Source of the DNA: Flavobacteriales bacterium
Lineage (GTDB): Bacteria > Bacteroidota > Bacteroidia > UBA10329
DNA: 64,000 bases
Direction of reading: 5' to 3'
Assembly: GCA_021739625.1 (NCBI GenBank)
Contig: JAIPBJ010000008.1
Location: 734-64,733, forward strand
The first letter of the stretch is position 1; the number at the start of each line of letters is the position of its first letter. Of this stretch, positions 1 to 64,000 are shown one piece after another. The position numbers and the translations under genes were made by a program. The notes under the pieces are model-generated. The model was not told the origin of the DNA. It worked only from the letters and a program-made list of their open reading frames with translations, and did not search any database.

Positions 1-537
1 ACCTCCAAGCTGTTCTATCGGTTGATGAGCAGGCTTTCATCTGTGGACATCCATCCCGGGGCGGCCGATTTCCGTCTGCTGGACAGAGAGGTGGTGGAGG
101 TGCTGCGGCAGTGCGGGGAGAATCATCTGTTCATCCGCGGACTGGTGAGCTGGGCGGGATTCAGTCAGGTGGCGATGGCATACTCGCCCAATCCACGCTA
201 TGCCGGGAGGACGAATTATTCGCTGCGGAAAATGGTCTCGTTCGCCCTCAGTGGCATCACGGCCTTCAGCATCCGCCCCTTGCAGCTTTCCATTTTCGTG
301 GGGCTTTTCATCGCCTTTCTGGCAGGGATCTACGGACTCTATGTGGTCTATGCGTTCGCCTTCACCGACCGGACCATCCCGGGCTGGTCGAGCGTGGCGG
401 CCAGTGTGCTTTTCATCGGGGGCATTCAGCTCATCATGCTGGGCATCATCGGTGAATATCTCGGCAAGACCTTCATCGAGAACAAGAAGCGGCCCACCTA
501 CATCGTGCGGAGACGCAAGGCTCAGGGCGCGTCATAG
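1..537 (+). CDS. Glycosyltransferase family 2 (polyprenyl-phosphate sugar transferase type), C-terminal part; the 5' end lies outside the window
   Basis: Frame 1 is open from base 1. The translation reads ...KLFYRLMSRLSSVDIHPGAADFRLLDREVV..., followed by two C-terminal TM helices and a GEYLGKTF tail, which is typical of GT2/GtrB-like enzymes. Confidence 0.75.
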   Translation, partial: TSKLFYRLMSRLSSVDIHPGAADFRLLDREVVEVLRQCGENHLFIRGLVSWAGFSQVAMAYSPNPRYAGRTNYSLRKMVSFALSGITAFSIRPLQLSIFVGLFIAFLAGIYGLYVVYAFAFTDRTIPGWSSVAASVLFIGGIQLIMLGIIGEYLGKTFIENKKRPTYIVRRRKAQGAS

Positions 538-3515
538 AGGCTCAGCCGCAGGTCGTCAACCCAAAGCGGGTCGTTGCTGCCGCCCCAGGCGAACACTTGG
601 ATGCGGTCCTTGGGAAGCAGTTGCATTGGCGGCCTGGCCACAAGCATCACATCGAACCAGACCTCGGTCCCGATCGACTGTTGGTGGAATCCCTCCGCCA
701 TTTCCCAGATCACTTTGCCTTCCCTTTCGATCTTGAAGAAAATGGCCGCGTTGGCCTCTTTGGACGACAGTTTCACCTTCATCTCCACCACGGCCTTGCG
801 CATCGTTTCCGCGTTCTGCTCCGAGAGGTTGAGCCAGATGGCAGGACTTCCGGGCTGCACAGCATCCATGCGCCAACTGTGCCGGCCGCTGAAGGCATGG
901 GCGGTGTCTGCAAGGGCGGCATCGTGCGGCCAGTGAGGGTTCTGTTCTTCAAGCGTGCTGATGGTGGAGAACAGGGCGGGGCGTGGCGCTGCACCTACGA
1001 ATCTGCGGATGCCGGGCCGCCCGGGTATGGGTTCCATCTCCTGATCAAAGGATTGCAGAAGTATCTCCCGCACGTGTGGATGCAGCGGCATGCGATGGCT
1101 GCCCAACGCGATGGTGTCGTGCCCCTTTGCTTTCAGGTCGGCAAGCCAAAGGCGCAGCGCGTGCAGTTTCTGTGGAGATGGACTGTTGACGATGAATACA
1201 TCGCCCGAGGGGGAGGTCTGCATCCGCAGGCTGTCGAACAGATGGGGCTTATCGGCCAGCAGGAGCATGGGCGTTCCATTGTCCTTGGCAGCCGACCGGG
1301 CCAATTCGGCATAGCCTGCCAACCGTTGTTCTTCGTCCGACTTCTTGCTCGACCATGAGACGATCAGCAACAGCCCCATCATTCCCATCAGACCAATGCT
1401 GACAGCGGCCGCCCTGCGTTTCTGGAAACCTGCATGCTCGCGGAGCAGAAAGTAGAGCAGGGCGAGGCAGTTGATGGCGAACATGCCGTAGGAAGTGGCA
1501 AGGCCCGCCATCACCCCGGGATTCCGGTAGTGGAACTCCACTCTGGTTGCGCCCGCAGGAACTGAAAGCGTGGGGAATATGCCGTTGACAGCATGTTGCA
1601 CCGCTTCACCGTCAAGATAGCCTTGCCAGCCTTGATAATCGGTCTGCAACAGCGTGATGCTGCGTGCGGTGGATGCATTGACGGTGAACGCCACGATGCT
1701 GGGCGCAAACCGCTCCATGATGATCGTGTCCGATCGGTCTGCTGTCGAAGAATCGGAGAAGAAGACCACGGGGCGGGCAAGTATGGCCTCGAAGGCCGCT
1801 GGGGTCTCCTCGCGGAAATGCTCGAATGCATCGAGCCTGAAACTGTTGAACCCCTCGAACGAGACGGTCTTTGTGAGGATGTTCGTGTTTCTCCACAGTG
1901 GACTCATAAACTGCGGCCCATCGCGATGGGTGCCGACAGCCACAGAGAGGTCGGGCAGCGGAAAGCCCTGCGGGTTCTGGTCGATCTTGGATTGGAGCAG
2001 GGCAGGGGACTGGCCCGAGCCGACCGTGATGGGGAAATTAAGGTGGACGGAAACGCCCATTTCAATCAGCAGAAAACCCATCAACAACCAAGAGAATGCC
2101 TTGGAGCGATGGCGCAGCAACCATAGACCGACCATCAACAGCAGCAGCAGGCCGCATTGGATCACCGCATGGATGAGGACGTGGTTGACGCGGGGCGTCT
2201 GCCCGAGGCTGTCGCGGTATTCTGACAGGAAGACCAACGGCCGATAGGTGACCGCGTTGGTCTGGAAGAAATAGATGCCAATGCCGGCAATGGCGATGAA
2301 GAGGAGCATGGCCGCTGCGAAGGGCCGCTTCCACTGTGGCCTGTCGGCACCGATGAAACGGCCCAGCTCGGCCGTTGCGATAAGAATGAAGGCCAGTAGG
2401 GCGAAGTAGTAGAAAAAGGCCGACATGCGGAAGAGGTCCATCAGCGGAGCATGATGGAACAGCCATTCGCGCACAGGGGTGTAGCGGCCGAAGGAAGCGA
2501 ACAGGCAAAGCAGTCCGAAACCGAGGAAGATGTTCTCCATCATCCCCCTTCTTCTGAACAGTGCAGAGAGCAGCCCGATGAGCATGAGCAGGCCGAAGTG
2601 TCCGTTGCCCATGGAGAGGTCGGTGTCGTAGAAATCGGTGTCGGTGACCACAGCGAATGGCGTGAGCAGCGAAATGAGACACTGCGGGGAGAAGGGCATG
2701 AACTGCGCGTCCTTGAGTGTGACTCCCGCGAAGCGCTGAATGTGCGGTGAGACCTGATAGAAGGTGACCATCAGCACAGTCAGGGATACCAGTACGATGA
2801 CCGACAGCAGGGCATTCATTGTGAGGATTCTGAGAAGATGCCCCTGTTGCCTTCTCCGTTGCCATAGTTCGACAAGGAAAAGGAAGATGAGCAGATAAAG
2901 GAGCATCATGTTGAGGGCCTGATAGCCCCCAGTGAGCTGGAGAAAGAGGAAGAACGCCAGTTTCCACAGGTCGGGCCACTGCGCGTGCCGCTGAAGGCGG
3001 ATGAAATAGTGGACCGCCCAAGGAATGAATGCCGCAGCGATGATGCAGGCGAGGTCCTGCCCGTGGCCGACAACAAATCCGCTGAGCATATAGGCGATCC
3101 CCCCCATGATCCTTGCGCGGTGCATGGAGGTGAAATGGCCTGCCAGCAGATACATGCCCGTGCCTGCCACGCTGAGATAGAGGATGAAGAGCACATTGAG
3201 CAGTTGCACGCTGTAGCCGCCTGCCAGCCCAACGATCAGCCCTTCGATGTAAAAGACCGAGCGCATGTCGGCATGGATGGGATAACCGAAATGCTGATAG
3301 GGATTCCAGAGCGGGAAGATGCCATGGTCGAGACTCTCGCCCACGAAATAGCGCCAGGGCAGATAGCAGTCCGTGGCATCCCACTTCAGGCTCTCGTGCA
3401 TGGATGCGATGCCATGGAAGGCGAGGATACAGACCAGCACCATGAGTGCGAAGACGCCCGTCACGCGGGCAATGCCCACTTCTGCTGTGCTGTTTGCTGT
3501 AATGCTGCCGTTCAT
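522..3515 (-). CDS. YfhO-family polytopic membrane protein (putative glycosyltransferase)
   Basis: The ORF is long with many TM helices. The N-terminal region carries DCYLPWRYFVGESLDHGIFPLWNPYQHFGYP, which is characteristic of YfhO. I moved the start to the ATG at 3515 (MNGSIT...) because the 36 upstream codons are Arg/Cys-rich and look non-native. Confidence 0.7.
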   Translation of the reverse strand: MNGSITANSTAEVGIARVTGVFALMVLVCILAFHGIASMHESLKWDATDCYLPWRYFVGESLDHGIFPLWNPYQHFGYPIHADMRSVFYIEGLIVGLAGGYSVQLLNVLFILYLSVAGTGMYLLAGHFTSMHRARIMGGIAYMLSGFVVGHGQDLACIIAAAFIPWAVHYFIRLQRHAQWPDLWKLAFFLFLQLTGGYQALNMMLLYLLIFLFLVELWQRRRQQGHLLRILTMNALLSVIVLVSLTVLMVTFYQVSPHIQRFAGVTLKDAQFMPFSPQCLISLLTPFAVVTDTDFYDTDLSMGNGHFGLLMLIGLLSALFRRRGMMENIFLGFGLLCLFASFGRYTPVREWLFHHAPLMDLFRMSAFFYYFALLAFILIATAELGRFIGADRPQWKRPFAAAMLLFIAIAGIGIYFFQTNAVTYRPLVFLSEYRDSLGQTPRVNHVLIHAVIQCGLLLLLMVGLWLLRHRSKAFSWLLMGFLLIEMGVSVHLNFPITVGSGQSPALLQSKIDQNPQGFPLPDLSVAVGTHRDGPQFMSPLWRNTNILTKTVSFEGFNSFRLDAFEHFREETPAAFEAILARPVVFFSDSSTADRSDTIIMERFAPSIVAFTVNASTARSITLLQTDYQGWQGYLDGEAVQHAVNGIFPTLSVPAGATRVEFHYRNPGVMAGLATSYGMFAINCLALLYFLLREHAGFQKRRAAAVSIGLMGMMGLLLIVSWSSKKSDEEQRLAGYAELARSAAKDNGTPMLLLADKPHLFDSLRMQTSPSGDVFIVNSPSPQKLHALRLWLADLKAKGHDTIALGSHRMPLHPHVREILLQSFDQEMEPIPGRPGIRRFVGAAPRPALFSTISTLEEQNPHWPHDAALADTAHAFSGRHSWRMDAVQPGSPAIWLNLSEQNAETMRKAVVEMKVKLSSKEANAAIFFKIEREGKVIWEMAEGFHQQSIGTEVWFDVMLVARPPMQLLPKDRIQVFAWGGSNDPLWVDDLRLSLYDAP

Positions 3516-3643
3516 GCCGCTCGGGCCGTGAAAGTAAGCAGCCCCGGCAAGGCACCTTGCAGTGGGCCGCTGCCGTGTATGGATCTGTACGGATCCGGTC
3601 TGGCGACAGGTGCCATGCGACATCCCCGCCCGAAGCCGTTCCT

Positions 3644-3651
3644 TAGATTTG
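3644..3651 (+). promoter_or_regulatory. Bacteroidota -7 box TAgaTTTG, 4 nt upstream of the ctaA ATG (a leaderless transcript is predicted)
   Basis: There is an exact TAnnTTTG match at 3644-3651, and the ATG is at 3656. Confidence 0.35.
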
Positions 3652-3655
3652 TGCC

Positions 3656-4747
3656 ATGGCCATCACACCCGTCCGCAGCAGATACCGCCTTTTCCGCCTA
3701 TTGCTGAAGATGTCGCTGGCACTCACCTTTCTGGTCATCCTGGCAGGCAGTGTGGTGCGCACCACTGGCAGCGGCATGGGCTGTCCGGACTGGCCCAAGT
3801 GTTTCGGGCAGTGGATTCCACCCACGGACGGCAGTGTCCTCCCGGCAGACTACAGGGAGCACTACATCGGGGTACGCAGGCAGAAGAATGACCGGCTGGC
3901 CGATAGGCTGGCCCCGATGGGCTTCAGCGAATTGGCCGAGCGCATCCGAAACGACCACAGCATCTATGAGGAGACCGATTTCGTGTGGCAGCGCACTTGG
4001 ACCGAGTATGTGAACCGGCTGTGCGGTGCATTGCTGGGCCTGTCGCTGCTGGCCACGTTCGTCACTTCGTTCATGTTCTGGCAAAAGAGCAGGCGGGTGG
4101 TATGGATACTGCTGGGAGTGATCATTCTCACCGTGTTCCAAGGGTGGCTCGGCTCGGTGGTGGTGAGCACAAATCTGCTGCCCGGCACCATCACGGTTCA
4201 CATGCTTTTCGCGTTCCTCATCATAGCAGGACTGATGCAGACCTATGTGAAGACCTCGCCCGGAAGGCGGGTGATGTCGAGCTTCGCCATGAAGGATACG
4301 ATGCGCTATGCCGTTGGCGTGCTGCTTGTGCTCACGGTGGTGCAAGTGGTGCTGGGAACACAGGTGCGGCAGCAGGTGGACCTCATTGCCAAGGAACTCG
4401 ACATGGCGCAGCGCGAACTGTGGATCGGACGACTGGGCACGGTGTTCCTCGTCCACCGCTCGTTCTCGCTGCTTCTGCTGGCGGGCCATCTCTGGCTTTT
4501 CTATCAGGTGCTGCGACACCTGCGGCACTATTTTGTGGTCTATCGCGCCACGGCCTGGCTCATGGCATTCATTCTGGCCGAGGTGGTCACGGGCGTTCTG
4601 CTCGCCTATCTCAACATGCCACGTGCCGCGCAGCCGTTGCATCTGCTGTTCTCGTGCATGATAGTCGGTGCGCAGAGCTACCTGCTCTTCGTCTTCTTCA
4701 GCAGGCGGAGAATAGGGTCGGGGAGCGATGTCAGTGTTTCCAGCTGA
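3656..4747 (+). CDS. ctaA: Heme A synthase (COX15/CtaA family)
   Basis: The protein has the SGMGCPDWPKCFGQWIPP motif, eight predicted TM segments and conserved His residues in the helices. Confidence 0.85.
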   Translation: MAITPVRSRYRLFRLLLKMSLALTFLVILAGSVVRTTGSGMGCPDWPKCFGQWIPPTDGSVLPADYREHYIGVRRQKNDRLADRLAPMGFSELAERIRNDHSIYEETDFVWQRTWTEYVNRLCGALLGLSLLATFVTSFMFWQKSRRVVWILLGVIILTVFQGWLGSVVVSTNLLPGTITVHMLFAFLIIAGLMQTYVKTSPGRRVMSSFAMKDTMRYAVGVLLVLTVVQVVLGTQVRQQVDLIAKELDMAQRELWIGRLGTVFLVHRSFSLLLLAGHLWLFYQVLRHLRHYFVVYRATAWLMAFILAEVVTGVLLAYLNMPRAAQPLHLLFSCMIVGAQSYLLFVFFSRRRIGSGSDVSVSS

Positions 4748-5312
4748 ACGTCTCCACCAGATGCTGGAGGTCCTCGTCCAGAAACTGGATGACCGGGGCC
4801 AGCGAGTCGTTGTTCGGCACCACGTTGAAATAGAGCGCCCCGCGCAGAAAATGGGTCGTGCTATCGGTCAGATAGAGCTGAATGGGCGAGGCCGCCCCGC
4901 TGCCCGCCACTTTCCAATACATGCCATAGACCTTTTCATCAGCATTGACGATGACCTGCTCAGCTATGCCCGATGCCTTGCTGATGTGCTTGTTGGTCAT
5001 GGTGCGGGCATCATTGAGGTATTCCTCCAGATTCCCGTTCACAGGTTTATAGCTGAAATGCACACGGGCCTTGAACTGCGGCACGTGCAGGTCGAACCAG
5101 CACGGTGATGACCCTGTGCGCAGGTCCGGTTCAAAGGCCATGTATGTCGGCATTTCGAACGTGAAAGGGCAATCGCTCTGCACGGGCATGTACACCTTTT
5201 CGGGCAGGTCGATGCGCATATAGCCGCGCGGCTTGGGCGTGTGGTCTTCCCCACAGCCGGCCAGCCCCATGGTGGCGATAAGCAGAACGACCAGCGACAG
5301 CCTGCCGTTCAA
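4731..5312 (-). CDS. gldD: GldD gliding-motility lipoprotein module (possible independent start at an in-frame TTG at 5312)
   Basis: From the in-frame TTG the peptide reads (M)NGRLSLVVLLIATMGLAGC, which is a lipoprotein signal plus lipobox. It is followed by a GldD-like sequence (PKPRGYMRIDLPEK...YFNVVPNNDSLAPV). Confidence 0.6.
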   Translation of the reverse strand: MNGRLSLVVLLIATMGLAGCGEDHTPKPRGYMRIDLPEKVYMPVQSDCPFTFEMPTYMAFEPDLRTGSSPCWFDLHVPQFKARVHFSYKPVNGNLEEYLNDARTMTNKHISKASGIAEQVIVNADEKVYGMYWKVAGSGAASPIQLYLTDSTTHFLRGALYFNVVPNNDSLAPVIQFLDEDLQHLVETFSWKH

Positions 5313-6683
5313 GGGATTCCCGTCCTCGTTCCCGTCACTGGGCAGAAGGGCCACCTTGAGGCGTTTGATCCTGCGCTTGTCCACACTCTCCACGGTGAAT
5401 TCATAGTTGTTGAATGCTATGCGCTGATCCTTGTGCGGGATGCGGCCCACCTGTTCGAGTACGAAACCTGCCAAGGTGTCGGCCTCGCCCTTGTTGTCCT
5501 CAAACTCTTCCCCGTCAATCTGCAGCACACGGTAGAACTGCCGCAGGTTGGTCTTTCCCTCGAACACATAATGCGTGCTGTCCAGTTTGGAATAGACCAC
5601 CTCCTCATCATCAAACTCATCGGATATCTCGCCCACGATCTCCTCCATGATGTCTTCCAGCGTGACCAGACCCTCGCACCCTCCGAACTCATCCACCACA
5701 ATGGCCATGTGAACCCTCCGATGGCGGAACTCCTCAAGCAGGTCATCGATCATCTTGCTCTCTGGCACGAAGAAGGGAGGACGCATGAGACCGCGCCAAT
5801 CGAAACCGTCACTTTCGGTCATGTGGGGCAGCAGATCCTTCACGTGAAGCACGCCCTGAATGTTGTCGAGCGTGTCCTTATAGACAGGTATGCGAGAATA
5901 ACCTGTCTCCAATATCTCGGCCAACAGGGCGGTGAAAGGGGTGTTGAGCTCCACGGCCTCCATGTCGGGCCTCGGGCGCATGATCTGCTTCACATCTGTG
6001 CTTCCGAACTGCACGATGCCCTCCAGGATCTTCCTGTCCTCGTGGTCGCGCTGGGTCACCGGTCTGGTGATGTCCAGAGCGTGCGACAGCTCATCGACCG
6101 AAAGATGGTCCTTCAATGCCCCGGTCCTGCTGTCGATGACCGATGAGACCTTGATCAGGGGAATGCTGATGAAACTGAATGCGTAGGAGAGATAATGCAG
6201 CGGATAGGCCATCATGGTGGCAAAGCGGACACCGGTCTGCGCGGCATAGACCTTGGGCACAATCTCTCCGAACAGCAGCACCACGGCCGTGATACCGAAC
6301 ACCTCGATGATGCGCATCACGGGGATCACCCCGAAAAGCGTAAGCCGCAGCACGTGGTCGGGCACTGTGGTCGAGATGAGATAGGTGCTCAGGATGATGA
6401 TGCCCACATTCACGAAATTGTTGGCGATCAGGATCGTTGCCAACAGGCGCTTGGGCCGCTGAAGGAGCCGCGACACCATTTTGCGGTGCGGGCTCGGGGT
6501 GTTCTCCAGATCCTCCAGGTCGGCCCGAGACAGGGAAAAGAAGGCCACCTCGGCCCCAGAGATGAGGCCGGAGCAGACGAGCAGCACAATCAGAGCAGCA
6601 GGGCCGTAGAGCAATTCGGGATTGATGCTGAGCAGCAGAGGCCACATCAGCAGGGCCGGGGTTTCCGGAGGGGGGTCTTCCAA
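4731..6683 (-). CDS. gldE: GldE (DUF21 TM domain + CBS pair + CorC/HlyC) continuing in frame into GldD; a single 650-codon ORF
   Basis: The N-terminus MEDPPPE...SGAEVAFFSL matches the GldE/CNNM-type N-terminus, with a TTG start at 6683. CBS and CorC_HlyC-like regions follow, and there is no stop codon before the GldD-like part. Confidence 0.8.
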   Translation of the reverse strand: MEDPPPETPALLMWPLLLSINPELLYGPAALIVLLVCSGLISGAEVAFFSLSRADLEDLENTPSPHRKMVSRLLQRPKRLLATILIANNFVNVGIIILSTYLISTTVPDHVLRLTLFGVIPVMRIIEVFGITAVVLLFGEIVPKVYAAQTGVRFATMMAYPLHYLSYAFSFISIPLIKVSSVIDSRTGALKDHLSVDELSHALDITRPVTQRDHEDRKILEGIVQFGSTDVKQIMRPRPDMEAVELNTPFTALLAEILETGYSRIPVYKDTLDNIQGVLHVKDLLPHMTESDGFDWRGLMRPPFFVPESKMIDDLLEEFRHRRVHMAIVVDEFGGCEGLVTLEDIMEEIVGEISDEFDDEEVVYSKLDSTHYVFEGKTNLRQFYRVLQIDGEEFEDNKGEADTLAGFVLEQVGRIPHKDQRIAFNNYEFTVESVDKRRIKRLKVALLPSDGNEDGNPLNGRLSLVVLLIATMGLAGCGEDHTPKPRGYMRIDLPEKVYMPVQSDCPFTFEMPTYMAFEPDLRTGSSPCWFDLHVPQFKARVHFSYKPVNGNLEEYLNDARTMTNKHISKASGIAEQVIVNADEKVYGMYWKVAGSGAASPIQLYLTDSTTHFLRGALYFNVVPNNDSLAPVIQFLDEDLQHLVETFSWKH

Positions 6684-6720
6684 GGTTGGAATGATTCGTT
6701 CTACTTATGCACGCCCATCC

Positions 6721-7158
6721 TCAGAATGGGAGGTCGTCATCTATTTCGCCAATGGGCTGTTGGGGCGGTTCGCTCACCTGATGTGAGGATGAGTTGCTGG
6801 CCGGTGAAGAATCGGCACCTGCACCACCAGTACCTCCAAGCATGTTCATCTCGCGGGCAATAATCTCGGTAGTATATCTGTCCGCTCCATTCTGATCGGT
6901 CCATTTACGGGTCTGAAGACTGCCTTCAATATAGACCTGACGGCCCTTTTTCAGATATTTCTCGGTGATTTCTGCCAGACCGCGCCAAAGCACCACATTG
7001 TGCCATTCGGTGCGCTCCTGCGGGTTGCCGTCCCGGTCCTTGTAGCGCTCGGTCGTTGCCAGACGTATGGTTGCCACTTTAGTGCCACTCTCCAAGGTCT
7101 TCACCTCAGGGTCGGCCCCGAGGTTGCCGACAAGAATCACTTTATTAACTCCAGCCAT
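6721..7158 (-). CDS. ssb: Single-stranded DNA-binding protein
   Basis: The translation starts [18 protein letters not shown] with an OB-fold N-terminus, has a Gly/Ser-rich linker, and ends in the acidic tail DDDLPF. Confidence 0.95.
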
Positions 7159-7206
7159 GATTTCAGGTTTTATAGGTTGAATGATCCGATTGGTCGAACA
7201 AATGTT

Positions 7207-8277
7207 CTAAACCTTTTTGGAATGTGCAAGCATTTTTTTGTTGAGATAATGATGTATGAGACGCGGGAATGCCAGTCGCTCCAGATCTTGCCACGGCACA
7301 GGGTCTGCAATTGATGGGGGCAGGTGCTTGACCCTGAATTCAAAGAAACGGCCGAAGATGCGCTGATGGGTGAGGATGTGACGTACGGGCCCATGGCTGT
7401 CCGCAAGTACTGCTCCTTTTATGCGATAGTGGGCCAGCACCTCATCAGCATCCAAGGTGCGGTCCGACTCCAACATCGGGAATTGATAAAGCCCCTGCCA
7501 GATATCGCCAGCGGGCCTGCGTTCCACTACGGTGTGCTCTCCATCTGTCAGCACCAGAAAGTGGAAGTACCGTTCGCGCACCTTCGTCCTTTTCGACTTC
7601 ATGGGGATTGAATCGACCAGTCCCAAGCGATAGGCATTGCAGCCTGCCTGCAAAGGACACTGCTCGCAATTCGCATTCCTGGGCAGGCACACTGTGGCCC
7701 CCAGTTCCATCATGGCCTGATTGTGCTCTCCCGGACTTTGAATGTCCAAGGCCCCCTGTGCCGATCGGTCGATGGCCTTGATGACGGGAGCGCTGTCCAC
7801 CGGATCGGTGATGCCATGGAAACGGGCCAGTACGCGCGTCACGTTGCCGTCCACACACGCCACTGGCAGATCGAAGGCGATGGAACCGATGGCGGCCGCA
7901 GTGTAGGGGCCAACACCCTTTAGCGAACGGAGACCTTCATAGGTATTGGGAAAGCATCCGCCCGGCCCGGTCGTCACTTGTTTGGCAGCAGCATGTAGGT
8001 TCCTTGCCCGTGAGTAGTAACCGAGGCCCTCCCACAGTTTCAGCACCTCGTCCTCGTGGGCGTTCGCCAAATCTGTCACCGTTGGAAATGCACTGAGGAA
8101 GCGATGATAATAGGGAGTGCCCTGATCCACCCGCGTCTGTTGCAGGATCACTTCCGATATCCAGATGGTGTATGGGTCGGACGAGCCGCGCCACGGCAGG
8201 TCCCGTTTGGCCCGCCCGTACCATTGACGCAGCGCATTTGTGGGGAAGGGATGATGGTCAGCGTCCAAGGGCCGCAA
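7207..8277 (-). CDS. mutY: A/G-specific adenine DNA glycosylase MutY
   Basis: The protein has a DLPWR motif, an HhH-GPD region (GVGPYTAAAI), a 4-Cys cluster (C..C..C..C) and a NUDIX-like C-terminal domain. The start is a TTG, so the exact start is uncertain. Confidence 0.9.
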   Translation of the reverse strand: MRPLDADHHPFPTNALRQWYGRAKRDLPWRGSSDPYTIWISEVILQQTRVDQGTPYYHRFLSAFPTVTDLANAHEDEVLKLWEGLGYYSRARNLHAAAKQVTTGPGGCFPNTYEGLRSLKGVGPYTAAAIGSIAFDLPVACVDGNVTRVLARFHGITDPVDSAPVIKAIDRSAQGALDIQSPGEHNQAMMELGATVCLPRNANCEQCPLQAGCNAYRLGLVDSIPMKSKRTKVRERYFHFLVLTDGEHTVVERRPAGDIWQGLYQFPMLESDRTLDADEVLAHYRIKGAVLADSHGPVRHILTHQRIFGRFFEFRVKHLPPSIADPVPWQDLERLAFPRLIHHYLNKKMLAHSKKV

Positions 8278-8340
8278 AGGTAGTTGGGCGATCAGGAGGA
8301 AAAATACTGGTCCGGCTGTTTGAAGTACGGATTATTCCTT

Positions 8341-8348
8341 TACATTTG
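8341..8348 (+). promoter_or_regulatory. Bacteroidota -7 box TAcaTTTG upstream of hup
   Basis: There is an exact TAnnTTTG match 47 nt upstream of the hup ATG. A TTTG lies about 19 nt further upstream as a possible -33 element. Confidence 0.5.
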
Positions 8349-8394
8349 CGCCCCCCAATTCACATTGTATTAACCAGCTCAAAATCAACAACTA

Positions 8395-8697
8395 ATGACC
8401 AAGGCGGACATAGTGAACGAGATTGCCGAGAAGACCGGCCTCGAACGCGTTGAGGTATTGCAGACCATTGAAGCATTCATGGTCTCTGTTAAGAACTCAC
8501 TTTCCAAAGGCGAGAACGTGTACATGCGCGGTTTCGGCAGCTTCATTGTGAAGAAGCGTGCGCAGAAGACCGGCCGCATCATCTCACGCAACACCACCAT
8601 CGTCATCCCCGAGCACAATGTGCCGGCATTCAAGCCAGCGAAGACTTTCGTGAGCAGGGTGAAAGACGGTAAACCCGCTAAGAAGGCGGCCAAGTAG
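8395..8697 (+). CDS. hup: HU-family DNA-binding protein
   Basis: The translation MTKADIVNEIAEKTGLERVEV...MRGFGSFIVKKRAQKTGRII has HU/IHF-fold signature motifs. Confidence 0.9.
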   Translation: MTKADIVNEIAEKTGLERVEVLQTIEAFMVSVKNSLSKGENVYMRGFGSFIVKKRAQKTGRIISRNTTIVIPEHNVPAFKPAKTFVSRVKDGKPAKKAAK

Positions 8698-8702
8698 GCA
8701 TT

Positions 8703-9542
8703 TTGAACAAAGGGCAGATCCTTCTCATTGTAGGTGCTGTGGTCGTGACCGCAGGACTTTACATGCTGCCCTATGCTCCGCTTGCACCTGAGGTTTCAGA
8801 GGAGGAGGCTGCCACACCGGTGGCCGAATACTCGGTCGTGGACGATGTGACGGAGGTCAATAACGGTTTGGACAGCGCATCGCTGGCAGTCATCACCCGC
8901 TTTGAGATAGCTGTTGACCGACACGGGAAGACCGAGTATCGCGACAGCCTCATGGCGGTCTATGATATGCTTCGCCAACCTTTGGCATCGGCCTATCATT
9001 CCATGAAAAAGGCCGAAGCTGTCAACACTGCCGATGCATGGACCGAAGCTGGCGAGCGATTCCTTCTCAATGCCAAGTACATGGGCGACCAACGGCAGAA
9101 GGCCGGATGGTTCGGTCTCTCCAAACTGTGTTTGGAAAAGGCGCTCGCCTTGGCCCCCAATGATTTGGACATCAAAGTGGATCTAGGGGTATGCATGGTC
9201 GAGAGCGCGGGCCTGACGGGCGATGCGCCCATGCAGGGCATCGGTCTTCTGAAGGAAGTGGAGCAGGCCGACCCGAACAACGTGAAGGCCTTGATCAACC
9301 TGGGCTATTTCTCTGTTCGCTCGGGTCAGTTCGACAAGGCCGAAGAGCGGTTCATCCGCGCACTGAAGGCCGATCCCGATTACAGCGAGGCATACCTCTA
9401 TCTCGCTGACCTTTACGAGAAGCAGCAGCAGACGGCCAAGGCCATTGACGCACTCAATACCTACATGAACAGGGTGGACGACCCTCAGCGCAAAGCAGAG
9501 GTGGCCGGCTACATCAAAGAACTTTCAAACAAACTCAAGTAA
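8703..9542 (+). CDS. TPR-repeat protein with an N-terminal membrane anchor
   Basis: The start is a TTG and the N-terminus has a hydrophobic segment. The C-terminal half carries TPR-like repeats (NVKALINLGYFSVRSGQFDKAEERFIRALKADPDYSEAYLYLADLY). Confidence 0.7.
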   Translation: MNKGQILLIVGAVVVTAGLYMLPYAPLAPEVSEEEAATPVAEYSVVDDVTEVNNGLDSASLAVITRFEIAVDRHGKTEYRDSLMAVYDMLRQPLASAYHSMKKAEAVNTADAWTEAGERFLLNAKYMGDQRQKAGWFGLSKLCLEKALALAPNDLDIKVDLGVCMVESAGLTGDAPMQGIGLLKEVEQADPNNVKALINLGYFSVRSGQFDKAEERFIRALKADPDYSEAYLYLADLYEKQQQTAKAIDALNTYMNRVDDPQRKAEVAGYIKELSNKLK

Positions 9543-9559
9543 CTTAAATACCCAGCATC

Positions 9560-9652
9560 ATGCCTTGCGGAAAGAAGCGTAAAAGACATAAGATGGCCAC
9601 TCACAAGCGCAAGAAGCGTTTGAGAAAGAACCGTCACAAGAAGAAGAAGTAA
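9560..9652 (+). CDS. 30-aa highly basic micro-protein, bS22 / AURKAIP1-COX24-like (not in the ORF track)
   Basis: An ATG at 9560 and a TAA at 9650-9652 enclose MPCGKKRKRHKMATHKRKKRLRKNRHKKKK. From memory, this sequence type is conserved in Bacteroidota. Confidence 0.6.
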   Translation: MPCGKKRKRHKMATHKRKKRLRKNRHKKKK

Positions 9653-9713
9653 TCGACCTTTGAGATAAGGTTCTCAGTCCGCCTTGTCGCGGCACTGCCA
9701 TCACGATGTAAAA

Positions 9714-9739
9714 TCGGCTCCCCCTCGGGGGAGCCGATA
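9714..9739 (+). terminator. Perfect 11-bp stem with a 4-nt loop, downstream of the micro-ORF
   Basis: The hairpin is ATCGGCTCCCC-CTCG-GGGGAGCCGAT. It has no clear T-tract, so it could instead belong to the rng leader. Confidence 0.4.
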
Positions 9740-9788
9740 CCTTGCTGTACGCTCGTGCGCGGCCTGGCGGAAATAAAAACCGCTACCC

Positions 9789-11369
9789 GTGAATTACGAA
9801 CTCGCAATCTCATCTCAACCTAACAGGGTCGATATCGCCCTCCTGCAGGACAGGCAGCTCATCGAGCTGCATCAGGAGACCGGTGATTCAGGCTTTCAGG
9901 TCGGTGACCTCTATTTCGGCCGCATCCAGAAGGTGATGCCCGGCCTCAATGCCGCGTTCATCAACGTAGGCTTTTCCAAGGATGGCTTTCTGCACTACCT
10001 CGACCTCGGTCCCAAGGTGCAGTCGCTCATGCGATTTGTTGACCTGACCCGTAGCGGAAAGGTCAAATCGCCCATGCTCGACCGTTTCCGTCTGGAAGCG
10101 GAAATTGACAAGGGCGGCAAGATCGGTGATGTGATGAAACAGGGGCGCGAGATCCTGGTGCAGGTGGCCAAGGAGCCCATCAGCACCAAGGGGCCGCGAC
10201 TCACCACCGACCTCTCGCTCGCAGGGCGCTACATGGTGCTCGTGCCATTCGGAGAGAAGGTGTCCGTGTCTCAGAAGATCAGAGAGAACGAGGAGAAGAA
10301 ACGCCTCAAGGACCTCTTTGACAAGATAAAGCCCGGAGGATTCGGACTGATCATACGCACCGCTGCCGAAGGCAAGAAGGTGGAGGATCTGGAGTCTGAT
10401 CTTAATGAGCTGGTGAAACGGTGGTCTGACATGATCACTGAGGTGCGCAAGGCGCAGGCACCCAGCCGTGTGATGGGCGAACTGAGCCGCACGTCCTCCA
10501 TTGTGCGCGACATGCTGAGTCAGGAGTTCTCCAACATCATTGTGGACACGATGGAGGTGTATCAGGAGATTCATGACTATCTCTCGCTGTCCTCGCCCGA
10601 TAAGCTCAAGCTCCTCAAATTGTACAAGGGCAAGGACCCCCTGTTCGAGGCCATGGGACTGAACCGGCAGATCAAAGCCTCGTTCGGCAAGAATGTGACT
10701 TACAACAGCGGTTCCTATCTTGTGATTGAGCACACCGAAGCGCTGCACGTCATTGATGTGAACAGTGGCCCACGCACCAATGCAGCGCACGATCAGGAGA
10801 CCAATGCATTGGAGTGCAATCTGGGTGCAGCCAAGGAGATCGCCCGTCAACTGCGGCTGCGCGACATGGGCGGGATCATCGTGGTGGACTTCATTGACCT
10901 GCATAAGCCTGAGAACCGCAAGCTGCTCTTCAACACGTTGAAGGATGAGATGAGTACAGACAGGGCCAAGCACAATATCCTGCCGCCCTCAAAGTTCGGA
11001 CTGATACAGATCACCCGTCAGCGTGTGCGGCCCGAAATGGACATCAAGACCCGCGAGAAGTGCCCCACATGCAACGGTACGGGCGAGATCGAGGCCAGCA
11101 TCCTGTTCGATGAGGAATTGGAAAGCAGTGTGCGCTATGTGTTCGAACATCAGAACGAGAAGTCCATCACCTTGCGGGTACACCCCTACATGGGCGGATA
11201 CCTCACCAAGGGCGAATTTGAGATGCTCGGATTCAAGATGGGCGAGTCGGTGCGGAAGAAGTGGAGCGCCAAATACGGAAAGAAAATAGAAGTCGAAACT
11301 TCAACGGCCTACACCATGATGGAGTATCACATGTTCGATCCCAATGGCGAGGAGATTCGACTTGACTGA
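9789..11369 (+). CDS. rng: Ribonuclease E/G family (RNase G-like)
   Basis: The start is a GTG. The protein has an S1-like N-terminal region (GDLYFGRIQKVMPGLNAAFINVG), a catalytic core (HVIDVNSG, GGIIVVDFID) and a CPxCxG zinc link. Confidence 0.9.
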   Translation: MNYELAISSQPNRVDIALLQDRQLIELHQETGDSGFQVGDLYFGRIQKVMPGLNAAFINVGFSKDGFLHYLDLGPKVQSLMRFVDLTRSGKVKSPMLDRFRLEAEIDKGGKIGDVMKQGREILVQVAKEPISTKGPRLTTDLSLAGRYMVLVPFGEKVSVSQKIRENEEKKRLKDLFDKIKPGGFGLIIRTAAEGKKVEDLESDLNELVKRWSDMITEVRKAQAPSRVMGELSRTSSIVRDMLSQEFSNIIVDTMEVYQEIHDYLSLSSPDKLKLLKLYKGKDPLFEAMGLNRQIKASFGKNVTYNSGSYLVIEHTEALHVIDVNSGPRTNAAHDQETNALECNLGAAKEIARQLRLRDMGGIIVVDFIDLHKPENRKLLFNTLKDEMSTDRAKHNILPPSKFGLIQITRQRVRPEMDIKTREKCPTCNGTGEIEASILFDEELESSVRYVFEHQNEKSITLRVHPYMGGYLTKGEFEMLGFKMGESVRKKWSAKYGKKIEVETSTAYTMMEYHMFDPNGEEIRLD

Positions 11370-12063
11370 ACCCGATCTGTCCAAGAAGCTGGCACGCTTT
11401 GCGGAGGTGGCAGCGCTTGACAATTGCGTGGAGGTGCCCAATGGGCACGTCATCAAAGATTTCGGGCTGCGCGGAAAGTGGGCCAGCGATCATTTTGGCA
11501 ACGACTGGCCCATCACCCTTGAACTGGCCTGTGGCAAAGGCGAGTACTCGCTGGGGCAGGCACGGCTCTTCCCCGACCGCAACTTTATCGGGGTGGATAT
11601 CAAGGGCAATCGCATCTGGAGGGGTGCCACAGAGGCCAAGCGCGATGGGCTGACCAATGTGGCCTACCTGCGTACTCGCATCGACTTCATCGACAGGCTT
11701 TTCGGCCCGGAGGAAGTGTCCGAGATATGGGTCATCTTTCCCGACCCACAGCCGCAGAAGGACCGAAAGAAACTTACCTCACCCTTGTTCCTCGACCGCT
11801 ATCGTCAGCTGTTGAAGCAGGGCGGGACAGTGAACCTGAAGACCGACAACTATCCTCTTTGGGAGTTCACTATGGAAGTCATCGCGGAGCAGAAACTGAC
11901 GGTCCTCGGCCAGAGCACCGATCTCTATGCCGACCTGGACAGCAAGGCTTCGCCATATCTCAATGAGCGGGAGGACATCCTGCGCATCCGCACCTACTAC
12001 GAGGGCCTTTGGTTGAAGGAGGGACGGAAGATCAATTTCGTTTCGTTCACTTTGCAGAGTTAA
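11344..12063 (+). CDS. trmB: tRNA (guanine-N7)-methyltransferase
   Basis: The sequence LELACGKGEYSL...IWVIFPDPQPQK...NLKTDN contains TrmB signature motifs. The start is uncertain, because the ATG at 11344 overlaps rng by 26 nt. Confidence 0.85.
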   Translation: MARRFDLTEPDLSKKLARFAEVAALDNCVEVPNGHVIKDFGLRGKWASDHFGNDWPITLELACGKGEYSLGQARLFPDRNFIGVDIKGNRIWRGATEAKRDGLTNVAYLRTRIDFIDRLFGPEEVSEIWVIFPDPQPQKDRKKLTSPLFLDRYRQLLKQGGTVNLKTDNYPLWEFTMEVIAEQKLTVLGQSTDLYADLDSKASPYLNEREDILRIRTYYEGLWLKEGRKINFVSFTLQS

Positions 12064-12154
12064 GGGCTGCAATCGTTGGTAGGATACGTATTGCCGATCT
12101 GTCGGTGCACAGAGTGCCCGTAGGAAGTGGAACTTTCGGTTCGTTGTGTGACAT

Positions 12155-12191
12155 GAGTAACCTGAGTGGCATCTGCTCTGCACGACCTTTG
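12155..12191 (+). promoter_or_regulatory. Promoter-like motif GAGTAAC-N24-CCTTTG upstream of the MBL-rhodanese gene
   Basis: GTAAC is at 12157-12161 and CCTTTG at 12186-12191, with the ATG 24 nt downstream. This is one of four copies of the motif in the window. Confidence 0.45.
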
Positions 12192-12214
12192 CACCTCAAA
12201 TCAAACAGAAAGGG

Positions 12215-13642
12215 ATGAACATAGAACAGATATACACGGGATGCCTGGCCCAAGGGGCCTATTACATCACCAGCAACGGTGAGGCCGCCATCATTGACCC
12301 GCTTCGGGAGGTGCAGCCTTACCTCGACCGTCTGGAGCGTGACGGAGTGAAACTGAAGTACATCTTCGAGACGCACTTCCATGCCGATTTCGTCTCTGGT
12401 CACCTGGACCTCAGCCGGGCCACAGGCGCGCCCATCGTTTTCGGTCCCACGGCCCAGCCGGGTTTCGAAAGCATCGTGGCCAAGGATGGACAGATCTTTC
12501 AACTGGGCGAAGAGCGTGTAAAAGTGCTGCACACGCCTGGGCACACCATGGAAAGCGCCACATTCCTGCTCATCGGCAAGGACGGCAGTGACCACGCGAT
12601 CTTCAGTGGAGACACACTCTTCATTGGCGATGTGGGCCGGCCCGACCTCGCACAGAAGGCCGCCAACATGACTCAGGAGCAGCTGGCAGCAACCCTGTTC
12701 CATTCTCTCCGCGACAAGATCATGACCCTTGCCGATGATGTCATCGTCTATCCCGCCCACGGTGCAGGCAGCGCATGTGGAAAGAACATGAGCAAGGAGA
12801 CCGTGAGCACTGTTGGAGAACAGAAGCGCAGCAACTATGCCCTGCGTGCAGATATGACCGAGGCCGAGTTTGTGAAGGAGGTGACCGATGGGCTGCTCCC
12901 GCCTCCCGGCTATTTCGGAATGAACGTGGCCATGAACAAACAGGGTTACGACAGCTTTGCCCAAGTGCTGAGCAATGGTATGAAAGCCCTCTCGGCCGAT
13001 GATTTCGAGACTGTGGCCGAGGCTTCGGGGGCGCTGATCCTGGACACCCGTGCCGCTGGTGATTTTGCCAAGGGATTCATCCCACAATCTGTGAACATTG
13101 GGCTCAAAGGCGATTTTGCCCCGTGGGTAGGAGCGCTCATCGTAGATGTGAGACAGCCGCTGCTTCTGGTCTGCGACCCTGGAACAGAGGAAGAGGCCAT
13201 CACCCGCCTGAGCCGCGTGGGTTTCGACCACGTACTTGGCCACATTGCAGGCGGTTTCGCGTCATGGCCGGCCGCAGGAAAGGAAGTGGACACCGTGAAC
13301 CGCATCACTGCCGAAGAATTCGCACAGCGATTCAAGCCCAGCGAAAGCAAGGTCATTGATATACGAAAAGAGAGCGAGTATGCTGCCGAGCATGTAAAGG
13401 ATGCCTACAGCTGGCCTTTGGCCTATATCAACAGTTGGATGAAGGACATCGACCCTGAGGAGCATTTCTTCCTGCACTGCGCAGGTGGATACCGTAGCAT
13501 GGCCGCAGCCAGCATTCTGCAAGCGCGAGGCTTCAGGAATTTCACTGAGGTGGAGGGAGGCTTCAGCGTCATTGCCAAGCAGAGCGAGGTGCCGTGCACC
13601 GACTTTGTATGTCAGACCAAGGCTTTCAGCGCAGGCAAATGA
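12215..13642 (+). CDS. MBL-fold metallo-hydrolase (persulfide dioxygenase-like) fused to two rhodanese domains
   Basis: The protein has the HFHADFVSG metal motif, TPGHT, and a C-terminal rhodanese domain with an active-site loop (HCAGGYRS). Confidence 0.85.
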   Translation: MNIEQIYTGCLAQGAYYITSNGEAAIIDPLREVQPYLDRLERDGVKLKYIFETHFHADFVSGHLDLSRATGAPIVFGPTAQPGFESIVAKDGQIFQLGEERVKVLHTPGHTMESATFLLIGKDGSDHAIFSGDTLFIGDVGRPDLAQKAANMTQEQLAATLFHSLRDKIMTLADDVIVYPAHGAGSACGKNMSKETVSTVGEQKRSNYALRADMTEAEFVKEVTDGLLPPPGYFGMNVAMNKQGYDSFAQVLSNGMKALSADDFETVAEASGALILDTRAAGDFAKGFIPQSVNIGLKGDFAPWVGALIVDVRQPLLLVCDPGTEEEAITRLSRVGFDHVLGHIAGGFASWPAAGKEVDTVNRITAEEFAQRFKPSESKVIDIRKESEYAAEHVKDAYSWPLAYINSWMKDIDPEEHFFLHCAGGYRSMAAASILQARGFRNFTEVEGGFSVIAKQSEVPCTDFVCQTKAFSAGK

Positions 13643-13712
13643 AGTCTGCCATTGTCGGCCAGGGTCTGTCCGGCCCGGGCAAAAGCCCTTCCTTTGCGGC
13701 TGATTGCAATCC

Positions 13713-14285
13713 ATGAACCTGATAGAGGACTTCAGGGGCCCTTGGCCTTGGTATGTGGCCGGCCCTCTCATAGGCCTTGCCATTCCGGCATTGCTCATCA
13801 TGGGCAACAAGGCGTTCGGCATAAGCTCATCGCTGCGGCATGTGTGTGCGGCCTGCATTCCTGCCAAAGTCCCATACTTCAGCTATGATTGGCGCAAGGA
13901 AGTGTGGAATCTATTCTTTGTGGCAGGGGTGCTTTTGGGCGGGCTGATCGCAGGAACGCTGCTCGCAGACCCCGACCCGGTGCAGATCGCCCCCTCCTTG
14001 GCCGCATATCTGGCGCAGTTCGGGGTGACCGACCTGAGCGAAATGGTGCCATTGGACCTTTTCAACTGGGAAAGTCTGCTCACATTGCGTGGTCTTCTGC
14101 TCATTGTGGTGGGCGGTTTCCTGGTCGGCTTCGGAACGCGCTATGCGGGAGGTTGCACCAGCGGCCATTCCATCATGGGGCTGGCCACCCTGCAATGGCC
14201 TTCGCTGGTCGCCACCATTGCCTTCATGGTGGGAGGGTTCGCGATGACCAACCTCATACTGCCATTCATCTTGAATTTGAAGTGA
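13713..14285 (+). CDS. YeeE/YedE-family sulfur-compound transporter-like membrane protein (first half)
   Basis: The translation starts MNLIEDFRGPWPWYVAGPLIG and contains the conserved GGCTSGH motif. I preferred the ATG at 13713 over the TTG at 13704. Confidence 0.8.
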   Translation: MNLIEDFRGPWPWYVAGPLIGLAIPALLIMGNKAFGISSSLRHVCAACIPAKVPYFSYDWRKEVWNLFFVAGVLLGGLIAGTLLADPDPVQIAPSLAAYLAQFGVTDLSEMVPLDLFNWESLLTLRGLLLIVVGGFLVGFGTRYAGGCTSGHSIMGLATLQWPSLVATIAFMVGGFAMTNLILPFILNLK

Positions 14286-14794
14286 TGGGCAAGGCCGACA
14301 GAGTTTCAATGGTGAACACCGATTCTGAGGTTCGCTCGCTGGACGAGATGAGCGTGAACGAAAGCAGACTGAGGCACAACTGGTATCACAACCTGAAGTA
14401 TGTGGCCGCTGGCATCATCTTCGGCATTGTGCTGGTGAAGGCCGAGATCATCAGCTGGTTCCGCATTCAAGAGATGTTCCGGTTCGAATCGTTTCACATG
14501 TATGGGGTCATCGGAAGCGCGGTGGCAGTGGGTGCGCTCTCTGTCCTTGCGATCAAAGTGCTTGGCATCCGCACCATCTATGGAGAGGAGATCACCTTCC
14601 ATCCCCGCCCGTTCAGCAAAGGGCAGGTGTACGGGGGGTTGCTGTTCGGTCTCGGCTGGGCCATGACAGGCGCCTGTCCCGGGCCATTGTATGCACAGAT
14701 CGGAGCAGGGGCCACTGTGACCGTCATCACTGTGCTTTCGGCCATCTGCGGCACTTATGTGTATGGATTGCTGAGGGAGAGACTGCCACATTGA
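14285..14794 (+). CDS. YeeE/YedE-family membrane protein (second half)
   Basis: The start forms an ATGA overlap with the preceding stop. The sequence VKAEIISWFRIQEMFRF...GWAMTGACPG is typical of the partner protein. The true start could be a downstream Met. Confidence 0.75.
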   Translation: MGKADRVSMVNTDSEVRSLDEMSVNESRLRHNWYHNLKYVAAGIIFGIVLVKAEIISWFRIQEMFRFESFHMYGVIGSAVAVGALSVLAIKVLGIRTIYGEEITFHPRPFSKGQVYGGLLFGLGWAMTGACPGPLYAQIGAGATVTVITVLSAICGTYVYGLLRERLPH

Positions 14795-14837
14795 AATGCG
14801 TTCCGTATCAACGCAAGGCACTGCGGCTTTGAATTGA

Positions 14838-14845
14838 TACATTTG
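14838..14845 (+). promoter_or_regulatory. Bacteroidota -7 box TAcaTTTG
   Basis: There is an exact TAnnTTTG match 25 nt upstream of the ATG at 14870. Confidence 0.5.
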
Positions 14846-14869
14846 CCTGAGTTCAACAACTACAGGACA

Positions 14870-15718
14870 ATGCACATCCCCACGTTACGCATTCTTTTTA
14901 TGGCTTTCGGTCTCGGCATGATTGCCGCCTGCACCCCTGCCGACCAATCCAACGTGCCTGCAACGGGCGATGATTCCACGACACAGGAAGACCTCGACCT
15001 CACTGCGGCCGACAACATGATCAGGCAGATGCCATCGCCCATCGAAATGGCCATTCTTGTGAAACACTCCGGGGGCGAATACAACGCCTCGCTGCTCAAT
15101 CCCATCCAGAACATCGACCGCTATGCCACCACAGGCAAGAAGACCTTGAACATGGGCGTTTACAGTGCCGATGTCGGCTACACCAGCCTCTATAAGCAGA
15201 CGCAGGAGACGGTGTTTTATCTGAACAACATCCGCAAACTGTCAGATGCCATCGGTCTTTCGGATGCTTTCGACAAATCGGTCTTTGAGCGCGTGGAGGC
15301 CAACATAGAGCACCGCGATTCGCTGTTGCACATCCTCAGCGGTGCCTACGACATCAGCAATGATTACCTGAAGAACAACGACCGCATGAACACTTCGCTG
15401 CTTATGCTGGGCGGAGGATGGATAGAGACCATGTATCTGGCCTCCAATCTGGGCGAGGCGGGCGGAAGGCCCGGACCGGAGATCGCAAGCCGCGTGGCCC
15501 AGCAGGATGTGGTGCTCCGCAAGATCATCGCCACCATGCGCATGATCCCTGAAGATTCGCTGGTGGCCGAATTCGCCACAAAATTGGATGCACTGTCAAA
15601 GGTGCTTGTGGCGAAAGAACTGGTTCTGGGCACCGAAGAGGCCCCCAAGGTGGACAACGCCAAGATGGAGAAGGTGTATGTGCTCATTGACGAGATCCGT
15701 GCCTGGGTGGTGGCCTGA
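14870..15718 (+). CDS. Hypothetical lipoprotein
   Basis: MHIPTLRILFMAFGLGMIAAC is a signal peptide with a lipobox. The rest is helical, and I do not recognise a family. Confidence 0.7.
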   Translation: MHIPTLRILFMAFGLGMIAACTPADQSNVPATGDDSTTQEDLDLTAADNMIRQMPSPIEMAILVKHSGGEYNASLLNPIQNIDRYATTGKKTLNMGVYSADVGYTSLYKQTQETVFYLNNIRKLSDAIGLSDAFDKSVFERVEANIEHRDSLLHILSGAYDISNDYLKNNDRMNTSLLMLGGGWIETMYLASNLGEAGGRPGPEIASRVAQQDVVLRKIIATMRMIPEDSLVAEFATKLDALSKVLVAKELVLGTEEAPKVDNAKMEKVYVLIDEIRAWVVA

Positions 15719-15738
15719 AGGCTGCTGCTTTGCAGACC

Positions 15739-17346
15739 ATGCGCCCCGCAGTACACATATTCCTGATGTTCCTGTTGTCGGGACAGGCATCAGCGCAAGT
15801 GTTCGACTGGGCCATGGAGGCGGGCGGACTGGGGCTTGATGCGGGCCGGGCAGTATGCACCGACCCCGATGGCAATGTGATCATGGTGGGTTCCTATTCC
15901 GGTGTCGCCCAGTTTGGCGATACGACCCTTGTGGGCCTTGGCGGGCCCGATGCTTTCATCGGCAAATACACCTCAGAAGGCGACCTCCTGTGGATGCAGA
16001 CCGTGCGTGGGCCGTCAGAAGACCTGGCGAGAGGCGTGACCACCGACCACGAAGGCAACATCCTCGTAACAGGCCATTTCACCCATTCAGCCTATTTCAT
16101 CCTTACGGAGGCCGACACGGTAGAGCTGCTATCGGCAGGGAAGAAGGACGTGTTCATCGCCAAGTATGCGCCCGATGGACAATTGATCTGGGCCGAGCGG
16201 GCAGGTGGCCCTGAGGACGATACGGGCACCGACATCAAATGGCACCGATATGAAGGGAAACTCGCCATTTCGGGCGGGTTTCAGGGCCGTGCCACATTTG
16301 CGAATGTATCCATGCTGGCCATCGGTCTCACAGATGCGTTCCTCCTCTGCATGGACGGCAACGGCACTTCGCTCTGGGTGAGGAATGGGGGAGGCCCTCA
16401 GCACGATGTGGCCGCCAGTGTGGCATTCGACCCCTATGGTGCGGGCATCTACATCACGGGCGACTACTATGCCAGCGCCAATTTCTCGGGAACCACCATC
16501 TATGCCACAGGCAGTTCCGATGTTTTCCTTGCACGCTTCGATCTGCAGGGCAACCTGCAATGGGTCAGAAGCCAAGGAGGTGCGAATCTGGACGTGGCCA
16601 CCAAGGTCGATTGCGACCTGCAAGGGAACGTCCTCGTGGCGGGCCACTACCAGATGACCACCGTGTTCGGGCCGTTCAGTGCCACGGCACGGGGCTACAA
16701 TGATGTGTTCCTTGCCAAGTTCAACGGGGCCGATGGGAGTCCGGTGTGGCTGCGCAGCATGGGAGGCACCGACCTCGAGACCTGTCAGGGACTTTTGGTG
16801 GACTGGGACGGCACGGCCTACGTCACGGGCATGTTCGACACGCGGCTCATCTCCGCGCAGGACACCTTGTTCGGAAACGGCTACGACATCTTTATCGCCT
16901 GCCTCGAACCCTCGGGCCACACTCGCTATCTGAAAGGAGCAGGGGCGGGCAGCGCAGACATTCCCATGGCCATCTGTTTCGGTCCCGACCAGAGCCTGTT
17001 CGTCACCGGATTCTTCTACTTCTTTGCCGCTTTTGACGGCATCACCATTGGCAACGCACTCAATGGTGACATCTTTCTGGCGCGCCTCACCGACATTGTC
17101 GGAGTGGAGGAGGCCCACATCGCCCCGACCTTGTCCTGCGGTCGTTACGACCCTGTGCAACAGTCCGTGCGATTGAGTTGCGAACTCCGTGGCCCGTGGC
17201 AGGTCATCGATCTGTTGGGCAGAACGCTGCTCCAGGGCAATGCCACGCAGGCCGAGGTGCCGCTCCATGGTCTCCCGTCAGGCTATTTTCTCTTCACTGT
17301 CGATGACGGGCAACAGCGGGCGGTGGTGCCGTTCGTGGTGCGGTGA
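15739..17346 (+). CDS. Secreted beta-propeller (SBBP-like repeat) protein with a T9SS C-terminal sorting domain
   Basis: The signal peptide is MRPAVHIFLMFLLSGQASAQ. D.GN..V.G.F repeat units recur about every 50 aa, and the C-terminal ~80 aa end ...GYFLFTVDDGQQRAVVPFVVR. Confidence 0.75.
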   Translation: MRPAVHIFLMFLLSGQASAQVFDWAMEAGGLGLDAGRAVCTDPDGNVIMVGSYSGVAQFGDTTLVGLGGPDAFIGKYTSEGDLLWMQTVRGPSEDLARGVTTDHEGNILVTGHFTHSAYFILTEADTVELLSAGKKDVFIAKYAPDGQLIWAERAGGPEDDTGTDIKWHRYEGKLAISGGFQGRATFANVSMLAIGLTDAFLLCMDGNGTSLWVRNGGGPQHDVAASVAFDPYGAGIYITGDYYASANFSGTTIYATGSSDVFLARFDLQGNLQWVRSQGGANLDVATKVDCDLQGNVLVAGHYQMTTVFGPFSATARGYNDVFLAKFNGADGSPVWLRSMGGTDLETCQGLLVDWDGTAYVTGMFDTRLISAQDTLFGNGYDIFIACLEPSGHTRYLKGAGAGSADIPMAICFGPDQSLFVTGFFYFFAAFDGITIGNALNGDIFLARLTDIVGVEEAHIAPTLSCGRYDPVQQSVRLSCELRGPWQVIDLLGRTLLQGNATQAEVPLHGLPSGYFLFTVDDGQQRAVVPFVVR

Positions 17347-17356
17347 TCCAATTCGG

Positions 17357-17481
17357 GCTTTGTCAAATTTTCAAAGTTCGGCAAAGCTCACTCAGCAGCA
17401 GATTCCTTCTCAGTGCGGTTCCCGGCCACCATCTTCACATCGGACACATCCAGAACGATGTCGCTGAACTTGCTCACCTTG
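17357..17481. repeat. Direct repeat copy A: diverged duplicate of the clpB 3' end plus terminator hairpin
   Basis: The 125-bp segment aligns without gaps to 18428-18552, 1071 bp away. Confidence 0.85.
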
Positions 17482-17486
17482 GAGGA
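17388..17486 (-). pseudogene. clpB C-terminal remnant (32 codons plus stop)
   Basis: The minus-strand translation SSKVSKFSDIVLDVSDVKMVAGNRTEKESAAE* compares with the ClpB C-terminus [32 protein letters not shown]. An upstream in-frame TAA is at 17487-17489. Confidence 0.8.
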
Positions 17487-17505
17487 TTAGCCTAAAAGGA
17501 GCCTA

Positions 17506-18264
17506 TTATAGTAGTAGGAACAGCATTGAGAATATGGCAATGATGTAACCCAGACCCAGACTGAGTATGCCCAACGCCTTGAATCTGTACCGATCCCTGT
17601 GTTTGTATGTGTTTATGATACTGACCACCCCAAGGATAAGCGCAAGATGCCCAAGCAAACCGATGGCGACCAGCGGAATATAGCCCATAAGGAAAATAAG
17701 ACCTATCAGCGCAATGATGGCGAACACCAGACCGACAATGCCAAGAGCCTCAACCTTCCTACGTGGTGCGGAACCCTTGTCGTCTCGGCCATTGGCATAG
17801 ACCATTGAGGCCACCATGCTGCGTGGGATGCTTGAGGTAGGCCCCAGCCGCTGAAAACAATCTTTGTAGAACACCCTTCCCGACCTGACCTTGATGATTT
17901 CGCATATTTTCCGTTCGCCTGATTCAAGGATCAAAGTATCGCACTGGACCGAATCCGATAATGCAACTGGCGAAGGTTCTTTCCATATCGGTCGCTCAAT
18001 TGAGCTTCGCAGCAATGGTCGGACATGTAACGCGTCAGCAGCCAACTCCAGAGGTTCGGCCAGCGCGTCCGGCAAAGGGGTTGTTCCTTCCGTGGAAAGT
18101 GAAACACGTTGTGAAACGGAGCGTGAGCGTTGCAACGGTATTGATTCAGACTTTGTCCCGATGCGCTCAATGTGCAGTCCTGCAAGGTGACGTCTTGGTT
18201 GAACACTGCATGAACCCAACAGGGTCATGACCACCAGAACAATGGAATACCTCGCCAAATGCAT
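17506..18264 (-). CDS. Hypothetical lipoprotein with a C-terminal multi-TM (DUF4190-like) region
   Basis: The signal and lipobox are MHLARYSIVLVVMTLLGSC. The central CDTLILESGERKICEIIKVRSGRVFYKDC motif is common in Flavobacteriia hypotheticals. GC looks lower than in the neighbouring genes. Confidence 0.7.
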   Translation of the reverse strand: MHLARYSIVLVVMTLLGSCSVQPRRHLAGLHIERIGTKSESIPLQRSRSVSQRVSLSTEGTTPLPDALAEPLELAADALHVRPLLRSSIERPIWKEPSPVALSDSVQCDTLILESGERKICEIIKVRSGRVFYKDCFQRLGPTSSIPRSMVASMVYANGRDDKGSAPRRKVEALGIVGLVFAIIALIGLIFLMGYIPLVAIGLLGHLALILGVVSIINTYKHRDRYRFKALGILSLGLGYIIAIFSMLFLLL

Positions 18265-18269
18265 TGGGG

Positions 18270-18277
18270 CAAATGTA
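18270..18277 (-). promoter_or_regulatory. Bacteroidota -7 box TACATTTG, 5 nt upstream of the ATG at 18264 (a leaderless transcript is predicted)
   Basis: The plus strand reads caaatgta at 18270-18277, which is an exact TAnnTTTG match on the minus strand. Confidence 0.4.
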
Positions 18278-18380
18278 TGCAGGTGCGATCTGAATCTGCT
18301 GTTGGTGTGTTAACGGCTGCTCCTGAACAGGGGTAAAGCGTCATATCTGTCCTGCCACTGAGGAAGGTGAGAGGTACCCC

Positions 18381-18418
18381 GAAATGAAAACCCGCCCCAG
18401 ATTCCTCCGAGGCGGGTT
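18381..18418 (-). terminator. Intrinsic terminator downstream of clpB
   Basis: The stem is AACCCGCC/GGCGGGTT. On the minus strand it is followed by TTTTCATTTC. Confidence 0.6.
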
Positions 18419-18427
18419 CTCCATTCA

Positions 18428-18552
18428 GCTTTGCCGAACTTCCGAAGTTTGACAAAGCTCACTCCGTAGCAGCTTCCTTCTCCGTCCGGTTCCTGAACAC
18501 CATCTTCCCATCGAACACATCCAGCACGATGTCGCTGTCCTTGCTCACCTTG
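18428..18552. repeat. Direct repeat copy B: the functional clpB 3' end plus a 31-nt hairpin
   Basis: This is the partner of 17357-17481. Confidence 0.85.
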
Positions 18553-21074
18553 CCAGCGAGAATCTCCTTGGATAGTTCGTTCATCACATGGCGTTGGATG
18601 ACGCGCTTCAGCGGGCGGGCACCGAATTGCGGGTCGTAGCCCAATTGGGCGATCCATTCCACGCATTCCTCGGTGACATGGAAGCGGATGTCCATCTTCT
18701 TCAACTGCTTGGACAGGATGTCCAGTTGCAGCCTTGCGATGGCCGTCACGTCCTCGCGGGTCAGCGGGGTGAACATGATGATGTCGTCAATCCGGTTGAG
18801 GAACTCGGGCCGCAGGGTCTTCTTCATCAGCTCGAACACCTCGTTGCGGGTTGCTGCCATTACATGGTCGCGCTCGGCATCCACCATGCCTTCCATCCGC
18901 TCCTGTATGATGTGCGAACCGATGTTAGAGGTCATGATGATGATGGTGTTCTTAAAGTTCACCACGCGGCCCTTGTTGTCCGTCAGGCGGCCATCGTCCA
19001 GCACCTGCAATAGGATGTTGAACACATCGGGGTGCGCCTTCTCTATCTCGTCCAGCAGCACGATGCTGTAGGGTTTTCTGCGCACCGCCTCGGTGAGCTG
19101 TCCGCCCTCATCGTAGCCCACATAGCCCGGAGGGGCACCCACAAGGCGGCTCACCGAGTGGCGTTCCTGATACTCGCTCATGTCGATGCGGGTCATGGCC
19201 GTGTCGCTGTTGAAGAGATACTCCGCGAGGGCCTTGGCCAGCTCGGTCTTGCCCACGCCCGTGGTGCCGAGGAAGATGAAACTGCCGATGGGCTTCTTCT
19301 CGTCCTGCAACCCTGCACGGCTTCTGCGCACCGCATCGCTTATGGCCCCGATGGCCTCCTCCTGCCCGATGACGCGCTGGTGCAGCTCGTCCTCCAGGCG
19401 CAGCAGCTTGGCGCGCTCGCTCTCCAGCATCTTGCTCACGGGAATGCCTGTCCAGCGGCTCACCACATCCGCGATGTCCTCTGCATCCACTTCTTCCTTG
19501 ATCATCGCGCTGTCGCCTTGCAGTTCATGGAGCTGCCTGTTGCTCTCCTCCAACTGCATTTCGGCCTCCTTGATCTTGCCATAGCGCAGCTCGGCCACTT
19601 TGCCGTAGTCGCCTGCACGCTCGGCCTGCTCGGCCTGTAGCTTGAACTGCTCGATGTTCTCCTTGGCCTGCTGGATGCGCTCAACGATGTCCTTCTCGTT
19701 CTGCCACTTGGCCTTCAACTGGTCGCGCTCGTTGCCCAATTCGGCCAACTGCTCGTTCAGCTTCTCCAGCTTCTTCTCGTCCTTCTCGCGCTTGATGGCC
19801 TCGCGCTCAATTTCGAGCTGGCGGATCTTGCGTTCGAGGTCGTCCAGCGCTTCGGGCGAGGAGTTGATCTCCATGCGCAGTTTGGCGGCCGCTTCGTCCA
19901 TCAGGTCAATGGCCTTGTCGGGCAGGAAGCGGTCATTGATGTAGCGTTGCGAAAGCTCCACCGCGCTCACGATGGCCTCATCCTTGATGCGCACCTTGTG
20001 GTGGGTCTCGTACTTCTCCTTCAGTCCGCGCAGGATGGAGATGGCATCCTCTGCGCTCGGCTCATCCACCAATACCTTCTGGAACCTGCGCTCCAACGCC
20101 TTGTCCTTTTCGAAGTACTTCTGATACTCGTTGAGGGTCGTGGCACCGATGGCGCGCAGTTCGCCACGGGCCAGGGCGGGCTTGAGGATGTTGGCCGCGT
20201 CCATCGCGCCTTCGCCACCGCCAGCACCTACCAGCGTGTGTATCTCGTCAATGAAAAGGATGATCTCGCCTTCGGCAGAAACCACCTCTTTCACCACCGA
20301 TTTGAGCCTTTCCTCAAACTCGCCCTTGTATTTCGCCCCGGCCACCAGCGCGCCCATATCGAGCGAGAAGATCTGCTTGGACTGGAGGTTGTCCGGCACA
20401 TCGCCATTGATGATGCGATGCGCGATGCCCTCCGCGATGGCGGTCTTACCCACGCCAGGCTCACCGATGAGGATCGGGTTGTTCTTTGTTCTCCTTGAAA
20501 GGATCTGGAGCACGCGCCTGATCTCCTCATCACGACCTATCACAGGGTCGAGCTTACCTTTCTTGGCCTGTTCGTTCAGGTTGATGGCATATTTGTTCAG
20601 TGCGTTGTAGGTGTCCTCGGCCGTGGGGCTGGTCACCTTGCTGCCCTTGCGCAGTTCGGTGATAGCGGCTTTGAGGCCCTTTTCGGTCACACCACTGTCC
20701 TTCATCAGCTGCGCGATGGGGTCGCCTGTGGAGAGCAGGGCCAGCAGAATGTGTTCGATGCTCACATATTCATCCCCGAATTCTTTGAGGAAGTTATTGG
20801 CCTTCATCAAAGCCTCGTTGGCTTTATTGCTCAGATAGGGCTGCCCGCCCGAGATCTTCGGATAGCTTTTCACTTGGCTGTCCACGGCCAGTCCGAAGGT
20901 CTGCACGTTCACACCCATCTTCTTCAACAGAAAAGGCGTGACATTCTCGTCCACATTCAGTATTCCTTTCAGGATGTGGCCTGTCTCAATGCCCTGCTGG
21001 CCGTTGTTCATGGCCTCCTGCTGGGCGTTCTGGACGGCCTCCTGCGATTTGATGGTGAAGTTGTTCAAGTTCAT
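18459..21074 (-). CDS. clpB: ATP-dependent chaperone ClpB
   Basis: The 871-aa protein has a Clp N-domain, two AAA+ modules (GEPGVGKT and GTTGVGKT) and a long coiled-coil middle domain. Confidence 0.97.
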
Positions 21075-21265
21075 GGTTCCCGGTTTTTAGGGTTGTTACC
21101 GATCGGTCATCAAACCCCCGTCCAAGCCGAACAATTCACAATAAATCGGCAACTATGGCATCTGCAACGATTTCAGAATGCCTAATTGGCACTTGTCGCG
21201 GACGGGAGCAGACAGAATATCAGTTCCGACACCATTTTTCCGGTCTGCCGCCTTGCCCAATGCGC

Positions 21266-21703
21266 TTACATCCGATCCACGAACCATTTCAGGGTGCGCT
21301 CGGTCTTCTTGAGATGAAGCGCAGCAGTGATGTTGTTTCTCAACCGCACGAATGCTGTCTCGCTCTTCACCACATAGTCATAGGCCTTGTGGTGCATACA
21401 ATTGATGGCCACATCTATACTGTCCTGCCCCGATAGCATGATGACCGGGATGGTGTCATCGTACGTCTTTATCTGGTCCAGAGTGTCAATGCCATGCATG
21501 GCATCGCGGTCAATGCCGTTGAGCAGATAGTCGAGAATGATGATGTCAGGATTCTTGTCCAGATGCGCTATGCACAGCTCGCCAGTAGCGAAGGTGCTGA
21601 TGATGAATTCGCCCGCTTCGCTGAACTCTATCTCCAGGGATTTGAGAAAAACGGCATCGTCATCCACCAGGAACAGGTGTATCCTTTGGTCTTTTGCGGT
21701 CAT
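21266..21703 (-). CDS. Single-domain response regulator (REC) with a short C-terminal extension
   Basis: The sequence reads MTAKDQRIHLFLVDDD...PDIIILDYLL. The start forms an ATGA overlap with the stop of the upstream kinase. Confidence 0.8.
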   Translation of the reverse strand: MTAKDQRIHLFLVDDDAVFLKSLEIEFSEAGEFIISTFATGELCIAHLDKNPDIIILDYLLNGIDRDAMHGIDTLDQIKTYDDTIPVIMLSGQDSIDVAINCMHHKAYDYVVKSETAFVRLRNNITAALHLKKTERTLKWFVDRM

Positions 21704-23694
21704 GAGGTTTTCATTCGTATGAGTTCTTCGTTCAATTCGTTGCATGCCTGGGTGCAAACATCAGCCAATTGTTGCACAAGTCCTTGCATGTCCTCAGACT
21801 TCTCCTGAGTGCCGGCATAGTCCTGCACCTTGCGGGCCATGTTCTCAAAGCTTTCGTGGATGCCCATGATGGCGAATGAAGGAATCATCTTGTGCAACGA
21901 GGCCCGCAGCAGTGTCCAGTCCTGTTCCAACAGGCCCTGCTGCATGGCGATGACCAGCGCGGGCGTCTGCTCCAGATAGGCATCTATCATCTCCATCATA
22001 AGCACCGGGTTGGCCTTGGTGCGGATGGTGAGGTAGGACAGGTCTATCCGCCTGATGATGCCTCCCACCACCGTGGCCGCCACCTGATCGGTGATGTTGA
22101 TGACGCGCGGCCGGCTCGTGAGGCTCACTATCTTGCTGTAGAGCAAACGCTCGTCCACAGGCTTGGCGATATAGTCGTTCATGCCCACTGCCTTGCATTT
22201 GGCCACGTCCACAGTGGTCACATCGGCCGTGAGGGCAATGATCGGAATGTCCGAGCACATCTTGTTGCGGATATATTCCGTGGCCTCAAATCCGTTCATC
22301 TTGGGCATCTGCAGATCCATCAGTATGATGTCATAATGCTTGGTCTTCAATTTCTCGATGGCTATCATGCCATTGGCGGCTATGTCGCGCTCAAATCCGA
22401 AATCGTCAAGCAACGTCTTCATCAGCAGTTGGTTCAGGGCGATGTCTTCCACCACCAGCACACTGATGCCCTTTATGGCCGTGTCCATTTCCATCAGTTC
22501 AAGGTCCACTTCGGCCTTGGCACTGGTCTTTTGAAAATCGAGTGTGAAACTGAAGATCGATCCCTTGCGCAGCACACTCTCCACACTGATGGTGCCTTTC
22601 TGCGACTCCACCAGTTGTTTCACAATGGCGAGGCCCAGTCCGGTGCCTCCGAAAATGCGCGCAGTGCTGCTCGATGCCTGTTGGAAATTCTCGAAGATGG
22701 CGGCCATCCTGTCTGCCCGGATGCCGATGCCCGTGTCCCTTACCGCAAATTGGATGGTCACGCTCCTGTCGTCCTGCTTCAAAAGGCGCACGCTGATGTC
22801 TATGCCGCCTTCGTTGGTGAATTTCACGGCATTGCTCATCAGGTTGAGTATGATCTGATGCAGGCGCACAGGGTCGCCCACCAGCACCTCAGGTATGGCA
22901 TCATCATAGTGCTTTTCCAATGTCAGGTTCTTCTCCTGGATCTTGGTCTCGAACAGGTGGAGCATGGCCGAGATGGAGGCCGACAATTTGAACGGGGTCT
23001 GCTCGAAGGTCATCTTGCCCGCATCCACCTTGGCCAGGTCCAGAATATCGTTTATCAGCACTATGAGCGCATCGCCACTCATCTTGATGGCCGTGAGATA
23101 TTCCTTCTGCTTGGCCGTCAGCTCGGTCTTGAGCACCACCTTGGTGAATCCGATGATGGCATTCATCGGGGTCCTTATCTCATGGCTCATGTTCGATAGG
23201 AACTGCTGCTTGGCCTTCACTGCATCGTGGGCGATGAGCGTGGCACTTTCGGCCTTCGACTGCGCGGTCTCGGCAATGGAAGTGGCGAGTTCAGCGAACA
23301 CACGGGCCTCTGTGAGCTCCTTCTCGATCCGTTTCTGCTCGGTGATGTCCCGTGCCACCACCACCGCACCGAGCACCTCTCCCTGTTCGTTCTTGAAAAC
23401 GGATCCGTTGAAGAGCACATCGGTCAGTTTTCCGTCCATGATCGTCAATGGATAATCGGCCACAAAGCCCCTTGCAAAAACCTGCTCATAGCCTTCGCGG
23501 GCCTTGTCTGTGTCGGTGAAATAGCTACTGAAATCGGTGCCTATCATCTGCTCTCGCAGCAGGCCCGTTACCAGCACAGAGGCATTGTTCATGTCCATGA
23601 TCTTGCCGGCCGTGCTGATAGTGAAAAGCGGGTCGAGGCTGGCCTCGATCAGGCTTCTTGCATACCGCGACTCTTGCAATGTGTGATGTGTCAT
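21700..23694 (-). CDS. Cytoplasmic hybrid sensor histidine kinase (PAS-HisKA-HATPase-REC-HPt)
   Basis: The protein has an H-box SHEIRTPMNAIIG, ATPase boxes NAVKFT, DTGIGI and GGTGLGL, a REC domain (VLVVEDIALNQ...LMDLQMPKMNG), and a C-terminal HPt-like helix bundle. I set the start at the ATG at 23694, which forms an ATGA overlap with the AraC gene stop. Confidence 0.85.
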   Translation of the reverse strand: MTHHTLQESRYARSLIEASLDPLFTISTAGKIMDMNNASVLVTGLLREQMIGTDFSSYFTDTDKAREGYEQVFARGFVADYPLTIMDGKLTDVLFNGSVFKNEQGEVLGAVVVARDITEQKRIEKELTEARVFAELATSIAETAQSKAESATLIAHDAVKAKQQFLSNMSHEIRTPMNAIIGFTKVVLKTELTAKQKEYLTAIKMSGDALIVLINDILDLAKVDAGKMTFEQTPFKLSASISAMLHLFETKIQEKNLTLEKHYDDAIPEVLVGDPVRLHQIILNLMSNAVKFTNEGGIDISVRLLKQDDRSVTIQFAVRDTGIGIRADRMAAIFENFQQASSSTARIFGGTGLGLAIVKQLVESQKGTISVESVLRKGSIFSFTLDFQKTSAKAEVDLELMEMDTAIKGISVLVVEDIALNQLLMKTLLDDFGFERDIAANGMIAIEKLKTKHYDIILMDLQMPKMNGFEATEYIRNKMCSDIPIIALTADVTTVDVAKCKAVGMNDYIAKPVDERLLYSKIVSLTSRPRVINITDQVAATVVGGIIRRIDLSYLTIRTKANPVLMMEMIDAYLEQTPALVIAMQQGLLEQDWTLLRASLHKMIPSFAIMGIHESFENMARKVQDYAGTQEKSEDMQGLVQQLADVCTQACNELNEELIRMKTS

Positions 23695-24248
23695 TCGGGT
23701 TGTTCTATTGCTGTGTGTCTGCTGGCCTCGTTCTTCAGTGCTCTGATCTGCTTGAAGTGCGATGGCGAATGCCCGGTCACCTTCTTGAACTGGTTGCTCA
23801 GGTGTGCCACGCTGCTGTAGCGCATCTTGAAGGCGATCTCGGTCATGTTCCACTGCCCGTCCATGATCAGTTCCTTCACCCGCTCTGCCTTCTGCGCAAT
23901 GAAGAACTGCTCGATGGTGGATCCCTGCATCTCGGTGAAAAGTTCAGACAGCGAGTGATAGTCGCGTTCCAGCTGTTCGGCCAGATAGGAGCTGAACGTA
24001 CACCGTTGCAGGTCCTCATCGGAATAGACCATGGACATGATCGAATCTTTGATCCTTCCCATGAGCAGGCCCCTCTTGTCGTCCATCATCACCAGACCTG
24101 AGCACAGCAGTCCTGCCCTGAGGCTCTCCCACTCCAATGCAGTGAGGTCTTCCATGATGTCAACCTCGCCCAGGTCCACGACCTTGTAGTGCAGGCCAAG
24201 CTTGTTCAGCTCAACGCGCACTGCTGTTTTGCAGCGTTCACTCATCAT
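23691..24248 (-). CDS. AraC-family transcriptional regulator with a small N-terminal alpha/beta domain (paralog 1)
   Basis: The C-terminal HTH reads ...MTEIAFKMRYSSVAHLSNQFKKVTGHSPSHF. It is clearly paralogous to 26528-27088. A conserved KLYIKY strand lies upstream of the first ATG, behind a CTG codon. Confidence 0.8.
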   Translation of the reverse strand: MMSERCKTAVRVELNKLGLHYKVVDLGEVDIMEDLTALEWESLRAGLLCSGLVMMDDKRGLLMGRIKDSIMSMVYSDEDLQRCTFSSYLAEQLERDYHSLSELFTEMQGSTIEQFFIAQKAERVKELIMDGQWNMTEIAFKMRYSSVAHLSNQFKKVTGHSPSHFKQIRALKNEASRHTAIEQPE

Positions 24249-24294
24249 ATATTTGATGTAGAGCTTCAGAGCCGATCGGCAAAATGGACCGCGT

Positions 24295-24329
24295 CAAAGG
24301 TGACCCGGTCCTTTCGGGCAGCGTTACAC
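24295..24329 (-). promoter_or_regulatory. Promoter-like motif GTGTAAC-N22-CCTTTG upstream of the AraC/kinase/receiver operon
   Basis: The plus strand has caaagg at 24295-24300 and gttacac at 24323-24329. The first ATG is 47 nt downstream. Confidence 0.45.
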
Positions 24330-24428
24330 TATTCCCGAAAGTAATTGCATCATTCCCTCATGGGCCATCAGTTGCCGTTCATCGTGGTTCCTGTCGGCTC
24401 ATGCCCGGACGGGTCCGCAGCATTCGAT

Positions 24429-24641
24429 TCAGCCCTTCTTGGCACTGTAGATCATCAGGCCGCCACCGATCACCATCACGGCTATGCCCACAAAGGGCGA
24501 CCAGGCCATGTTGTGCTTCCTGTCGCGGGTTATCTCTATGGCACCGATGTCCACCACCTTCTCTTTCGTGAAGAAGCTGAACCCTGTGAAAAGGGTGATG
24601 ACAAGTCCGATGATGAGCAGTGCGATCCCTGTGTTTTTCAT
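24429..24641 (-). CDS. Small two-TM membrane protein
   Basis: The 70-aa protein MKNTGIALLIIGLVITLF...FVGIAVMVIGGGLMIYSAKKG lies directly downstream of the 24672-25556 gene. Confidence 0.6.
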   Translation of the reverse strand: MKNTGIALLIIGLVITLFTGFSFFTKEKVVDIGAIEITRDRKHNMAWSPFVGIAVMVIGGGLMIYSAKKG

Positions 24642-24671
24642 GATGATGGTCTTGGTCTGGTTGCTGGTGGT

Positions 24672-25556
24672 CTATCTGATGGATTCGAGTTTGGCCTGCA
24701 CATTGGCCACCACGGTGCGTTGCACTGCTATCTGGGCCTGCATTTCGGTCATGCGGTCGTCTGACGCTATGATGTTGCGCTGGGCCTTGCGGCTGTCCTT
24801 GTTCAGGTCGTCCAGATCGCGGCCTTGCGACTCGTTCAGTTTCTGCAGATCCTTCTTGTCGTCCTTCAGTCCGTCCATGGTCTTCTCGGCCCCTTTCGAA
24901 GCGTTGGGATCCGATGCGGTGGCATCCACCATGTCGCGCTGACCCTCAATTCTCTCTGACTTTGTGGCAATGTCCTGCTCGCTGGTGGTCATTGCAGCAT
25001 TGGTGCGCTCCGAACTGCGGTCGTTGCGTCTCACGGTGCGCACCGAGCGTTCGCCCTCTTTGATGATCTTGGCCAGGGATTTCTCCATCCCTTTCAATTT
25101 ACCGGTCTCGCACTTCAGTTCGTCCTTCACCGCATCACGGTACTGCCCAATGGCAAAGTCGTGCAGGTATTTCTCAACGGCAGGTTCCTGACCGGCCACC
25201 GATTCCTTGGAAATGAAAGCTTTGCCGTCTCTGGTAAGCCATGCTGTGAGCCGCACGCTTCCGATGGTCTCTGTGAGTGTGCTGTGTATGTCGAACGGCT
25301 CGGGCGAGATGTTCTTGTTCACTGCTCCAAGCTGAAGGTGGGTGCCGTTGTTCACAGAGGACTTTCCCTTGCTGCCTTTGCCCACATATCTGTGCCACGG
25401 CTTCTCGGTGGTCTTCAGGGTGTTCTGCGGTATGTCCACAAAGAAGGTGGTCTGTGCGTCAGCCGATTCGGTGGTGGAAGATGCCACGTCTATCTGCGCC
25501 TGTGCGGTGAGGGCACCGAGCGAGAGGATGAAGGCAATGGGAAGTGCGTTTCTCAT
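24672..25556 (-). CDS. Hypothetical secreted protein with a coiled-coil C-terminal half
   Basis: The signal peptide is MRNALPIAFILSLGALTAQAQ. The C-terminal half is highly charged and Lys/Asp/Glu-rich. Confidence 0.65.
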   Translation of the reverse strand: MRNALPIAFILSLGALTAQAQIDVASSTTESADAQTTFFVDIPQNTLKTTEKPWHRYVGKGSKGKSSVNNGTHLQLGAVNKNISPEPFDIHSTLTETIGSVRLTAWLTRDGKAFISKESVAGQEPAVEKYLHDFAIGQYRDAVKDELKCETGKLKGMEKSLAKIIKEGERSVRTVRRNDRSSERTNAAMTTSEQDIATKSERIEGQRDMVDATASDPNASKGAEKTMDGLKDDKKDLQKLNESQGRDLDDLNKDSRKAQRNIIASDDRMTEMQAQIAVQRTVVANVQAKLESIR

Positions 25557-25590
25557 GAGGTAGGTTCTTATGGTTGAATGGTGACGCCAC

Positions 25591-25618
25591 AAATGGACAA
25601 AGGGCCCGTAAGGACCCT
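25591..25618 (-). terminator. Hairpin plus T-rich tract downstream of the first Cys-rich lipoprotein gene
   Basis: The hairpin is AGGGTCC-TTAC-GGGCCCT on the minus strand, followed by TTGTCCATTT. Confidence 0.45.
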
Positions 25619-25640
25619 CTGTCATTATTGCAGCGGAAGC

Positions 25641-25832
25641 CTATCGGCATTCGTAGCCGGCAGCCGTGTAATAGTCCTGTGCAAGGCCATACTCGGTGTT
25701 GTTGCCGTAGTCGGTCTGGCAGAGGCGTATCTCCGGTGAGGAGTCCTTGGTGCATATCTCACAATCGTTGCAAGAGGCAATGCCCATGGCAGTGAAGGCG
25801 ATCATTGATGTGGTGAAAAGTGCTTTTCTCAT
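25641..25832 (-). CDS. 63-aa Cys-rich small lipoprotein (paralog A)
   Basis: The sequence is MRKALFTTSMIAFTAMGIASC|NDCEICTKDSSPEIRLC...GYECR, with the start at the internal ATG at 25832. Confidence 0.6.
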   Translation of the reverse strand: MRKALFTTSMIAFTAMGIASCNDCEICTKDSSPEIRLCQTDYGNNTEYGLAQDYYTAAGYECR

Positions 25833-25878
25833 GATGTTGTTGCTGTTTGGTTGAAATGAAAATGAATTGGAGTGCCGA

Positions 25879-26070
25879 TCAACGGCAGTTGTATCCATCT
25901 GCCTCAAGAAGGTCAAGGGCAAGGTTGTATTCGGTGGCACTACCATAATCGTCCTCGCAGAGGCGCATTTCAGGGGCCGAATCCTTGGTGCAGAGGTCGC
26001 AGTCGGTGCAGGCCGTCAGGCTCATGGCGGTGAAAGCGATCATTGAGGTGGCAAAAAGTACTTTTTTCAT
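25879..26070 (-). CDS. 63-aa Cys-rich small lipoprotein (paralog B)
   Basis: The sequence is MKKVLFATSMIAFTAMSLTAC|TDCDLCTKDSAPEMRLC...GYNCR. By hand alignment, 40 of 63 residues are identical to paralog A. Confidence 0.6.
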   Translation of the reverse strand: MKKVLFATSMIAFTAMSLTACTDCDLCTKDSAPEMRLCEDDYGSATEYNLALDLLEADGYNCR

Positions 26071-26121
26071 GATTGTTGTTTTTAATGTTCGGTTTGTAAT
26101 GGATTTTGGCAGTTGAGACAT

Positions 26122-26274
26122 TCAGATTCTCCTGCCTTGAATGATGCGAAGTATGACCGCCACAAGTGCGATTACCAGAAGGATATGGATCAGCCCACCG
26201 GCATGAAATCCAAGAAAGCCAACAGCCCATCCTATGATGAGTATGACCGCCACGATATAGAGTAGATTTCCCAT
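26122..26274 (-). CDS. lmo0937-family small membrane protein
   Basis: MGNLLYIVAVILIIGWAVGFLGFHAGGLIHILLVIALVAVILRIIQGRRI matches the conserved ~50-aa family pattern. Confidence 0.7.
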   Translation of the reverse strand: MGNLLYIVAVILIIGWAVGFLGFHAGGLIHILLVIALVAVILRIIQGRRI

Positions 26275-26405
26275 GATGCTGTTCTGTTCGGTTAATGTCC
26301 AGTTCTGACGATACAAAGGACTGATTCATGCTTTCGAATTGCTTTATAGAATTATTCCGAAGACTTACATGATTCCCATATTGGATATTCTCTACGGTGC
26401 GATGG

Positions 26406-26413
26406 TATCTTTG
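26406..26413 (+). promoter_or_regulatory. Bacteroidota -7 box TAtcTTTG, 115 nt upstream of AraC paralog 2
   Basis: There is an exact TAnnTTTG match. It implies a long 5' leader. Confidence 0.4.
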
Positions 26414-26527
26414 TCGGTATCCTTCGGGGTCGGAATTCACCGGGAATTTTGGATGGTCTATGGGTTTTCTACAGGGCCAGCTCGCTCTGGTCTGGAATTT
26501 CAAAAGCCGCTCATTGACAATCAGGAC

Positions 26528-27088
26528 ATGAAATTGTACATCAAGTACATGGTCTCCATCCGCTGCAAGATGGTAGTGAAGTCCGAGTTGGACAGACTCG
26601 GTCTGCGCTATGGCGAGGTCCGGCTGGGTGAGGTCGAGGTCTTTGGCGATCTGACACCCGAGCAGAGGTTGCAGCTCCTGACGGCCTTGGCAGCATCGGG
26701 CCTTCAGCTCATGGACGACCACAAGGCCATCTTGGTCGAAAGGGTGAAGCAGGTGGTCATTGAGATGGTCCACTATTCAGAGGAGAGGCCCAAATGCAAT
26801 TTCTCAGACCACCTCAGCAAGCAGCTCAACTACGATTATACCTACCTGTCAAGCCTCTTCTCTGAGGTCAAAGGCATCACCATCGAGCGTTACATCATTG
26901 CCCACAAGATTGAGCGCGTCAAGGAACTGATCCTATATGACGAGCTCAATATCACCGAGATCGCCCAGAAGATGAATTACAGCAGCGTGGCACATCTGAG
27001 CAACCAGTTCAAGAAGGTGACAGGGCTCACACCTTCCTTTTTCAAGAAGATGAAGATCAGAAGAACGGGATCGTTGGATGATATGTGA
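26528..27088 (+). CDS. AraC-family transcriptional regulator (paralog 2)
   Basis: The sequence reads MKLYIKYMVSIRCKMVVKSELDRLGL...ITEIAQKMNYSSVAHLSNQFKKVTGLTPSFF. The start is the internal ATG of the track ORF. Confidence 0.8.
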   Translation: MKLYIKYMVSIRCKMVVKSELDRLGLRYGEVRLGEVEVFGDLTPEQRLQLLTALAASGLQLMDDHKAILVERVKQVVIEMVHYSEERPKCNFSDHLSKQLNYDYTYLSSLFSEVKGITIERYIIAHKIERVKELILYDELNITEIAQKMNYSSVAHLSNQFKKVTGLTPSFFKKMKIRRTGSLDDM

Positions 27089-27179
27089 ATAATGCAAATT
27101 ATCGGATTGATAATGTAATGTCGGCCGTTGGATCTGCCCCTTGCTTTGCAGATCAGATCAAACTCACAACGGCACGGTC

Positions 27180-27386
27180 ATGGAACAGCAGAACATCGAC
27201 CGGCCGGGCCGGAATTCCGAAAATGCCCAGCGCAGATCCGGCAATTATGAAGGCAACTGGGCAATGCACCGTGCGGCCCGGGTCTTCAATCCAAGAATGC
27301 GTGCGCAAGGGTCGGTCGAAGTGAATCGCGAGAGAGGTGCAGTTTACTCTGAAGCAATTAACAGCCAGAGTAAATGCACAAAATGA
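27180..27386 (+). CDS. Possible 68-aa hydrophilic small protein
   Basis: The sequence is MEQQNIDRPGRNSENAQRRSGNYEGNW.... Its TGA forms an ATGA overlap with the ATG at 27383 of the next gene. A weak GTAAT-N23-GCTTTG motif lies upstream. Confidence 0.35.
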   Translation: MEQQNIDRPGRNSENAQRRSGNYEGNWAMHRAARVFNPRMRAQGSVEVNRERGAVYSEAINSQSKCTK

Positions 27387-29746
27387 AAATATCGTCTGTC
27401 CATAAGTATGGTAAGGGCAAGAAGATATTGCTGATATCTGCTGCCGTCCTAATGGGAATAATGGTACTTGCCATCATTCTCATTTCGCCCATTGCCAAGT
27501 ATCTCATTCAGAAATATGACCAGAAGTATCTGGGCCGCGAGATAACGCTCGACCGTGTCTATCTCAACCCCTTCACAGGATACATCCACCTCAGTGGGCT
27601 GGTGGTGACAGAGGCCGATCCCGATTCGGTGTTCTTCAAGGCCGATGGGGTCAGTGCCGACTTCGCCATGTTCAAATTGCTGCGCAAGACCTACGAGATC
27701 AGCAGCATCACCCTCGACCGCCCGTTCGGACTCATCACGATCGACAGGAAGGTGCTGAACTTTCAGGATCTGATAGACCGGTTCACGCCCAAAGGGCCGA
27801 GAGATTCGACCAAGGCACCTGTGCAATTCAACATCCTCGACATCAAGATCGTGGACGGGGAATTCCTGTTCATCGAAGACCGTGTGCCGGTGAATTATTC
27901 GGTGAAGAATGTCAACATCACTTCCACTGGAAAATTCTGGGACCGCGACACGCTGGTGGCCGAGTTCGCTTTCGATTCGGGGCTGGGGCGCGGCCATCTG
28001 CACGGGGCCACAACCATCGACCTCACCGATCTTGACTATCGCGTGGCGGTGGTCATCGAGGCGTTCGAGCTGGACATCATCAACCAATACCTGCAGGAAC
28101 TGACCAACTATGGCCACCTTTCTGCCGATGTGGATGCCGATATCCGCGCCTACGGCAATTTCAAGAGCACCGAGGATGTGACCGCTTCGGGCTGGTTGGC
28201 CATCAACGATTTCCATTTCGGGGCCAAGGAGGGCGATGATTTCGCCTCGTTCGACAAGCTGCATCTGGCCATGCGCGAGGCCAGTCCGGCCAACCACAGC
28301 TATCGCATCGACTCGCTGGCGCTCATCCATCCGTTCATGATGTATGAGCGGTATGACAAACTGGACAACATTCAGAACATGTTCGGGAAAAAGGGTGCGA
28401 ACGTGAAGGCCGCGCAGGCAGATGGCCAGTTCAACCTTATTCTGGAAATAGCCAAGTATGTGGAGGTGCTGGCAAAGAATTTCCTCAAGAGCGATTACAA
28501 GGTGGGCCGCGTGGCGGTCTATGATGCCGACATCCGTTTCAACGACTATTCGGGCAGCGAGAAGTTCTCCGTTGACCTCAATCCGCTCTTCATCCTCGCA
28601 GATTCGATAGACAAGGCCGACAAATGGATGAACCTGGCCCTGTGGTCGGGCATCAGGCCCTATGGCGATGTGCGCATTGATGTGAGCATCGACCCGAAGA
28701 AAGAGGAGAAGATGGATTTCGACCTCACCTACCACCTTCAGAAAGTCCCAGTGTCGGCATTCAATCCCTATCTGATGTCGTTCACCTCATTTCCGCTCGA
28801 CCGTGGCAGCATTGAACTGAAAGGCAAATGGCACGTGCGCAGTGGGGTCATCGACAGCGACAATCACCTCATCATTCTCGATCCCCGTGTGGGCAAACGG
28901 GTGCGCAACGAGGACACGAAATGGATTCCGATGCCGCTCATCATGGCCTTTGTGCGCGAGCGCGGCAACGTCATCGACTACGAGATCCCTATCACAGGCG
29001 ACCTCACCGGCCCGTCCTTCAATGTGTGGGATGCCGTGGGCGATCTGGTCACCAACATCATAGTGAAGCCCGCCACCTTGGCCTATCGCATGCAGGTGAA
29101 GAATATCGAGGCCGAGATAGAGAGGTCCATCACCATACGTTGGCCCATGCGCCATAGCACACTGCTTTCGTCTCAGGAGGATTTCATGCATCAGATGGCC
29201 GATTTCCTGAAGCAGAACCCGCTGGCCGCGATCACTGTCGAGCCGCAGCACTACGCCATCAAGGAACGCGAGCATACGCTGTTCTACGAGGCCAAGAAGG
29301 CCTATTTCCTTCTGAAGGAGAAGAAGGACGCGGCCAATTTCGATGAGGACGACATGCAGACCGTGGACCGCATGTCCATGAAGGATTCGCTGTTCGTTCA
29401 TTTCCTGAACAGTCAGGTGAATGATTCCATGCTGTTCACCATGGAGGACAAGGCCGAGCGCTATCTGGATACCGCCATGGTGCAGGGCGGCCTGTCGAAA
29501 CTGATGGCAGCGCGGAAGGAGGTGTTCATGGCCTTTTTTGTGGAGCAGGGCGTGGAGAAACAGGTCCGTTTCCTCAAGACTGTGCATGTGGTCCCTTTCA
29601 ACGGATTCTCGCATTTCAAGGTGGACTATGATGGCGATATGCCTGAGAAGCTCCGCACAGCATACAGCGAGATGCAGAACCTGAACGATGAGTCACCGCG
29701 CAAAGCCTACAAGAAAAAGCGGAAAGCGATCGAGAGGAAACTGTGA
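27383..29746 (+). CDS. Large membrane-anchored protein (DUF748/AsmA-like by architecture)
   Basis: The protein has an N-terminal TM anchor (ILLISAAVLMGIMVLAIILISPI) and then a long beta-rich repetitive body. The start could be 27374 or 27383. The family assignment is from memory only. Confidence 0.6.
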   Translation: MKISSVHKYGKGKKILLISAAVLMGIMVLAIILISPIAKYLIQKYDQKYLGREITLDRVYLNPFTGYIHLSGLVVTEADPDSVFFKADGVSADFAMFKLLRKTYEISSITLDRPFGLITIDRKVLNFQDLIDRFTPKGPRDSTKAPVQFNILDIKIVDGEFLFIEDRVPVNYSVKNVNITSTGKFWDRDTLVAEFAFDSGLGRGHLHGATTIDLTDLDYRVAVVIEAFELDIINQYLQELTNYGHLSADVDADIRAYGNFKSTEDVTASGWLAINDFHFGAKEGDDFASFDKLHLAMREASPANHSYRIDSLALIHPFMMYERYDKLDNIQNMFGKKGANVKAAQADGQFNLILEIAKYVEVLAKNFLKSDYKVGRVAVYDADIRFNDYSGSEKFSVDLNPLFILADSIDKADKWMNLALWSGIRPYGDVRIDVSIDPKKEEKMDFDLTYHLQKVPVSAFNPYLMSFTSFPLDRGSIELKGKWHVRSGVIDSDNHLIILDPRVGKRVRNEDTKWIPMPLIMAFVRERGNVIDYEIPITGDLTGPSFNVWDAVGDLVTNIIVKPATLAYRMQVKNIEAEIERSITIRWPMRHSTLLSSQEDFMHQMADFLKQNPLAAITVEPQHYAIKEREHTLFYEAKKAYFLLKEKKDAANFDEDDMQTVDRMSMKDSLFVHFLNSQVNDSMLFTMEDKAERYLDTAMVQGGLSKLMAARKEVFMAFFVEQGVEKQVRFLKTVHVVPFNGFSHFKVDYDGDMPEKLRTAYSEMQNLNDESPRKAYKKKRKAIERKL

Positions 29747-29765
29747 AAAAGGAGCGGATAAGGCA

Positions 29766-29853
29766 ATCAGGCTATCAGGTAATCAGGTAATCAGGTTTTC
29801 AGCGCATCAGCGAATGGCCCGTCTCCTGAAACCCTGATTACCTGAATACCTGA
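29766..29853. repeat. Inverted repeat whose arms are tandem octamers (ATCAGG at an 8-nt period, four copies) around a 23-nt loop
   Basis: The left arm is 29775-29802 (tcaggtaatcaggtaatcaggttttcag). The right arm is 29826-29853, and its reverse complement differs at 2 of 28 positions. Confidence 0.8.
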
Positions 29854-29878
29854 CCACCATTAACCATCAACCCACCCT

Positions 29879-30709
29879 GTGTCAACCACCACCATCAAAG
29901 CCAAGTTTGAAGACAGGATCACGGGCCTTGGCGAGGCCGTGCTTTCCATCGGCCCCGGATTCAAAGGCTTCGTCACCGATTTTGCGGATGCCTTCCTGTT
30001 CCTCGTGCTCATCGGTCGCGAGACCTTTTCGCGCCATTTCGAGTTCCGCGAGTTTCTCAATCAGTGCTTTCAAATAGGCTACCGGTCGTTGCCGCTCGTC
30101 AGCATCACGGGTGCCATCATGGGGCTGGTGCTCACCATACAGTCGCGCCCCGTGCTGGTCGATTTCGGGGCCGAGACCATGCTTCCGGGAATGGTGGCCG
30201 TGTCGCTCATCCGCGAGATGGGGCCTGTGATCACCGCGCTCATCTGCGCAGGCAAGATCGGGTCGGGCATGGGGGCCGAACTGGGTTCCATGCGCGTGAC
30301 CGAGCAGATCGATGCCATGGAGGTCTCCAGCACCAACCCCGTCCGTTTCCTTGTGGTGACGCGGGTCCTGGCTGCCATACTCATGATACCGCTGCTCACG
30401 GTCTATGCCGATGCACTGGGCATCGTGGGCAGTTGGGCCGGGGCCAACATCAAGGGCGAGGTGGGTTTCACACTCTTCATGGCCCAGGCCTTCAAGCCGG
30501 TCGATTTCATGGACCTGATGCCCGCCATACTCAAGACCTTCTTCTTTGGGGCGGTCATCGGCATTGTGGGCTGCTACAAGGGCTACCATGCCGGGCGCGG
30601 CACCGAGAGTGTGGGCAAGGCCGCCAACTCGGCCGTGGTACTGGCCTCGCTGCTGGTCATCATCATCGACATGATAGCTGTGCAGATCACCGATATGCTG
30701 TCGTCATGA
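29879..30709 (+). CDS. mlaE: MlaE-family ABC transporter permease
   Basis: The start is a GTG. The sequence SLPLVSITGAIMGLVLTIQS...EMGPVITALICAGKIGSGMGAELGSMRVTEQIDA is the MlaE signature. Confidence 0.85.
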   Translation: MSTTTIKAKFEDRITGLGEAVLSIGPGFKGFVTDFADAFLFLVLIGRETFSRHFEFREFLNQCFQIGYRSLPLVSITGAIMGLVLTIQSRPVLVDFGAETMLPGMVAVSLIREMGPVITALICAGKIGSGMGAELGSMRVTEQIDAMEVSSTNPVRFLVVTRVLAAILMIPLLTVYADALGIVGSWAGANIKGEVGFTLFMAQAFKPVDFMDLMPAILKTFFFGAVIGIVGCYKGYHAGRGTESVGKAANSAVVLASLLVIIIDMIAVQITDMLSS

Positions 30710-31488
30710 GCGAAGAGACCACAACAGCAGCGACCTCAACGCCCGACACCAAGGCGAAGAACGGCCCCGTGATGCTGATCAAGGACCTGTCGAAGGCATT
30801 CGGTGAGCTGAAGGTGCTGAGCGGATTCAGTGCCGAACTGATGCAGGGCGAGAATCTGGTGGTGCTTGGCAAATCGGGATCGGGCAAGTCGGTGCTCATC
30901 AAGTGCATCGTGGGGCTGCTGAGCTATGACTCGGGCAGCATCACCGTGATGGGCGATGAGGTCTCTGCGCTCAACCGCAAGGAGCTGAACGTCATGCGGC
31001 AGAAGGTGGGATTCCTCTTCCAGAGCGGGGCGCTCTACGACTCCATGACCGTGCGCGAGAACCTGATGTTCCCACTCACCCGCATCAGGAAGGATCTGTG
31101 TGCCGATGAAATGGAGGCCAAGATCAAGGAGGTGCTGGAGAATGTGGGCCTGGCCGATGCCATCGACAAGATGCCCTCCGAGCTGTCGGGCGGAATGCGG
31201 AAACGCATCAGTCTGGCGCGCACCATCGTGGTGGATCCCGACATCATGCTCTATGATGAGCCCACCACGGGCCTCGACCCCGTGACATCGGACGAGATCA
31301 GCTCGCTCATCCTCGATGTGCAGAAGAAATACAGGACCTCGTCCATCATCATCACCCACGATATCAAATGTGCCCGCAAAGTGGCCGACCGCATCCTGAT
31401 GATCAATGATGGCAAGGTGCATCTGATGGGAACACCCAAGGAGTTCGAGGAATCGGACGATGAACTTGTGGCCTCTTTCTTCAATTAG
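30706..31488 (+). CDS. mlaF: MlaF-like ABC transporter ATP-binding protein
   Basis: The start forms an ATGA overlap with the mlaE stop. Walker A is GKSGSGKS, the ABC signature is LSGGMRKR, and Walker B is IMLYDEPT. Confidence 0.9.
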   Translation: MSEETTTAATSTPDTKAKNGPVMLIKDLSKAFGELKVLSGFSAELMQGENLVVLGKSGSGKSVLIKCIVGLLSYDSGSITVMGDEVSALNRKELNVMRQKVGFLFQSGALYDSMTVRENLMFPLTRIRKDLCADEMEAKIKEVLENVGLADAIDKMPSELSGGMRKRISLARTIVVDPDIMLYDEPTTGLDPVTSDEISSLILDVQKKYRTSSIIITHDIKCARKVADRILMINDGKVHLMGTPKEFEESDDELVASFFN

Positions 31489-31620
31489 CAATTATCAATG
31501 AGCAATGAACAATTGATTGAGCGAACCCAGAATAACTGACCAACACGACTTAACCATATCACTAATTGATAATTATTAATTCCTAATTGCTAATTGTTAA
31601 TTGTAAATTCTTAATTGTAA
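31482..31620. repeat. AT-rich low-complexity inverted repeat (TAATTG-type motifs) between mlaF and mlaD
   Basis: A perfect 13-bp inverted repeat is formed by caattagcaatta (31482-31494) and taattgctaattg (31584-31596). There are five TAATTG copies in 31563-31617. Confidence 0.7.
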
Positions 31621-31625
31621 AAGCC

Positions 31626-32354
31626 ATGTCTTCTCCAAAATTCAAATTCCGTCTCGGGCTGTTCGTGGCAGGTGGGCTTGCGCTGTTCGTCATCGCCATT
31701 TTTATCATCGGAAAACAGCGCAACATGTTCGACCCGGTCTATGAACTCAAGGCCACGTTCTATAACGTGAGCGGACTGCAGGTGGGCAACAATGTCCGTT
31801 TCTCGGGCATCAACGTGGGCACGGTCGAGAACATCGTCATCATCAACGACAGCACCGTGCTGGTGACCATGTCCATCAGAAAGGCGGTGCAGGAGTTCAT
31901 CAAGGTCGATTCTGAGGCGACCATCGGTTCTGAAGGACTCATCGGTGACCGCCTGCTGGTGATCAGTCAGGGCGCAATGGATGCCGAGGTGGCCCAGAAA
32001 GGCGCATTGCTCTCCTCCAACGAACCGGTGGAAACGGACGAGATCATGGCCAGTCTGGAGGTGACGGCCGCCAATGCCGAGGTGATCACGGGCGAGCTGG
32101 CCCAGATCATGGAGCAGGTGAACAGCGGTGAGGGAACCATTGGCAAGCTCATCCGCAGCGATGATATGGCCAACAGCCTCGACAAGACCATGGAGAATCT
32201 CGAAAAGAGCACCAAGGGCCTCGAAGAGAACATGGAGGCTGCGCAGGACAACTTCCTGCTGCGCGGGTTCTTCAAAAAGAAGGAACGCGCGGCCAAGAAG
32301 AAGGCCCAGGAGGCCGCAGACAGGAAGGCAGCGGCAGCCAAGAAGGCGAAATGA
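31626..32354 (+). CDS. mlaD: MlaD/MCE-domain protein
   Basis: The N-terminal anchor is FRLGLFVAGGLALFVIAIFIIG. The MCE core is GLQVGNNVRFSGINVGTVENI, and the tail is Lys/Ala-rich. Confidence 0.85.
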   Translation: MSSPKFKFRLGLFVAGGLALFVIAIFIIGKQRNMFDPVYELKATFYNVSGLQVGNNVRFSGINVGTVENIVIINDSTVLVTMSIRKAVQEFIKVDSEATIGSEGLIGDRLLVISQGAMDAEVAQKGALLSSNEPVETDEIMASLEVTAANAEVITGELAQIMEQVNSGEGTIGKLIRSDDMANSLDKTMENLEKSTKGLEENMEAAQDNFLLRGFFKKKERAAKKKAQEAADRKAAAAKKAK

Positions 32355-32526
32355 AGGCGCAGGCCAATGTGCCGATATGCCGCACCGGATCTCCGATCGA
32401 CATCATGTGACCATCAACGGGAATTATGTAACAGTGAATGTGCGATTGCACACCACCTTTGAGCGCAATCATCAGTTCACCGATCATTCGGCCAAACGGC
32501 CACAAGGATCTCACAGAAAACGCACC

Positions 32527-32892
32527 ATGAAAGAGCAAGGACAGAAGAACATCAACGAATTGACCGAGATTGAGAAGGCCTCGGCCGTCATCACCGTGGA
32601 ACTGGTCGAGTATCTGCCCAACGCGGTGGTCATCAAGACCATCCTCCGCAAATCGACAGGCAACATCACCGTCATGTCCGTTGACAGCGGTGAGGGCCTC
32701 ACCGAGAAGACCACACCTTTCGACACCTACGTGCAGGTGATAGACGGCCAGGCCGATGTCATCATATCAGGAGTGAGCAATCTGCTCAAGATGGGGCAGA
32801 GCATCGTCATCCCGGCCCATGCGCCCAATCTGGTCAAACCCAACGGAAGGTTCAAGATGGTGCTCACGGTCATCAAGAGCGGCTACGAATGA
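32527..32892 (+). CDS. Cupin-domain protein
   Basis: The 121-aa protein is beta-rich (FDTYVQVIDGQADVIISG...GQSIVIPAHAPN). The start is the internal ATG of the track ORF. Confidence 0.6.
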   Translation: MKEQGQKNINELTEIEKASAVITVELVEYLPNAVVIKTILRKSTGNITVMSVDSGEGLTEKTTPFDTYVQVIDGQADVIISGVSNLLKMGQSIVIPAHAPNLVKPNGRFKMVLTVIKSGYE

Positions 32893-33158
32893 CCGGCCCC
32901 TGCGACCGCAACCTCACCGAGCGCCTGTTGCGGGAATACATCACCGCTGTGACCGGCATTATCCAAGACCGGTTCCCAGAGCTGTATGTCCTCTTGATGG
33001 AGGCCCCGCTCCGGCATCCCGAACAATTGGAGCTGCCCGACACCAACGACCTCTGCGACCACCTCGACTCGCTCAACCGCCAACTGCAGATCTACGAGCA
33101 GGCATACCTGGCTGCAGGCTGCATACCGCTATCGGCAGGCCCATCGGCCTCGCAGTAG
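32889..33158 (+). CDS. Hypothetical protein, possibly chimeric at its 3' end
   Basis: The start forms an ATGA overlap with the cupin stop. The gene contains the first copy of a 21-bp direct repeat at 33041-33061. Confidence 0.4.
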   Translation: MTGPCDRNLTERLLREYITAVTGIIQDRFPELYVLLMEAPLRHPEQLELPDTNDLCDHLDSLNRQLQIYEQAYLAAGCIPLSAGPSASQ

Positions 33159-33285
33159 GCACGGGCGAAGGACGTCCGCGTCTGCGGGCTGCCGCGCCCG
33201 GTCGGTCCGAGCAGGCCCTTTCCGGGCCGTGTCGAAGACCCTGGCACCAACGACCTCTGCGACCATCTTGGTCACTCCTCACCCC

Positions 33286-33420
33286 TCACCCCACCTTCCC
33301 CTCTATCACCTTCCAATACCTGTCGCGTTCCTCTTTCACGCGCAGCAGTTCGGCCGTCAGGTCGTTGATGCGCTGAACGAACCCTGCAGCACCACTATAT
33401 TTGCCCGACTGCAAACACAC
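33286..33420 (-). pseudogene. C-terminal remnant paralogous to the XRE-like gene at 33605-33949
   Basis: The minus-strand translation ...QRINDLTAELLRVKEERDRYWKVIEGKVG* compares with the gene end ...QRLNDLTAELQRVTEERDRYWKVVERRG*. A 27-nt identical core is at 33307-33333 and 33623-33649. Confidence 0.65.
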
Positions 33421-33425
33421 CGATC

Positions 33426-33587
33426 ATGTCAGAGAAGAAAACAGCCGACAGCAAGCGCGTTGCCGCTGAATTGCTCGTTCTCAAGAAGAAACGCAAGGGC
33501 ATGGACCTGAGCAAGTATGCAGGCAAGGTTAAGTTCGACATCGACCCCGTGGAGTACCAGAGGCAGATCCGTGATGAGTGGCGATAA
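33426..33587 (+). CDS. 53-aa antitoxin-like small protein (not in the ORF track)
   Basis: The sequence is MSEKKTADSKRVAAELLVLKKKRKGMDLSKYAGKVKFDIDPVEYQRQIRDEWR*. A downstream ORF starts 14 nt before its stop but is cut off after about 10 native codons. Confidence 0.4.
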   Translation: MSEKKTADSKRVAAELLVLKKKRKGMDLSKYAGKVKFDIDPVEYQRQIRDEWR

Positions 33588-33604
33588 CATCATAGTGTCG
33601 ATAC

Positions 33605-33949
33605 TCACCCCCTCCTCTCTACCACCTTCCAATACCTGTCGCGTTCCTCGGTGACACGTTGGAGTTCTGCCGTCAGGTCGTTGAGGCGCTGCAGCAGGTC
33701 GCGCTCCACGGCCGTTGGGCGCACGAGGGGTTGCAGCAGATGCAGGTAGGCCTCCAGCAGATTGACCCCGAGGGCGTTGCTCAGTTCCAATAGCAGACCG
33801 ATGGGCAGGTTCTTGCGCTTGAGTGCCGTGCCGAGGTAGTTGTGGCTCTGGCCCATCTTGAGGCTTTGCGCCCGGAGCGAGCTGCCCCGCTGTTGCAGCA
33901 GTGTGCCTACCAGCCTGTTGATGTCGGGAAGGGTGGTCCTCTTGGTCAT
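33605..33949 (-). CDS. XRE/Cro-like helix-turn-helix protein with a C-terminal coiled coil
   Basis: The HTH-like segment is LRAQSLKMGQSHNYLGTALKRKN. The C-terminus has a heptad-like region ending LLQRLNDLTAELQRVTEERDRYW. Confidence 0.6.
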   Translation of the reverse strand: MTKRTTLPDINRLVGTLLQQRGSSLRAQSLKMGQSHNYLGTALKRKNLPIGLLLELSNALGVNLLEAYLHLLQPLVRPTAVERDLLQRLNDLTAELQRVTEERDRYWKVVERRG

Positions 33950-34011
33950 GACCTTATTTCGTTTATGATGAACCGTATCTGGGTATATTGTAAGTTGCTC
34001 TCGGAGCTGCC

Positions 34012-34067
34012 ATGCAGAACAGCGCTGTTTTCCACATCAATTGAATCAGGTGCCATCTGTTCTGCAT
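34012..34067. promoter_or_regulatory. Perfect 11-bp inverted repeat (ATGCAGAACAG ... CTGTTCTGCAT) upstream of the XRE-like gene; candidate operator
   Basis: The arms are at 34012-34022 and 34057-34067. The site lies 63-118 nt upstream of the ATG at 33949. Confidence 0.45.
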
Positions 34068-34145
34068 CACAGTCCTTTTCATCTGATGGTATCATATATC
34101 CATCGGAATGACCCAGACCTTGATTGCGGAACAAAAATAAGCATA

Positions 34146-34397
34146 AATATAAATGCAAATCATGTAGGCATAATAGAAAATGGTGTGGATATAAATGAAA
34201 ACAATGCAGGGATAAATGAGAATCGTTCGGAAAGAAATGTGAGGCATGCAGTGATAAATGAAAACCATTCGGTAAGAAGTACAATACATTCAGTAAGAAG
34301 TGCGAGGCGTGCAGTAAGAAGTGCGAGGCATGTAGGTTGAAGTGCGAGACATGTAGGCAGAAATGAAAACATGTCATCCGAGATGGAAATGGACGTG
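34146..34397. repeat. Twelve tandem degenerate 21-bp repeats (iteron-like array), AT-rich
   Basis: Units start at 34146, 34167, 34188 and so on up to 34377. The consensus is roughly G-k-n-A-k-A-A-r-T-G-n-r-A-n-n-C-a-T-g-y-A. Units 34293 and 34314 differ at only 2 positions. Confidence 0.85.
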
Positions 34398-34414
34398 TCC
34401 ATCCGCGCGAGGGC

Positions 34415-34449
34415 ACAAAAAAAGGCCGCCCCTTTGCGGAGCGGCCTTT
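34415..34449 (-). terminator. Intrinsic terminator of the 34469-35419 gene
   Basis: The stem is AAAGGCCGC/GCGGCCTTT. On the minus strand it is followed by TTTTTTTGTG. Confidence 0.8.
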
Positions 34450-34468
34450 CCTTACCTATAGGCGGCTG

Positions 34469-35419
34469 TTACTGGATGGAGATGGTATAATCTCCCGGCA
34501 TCGGGTTGCTGTTGTTCACCACAATGCTGTCTCCGGCAGGGCCCATGTCGCTCAGCTTGCCTTGGAAATTGGACGCTGGTGGCACGCTGATGGGGCTGCC
34601 CGAGGGCACGGCCCCGCTCATCAGTTGGAAACTGAGACCCACCGTGCCAGAGGAGGTCAGTTTCACAGTGGCATCGACCGAGAAGGCGATGGGGCCTGCA
34701 GTGGCCGTCATCATGGCCGGCACCGTGCCGCTGAATTCCTGCGCTGTGCCGCCACCGCCACCGCCACCGCCACCGGTGTTGTCGTCAATGGCGCGGGCCA
34801 GGTAGTACTGTTCCACCAGATCGGGGAAATCATCGAGATAGAGGTCGAGATAGGCGTCCATCTTGGTGCCCAGCATGCTGTATGACTTGGAAAGCAGCTC
34901 GGCCACATTGCGCCCGGCCACCACCTTCTGGTCTTTCTGCCCGCCCGGCTGCGGCAGTGTGCTGTAGTAGGTGGCGATGTTGGTGTCGAGCACCGTGAGG
35001 TGGGCGGGAGCGATGCGGTAGCCTGCAAGGGCGGGCACCAGCGGGGTCACGAAATCGCTGATCTGCTGACAGGTCACATGCAGTTCGGTGTCGCGCTTCT
35101 TATCGAGTTCAGATTTGGTGTAGTCGGCCTGCTTCAGCAGAATGGGATCCTCAGTGTCAAGCGCCATGGTCTTTGCCGCCCTTGTCAGGCGCAATGCCGC
35201 GCTTGTGAGGGCCACCCGCGCGTTGCCCTTGGCGATGGCATGGCCCGTGGTGTCGGCCGTGGCGATGCCATCATTCACAACGATGCCCTGTATATAGCTG
35301 TCGAGCACCAGCTTCTGGATTCCGATCTGCGCCACATCGGTCAGCGCGGCCGCATTCTGGTTCAGAAAATCCTGCACCTCTATCAGTGCGCTGAACCTGT
35401 TTTCTTCTTTTGCATCCAT
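34469..35419 (-). CDS. Hypothetical two-domain protein with a Gly9 linker
   Basis: The 316-aa protein has a helical N-terminal ~215 aa, then GGGGGGGGG encoded by a (GGTGGC)4-type repeat, then a beta-rich ~95-aa C-terminal domain. It has no signal peptide and I do not recognise a family. Confidence 0.65.
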   Translation of the reverse strand: MDAKEENRFSALIEVQDFLNQNAAALTDVAQIGIQKLVLDSYIQGIVVNDGIATADTTGHAIAKGNARVALTSAALRLTRAAKTMALDTEDPILLKQADYTKSELDKKRDTELHVTCQQISDFVTPLVPALAGYRIAPAHLTVLDTNIATYYSTLPQPGGQKDQKVVAGRNVAELLSKSYSMLGTKMDAYLDLYLDDFPDLVEQYYLARAIDDNTGGGGGGGGGTAQEFSGTVPAMMTATAGPIAFSVDATVKLTSSGTVGLSFQLMSGAVPSGSPISVPPASNFQGKLSDMGPAGDSIVVNNSNPMPGDYTISIQ

Positions 35420-35709
35420 GATGTCATTTGGTTAGATGGTTGAACAACAGCGGCAATCTTAAAATTATCTCCCGACATGGAAAATGACGGAAGTCAGTGC
35501 GCCACAGCCTGTGGCCATGCAGCTTGATCCCCCGCCCGCGTCCCACAATCCCCCGGCCGTGCTGCCCCGGCCCTCAACAATGCGCGAACCATGCAAAAAT
35601 CTGCAACAATTATGTAAGCCCTGAAACCTATCAATTACCGATCTTTACACGTCCAGAACGGGCCATCGGGCAATGCCGGCCGATGACCGCACCGTAGGGT
35701 CTGTGTACA

Positions 35710-36747
35710 ATGGTGGAAGTGAACAAACTTGGAGTGGTGTTGAAGAAGACCCAATTGGGTTTCGAAAGTGAAGGCGTGCTCAATCCCGGGGTCATACTCG
35801 TGGAAGGCAGCATCCACATGTTCTACCGCGCAGTGGCCAAAGGCAACTATTCGAGCATCGGATACTGCCGCCTTTCCGACCCTGTCACCGTGGCCGAGCG
35901 CCACGACACCCCCATTTTCTTCCCCCAGGACCCGCATGAGGTGCATGGGGTCGAGGATGCGCGCGTGGTCTGCATCGATGGCATCTATTACATGACCTAC
36001 ACCGCCTATGACGGGGTCAATGCCCTCTGCGCAGTGGCCGTGTCAAACGACCTGAAGACATGGGAGCGCAAAGGCTTCATAACGCCCCAGGTCAACTACA
36101 AGGAGTTTGCCCGATTGGCCGCCACCAAGGGCGACATCAATGACAAGTATCTGCGGTTCAACAGCCCGCAGGGGGTCAACATCAATCGGGGCGATCAGGT
36201 GCTGATCTGGGACAAGGACGGCATCTTCTTTCCGCGCAGAATAGGGGGCAAGCTGTGTTTCATGCATCGCATTCGCCCCGACCTGCAGATCGTGTGCGTG
36301 GACAGACTGGAGGATCTGACCCCCGATTTCTGGCAGAAGTATCTCATGAATATCAACGACCACATACTGCTCGCCCCCAGGCACAAGCACGAGGTGAGCT
36401 ATGTGGGCGGTGGCTGCCCCCCCATCGAAACGGCCGAGGGATGGCTCTTCATCTATCACGGGGTATGCGACACCGTGGAAGGCTATGTCTATTCGGCATG
36501 CGCAGCCCTTTTCGACCTTGAAAACCCGCAAGTGGAGATAGCACGATTGCCCTACCCACTGTTCCGGCCCGAGTTTGAATGGGAGATGAAAGGATATGTC
36601 AACAACGTTTGTTTCCCCACCGGGGCCGTGCTGTTGGACGACACCCTCTACATCTACTACGGTGCGGCCGATGACCTCATCGCCTGCGCTTCGGTGAGCC
36701 TTTCAGCACTGCTGAAAGAGTTGTTGAACTATAGACCGATCACATGA
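35710..36747 (+). CDS. GH130-family glycoside phosphorylase/hydrolase-like protein (DUF377 type)
   Basis: The sequence GVLNPGVILVEGSIHMFYRAV...VEDARVVCIDGIYYMTYTAYDG...CFPTGAVLLDDTLYIYYGAAD is typical of the GH130 five-bladed propeller. Confidence 0.7.
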   Translation: MVEVNKLGVVLKKTQLGFESEGVLNPGVILVEGSIHMFYRAVAKGNYSSIGYCRLSDPVTVAERHDTPIFFPQDPHEVHGVEDARVVCIDGIYYMTYTAYDGVNALCAVAVSNDLKTWERKGFITPQVNYKEFARLAATKGDINDKYLRFNSPQGVNINRGDQVLIWDKDGIFFPRRIGGKLCFMHRIRPDLQIVCVDRLEDLTPDFWQKYLMNINDHILLAPRHKHEVSYVGGGCPPIETAEGWLFIYHGVCDTVEGYVYSACAALFDLENPQVEIARLPYPLFRPEFEWEMKGYVNNVCFPTGAVLLDDTLYIYYGAADDLIACASVSLSALLKELLNYRPIT

Positions 36748-36782
36748 CCACGCGACCATAGACCAATAAAGACCAGGAACAC

Positions 36783-39209
36783 ATGCTACTTCTACCTATT
36801 GCCAGCTCCATCGCACCTGCCCAGATCAACGGGGGTGCATATCTCAACGCCCGCACCGCCCTCAATGGCCATGACCCGGCAACACCACAGCATCAGTTGC
36901 CGCAGGTGCTGGTCATCACCTCCTATCCGCCCCGCGAGTGTGGCATCGCCACCTATTCCGAAGACCTGATCAAGGCATTGCAGCACAAGTTCGGCATCAC
37001 TTTCTCCATCAGCATCTGCGCTTTGGAGGAAGGCAAGGAGAAGTACGCCTACAAGGACCGCCCGGCATACACGCTCGACACCGAATGCAGCAACGCTTTC
37101 GTCAAGCTTGCATTTCAGATCAACCGGAATCCGGACGTGAAACTGGTGCTCCTGCAGCACGAGTTCGGCTTTTTCCGAAATCAGGTGGAGGCATTCGAAC
37201 GGTTCCTCGAAGCGTTGGACAAACCCGTGGTCACCGTGTTCCACACCGTACTGTCCGATCCCGACCCCAAGCGTCTGGCCAATGTGCGCCACATCGCGGA
37301 GCATTCCAGCTCGCTCATTGTGATGACAACGACCTCGATGCAAACGTTGGAGCGCGATTATGCGGTGCCGGCACAGAAGATCAACGTTATCCCCCATGGC
37401 ACGCATCTCATCAATCATCAGAGCAAGGACACGCTCAAGGAGAAACATGGTCTTCAAGGCAGGAAAGTGCTGAGCACCTTCGGACTCCTCAGTTCGGGCA
37501 AGGGCATAGCCACCACCCTCGATGCCTTGCCGGCCATCGTCCAAGAACATCCCGAGACCCTATTCCTCATCATCGGAAAAACACATCCCGGAGTGGTGAA
37601 ACAGGAGGGCGAACGCTACCGCGAGTCTTTGCAGCAAAAGGTGGAGCACCTCGGACTGCAGCAGAACGTCCGGTTCGTCAACCGCTATCTGCCACTGCCC
37701 GAACTGCTGGAGTACCTCCAGTTGACCGACATCTACCTGTTCACCTCCACCGACCCCCTGCAGGCCGTGAGCGGAACCTTTTCCTATGCCCTCAGCTGTG
37801 GATGCCCGGTCATATCCACGCCCTTCCCGCACGCCCGCGAAGTGCTCTGCGAGGGAACAGGTGTCCTTGTCGATTTTGCGAATGCCCCCCAACTGGCCGC
37901 TGCCGTCATCGACCTGCTGCAGAACGACCAGAGGCGCACCAACATCGGTTCCAACGCACTCCATCGCATGGCCTCTGCCGTCTGGGAGAATTCGGCCATC
38001 GCCCACGCCTCGCTTTTCTCTGACCTCACAGACAAGGGCATCAGCCTCAGATACGCCCTTCCCGACATTTCGCTCGACCACCTGCGCAGGATGACCACCT
38101 CAAGGGGCATGATCCAGTTCTCCAAACTCGACCGCCCCGACATTGGCTCAGGCTATACCGTGGACGACAACGCACGCGCAATGGTGGCCGTCTGCCAGCA
38201 CTTCGAACTCACCGGGGACAAGGACGATATTCCGCTCATCAGGGTCTATCTGAACTTCATCGTCTATTGCCAGCAGGAGGACGGCAATTTCCTCAACTAT
38301 GTGGACGAGAATGGGGAATTCACCCCGCAGAACGATGCCACCAATCTGGAAGATGCCAACGGCAGGGCCATCTGGGCACTCGGCCATCTCTGTTCGATGC
38401 GGGCCAAGGTTCCGCAGTCCATTCACGTGCTGGCCGACAACACCATTCAACTGGCCCTCGACAAAGTGAGCGGCATCCATTCGACCCGCGCCATGGGCTT
38501 TATCATCAAGGGGCTGTATTACCGCGACCTCGCCATCAGCTCCGATTCGAATCTGGCCCTTATTGCCCGACTGGCCGACCGTCTGGTGCAGATGTACCGC
38601 CACGAGGCCGATGACGACTGGCATTGGTTCGAGGATTATTTCACCTACGCCAACGGCATCCTGCCCGAGGCATTGCTCTGCGCCTTTGAGATGACCGGTA
38701 AGGAGCAGTACGGTGAGATTGCCAAGGCCTCCTTCGACTTTCTCCTTTCCAAGGTGTTCAGCCCTGAAGGCATCAGAGTGGTATCGAACAAGGGCTGGAT
38801 GCACCGCTCAGATGCATCGGGCGTCAGGCCCATAGGTGGCGAACAGCCCATTGACGTGGCCTACACCATCCTTGCCCTCGACAGGTTTCACAGGGTCTTC
38901 CGCGAACCGGGACACAGGAAACAGATGCACGCGGCCTTCGAATGGTTCCTTGGACGCAATCACCTTCACAGGATCATTTACAATCCCTGCACAGGAGGTT
39001 GCTATGACGGGCTCGAAGAATACAATGTCAACCTCAACCAAGGGGCCGAATCGACCGTGAGCTACCTCATGGCACGCTTGGTGATGGAGAACCGACAGCC
39101 TGCCCACAGGTTCGAGTCACAGACCTATCAGTCCCGCAGGAGATCTGCACGCCCCCGCAGTGTCGGACCGGTGGAGAGCGCCCGCCCACGCAAGTATGAC
39201 CATGCGTAG
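36783..39209 (+). CDS. GT4-type glycosyltransferase fused to a ~400-aa C-terminal alpha-helical (alpha/alpha-barrel-like) domain
   Basis: The N-terminal half reads VLVITSYPPRECGIATYSEDL...FLIIGKTHP...YLFTSTDPLQAVSGTFSYALSCGCPVISTPFPHARE, which is the GT-B fold. The C-terminal half is rich in aromatic and helical repeats. Confidence 0.7.
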   Translation: MLLLPIASSIAPAQINGGAYLNARTALNGHDPATPQHQLPQVLVITSYPPRECGIATYSEDLIKALQHKFGITFSISICALEEGKEKYAYKDRPAYTLDTECSNAFVKLAFQINRNPDVKLVLLQHEFGFFRNQVEAFERFLEALDKPVVTVFHTVLSDPDPKRLANVRHIAEHSSSLIVMTTTSMQTLERDYAVPAQKINVIPHGTHLINHQSKDTLKEKHGLQGRKVLSTFGLLSSGKGIATTLDALPAIVQEHPETLFLIIGKTHPGVVKQEGERYRESLQQKVEHLGLQQNVRFVNRYLPLPELLEYLQLTDIYLFTSTDPLQAVSGTFSYALSCGCPVISTPFPHAREVLCEGTGVLVDFANAPQLAAAVIDLLQNDQRRTNIGSNALHRMASAVWENSAIAHASLFSDLTDKGISLRYALPDISLDHLRRMTTSRGMIQFSKLDRPDIGSGYTVDDNARAMVAVCQHFELTGDKDDIPLIRVYLNFIVYCQQEDGNFLNYVDENGEFTPQNDATNLEDANGRAIWALGHLCSMRAKVPQSIHVLADNTIQLALDKVSGIHSTRAMGFIIKGLYYRDLAISSDSNLALIARLADRLVQMYRHEADDDWHWFEDYFTYANGILPEALLCAFEMTGKEQYGEIAKASFDFLLSKVFSPEGIRVVSNKGWMHRSDASGVRPIGGEQPIDVAYTILALDRFHRVFREPGHRKQMHAAFEWFLGRNHLHRIIYNPCTGGCYDGLEEYNVNLNQGAESTVSYLMARLVMENRQPAHRFESQTYQSRRRSARPRSVGPVESARPRKYDHA

Positions 39210-39270
39210 GCGGCCCGGTCCTTTGACAGTGCCGTACCGCCTGCGCATTGTGCAACTCTTGCCCACAATT

Positions 39271-39306
39271 GTGTAACGCCCGCCTGTTGCTGTGCCGAGA
39301 CCTTTG
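39271..39306 (+). promoter_or_regulatory. Promoter-like motif GTGTAAC-N23-CCTTTG upstream of the ytxH-like operon
   Basis: GTGTAAC is at 39271-39277 and CCTTTG at 39301-39306, with the ATG 41 nt downstream. Confidence 0.5.
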
Positions 39307-39346
39307 TCCCGGTGATCATTCCGATCACCATTAAAACAGCAGCATC

Positions 39347-39634
39347 ATGAGTTCAGGCAAAGTATTATTGGGAGTGTTGGCAGGCGTTGCGGCCGGGGCC
39401 ACTTTGGGCATCCTTTTCGCACCCGACAAGGGTTCGCGCACCCGTCAGAAGATTGCCGACAAGAGCAATCAGTATGCTGACGATCTGGGCGACCGTTTCA
39501 CCGATTTCATGGACGACATCAACCGGAAGTTCGATGCCCTGAGCAGCGATGCGAAGCACATGGCCCAGAACACCAGGCACAAATTGGAGGACGCGGCCAA
39601 GGACATGTCGGCCTCTGTCAACAGCAGCCGTTAA
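39347..39634 (+). CDS. YtxH-domain protein
   Basis: The sequence is MSSGKVLLGVLAGVAAGATLGILFAPDKGSRTRQKI, followed by a charged helical tail. Confidence 0.85.
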   Translation: MSSGKVLLGVLAGVAAGATLGILFAPDKGSRTRQKIADKSNQYADDLGDRFTDFMDDINRKFDALSSDAKHMAQNTRHKLEDAAKDMSASVNSSR

Positions 39635-39637
39635 GCC

Positions 39638-39991
39638 GTGAGCAGCCCAACGGACAACCCGGCCATGGCCATTGAGGCCCTGTTCGAGAAGGTGGAGGCC
39701 TTTGGCAGGACGACCTACGAACTGTCGAAGCTCAAAACGTTGGAGACCACCACCGTGGTGGTCACCACGCTCATCGCAAAGATGAGCGTGGTGCTCGTGC
39801 TCAGCCTGTTCGTACTGGTGTTCAATATCGGTGTGGCTCTCTTGCTGGGCGAGGTGCTCGGCAAACTGTACTACGGTTTCTTCATCGTGGCAGGTTTCTA
39901 TCTCCTCCTCGGGACCGTGCTGCATTTCCTGCTCCATCGCTGGCTCAAGAGGCCCATCAGTGAACTCATCATCATGCAGGCCCTCAAATGA
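39638..39991 (+). CDS. Holin-X-like (phage holin family 3_6) two-TM membrane protein
   Basis: The start is a GTG. The protein has two long TM helices and is the usual partner of YtxH genes in Bacteroidota. Confidence 0.65.
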   Translation: MSSPTDNPAMAIEALFEKVEAFGRTTYELSKLKTLETTTVVVTTLIAKMSVVLVLSLFVLVFNIGVALLLGEVLGKLYYGFFIVAGFYLLLGTVLHFLLHRWLKRPISELIIMQALK

Positions 39992-40434
39992 AGACAGCAT
40001 CCGTGAATATCCGTTCAATAGAGCAGCTGCGCGAAGCGGTCGTGGCGCTGGAGGCAAGACAGGAGACCGAAGGCGCGGTGCTGCGCGAGCATTTCATGCT
40101 CACCTACGAGAGCATACGCCCGGTGAACCTCATCAAGAGTGCGTTCAACGAAGTGACAGGGTCTGAAGAACTGAAGGAACATCTGGTGAGTTCCAGTGTG
40201 GGGCTGGTGGCCGGCCACCTGACCAGAAAAGCATATAACGCGGTCAACGGCAACGAGGGCGGAAGCATCGCAGGAACTGCCATTCAGTTCGGGGTCACCA
40301 ACCTGGTGGCCCAACACCCCGATATGGTGATGGCCGCTGGCAGAGGGCTCTTCCGTATGATATACCGTGCATGGAATGAACGCGAGCGGACCCCGGATCA
40401 CCGTCAGGATGAGGTGAAGGGCTTTAGGCCGTAG
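39988..40434 (+). CDS. Hypothetical protein, third gene of the ytxH-like operon
   Basis: The start forms an ATGA overlap with the preceding stop. The 148-aa protein has a central Gly/hydrophobic segment. Confidence 0.6.
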   Translation: MKTASVNIRSIEQLREAVVALEARQETEGAVLREHFMLTYESIRPVNLIKSAFNEVTGSEELKEHLVSSSVGLVAGHLTRKAYNAVNGNEGGSIAGTAIQFGVTNLVAQHPDMVMAAGRGLFRMIYRAWNERERTPDHRQDEVKGFRP

Positions 40435-40464
40435 GAACGGGCGAGACGCGCTAATTCCCCGACC

Positions 40465-40472
40465 TACATTTG
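40465..40472 (+). promoter_or_regulatory. Bacteroidota -7 box TAcaTTTG
   Basis: There is an exact TAnnTTTG match 32 nt upstream of the ATG at 40504. Confidence 0.5.
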
Positions 40473-40503
40473 TTCTCATCAACAGTGTTTTTTCGACAGC
40501 TCC

Positions 40504-41619
40504 ATGACCGCGCCTGCCACTCTTCACCCTGCCCTCAGATTCTCCATCCTTACGTTGGGGTTCTGTGCTGTCATCTACATACTCTATGTGGCCCAGGGCA
40601 TACTGCTACCGGTCATCTATGCCGCAGTGGTGGCCGCGCTCATCTCTCCGGCAGTCGATCTTCTCCAACGCTGGCGATTTCCACGGATACTGGCAATCCT
40701 TGTGGTGATGGTGCTGTTGACAGCCATACTGGCCGGGATCATCGTTCTGCTCATCTGGCAGCTGAGCCTATTCTCCGATGCATGGCCCGAATTCAAGCAG
40801 CGCAGTGTCGAACTGTGGAATGAAGGCATCGGTTGGGCATCGCGCAATCTCAACATCAGCGAGAAAAAGATCAACGCATGGATGACCGCCACCACAGGCA
40901 ATATGATGGAGGACAACCGGGCGATGATAGGAACCACGCTCGCATCGCTGGGCGAAAGTCTTGCTGCCACGTTCCTAACCCCGGTCTATGTGTTCATGAT
41001 GGTGCTCTATAGGGATCACCTGGTCCGGTTTGTCCATCGTCTCACTGGAAAACACAACGAGGAACGGACCACCAGCATCCTTGATGGCACCCGGACACTG
41101 GTGCAGAGCTATCTGGTGGGGCTGGCCATTGCGCTGGTCATCTTCGCTGTGCTCAACGTGGTCGGTCTGTTGCTGATCGGTATCAAGTATGCCATTCTGC
41201 TGGGCATCATCGGTGCGCTGTTCAATCTCATACCCTATATAGGCGGCCTTGTGGCCGTGGTGCTGTTCATGGCCGTTGCGCTGGTGACCGGCACACCTAT
41301 GGACGTCCTCTACGTATTCCTGCTCTATGTGGCCGTCCAGTTCATCGATAACAATTTTGTTGTTCCCAAGGTCGTAGGCAGCAAGGTGAAGCTCAATCCT
41401 CTGGCCTCCATTCTATCGGTCATTGCCGGAGCGGCCCTCTGGGGCATTTCAGGAATGTTCCTGTCACTGCCTCTGCTGGCCATTGTAAAACTGGTGCTTG
41501 ACCGTATTCCAGAGCTTGAACATTGGGGATTCCTGCTGGGCGATCCCGCTCCTCCCGTCAAGGCCAAGGATGTGAAAGCATCATCGGTCATTCTTCCACA
41601 TACGAATCCCAAGCCATGA
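40504..41619 (+). CDS. AI-2E family transporter (PerM-like)
   Basis: The protein has a multi-TM topology, and the sequence IPYIGGLVAVVLFMAVAL...QFIDNNFVVPKVVGSKVKLNPL is the family signature. Confidence 0.85.
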   Translation: MTAPATLHPALRFSILTLGFCAVIYILYVAQGILLPVIYAAVVAALISPAVDLLQRWRFPRILAILVVMVLLTAILAGIIVLLIWQLSLFSDAWPEFKQRSVELWNEGIGWASRNLNISEKKINAWMTATTGNMMEDNRAMIGTTLASLGESLAATFLTPVYVFMMVLYRDHLVRFVHRLTGKHNEERTTSILDGTRTLVQSYLVGLAIALVIFAVLNVVGLLLIGIKYAILLGIIGALFNLIPYIGGLVAVVLFMAVALVTGTPMDVLYVFLLYVAVQFIDNNFVVPKVVGSKVKLNPLASILSVIAGAALWGISGMFLSLPLLAIVKLVLDRIPELEHWGFLLGDPAPPVKAKDVKASSVILPHTNPKP

Positions 41620-42200
41620 GAATAGAGATTCGTACCGTAGCAATAATGGTCATCTGTGCGATGTCCGTGATGTTCTTTCAACATTGCAGTCCTGCCGATA
41701 CGGTGGAGACCACTGATGCTCAAGGGCAGCCCGACAGCCTTGTGCAACAGGAGGAGGATGAACTGGTGGAGGGCGAGGTCACCGATGGTGCGACAGAGAC
41801 GCTCGAAAAGATAAAGACCGATGAGGCCCTGAAACAGAAGCCGCTCCTGATCTCCATCACCAATCTGAAATCGACCACGGCACCTGTCATCTTCTCGGTC
41901 TATGCCAATGAGGCCACCTACCTCGACCCCGGGGCCCATCTGAAGACCTATCGCTTTGTACCAAAGGGGAAAACGCTTCGGATCAGACTCACCGACCTCG
42001 AATTCGGCACATACTCCATCGCCTTCTATCAGGACATGAACGATAATGGGCGCATCGACAAGAACGGTCTGGGCATTCCCAACGAGCCTTATGCTTTCAG
42101 CAACGACATCCGTCCAAAACTCCGTGCCCCCTCGTTCAAGGACTGCAAATTCGTGTACAGCAGTAAGAAGAACATCATCAAGGTGAAGATGGGGAAGTGA
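41616..42200 (+). CDS. DUF2141-domain secreted protein
   Basis: The start forms an ATGA overlap with the preceding stop. The sequence reads GTYSIAFYQDMNDNGRIDKNGLGIPNEPYAFSND. Confidence 0.75.
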   Translation: MRIEIRTVAIMVICAMSVMFFQHCSPADTVETTDAQGQPDSLVQQEEDELVEGEVTDGATETLEKIKTDEALKQKPLLISITNLKSTTAPVIFSVYANEATYLDPGAHLKTYRFVPKGKTLRIRLTDLEFGTYSIAFYQDMNDNGRIDKNGLGIPNEPYAFSNDIRPKLRAPSFKDCKFVYSSKKNIIKVKMGK

Positions 42201-42316
42201 TGGACCAAGGTCATAGGATCATGGTGAAAGGGTGATGTGTCTCAGCATGTCACGTTGACCGCGATAGGCGATCAGCAATCTTCAATCAGTGAATGATGCA
42301 ATCCCTTTCCCACATC

Positions 42317-42352
42317 GTGTAACATGGCCGGTTCTGCATGGGGACACCTTTG
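42317..42352 (+). promoter_or_regulatory. Promoter-like motif GTGTAAC-N23-CCTTTG upstream of csbD
   Basis: GTGTAAC is at 42317-42323 and CCTTTG at 42347-42352, with the ATG 40 nt downstream. Confidence 0.5.
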
Positions 42353-42391
42353 TTCCGTGAGAATCATCTCACACTAAAACATTCAGAACAC

Positions 42392-42577
42392 ATGAACACC
42401 AAGACGATTGAAGGCACCTGGAACGAACAGAAGGGCAGGTTGAAAAAAGCATTCGCAGAGCTGACGGACAATGACCTCATGTATAAGGAGGGCCAGAAGG
42501 ATGCAATGCTGGGCAAGATCCAAGTGAAGCTCGGAAAGACCAAGGACGAATTCGATAAGATAATGGCATCACTCTGA
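42392..42577 (+). CDS. csbD: CsbD-family general stress protein
   Basis: The sequence is MNTKTIEGTWNEQKGRLKKAFAELTDNDLMYKEGQKDAMLGKIQ. Confidence 0.85.
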   Translation: MNTKTIEGTWNEQKGRLKKAFAELTDNDLMYKEGQKDAMLGKIQVKLGKTKDEFDKIMASL

Positions 42578-42671
42578 TGCCGCATGCCATGATGCCGCTT
42601 TCGTCAGGCCCTGACAGGCAGGGCGGGGCGACACTGGTCACTGAACAATCAACCCAGACAAACAGAACAAC

Positions 42672-43124
42672 ATGAAAAAGTCGATACAGATACTCGGAAT
42701 GGCCGCACTGATGCTTACCCCTATGCTCATAAGCTGCGAGACCGCTGCCCAGAAGGAGGAAAAGGTGAAGGCCGCACAACTTGAACTTGACCAGTTGACC
42801 AAGGACGCTGCCGACAAGGCAGCCAAGGAGAAGCAGGCCGAAGAATGGGCGGTGTTCAAACAAGAGACCAACGCCAAGATTCAGGCCAACGCAGATCGCA
42901 TAGCCGAGCTGCGCGTCAAGAAATCCACATCTGGCAAAGTGATGAGTGCCGTCTATGCCGCCAAGATCGATGCCCTGCAGACCCGCAACAGCGAACTTCA
43001 GGCCCGGCTTGAGGCCTATGAGAAGGAGAACAGCGACTGGGAGGTGTTCAAGGCTGATGTCAAGCGCGAACTTGACGAGATCGGTCAGGCCTTCGAAGAC
43101 CTCGGAGACGACAAGAAGAAGTGA
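42672..43124 (+). CDS. Coiled-coil lipoprotein
   Basis: The signal and lipobox are MKKSIQILGMAALMLTPMLISC. The rest is charged and helical. Confidence 0.65.
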   Translation: MKKSIQILGMAALMLTPMLISCETAAQKEEKVKAAQLELDQLTKDAADKAAKEKQAEEWAVFKQETNAKIQANADRIAELRVKKSTSGKVMSAVYAAKIDALQTRNSELQARLEAYEKENSDWEVFKADVKRELDEIGQAFEDLGDDKKK

Positions 43125-43218
43125 GCATTTTGGTTAGTGCTTGCAGGAGAGAGCGGCAGAATCCGTTCTCTCTTTTTTTCATGCCCGACCATATCAATTC
43201 ATATACAGACACAACATC

Positions 43219-43809
43219 ATGAGACAGGCCATCATTTTTACCGCGATCGTATTCGCCATCACCCTCCATTTCGAAGCAAAGGCACAGGATAAGGCCTGGG
43301 ACAGATCCACCAAAGTGCTGTCCATTGGGATGGGTCTTGGCAACTACTATCACCTCGATAATCGTTATGGGCCAAATCTTGGAAGCAGGGGACGTTATCA
43401 CACACCCTATTCTGGCCAGTTCAACCTTCAGATGGAATGGGCGATACATAACTACGTGGGCCTTGGCTTCACCACCGGATTCGGAGGCACAGGCCCGTTG
43501 AGTTATGGCTACAATGGCGAGATCAACATGCCCATCGGCTTTGTGGCCAATTTCCACTTCTATCAATTGATAGACGACAAGAATGGCAAGAATCTCCATG
43601 CCGACAAGCTGGACATCTATGGAGGCCTCAGTGTGGGCAGTGGCTTTGCCGTGGCATTCTATGACAATGAGTCCGCTCGCGTAGTGCCATTGGCATGGGG
43701 CGGCCTCCATGCAGGCGTACGCTGGTATTTCACACCGCGCGTGGCCCTCAATGCCGAGGCTGGTTTTGGAAAGAGCATCGTCAACGTTGGCTTCTCCTTC
43801 AAACTCTGA
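43219..43809 (+). CDS. Small outer-membrane beta-barrel protein
   Basis: The signal peptide is MRQAIIFTAIVFAITLHFEAKAQ. The body has alternating beta-strand patterns and ends in a C-terminal Phe-type motif (VGFSFKL). Confidence 0.65.
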   Translation: MRQAIIFTAIVFAITLHFEAKAQDKAWDRSTKVLSIGMGLGNYYHLDNRYGPNLGSRGRYHTPYSGQFNLQMEWAIHNYVGLGFTTGFGGTGPLSYGYNGEINMPIGFVANFHFYQLIDDKNGKNLHADKLDIYGGLSVGSGFAVAFYDNESARVVPLAWGGLHAGVRWYFTPRVALNAEAGFGKSIVNVGFSFKL

Positions 43810-43832
43810 ACGTAGAAGCACCATCAATAAAG

Positions 43833-43868
43833 GGGACGTTCGGCTTCGGCCGGGCGTCCCTTTTCCTT
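43833..43868 (+). terminator. Strong intrinsic terminator (about 14-bp stem, TTCG loop, T-tract)
   Basis: The hairpin is GGGACGTTCGGC-TTCG-GCCGGGCGTCCC, followed by TTTTCCTTTG. Confidence 0.8.
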
Positions 43869-43968
43869 TGAGAGGGTCACGGCCCGTTTCCCTTTTCGGC
43901 AATTTCAGTTTCCCGCGCGCTCAACGATTTCGGTCAGAATCCTACCTTTCGCTTCGCAAATCCACCAG

Positions 43969-45543
43969 ATGATGAAAAATACGCTCCTATTCCTTGTGCT
44001 TGCAGCGACCGCCACCGCTCAGAATCTTCCACCTGCCGTCAGCATCACTGATGTGAGTGTGGACGAGGTGGCGCAACAGCTCACCTTCACCTATCAGCTC
44101 ACCGATTTCGAGAACGACCCCTGCGAGGTATGGCTCAAATTCTCGACCGATGGGGGAGAGTTCTTTGCCTTGGCCGCCCCGACCGACCTGACAGCCGATG
44201 CCGGCACCAACATCTTGCCAGGTGCCAAGACCCTTGTCTGGGACTATTCGGCCCATGCCGATGGCATCTTTGGCACACGCATCCGCATTGTGGCATCTGA
44301 TGGGCACAGCGCGGGCATTGCCAGCATGGTCTCTCAAGTGAGCGAGGCGGGCCTCCTTGCCAGTCTGGAGACCGTCAATGGCATCAGACACTACAATGCG
44401 GCCCCACAGCGTTTGGAGGAGGTGCGGTCACATATCGAGACCCAGTTCGCTGCTGCCGGTCTTCAGAGCGAACGTCATGCGTTCACTTATGCCAACACGG
44501 GAATGGGAAACATCATTGGCCGGCTGGCAGGTCTGAAGGATGAGGCGGTCACCTATATCATCGATGCTCACTTCGATGGTGTGTCGAACGGCCCTGCAGC
44601 GGATGACAACGGTTCGGGAGTGGCCGGTGTGCTTGAGGCCCTTCGCATCCTTTCGCAGTACGATTTTGAGCATTCCATCAGATTCATCGGATTCGATGCC
44701 GAGGAGCTGGGGCTGATCGGCTCTCAACGTTATGTGCAGAACGGCATCAAGCCATACGAGGATCTGCAGGGAGTGCTCAACTTCGAGATGATCGGTTTCT
44801 ATTCCGATGAGCCCAACAGCCAGATGCTTCCTGCCGGTTTCGATCAACTTTTCCCGCAGGCCGCCCAACAGGTGGCCGATAACGAGTATCGTGGCGATTT
44901 CCTCACAGTGGTTGGCAACACGGCCTCCAACCCGCTCACCACGGCATTTGTTGATGCTTCGACCCAATATGTGCCAGACCTGAGCCTGGTGGTGGCCGAA
45001 GTGCCGGGCACGGGGACGATCGCCCCAGACCTGCGCAGGAGCGACCATGCCCGCTTCTGGGATGCCGGCAAGAAGGCCCTTATGCTGACGGACGCGTCCG
45101 AGTTCCGCAATTACAACTATCACACCCCGGGCGACAGCATCGGAACCCTCAACTTCACGTTCATGGCCAATGTGGTGAAGGCGACTCTCGCCACCGCTGC
45201 ACAATTGGCCGTGCCCATCAGTGCGGGCCATGACGACTTCGACCTTTCCATTCTGTCTGTGGATGACGATGGCCACTCCCATGGTTTCCCTGCGGAGGTG
45301 CGCATCTACCCCAATCCCACAGGTGGCCTGCTATCGCTTGAGACAGGATCGGTCCACGCTTTCCGCACCCGTGCCGAGGTGTATGACCTCAGCGGGAGAC
45401 AACTGCTCAGAAAGGTCATGGAGTTTGGCAACGGAAGCAGTGTGGCCGTGTTGGATGTGAGCGACCTTGCCAATGGCAGTTACATGCTGGTGCTCGATTC
45501 TGGCGAAGGGTCGGTGTCGCGCAGCTTCGTGGTAGAACACTGA
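43969..45543 (+). CDS. M28-family metallopeptidase with a T9SS C-terminal sorting domain
   Basis: The protein has a signal peptide, the motifs DAHFDGV...ADDNGSGVAGVLE...GFDAEELGLIGS, and a C-terminal ...GSYMLVLDSGEGSVSRSFVVEH. Confidence 0.85.
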   Translation: MMKNTLLFLVLAATATAQNLPPAVSITDVSVDEVAQQLTFTYQLTDFENDPCEVWLKFSTDGGEFFALAAPTDLTADAGTNILPGAKTLVWDYSAHADGIFGTRIRIVASDGHSAGIASMVSQVSEAGLLASLETVNGIRHYNAAPQRLEEVRSHIETQFAAAGLQSERHAFTYANTGMGNIIGRLAGLKDEAVTYIIDAHFDGVSNGPAADDNGSGVAGVLEALRILSQYDFEHSIRFIGFDAEELGLIGSQRYVQNGIKPYEDLQGVLNFEMIGFYSDEPNSQMLPAGFDQLFPQAAQQVADNEYRGDFLTVVGNTASNPLTTAFVDASTQYVPDLSLVVAEVPGTGTIAPDLRRSDHARFWDAGKKALMLTDASEFRNYNYHTPGDSIGTLNFTFMANVVKATLATAAQLAVPISAGHDDFDLSILSVDDDGHSHGFPAEVRIYPNPTGGLLSLETGSVHAFRTRAEVYDLSGRQLLRKVMEFGNGSSVAVLDVSDLANGSYMLVLDSGEGSVSRSFVVEH

Positions 45544-45565
45544 GAACCATCCCGGTGAAAACAGG

Positions 45566-45599
45566 AACGGCCACGAGGGATCTTCCTCGCGGCCGTTCT
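45566..45599. terminator. Bidirectional hairpin between the convergent peptidase and mscL genes
   Basis: The stem is GAACGGCCACGAGG / CCTCGCGGCCGTTC, 14 bp with one mismatch. Confidence 0.55.
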
Positions 45600-45617
45600 G
45601 CTTCAATAGACTTCCGA

Positions 45618-46040
45618 TCACTTCCTCAGCGCGTCCCTGATCTCCATCAGCAGCTCCTGATCCTTGGTAGGTGGGGCCGGGGCGGCCGGTGCTGCGGGCG
45701 CCTCCTCCTTCTTTTTCTGAAGGCTGTTGATGCCCTTGATGAGCAGGAAGATGCAGAAGGCCACGATGGTGAAGTCGAACACCGTTTGAATGAAACTGCC
45801 GTAGGCAATGGCCACTTCGGCAACGGCCGCCCCTGCATCGTCCACACCGGCATCCTTGATCACGAGTTTGAGGTCTTTGAAATCGACCCCGCCAATGGCC
45901 AATCCGATGGGCGGCATAATGATGTCGTTGACCACAGAACTCACCACCTTGCCGAATGCACCACCGATAATGACACCCACGGCCAGATCGATCACATTGC
46001 CACGCATGGCAAAATCCTTGAATTCTTTGATCATGCTCAT
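45618..46040 (-). CDS. mscL: Large-conductance mechanosensitive channel
   Basis: The sequence is [46 protein letters not shown]. Confidence 0.95.
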
Positions 46041-46150
46041 GTTTTCTGTGTTTTGGTTCCCAACAAATTTAGAGGACGTCCCGAAGAGCAGCCCACTGAC
46101 AGGTCAGAGATTTATCAACTATCCTTGCACACGTACTCAGACCATTGGAC

Positions 46151-47338
46151 ATGAAAGAGAAGCTACTCTCCGCCTTCGGATTCCCACCTCCTGCCATCCT
46201 CAACAGGGTCAATGCTCCCTACACAGAAACGATGGGGCTTCGGGACGACAATATGCTGCTGGTGGATGCGCGCCATGTGAAGGACGAAGAAGGGCTGAAG
46301 GCCGTCTATGGTCAATTGAAAGATGGCGCGACCAGTGTGCGGCCCACGGGCAAAGTGGTGTTGATCGCGCTCGACCCCAAGGCCGTGACCGAGGTGAGGA
46401 CGAAGTCTTTCCAACGCGCCATTGAAGGTGTGATGCGTTCTTTGGCCAAGGAACTGGGAGGCAAAGGCTCCACGGTGAACCTGTTGCGCGTGCCTGGCGA
46501 TGCAGCCCTTGAGCAGTTGGCACTGCCGTTGCATTTCTTCGGTTCCGGTCGGTCGGCATTCATCACAGGGCAGGCATTGACGGTCGGCCCGACATTGGCC
46601 GCAGGCGACCTCAAGGACAAGGTATGCGTGGTAACAGGCGGTGCAGGTGGCATCGGTTCGGCCACGGTGAAACGGCTTGAGGCCGAGGGCTGCAAGGTCA
46701 TCATTGCAGATATGCCTCAGATGGCCGAAAAGGCGAAGGCGTTGGAATCTGCCAACGTGAAGTTCTTCGCAGGCGACCTTACCAAGGAGCAGGATGCCGA
46801 TGCCCTGTTGGCATTCATCAAAGAAATCTACGGCAGGCTAGACGTGTTGGTGAACAATGCCGGCATTACCCGCGACAAGACCTTGAAGAATATGCCCGAG
46901 CATTTCTGGGATCAGGTCATCGCCATCAACCTCACTGCCGTGATGCAGCTCACCGAAAAGGCGTTGGTAAAGGGTCTCTTGCCCGACAGAGGACGCATCA
47001 TCAACACCTCCTCCATCAGTGGCATAGCGGGCAACTTCGGGCAGACCAACTACACCGCCACCAAGGCCGCGCTCATCGCATTCGGTGAAGGGCTGGGGGC
47101 CGATCTGAAGGAAAGGGGCATTACTGTGAATGCCATCGCTCCTGGATTCATTGCCACCGACATGGTCAAGACCATGCCCTTCATGACCCGCCTTTTTGCC
47201 GAACGGCTCACATCACTCGCACAGGCCGGAAAGCCCACGGATATTGCAGAGGCCGTTGCATTTCTGGCCCATCCGGCCGCGCAGGGAATAACTGGACAGG
47301 TGCTGCGTGTGTGCGGGGGCAGCTTCCTGGGGGCCTGA
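46151..47338 (+). CDS. Two-domain SDR, FabG4-like 3-oxoacyl-ACP reductase
   Basis: The C-terminal SDR domain carries VTGGAGGIGSA, NNAG and Y..TK motifs. The N-terminal ~150 aa form a degenerate Rossmann-like domain. I preferred the ATG at 46151 over the TTG at 46145. Confidence 0.75.
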   Translation: MKEKLLSAFGFPPPAILNRVNAPYTETMGLRDDNMLLVDARHVKDEEGLKAVYGQLKDGATSVRPTGKVVLIALDPKAVTEVRTKSFQRAIEGVMRSLAKELGGKGSTVNLLRVPGDAALEQLALPLHFFGSGRSAFITGQALTVGPTLAAGDLKDKVCVVTGGAGGIGSATVKRLEAEGCKVIIADMPQMAEKAKALESANVKFFAGDLTKEQDADALLAFIKEIYGRLDVLVNNAGITRDKTLKNMPEHFWDQVIAINLTAVMQLTEKALVKGLLPDRGRIINTSSISGIAGNFGQTNYTATKAALIAFGEGLGADLKERGITVNAIAPGFIATDMVKTMPFMTRLFAERLTSLAQAGKPTDIAEAVAFLAHPAAQGITGQVLRVCGGSFLGA

Positions 47339-47415
47339 ATCCACTTTGCGATAGAAGCGACATCGCCCCTCTATCTATTCTCCTACATTTCGGCCCTCAC
47401 TCACCACATTCACCC

Positions 47416-49656
47416 ATGAAAAATTTCCAACTCACCGTTCTCTTCTCCTTGCTATGGACGCTGTCATTCGGCCAGTCGCAGTTGCCGTTCAGCTTCAACC
47501 GCGATGTTCTGTCCCAGGAGGTTCCCATTCAGACCATGCCCGCAGTGGACGTGCAGTCCCTGATGGCCGAGGACGAGATTGACAACGCTCTCAAGGTCGG
47601 CCCCTACCGTTTCGGTCACAATATGGAGGTGAACGTGAACGCTCAGTCTGATGGCCTCTGGGAAGAACTGAAAGACGGATCGCGTGTTTGGCGGATGGGT
47701 TTCCGTTGTGCCGATGCCTTCTCCGTCAACTTCATCTTCAGTGATTTCTATCTGCCTTTCGGAGCGAAATTCCACATCTATAACGAAGGAGGCGAGACCA
47801 TCTATGGCCCATTCACCTATAGCGATAATCGCGAGGACAATGGCTTTGCCACTTTCCCCGTTCCCGGTGAACTGGTCTTCTTAGAGCTCTATGAGCCGGT
47901 GATGGCCATCGGTCAATCGCGCATTGTTGTGGAAACGGTGACACACGGCTATCGCGACATTTTCAGGCTGTCTGAATCGCGCGGAGGTGGCAGCGGTGCC
48001 TGCAACAACAATATCAATTGCCCGGAGGGCGCCAACTGGCAGGATCACAAAAGGTCGGTGGCCATCATGGTGAGCGGGGGATCGGGTTTCTGCACCGGGG
48101 CCATGGTCAACAACACTGCTCAGGACGGAACTCCCTATTTTCTGTCGGCCAACCATTGCATGGGGGGCGGCACCAACAACTGGGTCTTCAAGTTCGATTA
48201 TGAGCGCACGGGATGTGCGAACACTGGTGGGCCGAACCTCTCTGGCGGCAATTTCACACAGGGTGCGACCATCCGTGCCAGCAATGCAGGTTCGGACTTT
48301 GCCCTGCTCCAGCTCAACAGCACTCCACCCGCTGGCCACAATGTCTATTACTCCGGTTGGGACCGCTCGGGAGTCACGCCCAGCAATCAGATAGGAATCC
48401 ACCATCCCTCGGGCGATTACAAGAAGATCTCCTTCGACAACAACCCTGCTACTCAGGTTGCGGATTGGGGCGGTGCGGCATGTTGGCACATCGGCAACTG
48501 GGAGGACGGCACCACCGAACCGGGTTCTTCCGGCTCACCCCTGTTCGACCAGAATCAGCGCATCATAGGCCAGTTGTATGGAGGCTCGGCAAACTGTAGC
48601 AACAACGTGGACGACTACTACGGCCGATTCAATGTGAGCTGGGACGGGAGTAGCTCCAGCACCCGCCTGCGCGATTGGCTCGACCCTACCAACAGTGGTG
48701 TCGCCACTTTGGACGGCTACGACCCCAATGCCTCCACCGTGGCCTTGGATGCTGCGGTTCAGAACATAGGTGGTGTGGCCTCGGGCGCCACCTTGTGTAC
48801 CAGCGTGGTCACCCCTACAGTCACGCTGCTCAACCGGGGCACGAGCGCCCTCACATCGGCCACCATCACCTGGACAGTGAATGGAACGGCACAGACACCT
48901 GTGAACTGGACAGGCTCTCTGGCCTACAACCAGAGCGCTGTCGTCAATCTTCCGCAACTGACCCTTCCGGCCGGTTCCAACACCATCGCCTTCACCGTCA
49001 CATCACCCAATGGCGGGGCAGATCAGAATGCTGCCAACAACTTGGTCGCTGTGACCTTCAACGTGGTGAATGGGGCTGAGATGAGTGTGGTGATAATGAC
49101 CGACAACTATCCTGAAGAGACCTCTTGGGAGATCCGCAACCAGTCCAATGTGGTGGTGGCCAGCGGCTCGGGCTATGACAACAGCGTTGCGACATTGCTC
49201 ACCATACCCACCTGCCTGCCAGACGGATGCTACACCTTCACCATAATCGATGAATACGGAGATGGCATCTGCTGCCAGTATGGGCAAGGTCATTATGAGC
49301 TCCTGTCACCGGAGGGCACATCCATGGGCAACGGTGCCGAGTTCACCGCTCAGGAATCGCTGCAGTTCTGCCTGCCATTCAGCCCATCAGCGGTCAATGA
49401 AGGTCTGCTTGCCGGGACCATCAGCACCTATCCCAATCCGACCTTGGGTCTGCTGTCCATCGACCTGCCGATTGACCGGACATTCTCAGACATTGTCGTA
49501 ACTGACATCACGGGCCGCACAGTGCGCAAGATTCCCGTGACCCGGTCAGGACGCATGACCATCGACCTGGGGGGCCTTTCAGACGGAGTTTATCATCTCA
49601 CCTTCTTCACAGCCGAAAGCCGGGTGACGAAAAAGGTGGTGGTCATGCGGCCGTGA
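47416..49656 (+). CDS. Secreted S1-family (trypsin/lysyl-endopeptidase-like) serine protease with a T9SS C-terminal domain
   Basis: The signal peptide is MKNFQLTVLFSLLWTLSFGQ. The triad contexts are SANHC, DFALLQL and GSSGSPLF. Ig-like domains, a Cys-rich DEYGDGICC module and a T9SS tail follow. Confidence 0.8.
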   Translation: MKNFQLTVLFSLLWTLSFGQSQLPFSFNRDVLSQEVPIQTMPAVDVQSLMAEDEIDNALKVGPYRFGHNMEVNVNAQSDGLWEELKDGSRVWRMGFRCADAFSVNFIFSDFYLPFGAKFHIYNEGGETIYGPFTYSDNREDNGFATFPVPGELVFLELYEPVMAIGQSRIVVETVTHGYRDIFRLSESRGGGSGACNNNINCPEGANWQDHKRSVAIMVSGGSGFCTGAMVNNTAQDGTPYFLSANHCMGGGTNNWVFKFDYERTGCANTGGPNLSGGNFTQGATIRASNAGSDFALLQLNSTPPAGHNVYYSGWDRSGVTPSNQIGIHHPSGDYKKISFDNNPATQVADWGGAACWHIGNWEDGTTEPGSSGSPLFDQNQRIIGQLYGGSANCSNNVDDYYGRFNVSWDGSSSSTRLRDWLDPTNSGVATLDGYDPNASTVALDAAVQNIGGVASGATLCTSVVTPTVTLLNRGTSALTSATITWTVNGTAQTPVNWTGSLAYNQSAVVNLPQLTLPAGSNTIAFTVTSPNGGADQNAANNLVAVTFNVVNGAEMSVVIMTDNYPEETSWEIRNQSNVVVASGSGYDNSVATLLTIPTCLPDGCYTFTIIDEYGDGICCQYGQGHYELLSPEGTSMGNGAEFTAQESLQFCLPFSPSAVNEGLLAGTISTYPNPTLGLLSIDLPIDRTFSDIVVTDITGRTVRKIPVTRSGRMTIDLGGLSDGVYHLTFFTAESRVTKKVVVMRP

Positions 49657-49671
49657 TCAGCAGCTTGCGGT

Positions 49672-51957
49672 TCATTCCAGTCCTCTCTTGTTGAAGAGGA
49701 TGTATCCGATATGGAACAGGAACGACCAGGGTTGTTCCTGTTTCTGATAGTAATTGCCCGAAATGCTGACGGGGCCGAGCGGAGTGTGATAGACCAGGGC
49801 CGCAGTGGCCATGAGCTGCGGATCTATGCGGATGGGGTAGTAGGTCGCGGTCTGATCCTCATTTCTCCTATACTTCTCCCAAGCCGTGTAGGCGTAGGTC
49901 TCCAATCGGAAATCGAGATTCTTCCATACGAGCCAGATGCCCTTGAGGCCAACGGCACCATAGCGGTTGCTGCGATACTGGTCCAGAAAAAGTGTCTTGG
50001 ATTCGGGCGTGGGCTCAAAGGCCGAGGCCATCAGCAGGGTCGTCTGATAGTTTGAGAAGAAGTTCTGACTGCTCCATGAGGCCTCTGCGAACACGCCCAA
50101 CCGGAGTTTGGTCTCTCCAAAGAAATACTGGTCATAGCGGCCCTTTACGGTCACCCAGCCGCGATTGCGCTCAAACACCTCATCGGTGAGCGAGGTGGTG
50201 CCGGGCTGGTTGATCTCGCGCCCTGTGGTGTATCGGGCCTGCACCATGTACTCGCGGCCCTCAGTGGGATACAACTTGCGGTTCAGCGTGTTGCGTTCCA
50301 CCAGCAGGCGGAAAGTGGCCACATTCATCGTCTGTTCATCGGGCCTGTCACTCTCATTGGCTTCCGGGACGTGGAAATAGCTGTTGGATATGTTCGAGAA
50401 TCCAACGGAGGGCACTGCCTTTATCTTGCTGGTGATGGGAAGCCCGATGCTCACCTCGGTGCTGCGGTCGTTCATCACCAGGTAGGAGGGCTTGTTTACC
50501 TCAAAGAAGGTGGTGAAGGCATCAAAGTAGTTCCACTGATTGATGGTTCCCGTCACTTCCACGAAAAAAGGGACGATCCAGGGGAAATCTATCCGTCCGC
50601 GCAACTGCCCCGAAGTATAGAATTTGCCGATATGAGTATTGGCGTAGATGCCCAATGAGAACTGTCTGAAGAATTTGTAGCCCAGCCCGATATATGCCTG
50701 ATTGATGCTGCGTGATGAGATGTTGCCTCCGAACTGGGCGATGATATCGTTGTCAGGCCTCACTTCGAGATACAGGTCGAAATGGCCTGTTTCCCGATTG
50801 AAGAGCGCCCGTGGATAGATGCTCTTGATCATATCATCGGCAGCGAGCTTGTAGTATTCGCGTTTGACCTGATCGAATGAGATGAGGGCCTGCCGCTTGC
50901 GGAAACTGCGCTGCACATAGTCGGCCTGATCGGGTTTGAGTCCGCTGATGATGATGTTGTCGAATTCCAATGCGGGTTTGGCCGCATTGAAGGCTGCGCG
51001 TGTGCTGTCGCGTTCTGGACTGGGAACACGTCTGCGGATCATATCGGCCACCTCAGGCATCAGTTCCGTTGCGGTCTTGTAGCCACCGTCCAGCAGATCC
51101 CCATTCCTTGTGAAATCCATCACTGGCACGCTTGGTATCTTGGGTCTGATCACAATGCCGCAATCGCCCACTTCATCGTAGTCTGTGCGGTACATGAGCA
51201 GCGATTTGAGCTGCGATGCCAGGTCGTCCTGATCGGGCGCAGCGAGGTCGCTGGCCACCACACTGCCTATGATGATGTCGGGCGCGAAGTCCTTCTTCAC
51301 AATGTCTGACGGGAAATTGTTGTAGATGCCTCCATCGAACAGCAGCCGTCCCTTCACCTTGATGGGTTTCATATAAAGAGGATAGGTGAAGGATGCCCTT
51401 ACCGCCTGACAGATGTCTCCATCGCGGAAGATAACGGCCTGTTTGGCGGCCACATCGGCCGCCACGCATCTGAAAGGCACATAGAGGCTGTCGAAGTCAT
51501 AGCCAGCAAGCGCAATGGCCTGCGACATGAAATCGATGAGGCCTATGTCCATGGCATAAGGCGACACGATATTCACCGGCAGCGAAGTTCTCAGCCCACT
51601 GTCAAGCTCAAACCGCAGATTGACCCACGAGGGGTTGGCATCGTTCTTCTTGAAATAGTATTTGTAGTCTTCGCTGATGATGCCCTTGGCCATCTCATAG
51701 AACTCTTTGGAGCGGGCCAGCCGGTCCATCTCATCGGGACTCATGCCCACGGCATACAGGGCCGCCACCAATGCTCCCATGCTGGTGCCGGCCACATAGT
51801 CTATGGGGATCCCATTTTCTTCCAAAGCGCGCAGCACACCTATGTGCGCCAGACCGCTGCTGCCTCCACCGCTCATCACCACTCCCACTTTCTGGGCAGA
51901 TGCATGGAACATCAGAACAATGACGAGACCGAATGAAAGCAGGACATTTCGGAACAT
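49672..51957 (-). CDS. Patatin-like phospholipase with a C-terminal outer-membrane beta-barrel-like region
   Basis: The protein has the motifs GVVMSGGGSSGLAHIGVLRALEE and GTSMGALVA (GxSxG), and a long beta-rich C-terminal half. Confidence 0.85.
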   Translation of the reverse strand: MFRNVLLSFGLVIVLMFHASAQKVGVVMSGGGSSGLAHIGVLRALEENGIPIDYVAGTSMGALVAALYAVGMSPDEMDRLARSKEFYEMAKGIISEDYKYYFKKNDANPSWVNLRFELDSGLRTSLPVNIVSPYAMDIGLIDFMSQAIALAGYDFDSLYVPFRCVAADVAAKQAVIFRDGDICQAVRASFTYPLYMKPIKVKGRLLFDGGIYNNFPSDIVKKDFAPDIIIGSVVASDLAAPDQDDLASQLKSLLMYRTDYDEVGDCGIVIRPKIPSVPVMDFTRNGDLLDGGYKTATELMPEVADMIRRRVPSPERDSTRAAFNAAKPALEFDNIIISGLKPDQADYVQRSFRKRQALISFDQVKREYYKLAADDMIKSIYPRALFNRETGHFDLYLEVRPDNDIIAQFGGNISSRSINQAYIGLGYKFFRQFSLGIYANTHIGKFYTSGQLRGRIDFPWIVPFFVEVTGTINQWNYFDAFTTFFEVNKPSYLVMNDRSTEVSIGLPITSKIKAVPSVGFSNISNSYFHVPEANESDRPDEQTMNVATFRLLVERNTLNRKLYPTEGREYMVQARYTTGREINQPGTTSLTDEVFERNRGWVTVKGRYDQYFFGETKLRLGVFAEASWSSQNFFSNYQTTLLMASAFEPTPESKTLFLDQYRSNRYGAVGLKGIWLVWKNLDFRLETYAYTAWEKYRRNEDQTATYYPIRIDPQLMATAALVYHTPLGPVSISGNYYQKQEQPWSFLFHIGYILFNKRGLE

Positions 51958-52055
51958 GGCCCCGAAGTTACGGGATGCGCAGGGGCTGTGTGATACGGAA
52001 GTTGTCGTATTGTGAAAGGCAGGGGTTCGGCTCGCAAGACCCTTCCAGTTTGACT

Positions 52056-53072
52056 ATGTTTGAGCCGCATTCCTCACCAATAGGCCAGATCTTGTCCAAC
52101 ATTCTTGTAACCGGAGCGGCCGGATTCATCGGTTTTCACCTTTGCAGACGGCTACTTGCCGATGGGCATCGGGTTCTGGGCATTGACAACCTCAACAGTT
52201 ATTATGACCCGGCCCTCAAGCAACACCGGACTGAGCAATTGGAGCATCTGCCCGGATTCCGATTCCATAGGCAGGACATTTTTGACCGCGATGGCCTGAT
52301 GTCCCTCTTTGCAGATGAGCGGCCCGATGTGGTGGTGAATCTTGCAGCGCAGGCAGGTGTCCGCTATTCCATCAGCGATCCCCACAGCTACGCAGACAGC
52401 AACCTGACAGGGTTTCTCAATGTGCTGGAGGCATGTCGCAGGCAGAATGTCGGTCATCTGGTCTATGCCTCGTCCAGTTCGGTCTATGGTGCCAATGCCA
52501 AGGCGCCATTCTCGGTCACTGATGCTGTGGACAGGCCCCTTAGCCTTTATGCGGCCACCAAGCGTGCCAACGAGCTGATGGCCTACACATATTCCCACCT
52601 CTATGGTCTTCCGGTCACAGGTCTTCGGCTCTTTACGGTCTATGGCCCTTGGGGAAGACCCGATATGGCCTATTTCTCGTTCACCCGCGACATTCTGGAA
52701 GGTCGGCCCATCAATCTTCACAATAATGGGCAGATGCTGCGCGACTTCACATACGTTGAAGATATTGTGACCGGTATCTCTCTGCTGATAGGTCTTGTGC
52801 CTCATCCAACGGATGCCGACCCTGTGGCCTACAGACTATACAACATCGGGAGTGATGCTCCTACTTCGCTCCTCCAATTTGTCGCTACATTGGAGGATGT
52901 CCTTGGAAAAAAGGCCATTCGCAATCTGCTTCCGATGCAGCCCGGTGATGTGCCCGCCACCCACGCTGATATCAGTGAACTTGTCCGCGACACGGGATTC
53001 AGACCTGCCTATCCGCTCCGTCAGGGCCTGACCGAGTTCGTGACCTGGTACCGCGATTATTATCACATCTGA
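52056..53072 (+). CDS. NAD-dependent epimerase/dehydratase (UDP-glucuronate 4-epimerase-like)
   Basis: The protein has the motifs VTGAAGFIGFHL, YASSSSVYG and YAATKRANE. The start is the internal ATG at 52056. Confidence 0.85.
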   Translation: MFEPHSSPIGQILSNILVTGAAGFIGFHLCRRLLADGHRVLGIDNLNSYYDPALKQHRTEQLEHLPGFRFHRQDIFDRDGLMSLFADERPDVVVNLAAQAGVRYSISDPHSYADSNLTGFLNVLEACRRQNVGHLVYASSSSVYGANAKAPFSVTDAVDRPLSLYAATKRANELMAYTYSHLYGLPVTGLRLFTVYGPWGRPDMAYFSFTRDILEGRPINLHNNGQMLRDFTYVEDIVTGISLLIGLVPHPTDADPVAYRLYNIGSDAPTSLLQFVATLEDVLGKKAIRNLLPMQPGDVPATHADISELVRDTGFRPAYPLRQGLTEFVTWYRDYYHI

Positions 53073-53077
53073 ACGCC

Positions 53078-53947
53078 ATGCGACCATCCCAAGGAATTGC
53101 GCTGATCAGTGTCACCTGCAATGGTCTGACCTTCAATTGTCGAACGGCAGGTGCTGCCGAAGGAATGCCGGTGATACTGCTTCATGGCTGGCCCGAGACC
53201 TCACAGATGTGGGAGCCGCAGATGCTGCGTCTGGCCTCAGAAGGCTATCGCTGCATTGCTCCCGATATGCGGGGATTCAGCCCCGGAGCGCGACCTGTGG
53301 AGGTGGCCGGCTATGATGTGCGCATGCTTTCAGGCGATGTCATCTCAATCGCAGATACATTGGGAATGGGCCGATTCCATCTCATCGGCCACGACTGGGG
53401 TGCGGCCATAGGGTGGGCCACAGTGACCCTTCATTCCGACCGGTTCCTAAGCTGGACAGCCATGTCGGTGCCACATCTGCCCGCATTTGCAGATGCCATC
53501 CGCAACGACCCGCGCCAACGTATGATGAGTCGCTACATGGGCTGGTTCCAATGGCCTTGGCTGCCCGAATGGTTCCTGCTGCGCAATGGGGCGAAGGCAC
53601 TTCGCGATGTGTGGCGCAGGAGCAATCCCGAACAGGTGGCAGCCTATCTCTCGGTGTTGGGAAACAAGGAAGCACTCAAGGCCAGTCTCAATTACTATCG
53701 CGCCAATTATGGGATGCTGACCAAGGGCGATGAGGTATATGCGTTCGGTGATATCTCAGTTCCCACGCTCATGCTCTGGGGCAAACGCGATTTCGCCATT
53801 GGTCCGGTGGGAGTGCTTGGTACGGCCCGGTACATGAAAGGCCCTTACCGTCTGGTGGAACTTGAGGCAACCCATTGGTTGGTGCAGGAGGCTCCTGAGC
53901 CCTGCACGCAGGAGATCATGGCCCATCTTGCATCCACAAGCAGGTGA
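53078..53947 (+). CDS. Alpha/beta hydrolase (epoxide hydrolase / haloalkane dehalogenase-like)
   Basis: The protein has the motifs LLHGWPETS and GHDWGA (nucleophile elbow), with a C-terminal His context (ATHW). Confidence 0.8.
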   Translation: MRPSQGIALISVTCNGLTFNCRTAGAAEGMPVILLHGWPETSQMWEPQMLRLASEGYRCIAPDMRGFSPGARPVEVAGYDVRMLSGDVISIADTLGMGRFHLIGHDWGAAIGWATVTLHSDRFLSWTAMSVPHLPAFADAIRNDPRQRMMSRYMGWFQWPWLPEWFLLRNGAKALRDVWRRSNPEQVAAYLSVLGNKEALKASLNYYRANYGMLTKGDEVYAFGDISVPTLMLWGKRDFAIGPVGVLGTARYMKGPYRLVELEATHWLVQEAPEPCTQEIMAHLASTSR

Positions 53948-53967
53948 CGAATCACCGTAAAGCTCTT

Positions 53968-55170
53968 TCAATATAGGAGCTGGTCGTAGGGATAGCGGTC
54001 CACGTGCAGCTCCTTCACGCGGTCATAAAGCAGGTCGCGCAATGCTTCCACGTTCTGGCGTTCGGTTGCCGAGATGAAGATGGTGTCCAGTCCCTTACCA
54101 TCATTGCTCATCCAAGTCCGCTTCAGATCTTCGAGCGTCATATTCTCTCGCGTGGCGGCAGTCAGATCGTCCTCGTCCTTCTTTACGTAGGAATAGGCAT
54201 CGATCTTATTGAAGACCATGATAACGGGTTTGTCGCTGGCACCGATCTCAGCCAATGTGCTGTTTACCACTTTAATGTGGTCTTCAAAATCGGGATGCGA
54301 GATGTCCACCACATGCAGTAGAATATCAGCCTCGCGCACTTCATCCAGCGTGCTTTTGAAGCTCTCCACCAATTGATGTGGCAGTTTCCTTATGAACCCT
54401 ACGGTGTCTGAGATCAGGAACGGCAGGTTCTGGATCACCACCTTGCGCACAGTGGTGTCGAGTGTGGCGAAGAGCTTGTCCTCTGCAAAGACCTCCGATT
54501 TGCTGATGAGGTTCATGAGCGTTGATTTGCCCACGTTCGTGTAGCCTACCAGCGCCACCCGGATCATCTGTCCACGGCTCTTGCGCTGTGTGGTCATCTG
54601 CTTGTCGATGGTCTTGAGCTGCTGTTTGAGCAGGGCGATCTTGTCGCGGATGATCCTGCGGTCGGTCTCGATCTCCTTTTCGCCTGCACCGCCTCTGGTG
54701 CCCGTGCCGCCCCGTTGCCGCTCCAAGTGGCTCCACATGTTGGTGAGGCGCGGAAGCAGATACTGATAGCGTGCCAGCTCCACCTGCACCCTTGCCTGTG
54801 CGGTCTGCGCGCGCTGATGAAAAATATCCAGGATCAGAAGGCTGCGGTCATAGATCTTCCGTTCAAAGATCTTTTCCAGGTTCCGGAGTTGCGATGGACT
54901 GAGGTCGTCATCAAAAACAATGACATCGATGTTTTCGGCCTTCACGTATGCATCGATCTCATCGATCTTGCCCGACCCGAGGAATGTTCGGATGTCGGGT
55001 TTGGCAAGCCGTTGCGTGAATCGCCTGCCGGGAACAAGCCCGGCCGTTTCCATCAGGAAAGCCAGCTCATCCATATAGTCCTGCACCTGTTTGTCGGACT
55101 GAGAACCCAGAATAAGGCCCACAAGGATGGCGCGTTCCGCCACCGGGGCGGTATCAAACAATTTCACCAC
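53968..55170 (-). CDS. hflX: GTPase HflX
   Basis: The protein has an HflX N-domain, then G motifs GYTNVGKS, DTVGF and NKID. The start is a GTG. Confidence 0.9.
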   Translation of the reverse strand: MVKLFDTAPVAERAILVGLILGSQSDKQVQDYMDELAFLMETAGLVPGRRFTQRLAKPDIRTFLGSGKIDEIDAYVKAENIDVIVFDDDLSPSQLRNLEKIFERKIYDRSLLILDIFHQRAQTAQARVQVELARYQYLLPRLTNMWSHLERQRGGTGTRGGAGEKEIETDRRIIRDKIALLKQQLKTIDKQMTTQRKSRGQMIRVALVGYTNVGKSTLMNLISKSEVFAEDKLFATLDTTVRKVVIQNLPFLISDTVGFIRKLPHQLVESFKSTLDEVREADILLHVVDISHPDFEDHIKVVNSTLAEIGASDKPVIMVFNKIDAYSYVKKDEDDLTAATRENMTLEDLKRTWMSNDGKGLDTIFISATERQNVEALRDLLYDRVKELHVDRYPYDQLLY

Positions 55171-55240
55171 GAGCTGATTGCGTTAGCGTCAGAACGACTC
55201 AGCGGGAAAAGTCCCAACTGCTGTTTCTGACCGTCAACCG

Positions 55241-55248
55241 CAAAGATA
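55241..55248 (-). promoter_or_regulatory. Bacteroidota -7 box TATCTTTG upstream of hflX
   Basis: The plus strand reads caaagata, 71 nt upstream of the hflX start. Confidence 0.45.
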
Positions 55249-55268
55249 GTTGTCGGAAGATGGGTTTC

Positions 55269-55715
55269 TCAGAACCACGCCTTGCCAAGATACTCGCGGA
55301 AGGGCCATGGGATGGTGGCCAGGATCATCAGCAGGCCGAGCGAGAAATAGACGACCGTGGCCTTCATCTTGTCATGGTCACTTTTCCCACGCTTGTATTT
55401 GGCGCGGCCAACAGTGATGAGCGCTATGCCTATCAACATGCCCACCAGATGTTCCACGCTCCAGAAACGTGATACAGCATCAGACATGTTGATGTCGAGA
55501 TGTCTATTGGTCACGAAGTAAAGCATCAACCCCAACACCAACTGGATGTGTGCGAATACGACCGTGAATTTGCTCAGACGGTCGTCTATGTCATCTATCT
55601 CTCGTTTTGTGACGAGACCGTTGATGGCATAGCCGATAGAACCAATAGCCATGAGCAGCAGCAGCCACCGCAGGCCCGAATGACTTGTGACGAGGTAACC
55701 GTGAAGTCCGTACAT
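55269..55715 (-). CDS. Hypothetical four-TM membrane protein
   Basis: The sequence starts MYGLHGYLVTSHSGLRWLLLLMAIG... and has four hydrophobic helices. The start is the internal ATG. Confidence 0.6.
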   Translation of the reverse strand: MYGLHGYLVTSHSGLRWLLLLMAIGSIGYAINGLVTKREIDDIDDRLSKFTVVFAHIQLVLGLMLYFVTNRHLDINMSDAVSRFWSVEHLVGMLIGIALITVGRAKYKRGKSDHDKMKATVVYFSLGLLMILATIPWPFREYLGKAWF

Positions 55716-55850
55716 GATGATAGGGTTTGTACAAATGTAACAAAAGCTTACAATAATGGTCACAGTTGCAAACGCATTGAATTTTGTTGGTTGCCCCAGA
55801 AGGCGGTCGAAAACGTAGTTTCGTCCCCCACACGTACTCCTCCGATTTAG

Positions 55851-58800
55851 ATGAAAAAGGTTCTTGCGCTAATCCCTGTCTTCATTGTCCTACTGAATCC
55901 AAGCTTTTCGCAGGAAACCTTCCCTATCAACGGGGTGAAGGACACTGACAAGGCCGTCCACGCCTTCACAGGGGCCACGGTGCATGTTTCGGCAGAGCGG
56001 AAATTGGAGAACGCCACGCTGCTGGTGCAGGAAGGCAAGGTAGTGCAGGTGGGGCAGGGCATCGCGGTGCCGAAGGGCGCGGTGGCGCATGACGTGAAGG
56101 GGCGGCACATCTTCCCCTCGCTCATCGATGCGTACTCGACCTATGGGGTGAAACAGCCCGAGAAGGAGAAGAAGAGCGGACGTGGCAGCGGGCCGCAGTA
56201 CGAACCGGCCAAGGCGGGCGCATTCACTTGGAACGATGCCCTGCATCCCGAGGCGGATGCGGCAGCCCTCTTCCAGCCCGATGCCAAGAAGGCCGAGGCA
56301 CTGAGGAAGCTCGGTTTCGGGGGTGCGGTGTCGGTGGTGCAGGATGGCATTGCGAGGGGGAAGGCCGCCTTCGTGCTCACGGGCAACGGCTCGGCCAACG
56401 ACAATCTCGTGCAGGGCGATGTGACAGCCAACTATTCATTCTCTAAGGGAACAAGCACGCAGGACTATCCCAGCTCGCTTATGGGCAGCATCGCGCTGCT
56501 GCGGCAGGCGTGGCTCGATGCGCAGTGGTACGCCACCCTCACCGACCACAGCAAGGAGCAGAACCTCGGCCTCCAGGCGTGGAATGAGAATCAGCAGTTG
56601 GTGCAGGTGTTTGAGGCGGGCGACCTGCTCAATGTGCTCCGTGCCGACAAGGTGGGCGATGAGTTCGGGCAGCAGTTCATCTTCGTGGGTTCTGGAAAGG
56701 AGTATCAGCGGATAGATGCTATGAAGGCCACCAAGGGCAGGTTCATCATCCCGCTCAAATTCCCCGATGCGCTGGACGTGGAAGACCCCTACGATGCGCA
56801 GGTGGCCAACCTCAGCGACATGCTGCACTGGGAACTGGCCCCCACCAACCTCGAAGCGATGCATAGCGCGGGCATCCCGTTCGCCCTCACGCTGCACGGG
56901 CTGGAGAAGGAGGCCGATTTCATGCCCGCCCTCCGCAGGTCGCTGGAGCAGGGACTCGACACGGCTGCCGCACTGGCCGCGCTCACCTCGGTGCCAGCGA
57001 AAATGTTCGGCCTAAAGAACGTGGGCGACCTCAGCACGGGCAGCCTCGCCAATTTCATCATCACCACAGAACACCTTTTTGATGAGAAGAACACCGTACT
57101 CGAGCATTGGATAAAAGGCAAGCGGTACATCATCGGCCCAGAACCGAACGAGGGACTGGCGGGGGTCTATGCCCTGAAAGCAGGCAGCTACCAGGCCAAG
57201 GTGACCCTGAGCGAGAAGGACGGCAAGGTCTCGGCCAAGCTGATGACCAACGACACCAGCGGCATCGACATGGGGCTGAAACTGGAGAGCAGCCTTGTGA
57301 CCATCACCCTCAGGACCGACAAGGACGCGAAGGCAGCCTTCCGCCTCTCGGGCATCAGCGAGGGCAGGGCGTTCAAGGGGCGCGGGCAGAACCCTGATGG
57401 CGACTGGCTCGAATGGTCTATGACTTGGGAAAAAGAAGAGGAGAAGAAGGACGGGGACAAGAAGAAGGACGATAAGAAGGATTCGGTGATGGGCCGTGTC
57501 ATCTATCCGTTCCTCGCCTACGGCAATGCGGAACTCCCGAAAGCGGAGACCGTGCTGGTGCGCAACGCCACCGTATGGACCAACGAGAAGGACGGCATCC
57601 TGAAAGAGACCGATGTCATCATTTCTGAAGGGAAGATAAAAGCGGTGGGCAAGGGACTGGCTGCGCCTTCGGGTGCGAAGGTGGTCGATGGCACGGGCAA
57701 GCATCTGGCATCTGGCATCATTGACGAGCACTCGCACATCGCCATCAGCCGTGGGGTGAACGAGGGTGCGCAGGCGGTGACGGCCGAGGTGAGCATAGCG
57801 GATGTGGTCGATTCGGAGAACATCAATGTCTATCGTCAACTGGCGGGCGGGGTCACGGCCGCGCAGCTGCTCCATGGTTCTGCCAACCCCATTGGGGGAC
57901 AGAGTGCGCTCATCAAGATGCACTGGGGCAGATTGCCAGAGGAGATGAAGATCGCCAACGCCCCGAAGCACATCAAGTTCGCGCTGGGCGAGAACGTGAA
58001 GCAGGCCAACTGGGGCGAGCGTTACAGCACCCGATTCCCACAGACGCGCATGGGTGTCGAGCAGGTGTATTACGATGCATTCCACCGGGCCCGCGCGTAC
58101 AGGCAGGAATGGTCGGCCTTCAACGCCAAGAAGGGCGGTGGTGCGCCAAGAAGGGACCTCGAAATGGAGGTGCTGGTCGAGATTCTCGATTCCAAACGGT
58201 TCGTGACCTGCCACAGCTATGTGCAGAGCGAGATCAATATGCTGATGCACGTGGCCGACAGCATGGGCTTTGTGCTCAACACGTTCACACACATCCTCGA
58301 AGGCTATAAGGTAGCCGACAAGATGGTCGCGCACGGGGCCAACGGTTCCACTTTCAGCGACTGGTGGGCCTACAAGATGGAGGTGAGCGATGCCATTCCC
58401 TACAACGCGGCACTGATGCACCGTCAGGGTGTGAATGTGGGCATCAACAGCGATGACGCGGAGATGGGCCGCAGGCTGAATCAGGAGGCGGCCAAGGGCG
58501 TGAAATACGGGGGAATGAGCGAGGAGGAGGCTTGGAAGATGGTGACCCTCAACCCCGCCAGGATGCTGAAGCTGGACGGCCGCACGGGCAGCATCAAGGC
58601 AGGCAAGGACGCGGATGTGGTGCTGTGGTCCGACAGCCCGCTGTCCATCTACGCCCGAGCCGAGCAGACCTGGGTGGACGGCATCCGCTATTGGGACGGG
58701 CAGCAGGATGCAGAGGCGCGCAAGGCCCTTGCCCAGGAGCGTAACCGGCTCATCCAAAAAATGATAACGGCCAAGAAGGGAGGTGCCAAGACCGCCAGAC

Positions 58801-58880
58801 CCGTCAAGGGGCCCGAACGCTTCTACCACTGCGACAGCATGGGCACCGAAGGCGAGGAGCACGGTTGCGGGGGGCATTGA
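55851..58880 (+). CDS. Large secreted amidohydrolase-family protein (two amidohydrolase-like modules)
   Basis: The protein has a signal peptide, the contexts SLIDAYSTYG and GIIDEHSHIAISRG, and a GINSDD metal-ligand context. Confidence 0.8.
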   Translation: MKKVLALIPVFIVLLNPSFSQETFPINGVKDTDKAVHAFTGATVHVSAERKLENATLLVQEGKVVQVGQGIAVPKGAVAHDVKGRHIFPSLIDAYSTYGVKQPEKEKKSGRGSGPQYEPAKAGAFTWNDALHPEADAAALFQPDAKKAEALRKLGFGGAVSVVQDGIARGKAAFVLTGNGSANDNLVQGDVTANYSFSKGTSTQDYPSSLMGSIALLRQAWLDAQWYATLTDHSKEQNLGLQAWNENQQLVQVFEAGDLLNVLRADKVGDEFGQQFIFVGSGKEYQRIDAMKATKGRFIIPLKFPDALDVEDPYDAQVANLSDMLHWELAPTNLEAMHSAGIPFALTLHGLEKEADFMPALRRSLEQGLDTAAALAALTSVPAKMFGLKNVGDLSTGSLANFIITTEHLFDEKNTVLEHWIKGKRYIIGPEPNEGLAGVYALKAGSYQAKVTLSEKDGKVSAKLMTNDTSGIDMGLKLESSLVTITLRTDKDAKAAFRLSGISEGRAFKGRGQNPDGDWLEWSMTWEKEEEKKDGDKKKDDKKDSVMGRVIYPFLAYGNAELPKAETVLVRNATVWTNEKDGILKETDVIISEGKIKAVGKGLAAPSGAKVVDGTGKHLASGIIDEHSHIAISRGVNEGAQAVTAEVSIADVVDSENINVYRQLAGGVTAAQLLHGSANPIGGQSALIKMHWGRLPEEMKIANAPKHIKFALGENVKQANWGERYSTRFPQTRMGVEQVYYDAFHRARAYRQEWSAFNAKKGGGAPRRDLEMEVLVEILDSKRFVTCHSYVQSEINMLMHVADSMGFVLNTFTHILEGYKVADKMVAHGANGSTFSDWWAYKMEVSDAIPYNAALMHRQGVNVGINSDDAEMGRRLNQEAAKGVKYGGMSEEEAWKMVTLNPARMLKLDGRTGSIKAGKDADVVLWSDSPLSIYARAEQTWVDGIRYWDGQQDAEARKALAQERNRLIQKMITAKKGGAKTARPVKGPERFYHCDSMGTEGEEHGCGGH

Positions 58881-58980
58881 GCGGTATGCGCTATTGCTGC
58901 ATGGTGGCGCACGCTTCCGCAGCCTGCCGGGCGAACCTTCGGAGGGCGACCGCAGCGAGACAATTGCCACGGGCGATGGC

Positions 58981-59220
58981 ATGCGCAACAAATTCGATGT
59001 CACCCTTGCCTATATGCCCGTGACCCCCGGCACGGTGAGCGTGACCGATGGCCTCGAAACCTTTACCGACCACGACAATGGCGATGGCACCGGCCTGCTC
59101 AAAGGCAGTTCGGGCGGCAGCGGCACAGTCAACTATGCCTCGGACCTCCTATCGGTCAGCTTCATGATGGCCCCTGCCATGGGCGCGCCTATCGTGGTGG
59201 AGTATGTGGGAGGGGTGTGA
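58981..59220 (+). CDS. Small orphan ORF with a phage-structural-like beta motif (uncertain start)
   Basis: The translation is MRNKFDVTLAYMPVTPGTVSVTDGLETFTDHDNGDGTGLLKGSSGGSGTVNYASDLLSVSF.... It has GC-rich third positions. The frame is open upstream back to the amidohydrolase stop. Confidence 0.3.
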   Translation: MRNKFDVTLAYMPVTPGTVSVTDGLETFTDHDNGDGTGLLKGSSGGSGTVNYASDLLSVSFMMAPAMGAPIVVEYVGGV

Positions 59221-59243
59221 GTCTGCCCCGTCTTAGAGAATGG

Positions 59244-59276
59244 AAGCCCCGCTGCGCGAGATGTGCAGCGGGGCTT
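59244..59276. terminator. 12-bp hairpin between the small ORF and the convergent glyQS
   Basis: The hairpin is AAGCCCCGCTGC-9 nt-GCAGCGGGGCTT. Confidence 0.45.
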
Positions 59277-59309
59277 GTTCGTTGGGCTAAATAGTATGGA
59301 GGGGTGCAA

Positions 59310-60848
59310 TCACCCCAACCTCTCCAACACCTTCCTCACACCCACCTTCTCCTCCACGATTCCCGATAGCTGCTCAATAGGCACACGCTCCTGTTTCATT
59401 GTATCACGGTCGCGGAGGGTGACGGCATTGTCCACCAAGGTGTCGTGGTCGATGGTGATGCAAAAGGGCGTGCCGATGGCATCCTGCCTGCGGTAGCGCT
59501 TGCCGATGCTGTCCTTCTCCTCGTAGATGATATTGTGGTCGAAACGCAGCTGGTTGAAGATCTCCATCGCCTTTTCGGGCAGCCCGTCTTTTTTGACGAG
59601 GGGCAGAATGGCCAGTTTCACAGGGGCGAGGAAGGGCGGCAATGCCAGCACGGTGCGCTCGGAACCGTCCTCCAGTTTCTCTTCCTTGTAGGAGGAGGAC
59701 AGCACAGCAAGGAAGGTGCGGTCTAGCCCGATGGAGGTCTCCACCACATATGGCACGTAGCTCTCGTTCATCTCAGGGTCGAAGTATTGCAGCTTCTTGC
59801 CGCTGAACTTCTCGTGCTGCGTGAGGTCGAAATCGGTGCGCGAATGGATGCCTTCCAACTCCTTGAAACCGAACGGGAAGTTGAACTCAATATCGAAAGC
59901 CGCGTTGGCGTAGTGCGCCAGCTTGTCGTGGGCATGGAAGCGGTAGTTCTGCTCGCCCAACCCAATGGCGTGGTGCCACGCGAGGCGTTTCTGCTTCCAT
60001 TTTTCGAACCAGTCCAGCTCAGTGCCCGGCTTGACGAAGAACTGCATCTCCATCTGCTCGAACTCGCGCATACGGAAGATGAACTGCCGCGCCACGATCT
60101 CGTTGCGGAACGCCTTGCCTGTCTGTGCAATGCCGAACGGGATTTTCATCCTGCCCGATTTCTGAACGTTGAGGTAGTTGACGAAGATGCCCTGGGCCGT
60201 CTCGGGTCGCAGGTAGATGGTGCTGGCACCTTCGGCCATCGCGCCCATCTCGGTGGCGAACATCAGATTGAACTGCCGCACCTCTGTCCAGTTCTTGGAA
60301 CCTGACAGCGGGCACACGATCTCGAGGTCGATGATGATCTGGCGCACTTCCGTGAGGTCGTTCGCCTCCAAGGCATTCACAAAACGGGTGCGGATGGCCT
60401 CCTTCTGATCCATGTAGCCTTTCACACGCTCGTTAGTGGCGCGGTACATGGCCGCGTCAAAGTTCTCGAAGCGCTTGGCGGCCTTCTCCACCTCCTTGTC
60501 GGCCTTGGCATCCAGCTTGGCCATGTGGTCCTCGATGAGCACATCGGCACGGTAGCGCTTCTTGCTGTCCTTGTTGTCGATGAGCGGATCGTTGAAAGCG
60601 TCCACGTGGCCGCTGGCCTTCCAAGTGGTGGGGTGCATGAAGATGGCGGCATCGAGGCCCACGATGTTCTCGTTGAGCTGCACCATGGCCTTCCACCAAA
60701 AGTCGCGGATGTTCTTCTTCATCTCCACGCCCATCTGACCATAATCGTAGGTGGCGCTGAGGCCGTCATAGATCTCGCTGCTGGGGAATATGAAACCATA
60801 CTCCTTGCTGTGGCCAATGATGTTCTTAAAGAGGTCTTCGTTGTTCAT
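59310..60848 (-). CDS. glyQS: Glycine--tRNA ligase (dimeric class II type)
   Basis: The sequence reads MNNEDLFKNIIGHSKEYGFIFPSSEIYDGL...FRNEI..R.FIFRMREFEQMEMQFF, which are class II motifs, followed by an anticodon-binding C-terminal domain. Confidence 0.95.
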   Translation of the reverse strand: MNNEDLFKNIIGHSKEYGFIFPSSEIYDGLSATYDYGQMGVEMKKNIRDFWWKAMVQLNENIVGLDAAIFMHPTTWKASGHVDAFNDPLIDNKDSKKRYRADVLIEDHMAKLDAKADKEVEKAAKRFENFDAAMYRATNERVKGYMDQKEAIRTRFVNALEANDLTEVRQIIIDLEIVCPLSGSKNWTEVRQFNLMFATEMGAMAEGASTIYLRPETAQGIFVNYLNVQKSGRMKIPFGIAQTGKAFRNEIVARQFIFRMREFEQMEMQFFVKPGTELDWFEKWKQKRLAWHHAIGLGEQNYRFHAHDKLAHYANAAFDIEFNFPFGFKELEGIHSRTDFDLTQHEKFSGKKLQYFDPEMNESYVPYVVETSIGLDRTFLAVLSSSYKEEKLEDGSERTVLALPPFLAPVKLAILPLVKKDGLPEKAMEIFNQLRFDHNIIYEEKDSIGKRYRRQDAIGTPFCITIDHDTLVDNAVTLRDRDTMKQERVPIEQLSGIVEEKVGVRKVLERLG

Positions 60849-60914
60849 CTTGATGGAAAATTGAGGGGCGCAAAGCTAAGGCTGTGGTCACGACCAAGCC
60901 ACAGCGTACCATAC

Positions 60915-60922
60915 TACCTTTG
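60915..60922 (+). promoter_or_regulatory. Bacteroidota -7 box TAccTTTG
   Basis: There is an exact TAnnTTTG match 22 nt upstream of the ATG at 60944. Confidence 0.5.
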
Positions 60923-60943
60923 ATAGCCCGTAAGAGCTTACAG

Positions 60944-63127
60944 ATGTTGCTGTTTCACGCACTGGATTTTTCGCTGCCGTTGAAAAACCCGGTGCTGCTC
61001 TTTGCGATGATCCTTTTCATCATCCTGTTCGCGCCCATAGTGCTGAACAAGCTGAAGATTCCGCACCTCATCGGACTCATCATTGCGGGGGCGCTCATCG
61101 GGCCTTTCGGTCTCAATCTGATGCTCCGCGATAGCAGTATCGTGCTGTTCGGAACCGTGGGCCTGCTCTACATCATGTTCTTGGCGGGGCTGGAGATAGA
61201 CATGGCCGAGTTCAAGAAGAACAGTGGCAAGAGCCTCACCTTCGGGCTGCTCACCTTCCTGATACCGATGGCCTTCGGCACGGCTTCGGGCCATTATCTG
61301 CTCGGGTTCACGCTGCCCACGTCCATTCTGATGGCCAGCATGTTCGCATCGCACACGCTCATCGCCTATCCCATCATCAGCAAGCTGGGCATTGTGAAGA
61401 ACCGCGCGGTGAATGTGACCGTGGGCGGCACCATGGTCACCGACACCCTTGCGCTGTTGGTGCTTGCGGGTGTAACAGGTCTTTACACTGGCGAGGCCGA
61501 CAAGGCATTCTGGATACAGCTCGGCATCTCTGTCCTGTTGTTCGGGTCCATAGTGATGCTGGTGTTTCCCATCATCGGGCGGTGGTTTTTCAAGCGGTTT
61601 GACGACAACGTTTCGCAGTACATTTTCGTGCTCAGCATGGTTTTCCTTGGTGGATTTTTGGCCGAGGCAGCAGGCGTGGAGGCCATCATCGGGGCGTTCT
61701 TGGCCGGTCTGGCGCTCAATAGGCTCATTCCGCACACATCGCCTTTGATGAACCGCATCGAGTTCGTTGGCAACGCGCTTTTCATCCCATTCTTCCTCAT
61801 CGGGGTGGGCATGCTGATAGATTATCGGGCATTCATCCATGACTGGGACACCATCAAGGTGGCCGTGGTGATGACCGTGATGGCCGAACTGTCGAAGTAT
61901 CTGTCGGCCTATCTCACCCAGAAGATATTCGGCTTCACTGCCGATGAGCGAAGGGTCATCTTCGGTCTTGGGTCGGCACACGCGGCAGCCACACTGGCCA
62001 TTGTGCTGGTGGGCTACAACATCATCCTGAACACCGATGCCATTGCCCAGGCCGCGGCCTTGGGCTTTGTGCTCGAACCTGTCCGCCTGCTGAATGAAAG
62101 CGTGCTCAACGGCACGATCCTGATGATACTGGTCACATGCACCATCGCCACCTTCGTGGCGCAGAAGGGAGCACAGGGCATCGCCTTGGCCGAGGCATCG
62201 GAAGATGGGGTTGAGGCTCTGGACCAGGTAGAACGCATCCTCATTCCTGTGGCCCGCACAGAGAGTACCGCTGACCTCGTCAATCTGGCCGTCACCGTGA
62301 AGAGCAAGAGCAACAGGCGCGGCATGTATGCACTTCATGTGCTTGACAACACCAGGGATGACAGCAGGGGCGACAAAACGGCAAGGAAGGTGCTCGACCT
62401 TGCTGCAGTGACCGCTGCCTCAACAGACAACCACGTGCAGGAGCTGCTGCGCTATGATATGAATGTGGTGAACGCCATTGCCAGCGTGGTGAAGGAACAC
62501 CGCATCAGCGACATCATCCTTGGACTGCATGAGCAGGACAGCGAATCCGATTCGTTCCTCGGCAACCTCACCAATGGCGTTCTTTCGAGGTGCAACACCA
62601 CAACGCTCATTTACAGGCCGATCCAACCTTTGGGCACCATAAAGCGGCATCTGGTCATCATACCCGACAAGGCCGAGAAAGAGATGGGCTTCCCCTTCTG
62701 GCTCATCAAAGTGTGGAACATTGCCCGCAACACCGGGGCAAAACTGGTGTTCTTCTCGTCCGAACAGACGCTTCAGGTGGTGAAGGAGGTGCATGCAAAG
62801 CATCCGATTGAGGCAGAGTTCCGGAAGTTCGGTGATTGGGATGATTTCCTCATCCTATCACGGGACGTGAAGGCCGAGGACAGCCTATTCATTGTAATGA
62901 GCCGGGCAGGTCATCCCAGCCACCAGAGCAGCATGTCGCGCATTCCGGGCTTTCTGAGGAGGTATTTCAAGGACACCAGTTTCATTCTGGCCTATCCCAT
63001 GCAGAGCGGGGTCGCAGGCGGGTCCAACAGCCTGATGAACGCATCCGTGCTCGAACCTTTCAAGGAGAACCTCGACCGTTTGGACGAGCTGGGTCAGACC
63101 ATCGCCAGCCTGTTCAAGAGGAAGTAG
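60944..63127 (+). CDS. Cation:proton antiporter (CPA family) with a ~300-aa C-terminal soluble regulatory region
   Basis: The Na+/H+-exchanger-type TM core reads IPHLIGLIIAGALIGPFGLN...FLAGLEID. The C-terminal half is soluble and USP-like. Confidence 0.8.
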   Translation: MLLFHALDFSLPLKNPVLLFAMILFIILFAPIVLNKLKIPHLIGLIIAGALIGPFGLNLMLRDSSIVLFGTVGLLYIMFLAGLEIDMAEFKKNSGKSLTFGLLTFLIPMAFGTASGHYLLGFTLPTSILMASMFASHTLIAYPIISKLGIVKNRAVNVTVGGTMVTDTLALLVLAGVTGLYTGEADKAFWIQLGISVLLFGSIVMLVFPIIGRWFFKRFDDNVSQYIFVLSMVFLGGFLAEAAGVEAIIGAFLAGLALNRLIPHTSPLMNRIEFVGNALFIPFFLIGVGMLIDYRAFIHDWDTIKVAVVMTVMAELSKYLSAYLTQKIFGFTADERRVIFGLGSAHAAATLAIVLVGYNIILNTDAIAQAAALGFVLEPVRLLNESVLNGTILMILVTCTIATFVAQKGAQGIALAEASEDGVEALDQVERILIPVARTESTADLVNLAVTVKSKSNRRGMYALHVLDNTRDDSRGDKTARKVLDLAAVTAASTDNHVQELLRYDMNVVNAIASVVKEHRISDIILGLHEQDSESDSFLGNLTNGVLSRCNTTTLIYRPIQPLGTIKRHLVIIPDKAEKEMGFPFWLIKVWNIARNTGAKLVFFSSEQTLQVVKEVHAKHPIEAEFRKFGDWDDFLILSRDVKAEDSLFIVMSRAGHPSHQSSMSRIPGFLRRYFKDTSFILAYPMQSGVAGGSNSLMNASVLEPFKENLDRLDELGQTIASLFKRK

Positions 63128-63213
63128 CGCAGTGTGCAATGCTGATGCGTTCGTAGATTCGTGCCATTCAAAGTGAATCTGGCGGATATTCTTCCGCTGA
63201 CCATACCCGCATC

Positions 63214-64000
63214 ATGGCAGAGGAGAACGATTCCGATCAGCAGGACGAGAAAGATCAGATTGCGCAGGCCCATGGCGATGCGGAGGCAAAAAGGACCCTC
63301 CGCGCCAGTATCAAAGGGCTTTATGAAGGTGTGCGCGATTTTCTGGGGCACACCATGAACATTGCTGACGACACCAACATCGAAGGCACGGTCACGGCCA
63401 TCAAGCGCGATATGGTGTTCCGAGGCCAGAACGTGTGGATCCTCATCTGCTCCATTGTGGTGGCAAGCGTGGGGCTGAATGTGAACAGCACGGCCGTCAT
63501 CATTGGGGCCATGCTCATCTCTCCGCTCATGGGGCCAATCCTCGCCCTTGGGTTGGCAATCGGTACCAACGATTGGGAACTGCTCAAGCGCGCTTGGAAG
63601 AACTTCGGGGTGATGGTGGTGGTCAGTCTCATCACCTCCACCATCTACTTCTTCATCAGCCCGCTGAGCGATGCGCAGAGTGAGCTGCTGGCCCGCACAC
63701 GGCCCACCTTCCTCGATGCGATGATCGCCAGTTTCGGTGGTCTGGCGGGCATCATCGGGCTTTCGCGCAGGAACAATTACAGCACTGTGTTGCCGGGCGT
63801 GGCCATCGCCACTGCACTTATGCCTCCACTCTGCACAGCGGGTTATGGCATTGCCACGCTCCAATTCGAGTATTTTCTCGGGGCGTTCTATCTGTTTCTT
63901 ATCAATTCTATCTTCATCTCTGGGGCCACGCTTGTCGTTGTCAAATACCTGAAATTCCCACTTGTCAGCTTCATCAATACCAAGACCGAGCGAAGAGTAA
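63214..64000 (+). CDS. DUF389-domain membrane protein; the 3' end lies outside the window (not in the ORF track)
   Basis: From the ATG at 63214 the frame is open to the window end. The translation reads MAEENDSDQQDEK...VWILICSIVVASVGLNVNSTAVIIGAMLISPLMGPILALGLAIG. Confidence 0.75.
   Translation, partial: MAEENDSDQQDEKDQIAQAHGDAEAKRTLRASIKGLYEGVRDFLGHTMNIADDTNIEGTVTAIKRDMVFRGQNVWILICSIVVASVGLNVNSTAVIIGAMLISPLMGPILALGLAIGTNDWELLKRAWKNFGVMVVVSLITSTIYFFISPLSDAQSELLARTRPTFLDAMIASFGGLAGIIGLSRRNNYSTVLPGVAIATALMPPLCTAGYGIATLQFEYFLGAFYLFLINSIFISGATLVVVKYLKFPLVSFINTKTERRV

Follow-up and report, generated by a model that had tools for sequence, protein, structure and literature searches.

Tandem direct repeats that lie beside the gene of a DNA-binding protein are known from several well-described systems. 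In iteron origins the repeats are used with a Rep protein, with seven units of 22 bp in R6K, four units of 22 bp in pPS10 and the incA and incC arrays of P1 as examples. In type II partition of the parC–ParR kind, plasmid R1 carries ten 11-bp repeats around the parMR promoter and pSK41 carries tandem 20-bp repeats, and in both plasmids the parC repeats overlap the adaptor gene's promoter or lie on either side of it. Proteins with an XRE-type helix-turn-helix (HTH) typically bind as dimers to dyad-symmetric sites, and asymmetric units are atypical for them. SinR is able to use direct-repeat arrangements of a short motif, the phi105 repressor has 14-bp direct-repeat operators and gp71 of mycobacteriophage L5 has 'stoperators'. 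The phi105 and L5 proteins are HTH repressors with non-palindromic sites that have one orientation with respect to transcription, and elongation can be blocked at those of the sites that are located past the transcription start. The C-boxes of restriction-modification (R-M) systems, by comparison, are two palindromic operators with a total length of about 35 bp.

The 64,000-nt stretch of Flavobacteriales DNA analysed here, which we refer to as the window, holds an array of this general kind on its minus strand, where the terminator of a 316-aa gene precedes it and the orphan gene of a 114-aa putative regulator follows downstream. Our best reading is that the array is iteron-like in form and not in function. 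With a probability of roughly 55%, it acts in cis as the partner of the 114-aa protein encoded next to it, the two together making a self-contained chromosomal regulatory module with a head-to-tail operator array. Nothing on such an array–regulator module was found in the literature.

The array was delimited by register layout, Tandem Repeats Finder and lag identity and occupies 34139..34397 (-), with 12 head-to-tail units of 21 bp. Counted along the gene strand, they run from unit 1 at 34390-34370 to unit 12 at 34159-34139; the register of 34146-34397 used in the preliminary description covers the identical array with an offset of 7 nt. The twelve repeats claimed there are borne out for 11 clear units, within a recognisable stretch of 34146-34376, whereas the twelfth (34377-34397 in that register) is degenerate. 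The periodicity is real, the lag-21 identity over 252 bp being 0.61 versus 0.30 +/- 0.03 for shuffled sequence, with 0 of 2000 shuffles as high, and lags 42 and 63 rank after lag 21. Tandem Repeats Finder recovers the period of 21 in the core only, which is the best preserved part (34232-34362, 5.8 copies, score 90), and the units at 34293 and 34314 do differ at exactly two bases, as had been stated. The unit consensus on the gene strand is nTYKCWnTTMYrnnTRnnygy, the distal units reading CTCGCACTTCTTACTGCAyGC and the proximal units TTTTCATTTATnnCnnCAnnn. The block is AT-rich, again as described, with 39% GC versus 56% for the window. Only in the window, among the lineages compared, does GC content change significantly along the array from the distal to the proximal end, and such a gradient was rejected as a general rule for this reason. 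Within the units there is no sign of dyad symmetry, as no centre rises above column-shuffled controls in any of 12 arrays. Intrinsic curvature of the array is unremarkable (11th-86th percentile of the window), a weak negative that comes from a wedge-model trajectory. The 21-bp unit has no further copy anywhere else in the window, and a matrix scan of the 64 kb found no second cluster of units, including upstream of the 316-aa gene, so that within this distance there is no regulon usable as a cross-check. A search for evidence of transcription matched the array sequence in DNA metagenomes only.

The position of the array relative to a promoter motif is precise. The sequence TATTTTTG at 34132..34139 (-) matches the Bacteroidetes sigma-A -7 box, TAnnTTTG. 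No other match occurs within 600 nt upstream of the 114-aa gene, and this one overlaps the array by a single base, the first of the box and the last of the array. Among the homologous loci, which are given L numbers here, the -7 box, again the only one upstream of the gene, likewise lies no more than 1 nt from where the array stops in L002, L011, L012 and L014, and in L020 it falls inside the last array unit. A box of this type covers positions -12 to -5 with respect to the start of transcription (PMC9723704). Judged from the motif, transcription is predicted to start near 34127 (-). A -33-like TTTG at 34156..34159 (-), formed by the first four bases of the last unit, precedes the -7 box by 16 nt and is a candidate promoter element; the 16-nt spacing is also found in L002, L011 and L012. 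The array adjoins both predicted elements of a promoter that is itself read from the motif. Beyond it, a predicted 5' leader of ~178 nt (33950..34127 (-)) ends in a conserved ACGAAAT...ATG and is weakly 21-periodic (lag-21 identity 0.36 vs 0.25, p = 0.001), with stronger periodicity in L006, L011, L014 and L017. The leader occurs in long and short versions that differ by exactly 105 bp, or 5 x 21 bp, and its RNA folding z-score is -1.9. An array that ends at a sigma-A -7 box fits a promoter-linked operator array, and the weaker units in the leader would place repeats on both sides of the promoter, as in parC–ParR. The position upstream of the -33 element would suit activation as well as repression.

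The 114-aa gene (33605..33949 (-)) encodes an XRE/Cro-CI-type HTH fold followed by a C-terminal coiled-coil helix. In the AlphaFold2 model (mean pLDDT 79) there are five helices, at residues 10-20, 25-31, 38-42, 50-60 and 64-69, with the HTH at about residues 10-69, and one long helix at residues 80-113. In a Foldseek search every top match has the XRE/Cro-CI fold, among them EnrR, HipB, SinR (1b0n), ClgR and lambda cI, with E values of 0.08-1 and a best rmsd of ~2 A over ~50 residues; C.EcoT38IS is also among the matches. The label 'XRE-like' given to the protein in the preliminary description is thus sound at the level of the fold and does not extend to a sequence family: the protein has no Pfam match at E <= 0.1 and falls below every Pfam, NCBIfam, PHROG and PADLOC threshold, and its best sequence match among solved structures, SinR at E = 0.33, is below significance, so that membership is not established. 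Distant relatives come closer to known families, with 3 of 30 matching HTH_3 (best 5e-7) and 2 matching Phage_CI_repr. A 3-4 hydrophobic repeat is conserved family-wide in the C-terminal helix, and three relatives carry insertions of exactly seven residues in it, features that together constitute a coiled-coil signature.

A further argument for a functional relationship comes from the comparison of lineages. All 12 distinct homologous loci that could be read have 8-12 units with a period of 21 in the matching place and orientation. These loci span 43-100% protein identity and both GC-rich and AT-rich genomes of uncultured Bacteroidia; one very distant relative, P0064, lies on a contig with just 74 bp upstream and is uninformative on the array. 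At each of ten loci the lag-21 identity exceeds that of shuffled sequence (0.49-0.71 vs 0.27-0.31, p < 0.0005), and the array is also present in L020 and L022, where protein identity is 48% and 43%, respectively. The flanking genes vary by locus and the pairing of array and gene is independent of them. Common to the lineages is a position-specific motif, nTYKCWnTTMY..TR, in which T2 (92%), C5 (78%), T8 (89%), T9 (81%) and T15 (78%) are the conserved columns among 79 units pooled from eight lineages, the others being variable. A matrix trained on seven other lineages, without the window, gives 10 in-register matches at 34139-34369 (-), and the best score of the whole window falls in the array; outside it there are ~26 matches at an equal threshold, compared with 26-38 in shuffles. 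Related arrays differ in length by 21 and 42 bp, multiples of the unit that preserve the register. Among close strains, where variation in copy number had been suggested as a check, none was seen: unit number is identical in L001/L008-L010 and in L015/L016, the latter pair has no indels, and partial contigs from three other metagenomes (runs X2-X4) align gap-free. Identity among the units of one array is 47-64%, GC within arrays ranges from 25 to 49% across lineages and the non-core half of the unit differs between lineages. Between L015 and L016 there are 12 substitutions in 450 upstream positions versus 0 in 342 of the gene, and this faster change of the upstream DNA indicates that constraint on the array is partial. 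Since the array accompanies the gene in every readable relative, it is most likely the protein's own binding-site array, and neither an origin nor junk.

On the upstream side, the array is separated from the 316-aa gene (34469..35419 (-)) by the intrinsic terminator of that gene at 34417..34446 (-), a hairpin with the stem GGCCGCTCCG / CGGGGCGGCC followed by T7; hairpin and T-run are kept in L002, L006, L011, L012, L014, L015 and L017. The 316-aa product is modelled with a helical bundle at the N terminus and a jelly-roll at the C terminus, with a poly-Gly linker between them, and a DNA-binding fold was not found in this model. The gene lies upstream of the array in the window, L002, L012, L014, L015/16 and L022, is reduced to a 3' remnant in L011 and is missing in L001/L008, L018 and L020. 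On the other side, an 82-bp pseudo-copy of the 3' end of the regulator gene (33294..33375 (-)) is 85% identical to 33610-33691, the last ~28 codons, and between the two copies lies an insert of 234 bp with a 53-aa ORF (33426-33587 (+)). The 53-aa ORF was considered as a relative of the DUF6364 antitoxin and this was rejected, there being no similarity. Searches for defence, phage or NCBI family names returned none for the 114-aa, 316-aa, 53-aa and 89-aa products. The ten largest annotated ORFs within ~15 kb encode ClpB, a histidine kinase, AsmA, a glycosyltransferase and similar proteins, and the Mla genes of this stretch were identified from translations only. The neighbours ClpB, M28 and adh_short are common to the window and L011, and this synteny indicates vertical chromosomal inheritance. 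At the homologous loci, the DNA beside the regulator gene is a hot spot for cargo, which comprises genes of the Fic, TIR, R-M, toxin-antitoxin (TA) and ATPase types as well as a Mu-like prophage. No terminator lies between the regulator gene and co-directional cargo in L017 (NotI and a methyltransferase), L008 (Fic) and L014 (TIR).

We propose that the 114-aa protein binds the asymmetric 21-bp units head to tail. Because 21 bp corresponds to two helical turns, the bound copies would lie on one face of the DNA, and contacts between their coiled coils may allow cooperative assembly over ~170-250 bp. The last unit would provide the -33 element and abut the -7 box of the regulator's own sigma-A promoter, and weaker units would extend into the leader; for these reasons occupancy of the array would be expected to set transcription of the regulator, most simply by steep autorepression. 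Where no terminator follows the regulator gene, occupancy would also set the transcription of downstream cargo. A more speculative extension, to which we assign a rather low probability, is that in uncultured Bacteroidia array and regulator together act as a generic 'gatekeeper', placed at a landing pad in the chromosome where toxic or defence genes are acquired horizontally. The protein would polymerise on the ~10 phased units to give a switch-like promoter, and this promoter would read into Fic, TIR, restriction-modification or toxin-antitoxin genes inserted at a defined site within the last ~28 codons of the regulator gene, with the duplicated 3' end representing the footprint of cargo exchange.

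Several other explanations have to be weighed against the operator array, beginning with the one favoured in the preliminary description, in which the array would be the iterons of a replication origin, or a centromere-like site, of a plasmid, phage or integrated element, and the small protein its initiator or adaptor. The form of the locus does agree with this and was correctly described, as it consists of 8-12 asymmetric direct repeats of ~21 bp, phased at two helical turns and AT-rich, beside a small gene for a predicted DNA-binding protein, and it adjoins variable, horizontally acquired genes. The tandem ~17-22 bp repeats of an iteron origin are present, but no Rep gene, conserved DnaA boxes or mobile carrier was found, and in the same way the array at a predicted promoter recalls a partition centromere while no partner NTPase was found and the small protein does not have the ribbon-helix-helix (RHH) or winged-HTH fold of an adaptor. 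No Rep, ParA, ParM or TubZ gene occurs among the ten largest annotated ORFs within ~15 kb, in agreement with what had been reported, or at the homologous loci, and the surroundings are those of housekeeping genes with vertical inheritance, which does not suit an origin. DnaA-box-like sequences are limited to two 8/9 matches in the window, which is chance level, with none in ten of eleven other loci, and the array ends at a promoter. A protein of 114 aa with an XRE fold is unlike the winged-helix Rep initiators, the RHH proteins ParR, ParG and omega and the winged-HTH TubR. The preliminary description had itself named the lack of homologs on mobile replicons as a result that would count against this reading, and none were found: relatives of the 114-aa protein are absent from PLSDB plasmids and INPHARED phages (tblastn) and from IMG/VR (protein scan), blastn with the array DNA gave one 39-bp chance match to a Salmonella plasmid and none in phages, and the unit patterns had zero or single chance matches in IMG/VR. 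We consequently regard an origin or partition site as very improbable. An origin in slippage, giving a functionless minisatellite kept by descent, is hardly better placed. It would account for the modest identity among units, the variable non-core half and the faster change of the upstream DNA, but not for arrays of 8-12 units each that persist down to 43% protein identity and across 25-49% array GC, for the conservation of equal columns in independent arrays, for a matrix that works across lineages, for the constant copy number in close strains or for a fixed position relative to the -7 box. The repeat is thus not behaving as neutral DNA, which favours a functional site.

If the array is functional, it may be read by something other than the 114-aa protein, namely a nucleoid or architectural protein of the host, RNA polymerase acting on stacked near-promoter or UP-like elements that arose by duplication of the 21-bp -33/-7 interval, or the product of the 316-aa neighbour. 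The units begin with TTTG/TTCG-like sequences, their period is close to the distance from -33 to -7, the predicted -33 and -7 elements are in register with them, those of L015 hold TATAAT or TACAAT and those of L022 hold TATCTTA, and the 316-aa gene often adjoins the array. This reading is nonetheless unlikely, given that the array follows the 114-aa gene even at the loci without the 316-aa gene, that neither the fold of the 316-aa model nor the curvature of the array points to such a reader, and that a general host factor would leave unexplained why, in the window, arrays occur solely beside the 114-aa gene. We consider it improbable that the units are recombinase or transposase sites at the edge of the variable region. 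The regulator gene does sit at a cargo hot spot, a small insert is flanked in the window by copies of its last ~82 bp, the same piece is where two contigs of one MAG break off, and Tn7- and Mu-type ends carry several ~22-bp sites. The variable DNA, however, is at the 3' end of the regulator gene, on the opposite side from the array; a second cluster of units in inverted orientation is absent from the window; the array has no transposase or integrase next to it, the Mu-like element of L020 being unrelated and downstream of the gene; and 8-12 contiguous sites far exceed the number in known element ends. Lastly, the repeats might be expressed, as a heptad-repeat peptide (21 bp being seven codons) or as a repetitive non-coding RNA. 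Long ORFs do cross the array on both strands, one of which (33946-34416) ends in an ATGA overlap with the regulator start codon, and gene callers placed ORFs in the arrays of L012 and L014. The four ORFs that had been called spurious (33946-34416, 34092-34289, 34160-34402 and 34041-34340) all exist, but the longest has a GC3 of 0.43 versus 0.64-0.81 for most confirmed genes nearby, the array ORFs have no Pfam match and every frame, on either strand, is interrupted within the array in at least one homologous locus. As for an RNA, Rfam (E <= 1) returned just one chance-level Thr-leader match, over the terminator, the folding z-scores of the array on the two strands are +0.15 and +0.27, and a strong terminator precedes the array, whereas the only -7 box comes after it. 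Expression of the repeats thus has the slightest probability of all the readings.

Should the 114-aa protein bind the array, it would be an XRE-type regulator that reads 8-12 contiguous asymmetric sites phased at two helical turns, and an architecture of the plasmid iteron or centromere type would be serving as a chromosomal promoter switch. It would also represent a protein family new to Pfam, NCBIfam, PHROGs and PADLOC and define the DNA code that goes with it, and the 12 natural variants of protein and site would aid in working out how the DNA is recognised. The module marks the edge of a region of defence and toxin gene swapping in uncultured freshwater and sludge Bacteroidia and could serve as a landmark for new cargo. 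It also provides a caution that iteron-like arrays are by themselves no sign of a replicon.

In comparison with the known systems, parC–ParR shares with this locus the many phased direct repeats at the promoter of a small binder's gene, the binder being putative here, and a cooperative nucleoprotein structure that would also autorepress. It differs in that the present locus is chromosomal and vertically inherited and has no ParM, ParA or TubZ gene, and its protein combines an XRE-type HTH with a coiled coil in place of the ribbon-helix-helix and has no plasmid or phage relatives. Iteron origins have similar direct asymmetric units of ~19-22 bp, in numbers of ~4-12, AT-rich and by the gene of the presumed binder, but here a Rep-family protein, conserved DnaA boxes and a replicon are all lacking, and the array stops at a predicted promoter. 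The SinR protein of Bacillus subtilis is equal in size to the 114-aa protein and has the same order of an XRE HTH and a C-terminal helical oligomerisation domain, although its sites are 7-bp motifs in twos to fours and not 8-12 contiguous units of 21 bp. The phi105 and L5 sites downstream of the start are comparable to the periodic leader, but they are dispersed or few, whereas the array is contiguous and phased and has no prophage context or phage relatives. The C proteins of R-M systems are likewise encoded by small XRE-type HTH genes, and at some of the loci described here the regulator gene lies directly upstream of restriction or other toxic genes; the array differs from C-boxes in its 8-12 asymmetric units, and the regulator is kept also without such cargo. 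If the gatekeeper proposal is correct, the module could be likened to an integron platform or to a C-protein controller, though with an XRE-type protein and an iteron-like array as its components.

The array of 21-bp direct repeats occupies 34397-34139 on the minus strand, between the gene for a 316-aa protein (35419-34469, minus), from which it is separated by a strong hairpin and T7 terminator (34446-34417, minus), and the gene for the 114-aa product, here termed the regulator (33949-33605, minus). The exact 21-bp phase reported in a preliminary description across 34146-34397 is borne out, with 11 units plain when set in register, as are the two base differences between units 34293 and 34314 and the greater degeneracy of the outer units, seen in the outermost (34377-34397). 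Over the full 252 bp, identity at lag 21 is 0.61 against 0.30 ± 0.03 for shuffles, a value reached by 0 of 2000 of them, and Tandem Repeats Finder detects the best-kept core alone (34232-34362, period 21, 5.8 copies). The block is indeed AT-rich (39% GC versus 56% for the window) and its unit has no further copies elsewhere in the 64 kb. No dyad symmetry was found within units, and any binding must therefore take a head-to-tail arrangement, uncommon for an XRE fold; unusual curvature is not predicted using approximate parameters. Between the first clear unit and the terminator, where the array has its distal edge, a short motif, CATTTCCG, is kept (window 34398-34416 and, in homologous loci of relatives, L002 -277..-257, L011 -379..-359 and L012 -441..-434), and in L002 and L011 it forms part of a longer GGGGCATTTCCGnGCAGTAT.

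Upstream DNA was read in 12 distinct lineages (the window, L001/L008-10, L002, L006/7, L011, L012/13, L014, L015/16, L017, L018/19, L020 and L022), in which the protein is 43-85% identical to that of the window and the arrays have 25-49% GC. All 12 carry 8-12 period-21 units directly upstream of the regulator gene in unchanged orientation, and the period-21 signal has p < 0.0005 in each of ten loci tested. The 316-aa gene lies upstream of the array in most loci, with other genes in its place in L001/L008, L018 and L020 and a 3' remnant in L011, and the constant unit across loci is the array plus the regulator gene. Breaks in short-read assemblies often fall at the array or close to it, or at a duplicated 3' end of the gene (the matching contig of metagenome run X2 ends at 34308, within the two near-identical units at 34293-34334, and L023 has only 74 bp of upstream sequence), and contigs carrying regulator family members are mostly 0.5-3 kb, so that the true context of the family is under-sampled.

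Column statistics were taken from 79 units of eight GC-rich lineages, numbered by position in the 21-nt unit on the gene strand. Conservation is strong at five columns (T2 92%, C5 78%, T8 89%, T9 81% and T15 78%), columns 3, 4, 6, 10, 11 and 16 have a two-base preference, and the remainder vary both within and between arrays. With the window left out, a weight matrix derived from seven lineages recovers ten matches at exact 21-nt spacing (34139-34369, minus), including the window's top score; at the same threshold about 26 matches fall elsewhere in the window and 26-38 in shuffles. Even the AT-rich array of L015, at 50% identity, retains CGC(T)ACTTA.GTATACA. Related arrays differ in length by 21 or 42 bp, copy number does not change among close strains, and upstream DNA evolves more quickly than the gene, L015 and L016 differing at 12 of 450 upstream positions and 0 of 342 in the gene; constraint on the array is thus partial. 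The half of the unit outside the core is specific to each lineage but uniform inside an array, which suggests that units turn over by gain and loss. Taken across lineages, the comparative evidence supports well a functional protein-binding array placed next to its putative binder.

Pfam, NCBIfam, PHROG and PADLOC gave no match for the 114-aa product, and its earlier label of XRE-like therefore needed checking. The label stands at the level of structure, through fold matches, and not by sequence, where family membership is not established: the best solved structure for a profile of 17 homologs is the SinR HTH, with E = 0.33. An AlphaFold2 model (mean pLDDT 79) has five short helices followed by a long helix at 80-113, and the top Foldseek matches are all XRE/Cro-CI proteins (EnrR, HipB, SinR, ClgR, lambda cI and a C-protein), the best superposing at ~2 Å over ~50 residues with weak E-values of 0.08-1. 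An exhaustive profile search yielded 89 representatives at 50% clustering, most of about 110-125 aa; all those whose source was looked up belong to uncultured Bacteroidia or to metagenomes, and among 30 distant relatives three reach HTH_3 and two Phage_CI_repr. The C-terminal helix has a conserved 3-4 hydrophobic repeat and, in three relatives, insertions of exactly seven residues, a change that a coiled coil would tolerate. Together these results point to a divergent XRE-fold putative DNA binder with a predicted oligomerisation helix.

The Bacteroidetes sigma-A -7 box is TAnnTTTG, covering -12 to -5 (PMC9723704), and its sole match in the 600 nt upstream of the regulator gene is TATTTTTG (34139-34132, minus), whose first base doubles as the final one of the array. 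The last array unit is headed by a TTTG 16 nt further upstream. Both elements are in register with the units, and the array is therefore promoter-upstream DNA, lying upstream of a putative core promoter with a predicted start near 34127. A leader of ~178 nt separates TATTTTTG from the gene and is itself weakly in phase (lag-21 p ≤ 0.001 in five lineages). This 5' leader (33950-34127, minus) consists of degenerate 21-nt units with an in-phase CGAAAy motif up to the ATG, periodic stretches spanning -190..-1 in L011 and L014 and -63..-1 in L006 and L017. Leaders are either long (~190 nt) or short (~85 nt), a difference of exactly 105 bp that separates even L002 from L011, despite 94% identity between their genes.

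Tool results underlie the statements that the array exists, is conserved, has a motif and lies at a promoter motif, and those on the protein fold; we infer binding by the 114-aa protein, its cooperativity, a direction of regulation and the start site, and put at somewhat better than even (about 0.55) the reading that this is a regulator-bound operator array controlling the regulator's own promoter. The regulator would bind each asymmetric unit, the spacing of 21 bp, or two helical turns, would align bound copies on one DNA face, and through the coiled coil neighbours would join in a cooperative filament that covers about 170-250 bp and reaches the -33 element, with weaker in-phase units extending into the leader. 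Occupancy would set the regulator's own transcription, in the simplest form by steep autorepression, and would also set that of downstream genes where no terminator follows; L014, L015 and L017 lack a canonical terminator 3' of the gene, and L008 is also counted without one.

That the array is read by something else we consider unlikely, and its use as recombination sites very unlikely. A neutral repeat is similarly improbable, since the shared columns, matrix recovery, 21-bp register and stable copy number do not fit a neutral minisatellite. An expressed repeat is extremely unlikely: the ORFs crossing the array are spurious, as suspected, being artefacts of a stop-poor repeat on GC3 and frame evidence (GC3 of 0.43 versus 0.64-0.81 for most confirmed neighbouring genes), and arrays of different loci have no reading frame in common. 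A known or structured RNA was also rejected.

The array is alike in form to iterons and parC, and a replication origin or partition site was the original proposal; this is not supported, and an origin or centromere now seems most improbable. The setting is a housekeeping one (Pfam matches around the array are ClpB, hybrid kinase, AsmA, cupin, GH130, GT4, AI-2E transporter, M28 peptidase and short-chain dehydrogenase, with Mla genes identified from translations only), and the ClpB, M28 and adh_short neighbours are common to the window and L011, so vertical inheritance is indicated. Neither a Rep nor a Par-type NTPase occurs among the annotated ORFs of the window within about 15 kb or in any homologous locus read, in agreement with the initial remark on their absence nearby; PLSDB, INPHARED and IMG/VR hold no relatives of the 114-aa protein or of the array, and matches resembling DnaA boxes are not conserved.

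The regulator gene is followed downstream by a Fic gene overlapping its stop codon (L008 4345-5583), TIR_2 (L014 4484-5281), NotI with a methyltransferase (L017 744-2501), PIN_3/DUF6364 (L012 4400-5086), an AAA_15/AAA_21 ATPase pair (L011 4359-6312) or a Mu-like prophage with an S24 repressor, a 664-aa protein and AAA_22 (L020 5893-10330), and L015/L016 (60-2432) have two different R-M systems on the upstream side of the 316-aa gene. The adjoining DNA is a variable, defence-rich region, and as cargo differs per lineage the module of array and regulator gene borders a cargo-exchange hot spot. This prompts a 'gatekeeper' reading, in which the module is a switch at a chromosomal landing pad for acquired toxic or defence genes and reads through into cargo, which we hold to be distinctly unlikely.

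A direct duplicate of the regulator gene's final 82 bp (33610-33691, ~28 codons) lies at 33294-33375 with 85% identity, the homology beginning abruptly at about codon 87; the displaced copy is nearer to the L011 allele (89%). The 234-bp insert between the copies (33376-33609) holds a 53-aa ORF (33426-33587, plus). The arrangement recurs in metagenome runs X1-X3, and two contigs of another MAG (L003 and L004) both end within the duplicated piece, one continuing into toxin-antitoxin genes (MNT and PIN). The arrangement has the look of a scar left at the 3' end of the gene by cargo insertion or exchange.

The 316-aa protein (34469-35419, minus) belongs to a small orphan family of 14 clusters with no Pfam match; in its AlphaFold2 model (pLDDT 87) a helical bundle at the N-terminus is joined through a poly-Gly linker to a C-terminal jelly-roll, which bears a weak likeness to PirA, Ena-pilus or cupin folds (E about 4e-4). 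A (CCGCCA)n stretch at 34749-34775 codes for the linker and attracts heavy metagenome cross-mapping (word depth over 700). The mla region has two further intergenic oddities, at 29753-29853 and 31482-31618: octamer repeats AGGTAATC x 4.5, faced by an inverted copy ~40 bp away, upstream of an mlaE-like gene, and two heptamer arrays (CAATTAG / TAATTGT) between mlaF-like and mlaD-like genes, forming a 33-nt inverted repeat that is 79% complementary.

No account of the regulator family or module was found in the literature searched. ParR-parC, in which the promoter of the adaptor itself lies amid the repeats and cooperative coating also serves as autorepression, is the closest working analogy; the NTPase, plasmid context and RHH fold are all absent here, so the module is not a member. 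The regulator resembles SinR in general plan, membership not being established, and belongs to the XRE class at the structural level only, whose palindromic-operator rule is broken here by asymmetric units. For HTH repressors using asymmetric single-orientation sites, we take the phi105 repressor and the L5 gp71 stoperators to be precedents.

Follow-up and report, generated by a model that had tools for sequence, protein, structure and literature searches.

What reads the motif GTGTAAC-N22-24-CCTTTG, which recurs in front of stress and signalling genes in a 64,000-nucleotide stretch of DNA from a Flavobacteriales bacterium (the window), and does the motif mark a promoter type? The phylum Bacteroidota, whose transcription apparatus is unusual, is of major importance in the gut, in soil and in the sea, and as far as the literature searched shows it has no established general stress regulator or stress promoter. 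A preliminary description of the window stated that no stress regulon with a defined promoter had been described for the phylum; in agreement with this, no description of the element was found in that literature.

Occurrence of the motif

The pattern GTAAC-N22-24-CCTTTG has five exact matches in the window, at 12157 (+), 24295 (−), 32428 (+), 39273 (+) and 42319 (+). The mean count in dinucleotide shuffles is 0.06, and 0 of 100 shuffles reached five. Sites (a) to (d) of the preliminary description agree with ours in sequence and coordinates. Its statement that there are no further full matches overlooked the copy at 32428–32461 (+), and its weaker fifth copy, at 27115–27148, turns out to be a genuine member, with a strong distal half-site (see below) and a position kept in relatives. 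All copies are intergenic and each faces the downstream gene, as had been said, both in our own gene map and in independent gene calls. Pfam confirms the downstream genes as YtxH, CsbD, the AraC-HTH/hybrid kinase/receiver operon and MBL plus rhodanese. Two more members, both degenerate, precede a lmo0937-family gene and GH130. The motif was looked for in the ClpB promoter (21075–21265) and none was found there.

The repeated motif is genuine: small "general stress" genes are preceded by a promoter type of which it forms the core. The earlier view of these genes as general-stress markers in other phyla holds for CsbD, YtxH, the lmo0937-family protein and the sll1863-like protein, the last identified by a match below the curated cutoff.

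Three-part architecture

GTGTAAC belongs to one of two 13-bp direct-repeat copies set 21 bp apart. The motif as originally described covers the 3′ two-thirds of a larger element with three parts: a distal half-site, a proximal half-site and a −7-like box. The distal consensus is tGAATgATGyAAy; the proximal consensus, gGAATtGTGTAAC, lies 21 bp downstream and completes the direct repeat. Both copies are 13 bp long and follow the general consensus nGAATnnTGyAAy, and their starts are 21 bp, or two helical turns, apart. An 8-nt box of the −7 type, SACCTTTG, follows about 21 nt (20–22) after the promoter-proximal copy, GGAATTGTGTAAC. The distal half-site lies outside the original search pattern. When the five exact matches and the site at 27115 were tested for it, 5/6 carried it at exactly −21 bp, with scores of 7–10/10 and a background P of 1e-4 to 2e-2 per site, the scoring thresholds having been set after the data had been seen.

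A relaxed scan of 12 loci (those outside the window bear L numbers) gave 42 distinct candidate sites. The repeat spacing is 21 bp in 39/42 and the proximal-to-box spacing 21 nt in 32/42, counts that include some chance-looking sites (e.g. L178 12447 and 11044, L001 19865 and 1610) and orthologous sites, which are non-independent observations. GTAAC is nearly invariant across the candidates. The box reads nAnCTTTG, with C almost always at position 4; position 1 is C or G in 35/42 sites, AT-rich genomes included, and T in 5/42. At some motif sites a canonical box replaces SACCTTTG, namely TAAATTTG at L174 15396 (−), TACCTTTG at L177 9230 (+) and TACATTTG in L181.

The sigma-A box occupies positions −12 to −5 (PMC9723704), and from this published position the transcription start sites (TSSs) were predicted 5 nt after the G of TTTG. 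With this offset the half-sites would lie at about −67 to −55 and −46 to −34, so that the proximal copy sits where the −33 element of Bacteroidota normally would. A TTTG element near −33 is absent from the 42 candidate sites, and ...TGTAAC stands there. The TTTG core and its spacing to the upstream element both match the −33/−7 geometry of Bacteroidota promoters, which supports the original view of the motif as promoter-like.

The ytxH and csbD promoters

The distal half-site of the ytxH promoter, CGCATTGTGCAAC (39244–39256, +), matches the general consensus at 9/10 positions (background P ~4e-4), with the proximal site 21 bp downstream. Its columns A..TG.AA are invariant in five orthologous promoters. 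The proximal half-site, ACAATTGTGTAAC (39265–39277, +), contains GTGTAAC and is predicted to cover −46 to −34; TGTAAC is invariant in the orthologous promoters. The box, GACCTTTG (39299–39306, +), keeps ACCTTTG invariant in five orthologues and puts the predicted TSS near 39311. The predicted transcript would begin with a 5′-terminal hairpin, GGTGATC-attcc-GATCACC (39311–39329, +; predicted −11.0 kcal/mol), whose pairing is preserved by different bases in L163, L166, L167 and L176. The operon that follows (39347–40434, +) encodes YtxH (39347–39634; Pfam YtxH, E = 1.3e-20), a 117-aa membrane protein (39638–39991) and a 148-aa protein (39988–40434), a three-gene order that is identical in L163, L166, L167, L171 and L176.

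The csbD promoter (42290–42352, +) is built from the distal half-site TGAATGATGCAAT (42290–42302), the proximal half-site CACATCGTGTAAC (42311–42323) and the box CACCTTTG (42345–42352), and it is conserved in L163, L167 and the 30%-GC locus L171. The predicted csbD transcript (42357–43184, +) would start with a hairpin at 42357–42372, according to fold prediction, and run through csbD (42392–42577; Pfam CsbD) and an sll1863-like gene (42672–43124) to a terminator at 43145–43184 found by a terminator scan. The sll1863-like protein matches NCBIfam NF052504 with E = 1.9e-7 and 31.2 bits, below the 35-bit cutoff. No Rfam family matched anywhere in the window; the leader hairpins thus belong to no known RNA families. 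An identical-protein look-up for CsbD gave no entries other than copies of the window. Comparison of the ytxH and csbD promoters among relatives shows divergent spacers; what stays invariant is limited to both half-sites, the box and the leader hairpin.

Other members in the window

The best-scoring site of the window precedes the AraC-A operon (24295–24356, −). Both of its half-sites, the distal GGAATGATGCAAT (24344–24356) and the proximal GGAATAGTGTAAC (24323–24335), score 10/10, and its box is CACCTTTG (24295–24302). The operon (21266–24248, −), as defined by Pfam and the gene map, comprises AraC-A (23691–24248), a hybrid histidine kinase (21700–23694) and a receiver protein (21266–21703), with 4-nt overlaps between the coding regions. 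Between AraC-A and AraC-B, the candidate regulator treated below, the identity is 52%.

The promoter after AraC-B (27086–27148, +) has the distal half-site TGAATAATGCAAA (27086–27098), the proximal half-site TTGATAATGTAAT (27107–27119) and the box TTGCTTTG (27141–27148). It leads into a small ORF and then into DUF748/AsmA and MlaEFD genes. The site lies 27 nt past the AraC-B stop codon, and the same position is kept in L169, L171, L177 and L178. The cupin-like ORF promoter (32399–32461, +) consists of GACATCATGTGAC, GGAATTATGTAAC and the box CACCTTTG; its motif copy is 65 nt upstream of the ORF, which encodes 121 aa (32527–32892).

One degenerate member (26314–26376, −) has the distal half-site GGAATCATGTAAG, the proximal half-site ATAATTCTATAAA and the box GTCCTTTG, and stands before the lmo0937-family gene (26122–26274, −; NCBIfam NF033488). 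L169 has the same degenerate variant, at 9822 (−); L163, L176 and L177 have full sites. The other (35585–35647, +; CGAACCATGCAAA, ACAATTATGTAAG and box GATCTTTA) stands before GH130 (35710–36747) and a glycosyltransferase (36783–39209); the orthologous position in L163 (2045) holds a full site.

Site (d), which had been counted as a fourth unit, is probably a different kind of promoter, a look-alike rather than a member. It extends over 12147–12191 (+) before the MBL-rhodanese gene, with the box GACCTTTG at 12184–12191. A distal half-site was looked for and none was found (background P = 0.34). The 5′ part of the proximal half-site is poor, and only GTAAC and the box are shared with the motif class. 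The segment TGTGACATGAGTAACC (12147–12162) is CRP/FNR-like, with predicted position −49 to −34, centred near −41.5, and its right half is a weak match to TGTGA-N6-TCACA. In the three sequences compared, the orthologous promoters conserve this CRP/FNR-like site instead, as TGTGAC-N4-GTAAC in L179 and TGTAAC-N4-GTCAC in L180 (Flavobacterium palustre), with the boxes GATGTTTG and TATCTTTG.

Conservation and distribution

A search of loci from related genomes, part of the check that had been proposed for the motif, found the element conserved there, in the orthologous ytxH and csbD promoters and at the AraC-B loci. The same architecture is present in metagenome-assembled genomes and isolates of 30–42% GC, Bacteroidales and Cytophagales included, and the three-part form also occurs in Ferruginibacter loci. 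Site density is 9–18 per 100 kb in the AraC-B-linked loci versus 0–0.3 per 100 kb in other Bacteroidota DNA, the latter being 2.4 Mb of loci fetched via AI-2E (L001–L080) and ClpB (L083–L162). In these 2.4 Mb the strict motif gave chance-level matches only, and the relaxed three-part scan gave a few real-looking sites, in Ferruginibacter only. The distant AI-2E and ClpB loci are simply without linkage to the regulon. In the loci of other lineages Usp, OmpA-like and ice-binding-like genes are also present.

AraC-B, the candidate regulator

AraC-B (26528–27088, +) has 186 aa and joins an HMA-like domain, at the N terminus, to a DNA-binding domain of the AraC type with two HTHs. In the predicted structure the N-terminal domain has about 62 residues and is HMA/ferredoxin-like, and the DNA-binding domain (AF2 model) superposes on AraC, MarA, SoxS and AraT. 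Both AraC-B and AraC-A match Pfam HTH_18 / HTH_AraC. A canonical TATCTTTG box stands upstream of AraC-B at 26406–26413. Identity to AraC-B is about 70% across the best 120 homologues listed, with a second HTH that hardly varies, which is consistent with a conserved binding site. An invariant Arg-Cys is located in the loop where metallochaperones bind metal, and the cysteine (Cys13) could make the protein a direct thiol, redox or metal sensor.

Like the motif, its statistics and its conservation, the linkage to AraC-B is shown by the sequences. AraC-B-type genes adjoin motif-driven genes in 9/9 distinct loci (the window, L163, L166, L169, L171, L174, L176, L177 and L178). The TGA stop codon of AraC-B forms the first bases of the distal half-site in the window, L169, L171, L177, L178 and Chondrinema litorale; AraC-B of L174 has no site after it. 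This gene adjacency, together with the geometry of the sites, suggests that AraC-B binds the half-sites.

Proposed mechanism and alternatives

The preliminary description had offered a sigma factor, ECF-like, or a dedicated activator as the reader of the motif. The activator is favoured because GTGTAAC is half of a direct repeat, an AraC gene is tied to the motif and the box is sometimes TAnnTTTG; the ECF-like sigma factor is not supported. Judged from sequence, the motif promoters are probably, though by no means surely, activator-dependent promoters of the class II AraC/XylS style, with AraC-B as candidate activator and the ordinary Bacteroidota sigma-A as the reader. Two copies of a small AraC-family protein would bind the repeats, the candidate being AraC-B, with AraC-A possibly participating. 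The bound activator would recruit RNA polymerase with ordinary sigma-A to a deliberately imperfect −7 box, and this recruitment would switch on dispersed small stress and envelope genes: CsbD, YtxH, lmo0937-like, sll1863-like, AsmA/Mla and others. Since AraC-A is itself under a motif promoter, the scheme would include positive feedback. The parts of this scheme that we infer are the binding, the sign of regulation (activation, not repression), the sigma factor used, the TSS positions and the inducing signal.

The organism does use ordinary TAnnTTTG boxes, 14/16 of the copies in the window being intergenic. The motif box, with S in its first position and C in its fourth, is more narrowly defined than a "weak sigma-A box" would need to be, and it could point to another sigma specificity. 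An alternative sigma factor, ECF-like or other, would take GTAAC as −35, SACCTTTG as −10 and the distal repeat as an accessory site. General stress regulons of other phyla are sigma-controlled, the AAC of GTAAC is typical of ECF −35 elements, the box departs systematically from TAnnTTTG at the two positions just named, and site (d) shares only GTAAC and the box. Yet we regard this alternative as unlikely. The distance of N20-22 from GTAAC to the box fits the sigma-A −33/−7 spacing and is 5–6 nt too long for an ECF promoter (16–17 nt), and no CGT-like −10 block 16–17 nt after AAC is conserved in the spacers of the ytxH and csbD orthologues and the window sites. A sigma factor does not account for the fact that the GTAAC block repeats the distal half-site over its full 13 bp; canonical TAnnTTTG boxes substitute at some sites; and site (d) is probably a different element. 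Pfam finds no Sigma70 domain among 30 window proteins. No sigma/anti-sigma gene was found in the window, and of ten related loci only L178 has an ECF sigma gene, in phmmer searches with two ECF queries, one of which, E. coli RpoE, was an approximate sequence. A sigma-70-type promoter scan of the window is uninformative for this phylum.

Could another DNA-binding protein occupy the repeats, for example a LytTR-type or other response regulator taking its signal from the hybrid kinase and receiver, the adjacency of AraC-B being coincidental or indirect? LytTR regulators, too, typically have direct repeats with a 21-bp period, and the motif promoter of AraC-A also transcribes a hybrid kinase and a receiver protein. 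Such a reader is improbable: low-GC loci with the motif lack the kinase/receiver operon, AraC-B is the sole regulator common to all low-GC motif loci, the stop codon overlaps the half-site in the window and five related loci of 30–57% GC, and the neighbourhoods listed contain no LytTR gene.

Equally improbable is that AraC-B acts on the repeats mainly as a repressor or anti-activator, blocking the −33 region of constitutive sigma-A promoters until stress. Repression is known in the AraC family, the −33 region is predicted to lie under the proximal half-site, and the perfect TAnnTTTG at some sites should work unaided. Against this, most boxes lack the T of TAnnTTTG and there is no TTTG at −33, the usual signature of activator dependence, and the predicted geometry equals that of class II activators.

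That the matches are due to chance, or are copies of a repeated or mobile sequence, draws on nothing beyond the short length of the original pattern and has a negligible probability; it is already refuted by the shuffle count (five seen versus 0.06 expected), by spacers unrelated from site to site and by the ytxH and csbD footprints, the blocks being kept across orthologues in loci of 30–57% GC.

A wider reading may tentatively be put forward, at a confidence below even: several orders of Bacteroidota might share a general stress/envelope response without a dedicated sigma factor, in which a one-component HMA-AraC regulator acts on tandem 13-bp repeats (−67 to −34) in front of boxes of the SACCTTTG class. 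The element supplies a precise cis-signature for genome-wide regulon prediction and puts a name, that of the AraC-B homologues, to a candidate regulator family. Engineering of Bacteroidota could draw on it for candidate stress-inducible promoter parts, and it illustrates, as predicted, an AraC-type activator grafted onto the −33/−7 promoter architecture.

Relation to known systems

The motif promoters share the TTTG core and the spacing of the canonical Bacteroidota sigma-A promoter (TTTG at −33, TAnnTTTG at −7), whose boxes are abundant in the window, but have C/G for T at box position 1 (35/42) and GTAAC for the −33 TTTG. In B. thetaiotaomicron the promoter motif PM2 is near-palindromic, with elements at −10 and −30, and stands at hundreds of TSSs, including 29% of internal and 35% of antisense TSSs (PMC7366714). 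PM2 resembles the present motif in being non-canonical and in its stationary-phase and oxidative-stress genes, whereas the latter is a rare direct repeat. The description and frequency of PM2 set the two apart, and identity is judged unlikely.

The gene content recalls the SigB regulon of Bacillus and Listeria and the EcfG regulon of Alphaproteobacteria, which likewise include CsbD, YtxH, lmo0937-family and other small hydrophilic or membrane proteins. Those systems work by an alternative sigma factor and partner switching, whereas the present promoters have an activator-like operator and a sigma-A-type box, with no sigma factor linked. MarA, SoxS and Rob are small AraC-family proteins with dispersed stress regulons and class I or II site positions. 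MarA and SoxS, however, bind as monomers to a single asymmetric 20-bp box, whereas the tandem repeats at the motif promoters imply two protomers, and the gene content differs.

The same half-site geometry as in the motif promoters is found at araBAD (AraC, I1-I2) and Pm (XylS): two direct-repeat half-sites with a 21-bp period, the proximal one abutting or overlapping the −35-equivalent region, as is predicted for the motif promoters from the TSS offset. The half-site sequence differs and the motif promoter is of the Bacteroidota −7 (TTTG) type. AraC-B has an HMA/ferredoxin-like N-terminal domain, AraC a cupin sugar-binding domain. The motif drives many dispersed promoters in place of one catabolic operon, and for AraC-B the binding is predicted. 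The predicted DNA-binding domain of AraC-B has the AraC two-HTH fold, and in both systems the regulator gene is adjacent or divergent to a target promoter, the lmo0937-family gene and AraC-B being arranged like araBAD and araC.

Architecture of the promoter element

The preliminary description had reported GTGTAAC-N22-24-CCTTTG upstream of four transcription units, and the sequences at these places read as described. A search of the window for GTAAC-N22-24-CCTTTG gave five exact matches, at 12157 (+), 24295 (−), 32428 (+), 39273 (+) and 42319 (+), compared with a mean of 0.06 in 100 dinucleotide-preserving shuffles of the window, none of which reached five. When no further full match was reported, the copy at 32428, upstream of a 121-residue cupin-like ORF, had been overlooked. 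The pattern is real and non-random, yet incomplete, as a second half-site lies 21 bp further upstream. Alignment on GTAAC reveals the conserved block tGAATgATGCAAy, whose TGCAA is 21 bp 5′ of the TGTAA in GTGTAAC. Because gGAATtGT, immediately 5′ of GTAAC, repeats the 5′ part of this block, the element consists of a 13-bp half-site (nGAATnnTGyAAy) in two direct copies, with a −7-like box 3′ of them. The distal copy was outside the search pattern and therefore provides an independent test of the motif. With half-site thresholds set after data inspection, it scores 7–10 of 10 at −21 bp in five of six window sites (the five exact matches and 27115), scores with background probabilities of 1e-4 to 2e-2.

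When the window and eleven related loci were scanned with a relaxed pattern, 42 distinct candidate sites emerged, a few of which resemble chance hits and some of which, at orthologous positions, are non-independent observations. In 39 of these 42, the two half-sites are 21 bp apart, start to start. The proximal half-site is separated from the 8-nt box by 21 nt in 32 sites, by 20 nt in 8 and by 22 nt in 2, and the box consensus is (C/G)-A-C-C-T-T-T-G.

Sites in the window

Our gene map and independent gene calls of the identical contig agree that the sites are intergenic and oriented toward the next gene, and Pfam supports the gene identities proposed earlier. The best-scoring site (24295–24356, −) is the promoter of the operon for AraC-A, an AraC-HTH protein (23691–24248, −), followed with 4-nt overlaps by a hybrid kinase with PAS/HisKA/HATPase/REC domains and a receiver protein. 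The other firm members precede the cupin-like ORF (32399–32461, +), the ytxH operon (39244–39306, +; YtxH gene 39347–39634), csbD (42392–42577) with an sll1863-like gene (42290–42352, +; the unit ends at a terminator at 43145–43184), and a small ORF followed by DUF748/AsmA and MlaEFD genes (27086–27148, +). The last of these had been listed as a weak fifth copy (27115), and its distal half-site begins at the stop codon of the AraC-B gene. Two degenerate sites, upstream of an lmo0937-family gene (26314–26376, −) and of the GH130 and glycosyltransferase genes (35585–35647, +), are counted as members because the orthologous position in relatives is occupied by a full site or by the identical variant.

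A perfect 10-bp palindrome, CACAATTGTG (39264–39273), falls within the proximal half-site of the ytxH promoter and recurs in the syntenic contig L163. Hairpins at 39311–39329 (ytxH, −11.0 kcal/mol) and 42357–42372 (csbD, −7.6 kcal/mol) start exactly at the predicted +1, and both are followed by an A-rich stretch with TAAA. The pairing of the ytxH hairpin is maintained in relatives with other bases. The hairpins have no Rfam match and may serve as stabilisers of the mRNA 5′ end.

The site upstream of the MBL-rhodanese fusion (12215–13642), previously taken as a fourth unit, probably does not belong to the motif. At 12157 it carries neither the distal half-site nor the GAAT portion of the proximal one, and orthologous promoters conserve another element: TGTGAC-N4-GTAAC with box GATGTTTG in the syntenic locus L179 (85% protein identity), and TGTAAC-N4-GTCAC with box TATCTTTG in Flavobacterium palustre. 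The window promoter (12147–12191) contains TGTGACATGAGTAACC, which looks like a CRP/FNR-type dyad with a predicted centre near −41.5. Since the distal half-site is missing and the putative dyad is kept in orthologues, the site most likely represents a different promoter that matches the pattern by partial coincidence. Sulf_transp (sulfur-transport) genes lie downstream of MBL-rhodanese in both the window and L179, which suggests a sulfur-stress operon under its own regulator.

Conservation and distribution

The closest relatives are distant, with at most 76% identity for ClpB and 48% for the AI-2E transporter in the genome and metagenome collections searched. The source lineage has 56% GC, and the nearest syntenic records are the MAGs GCA_964488095.1 and GCA_030153465.1. 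In 2.4 Mb of distant loci, reached through AI-2E and ClpB, the strict motif gave chance-level matches only. YtxH homologues led to the syntenic contigs L163 (GCA_964488095.1), L166 and L167, where the orthologues of ytxH and csbD are likewise preceded by the motif. Among five ytxH and four csbD promoters aligned, the invariant columns are both half-sites, ACCTTTG and the leader hairpin, while the spacers have diverged. A single relaxed three-part scan gives 9 sites per 100 kb in the window, 18 in AraC-B neighbourhood loci and 0–0.3 in distant loci.

The linked regulators

Two small AraC-like proteins with 52% mutual identity are encoded in the window: AraC-A, downstream of the best-scoring site, and AraC-B (26528–27088; 186 residues), the candidate activator, which has a canonical TATCTTTG box upstream. 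The site at 27115 begins directly 3′ of AraC-B, whose stop codon TGA (27086–27088) doubles as the opening three bases of the distal half-site. Besides the window, the overlap is seen in L169, L171, L177 and L178 (at 10559–10561) and in L181 (at 9559–9561), across 30 to 57% GC; in L169, L171, L177 and L178 the site starts at the stop codon and GTAAC follows exactly 27 nt past it. The cultured Chondrinema litorale shows this arrangement too, on a plasmid, and in L163 and L166 AraC-B orthologues adjoin motif-driven genes.

A homologue search returned 8000 sequences; the best 120 of these are 65–78% identical, nearly all of 186 residues and, where named, from Bacteroidota MAGs. The second helix-turn-helix is almost invariant. 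Neighbourhoods of seven homologues, some retrieved more than once, contain the gene set of the window and the three-part motif. A 30%-GC Bacteroidales MAG (L171–L173) carries AraC-B, CsbD, the lmo0937-family gene, YtxH with two companion genes, AI-2E, GH130 and the glycosyltransferase, and L169 has ClpB, the lmo0937-family gene, AraC-B, DUF748 and MlaEFD in an order identical to that of the window at 18–32 kb.

In the AlphaFold model of AraC-B (mean pLDDT 86.5), a linker helix joins a beta-alpha-beta-beta-alpha-beta N-terminal domain to an AraC DNA-binding domain of seven helices. Foldseek matched the DNA-binding domain to AraT, YesN, AraC, MarA and SoxS, and the N-terminal domain more weakly to Atx1, HAH1 and GolB-type metallochaperones (E 0.07–0.2, TM 0.6–0.7 on target); residues 1–62 are predicted to adopt an HMA/ferredoxin-like fold. 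Arg12-Cys13, invariant in AraC-B, is in the loop that carries CxxC in metallochaperones, and may be a sensor site for thiol, redox or metal signals.

In the divergent control region 26314–26413, the lmo0937-family half-sites (26343–26376, −) lie some 40–75 nt 5′ of the start site predicted for AraC-B, for which the canonical box is at 26406–26413. This position, reminiscent of araC/araBAD, suggests by analogy that AraC-B is autoregulated.

Sigma factor usage

Ordinary Bacteroidota promoters are in use in this organism: the canonical box TAnnTTTG occurs 16 times in the window, and 14 of the copies fall in intergenic DNA, which makes up 10% of the sequence. These point at genes, most 4–70 nt away and two much farther, and usefully chart the ordinary promoters of the window. 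If the box lies at −12 to −5, as published for TAnnTTTG (PMC9723704), the half-sites span about −67 to −55 and −46 to −34 relative to the predicted start sites. The proximal half-site would then occupy the place of the −33 element. The class II geometry of AraC I1-I2 and XylS-Pm has the same half-site placement, and by analogy the predicted mechanism is of a known kind, an AraC/XylS-style class II activator operator.

The earlier proposal had been an ECF-like sigma factor or a dedicated activator. The direct repeat and the linked AraC-B favour the activator. That an alternative sigma factor reads this promoter class could explain why box position 1 is C or G in 35 of the 42 candidate sites, AT-rich genomes included, and why position 4 is almost always C. 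However, the distance from upstream element to box is that of sigma-A and unlike the 16–17 nt of ECF promoters, the spacer carries no conserved CGT-like block, the GTAAC block reproduces the distal repeat in full, and canonical boxes replace SACCTTTG at a few sites (TAAATTTG in L174, TACCTTTG in L177, TACATTTG in L181). Pfam scans of 30 window proteins and a phmmer search with ECF queries found no sigma gene in the window and, among ten related loci covered by phmmer, an ECF sigma gene in L178 only, which the E. coli RpoE query detected. Weighing the sigma-A evidence against the box deviations, we consider an alternative sigma factor improbable, and sigma-A plus an AraC-B-type activator the rather likely functional model. 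We infer that such an activator would bind these promoters and activate sigma-A transcription from the predicted start sites upon stress. The C or G at position 1 and C at position 4 may tune the promoter to activator dependence, or reflect a different specificity.

Identity with PM2, a non-canonical motif of Bacteroides thetaiotaomicron (PMC7366714), is unlikely because PM2 is reported to be near-palindromic and to occur very often at start sites of the internal and antisense kinds. The full-text literature searched contains no description of the regulator family, its HMA-like domain, the three-part promoter signature or the association of AraC-B-type regulators with general-stress-type genes, an association that recurs in every AraC-B locus examined.

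Regulon content

The motif-associated products comprise CsbD, YtxH with two small membrane proteins, the cupin, GH130 and glycosyltransferase, AraC-A with its kinase and receiver, DUF748/AsmA with MlaEFD, an lmo0937-family membrane protein (NF033488) and an sll1863-like protein (NF052504, bit score under the curated cutoff). Also included are the AI-2E transporter and DUF2141, which possibly have their own promoter (TACATTTG at 40465). In other lineages the set extends to Usp, OmpA-like and ice-binding-like proteins and DUF6600. Judged from the genes, this content fits a stress and envelope-protection response.

ClpB adjoins the stress island in the window and in L169; its upstream region (21075–21265, −) lacks the three-part motif as well as any clear TAnnTTTG box. 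The genes for the GH130 phosphorylase-like protein and the 808-residue glycosyltransferase (35710–39209) accompany stress genes in distant lineages (L163, L171), with a motif site in L163, and may be subject to the same control as a pathway for a compatible solute or an envelope glycan.
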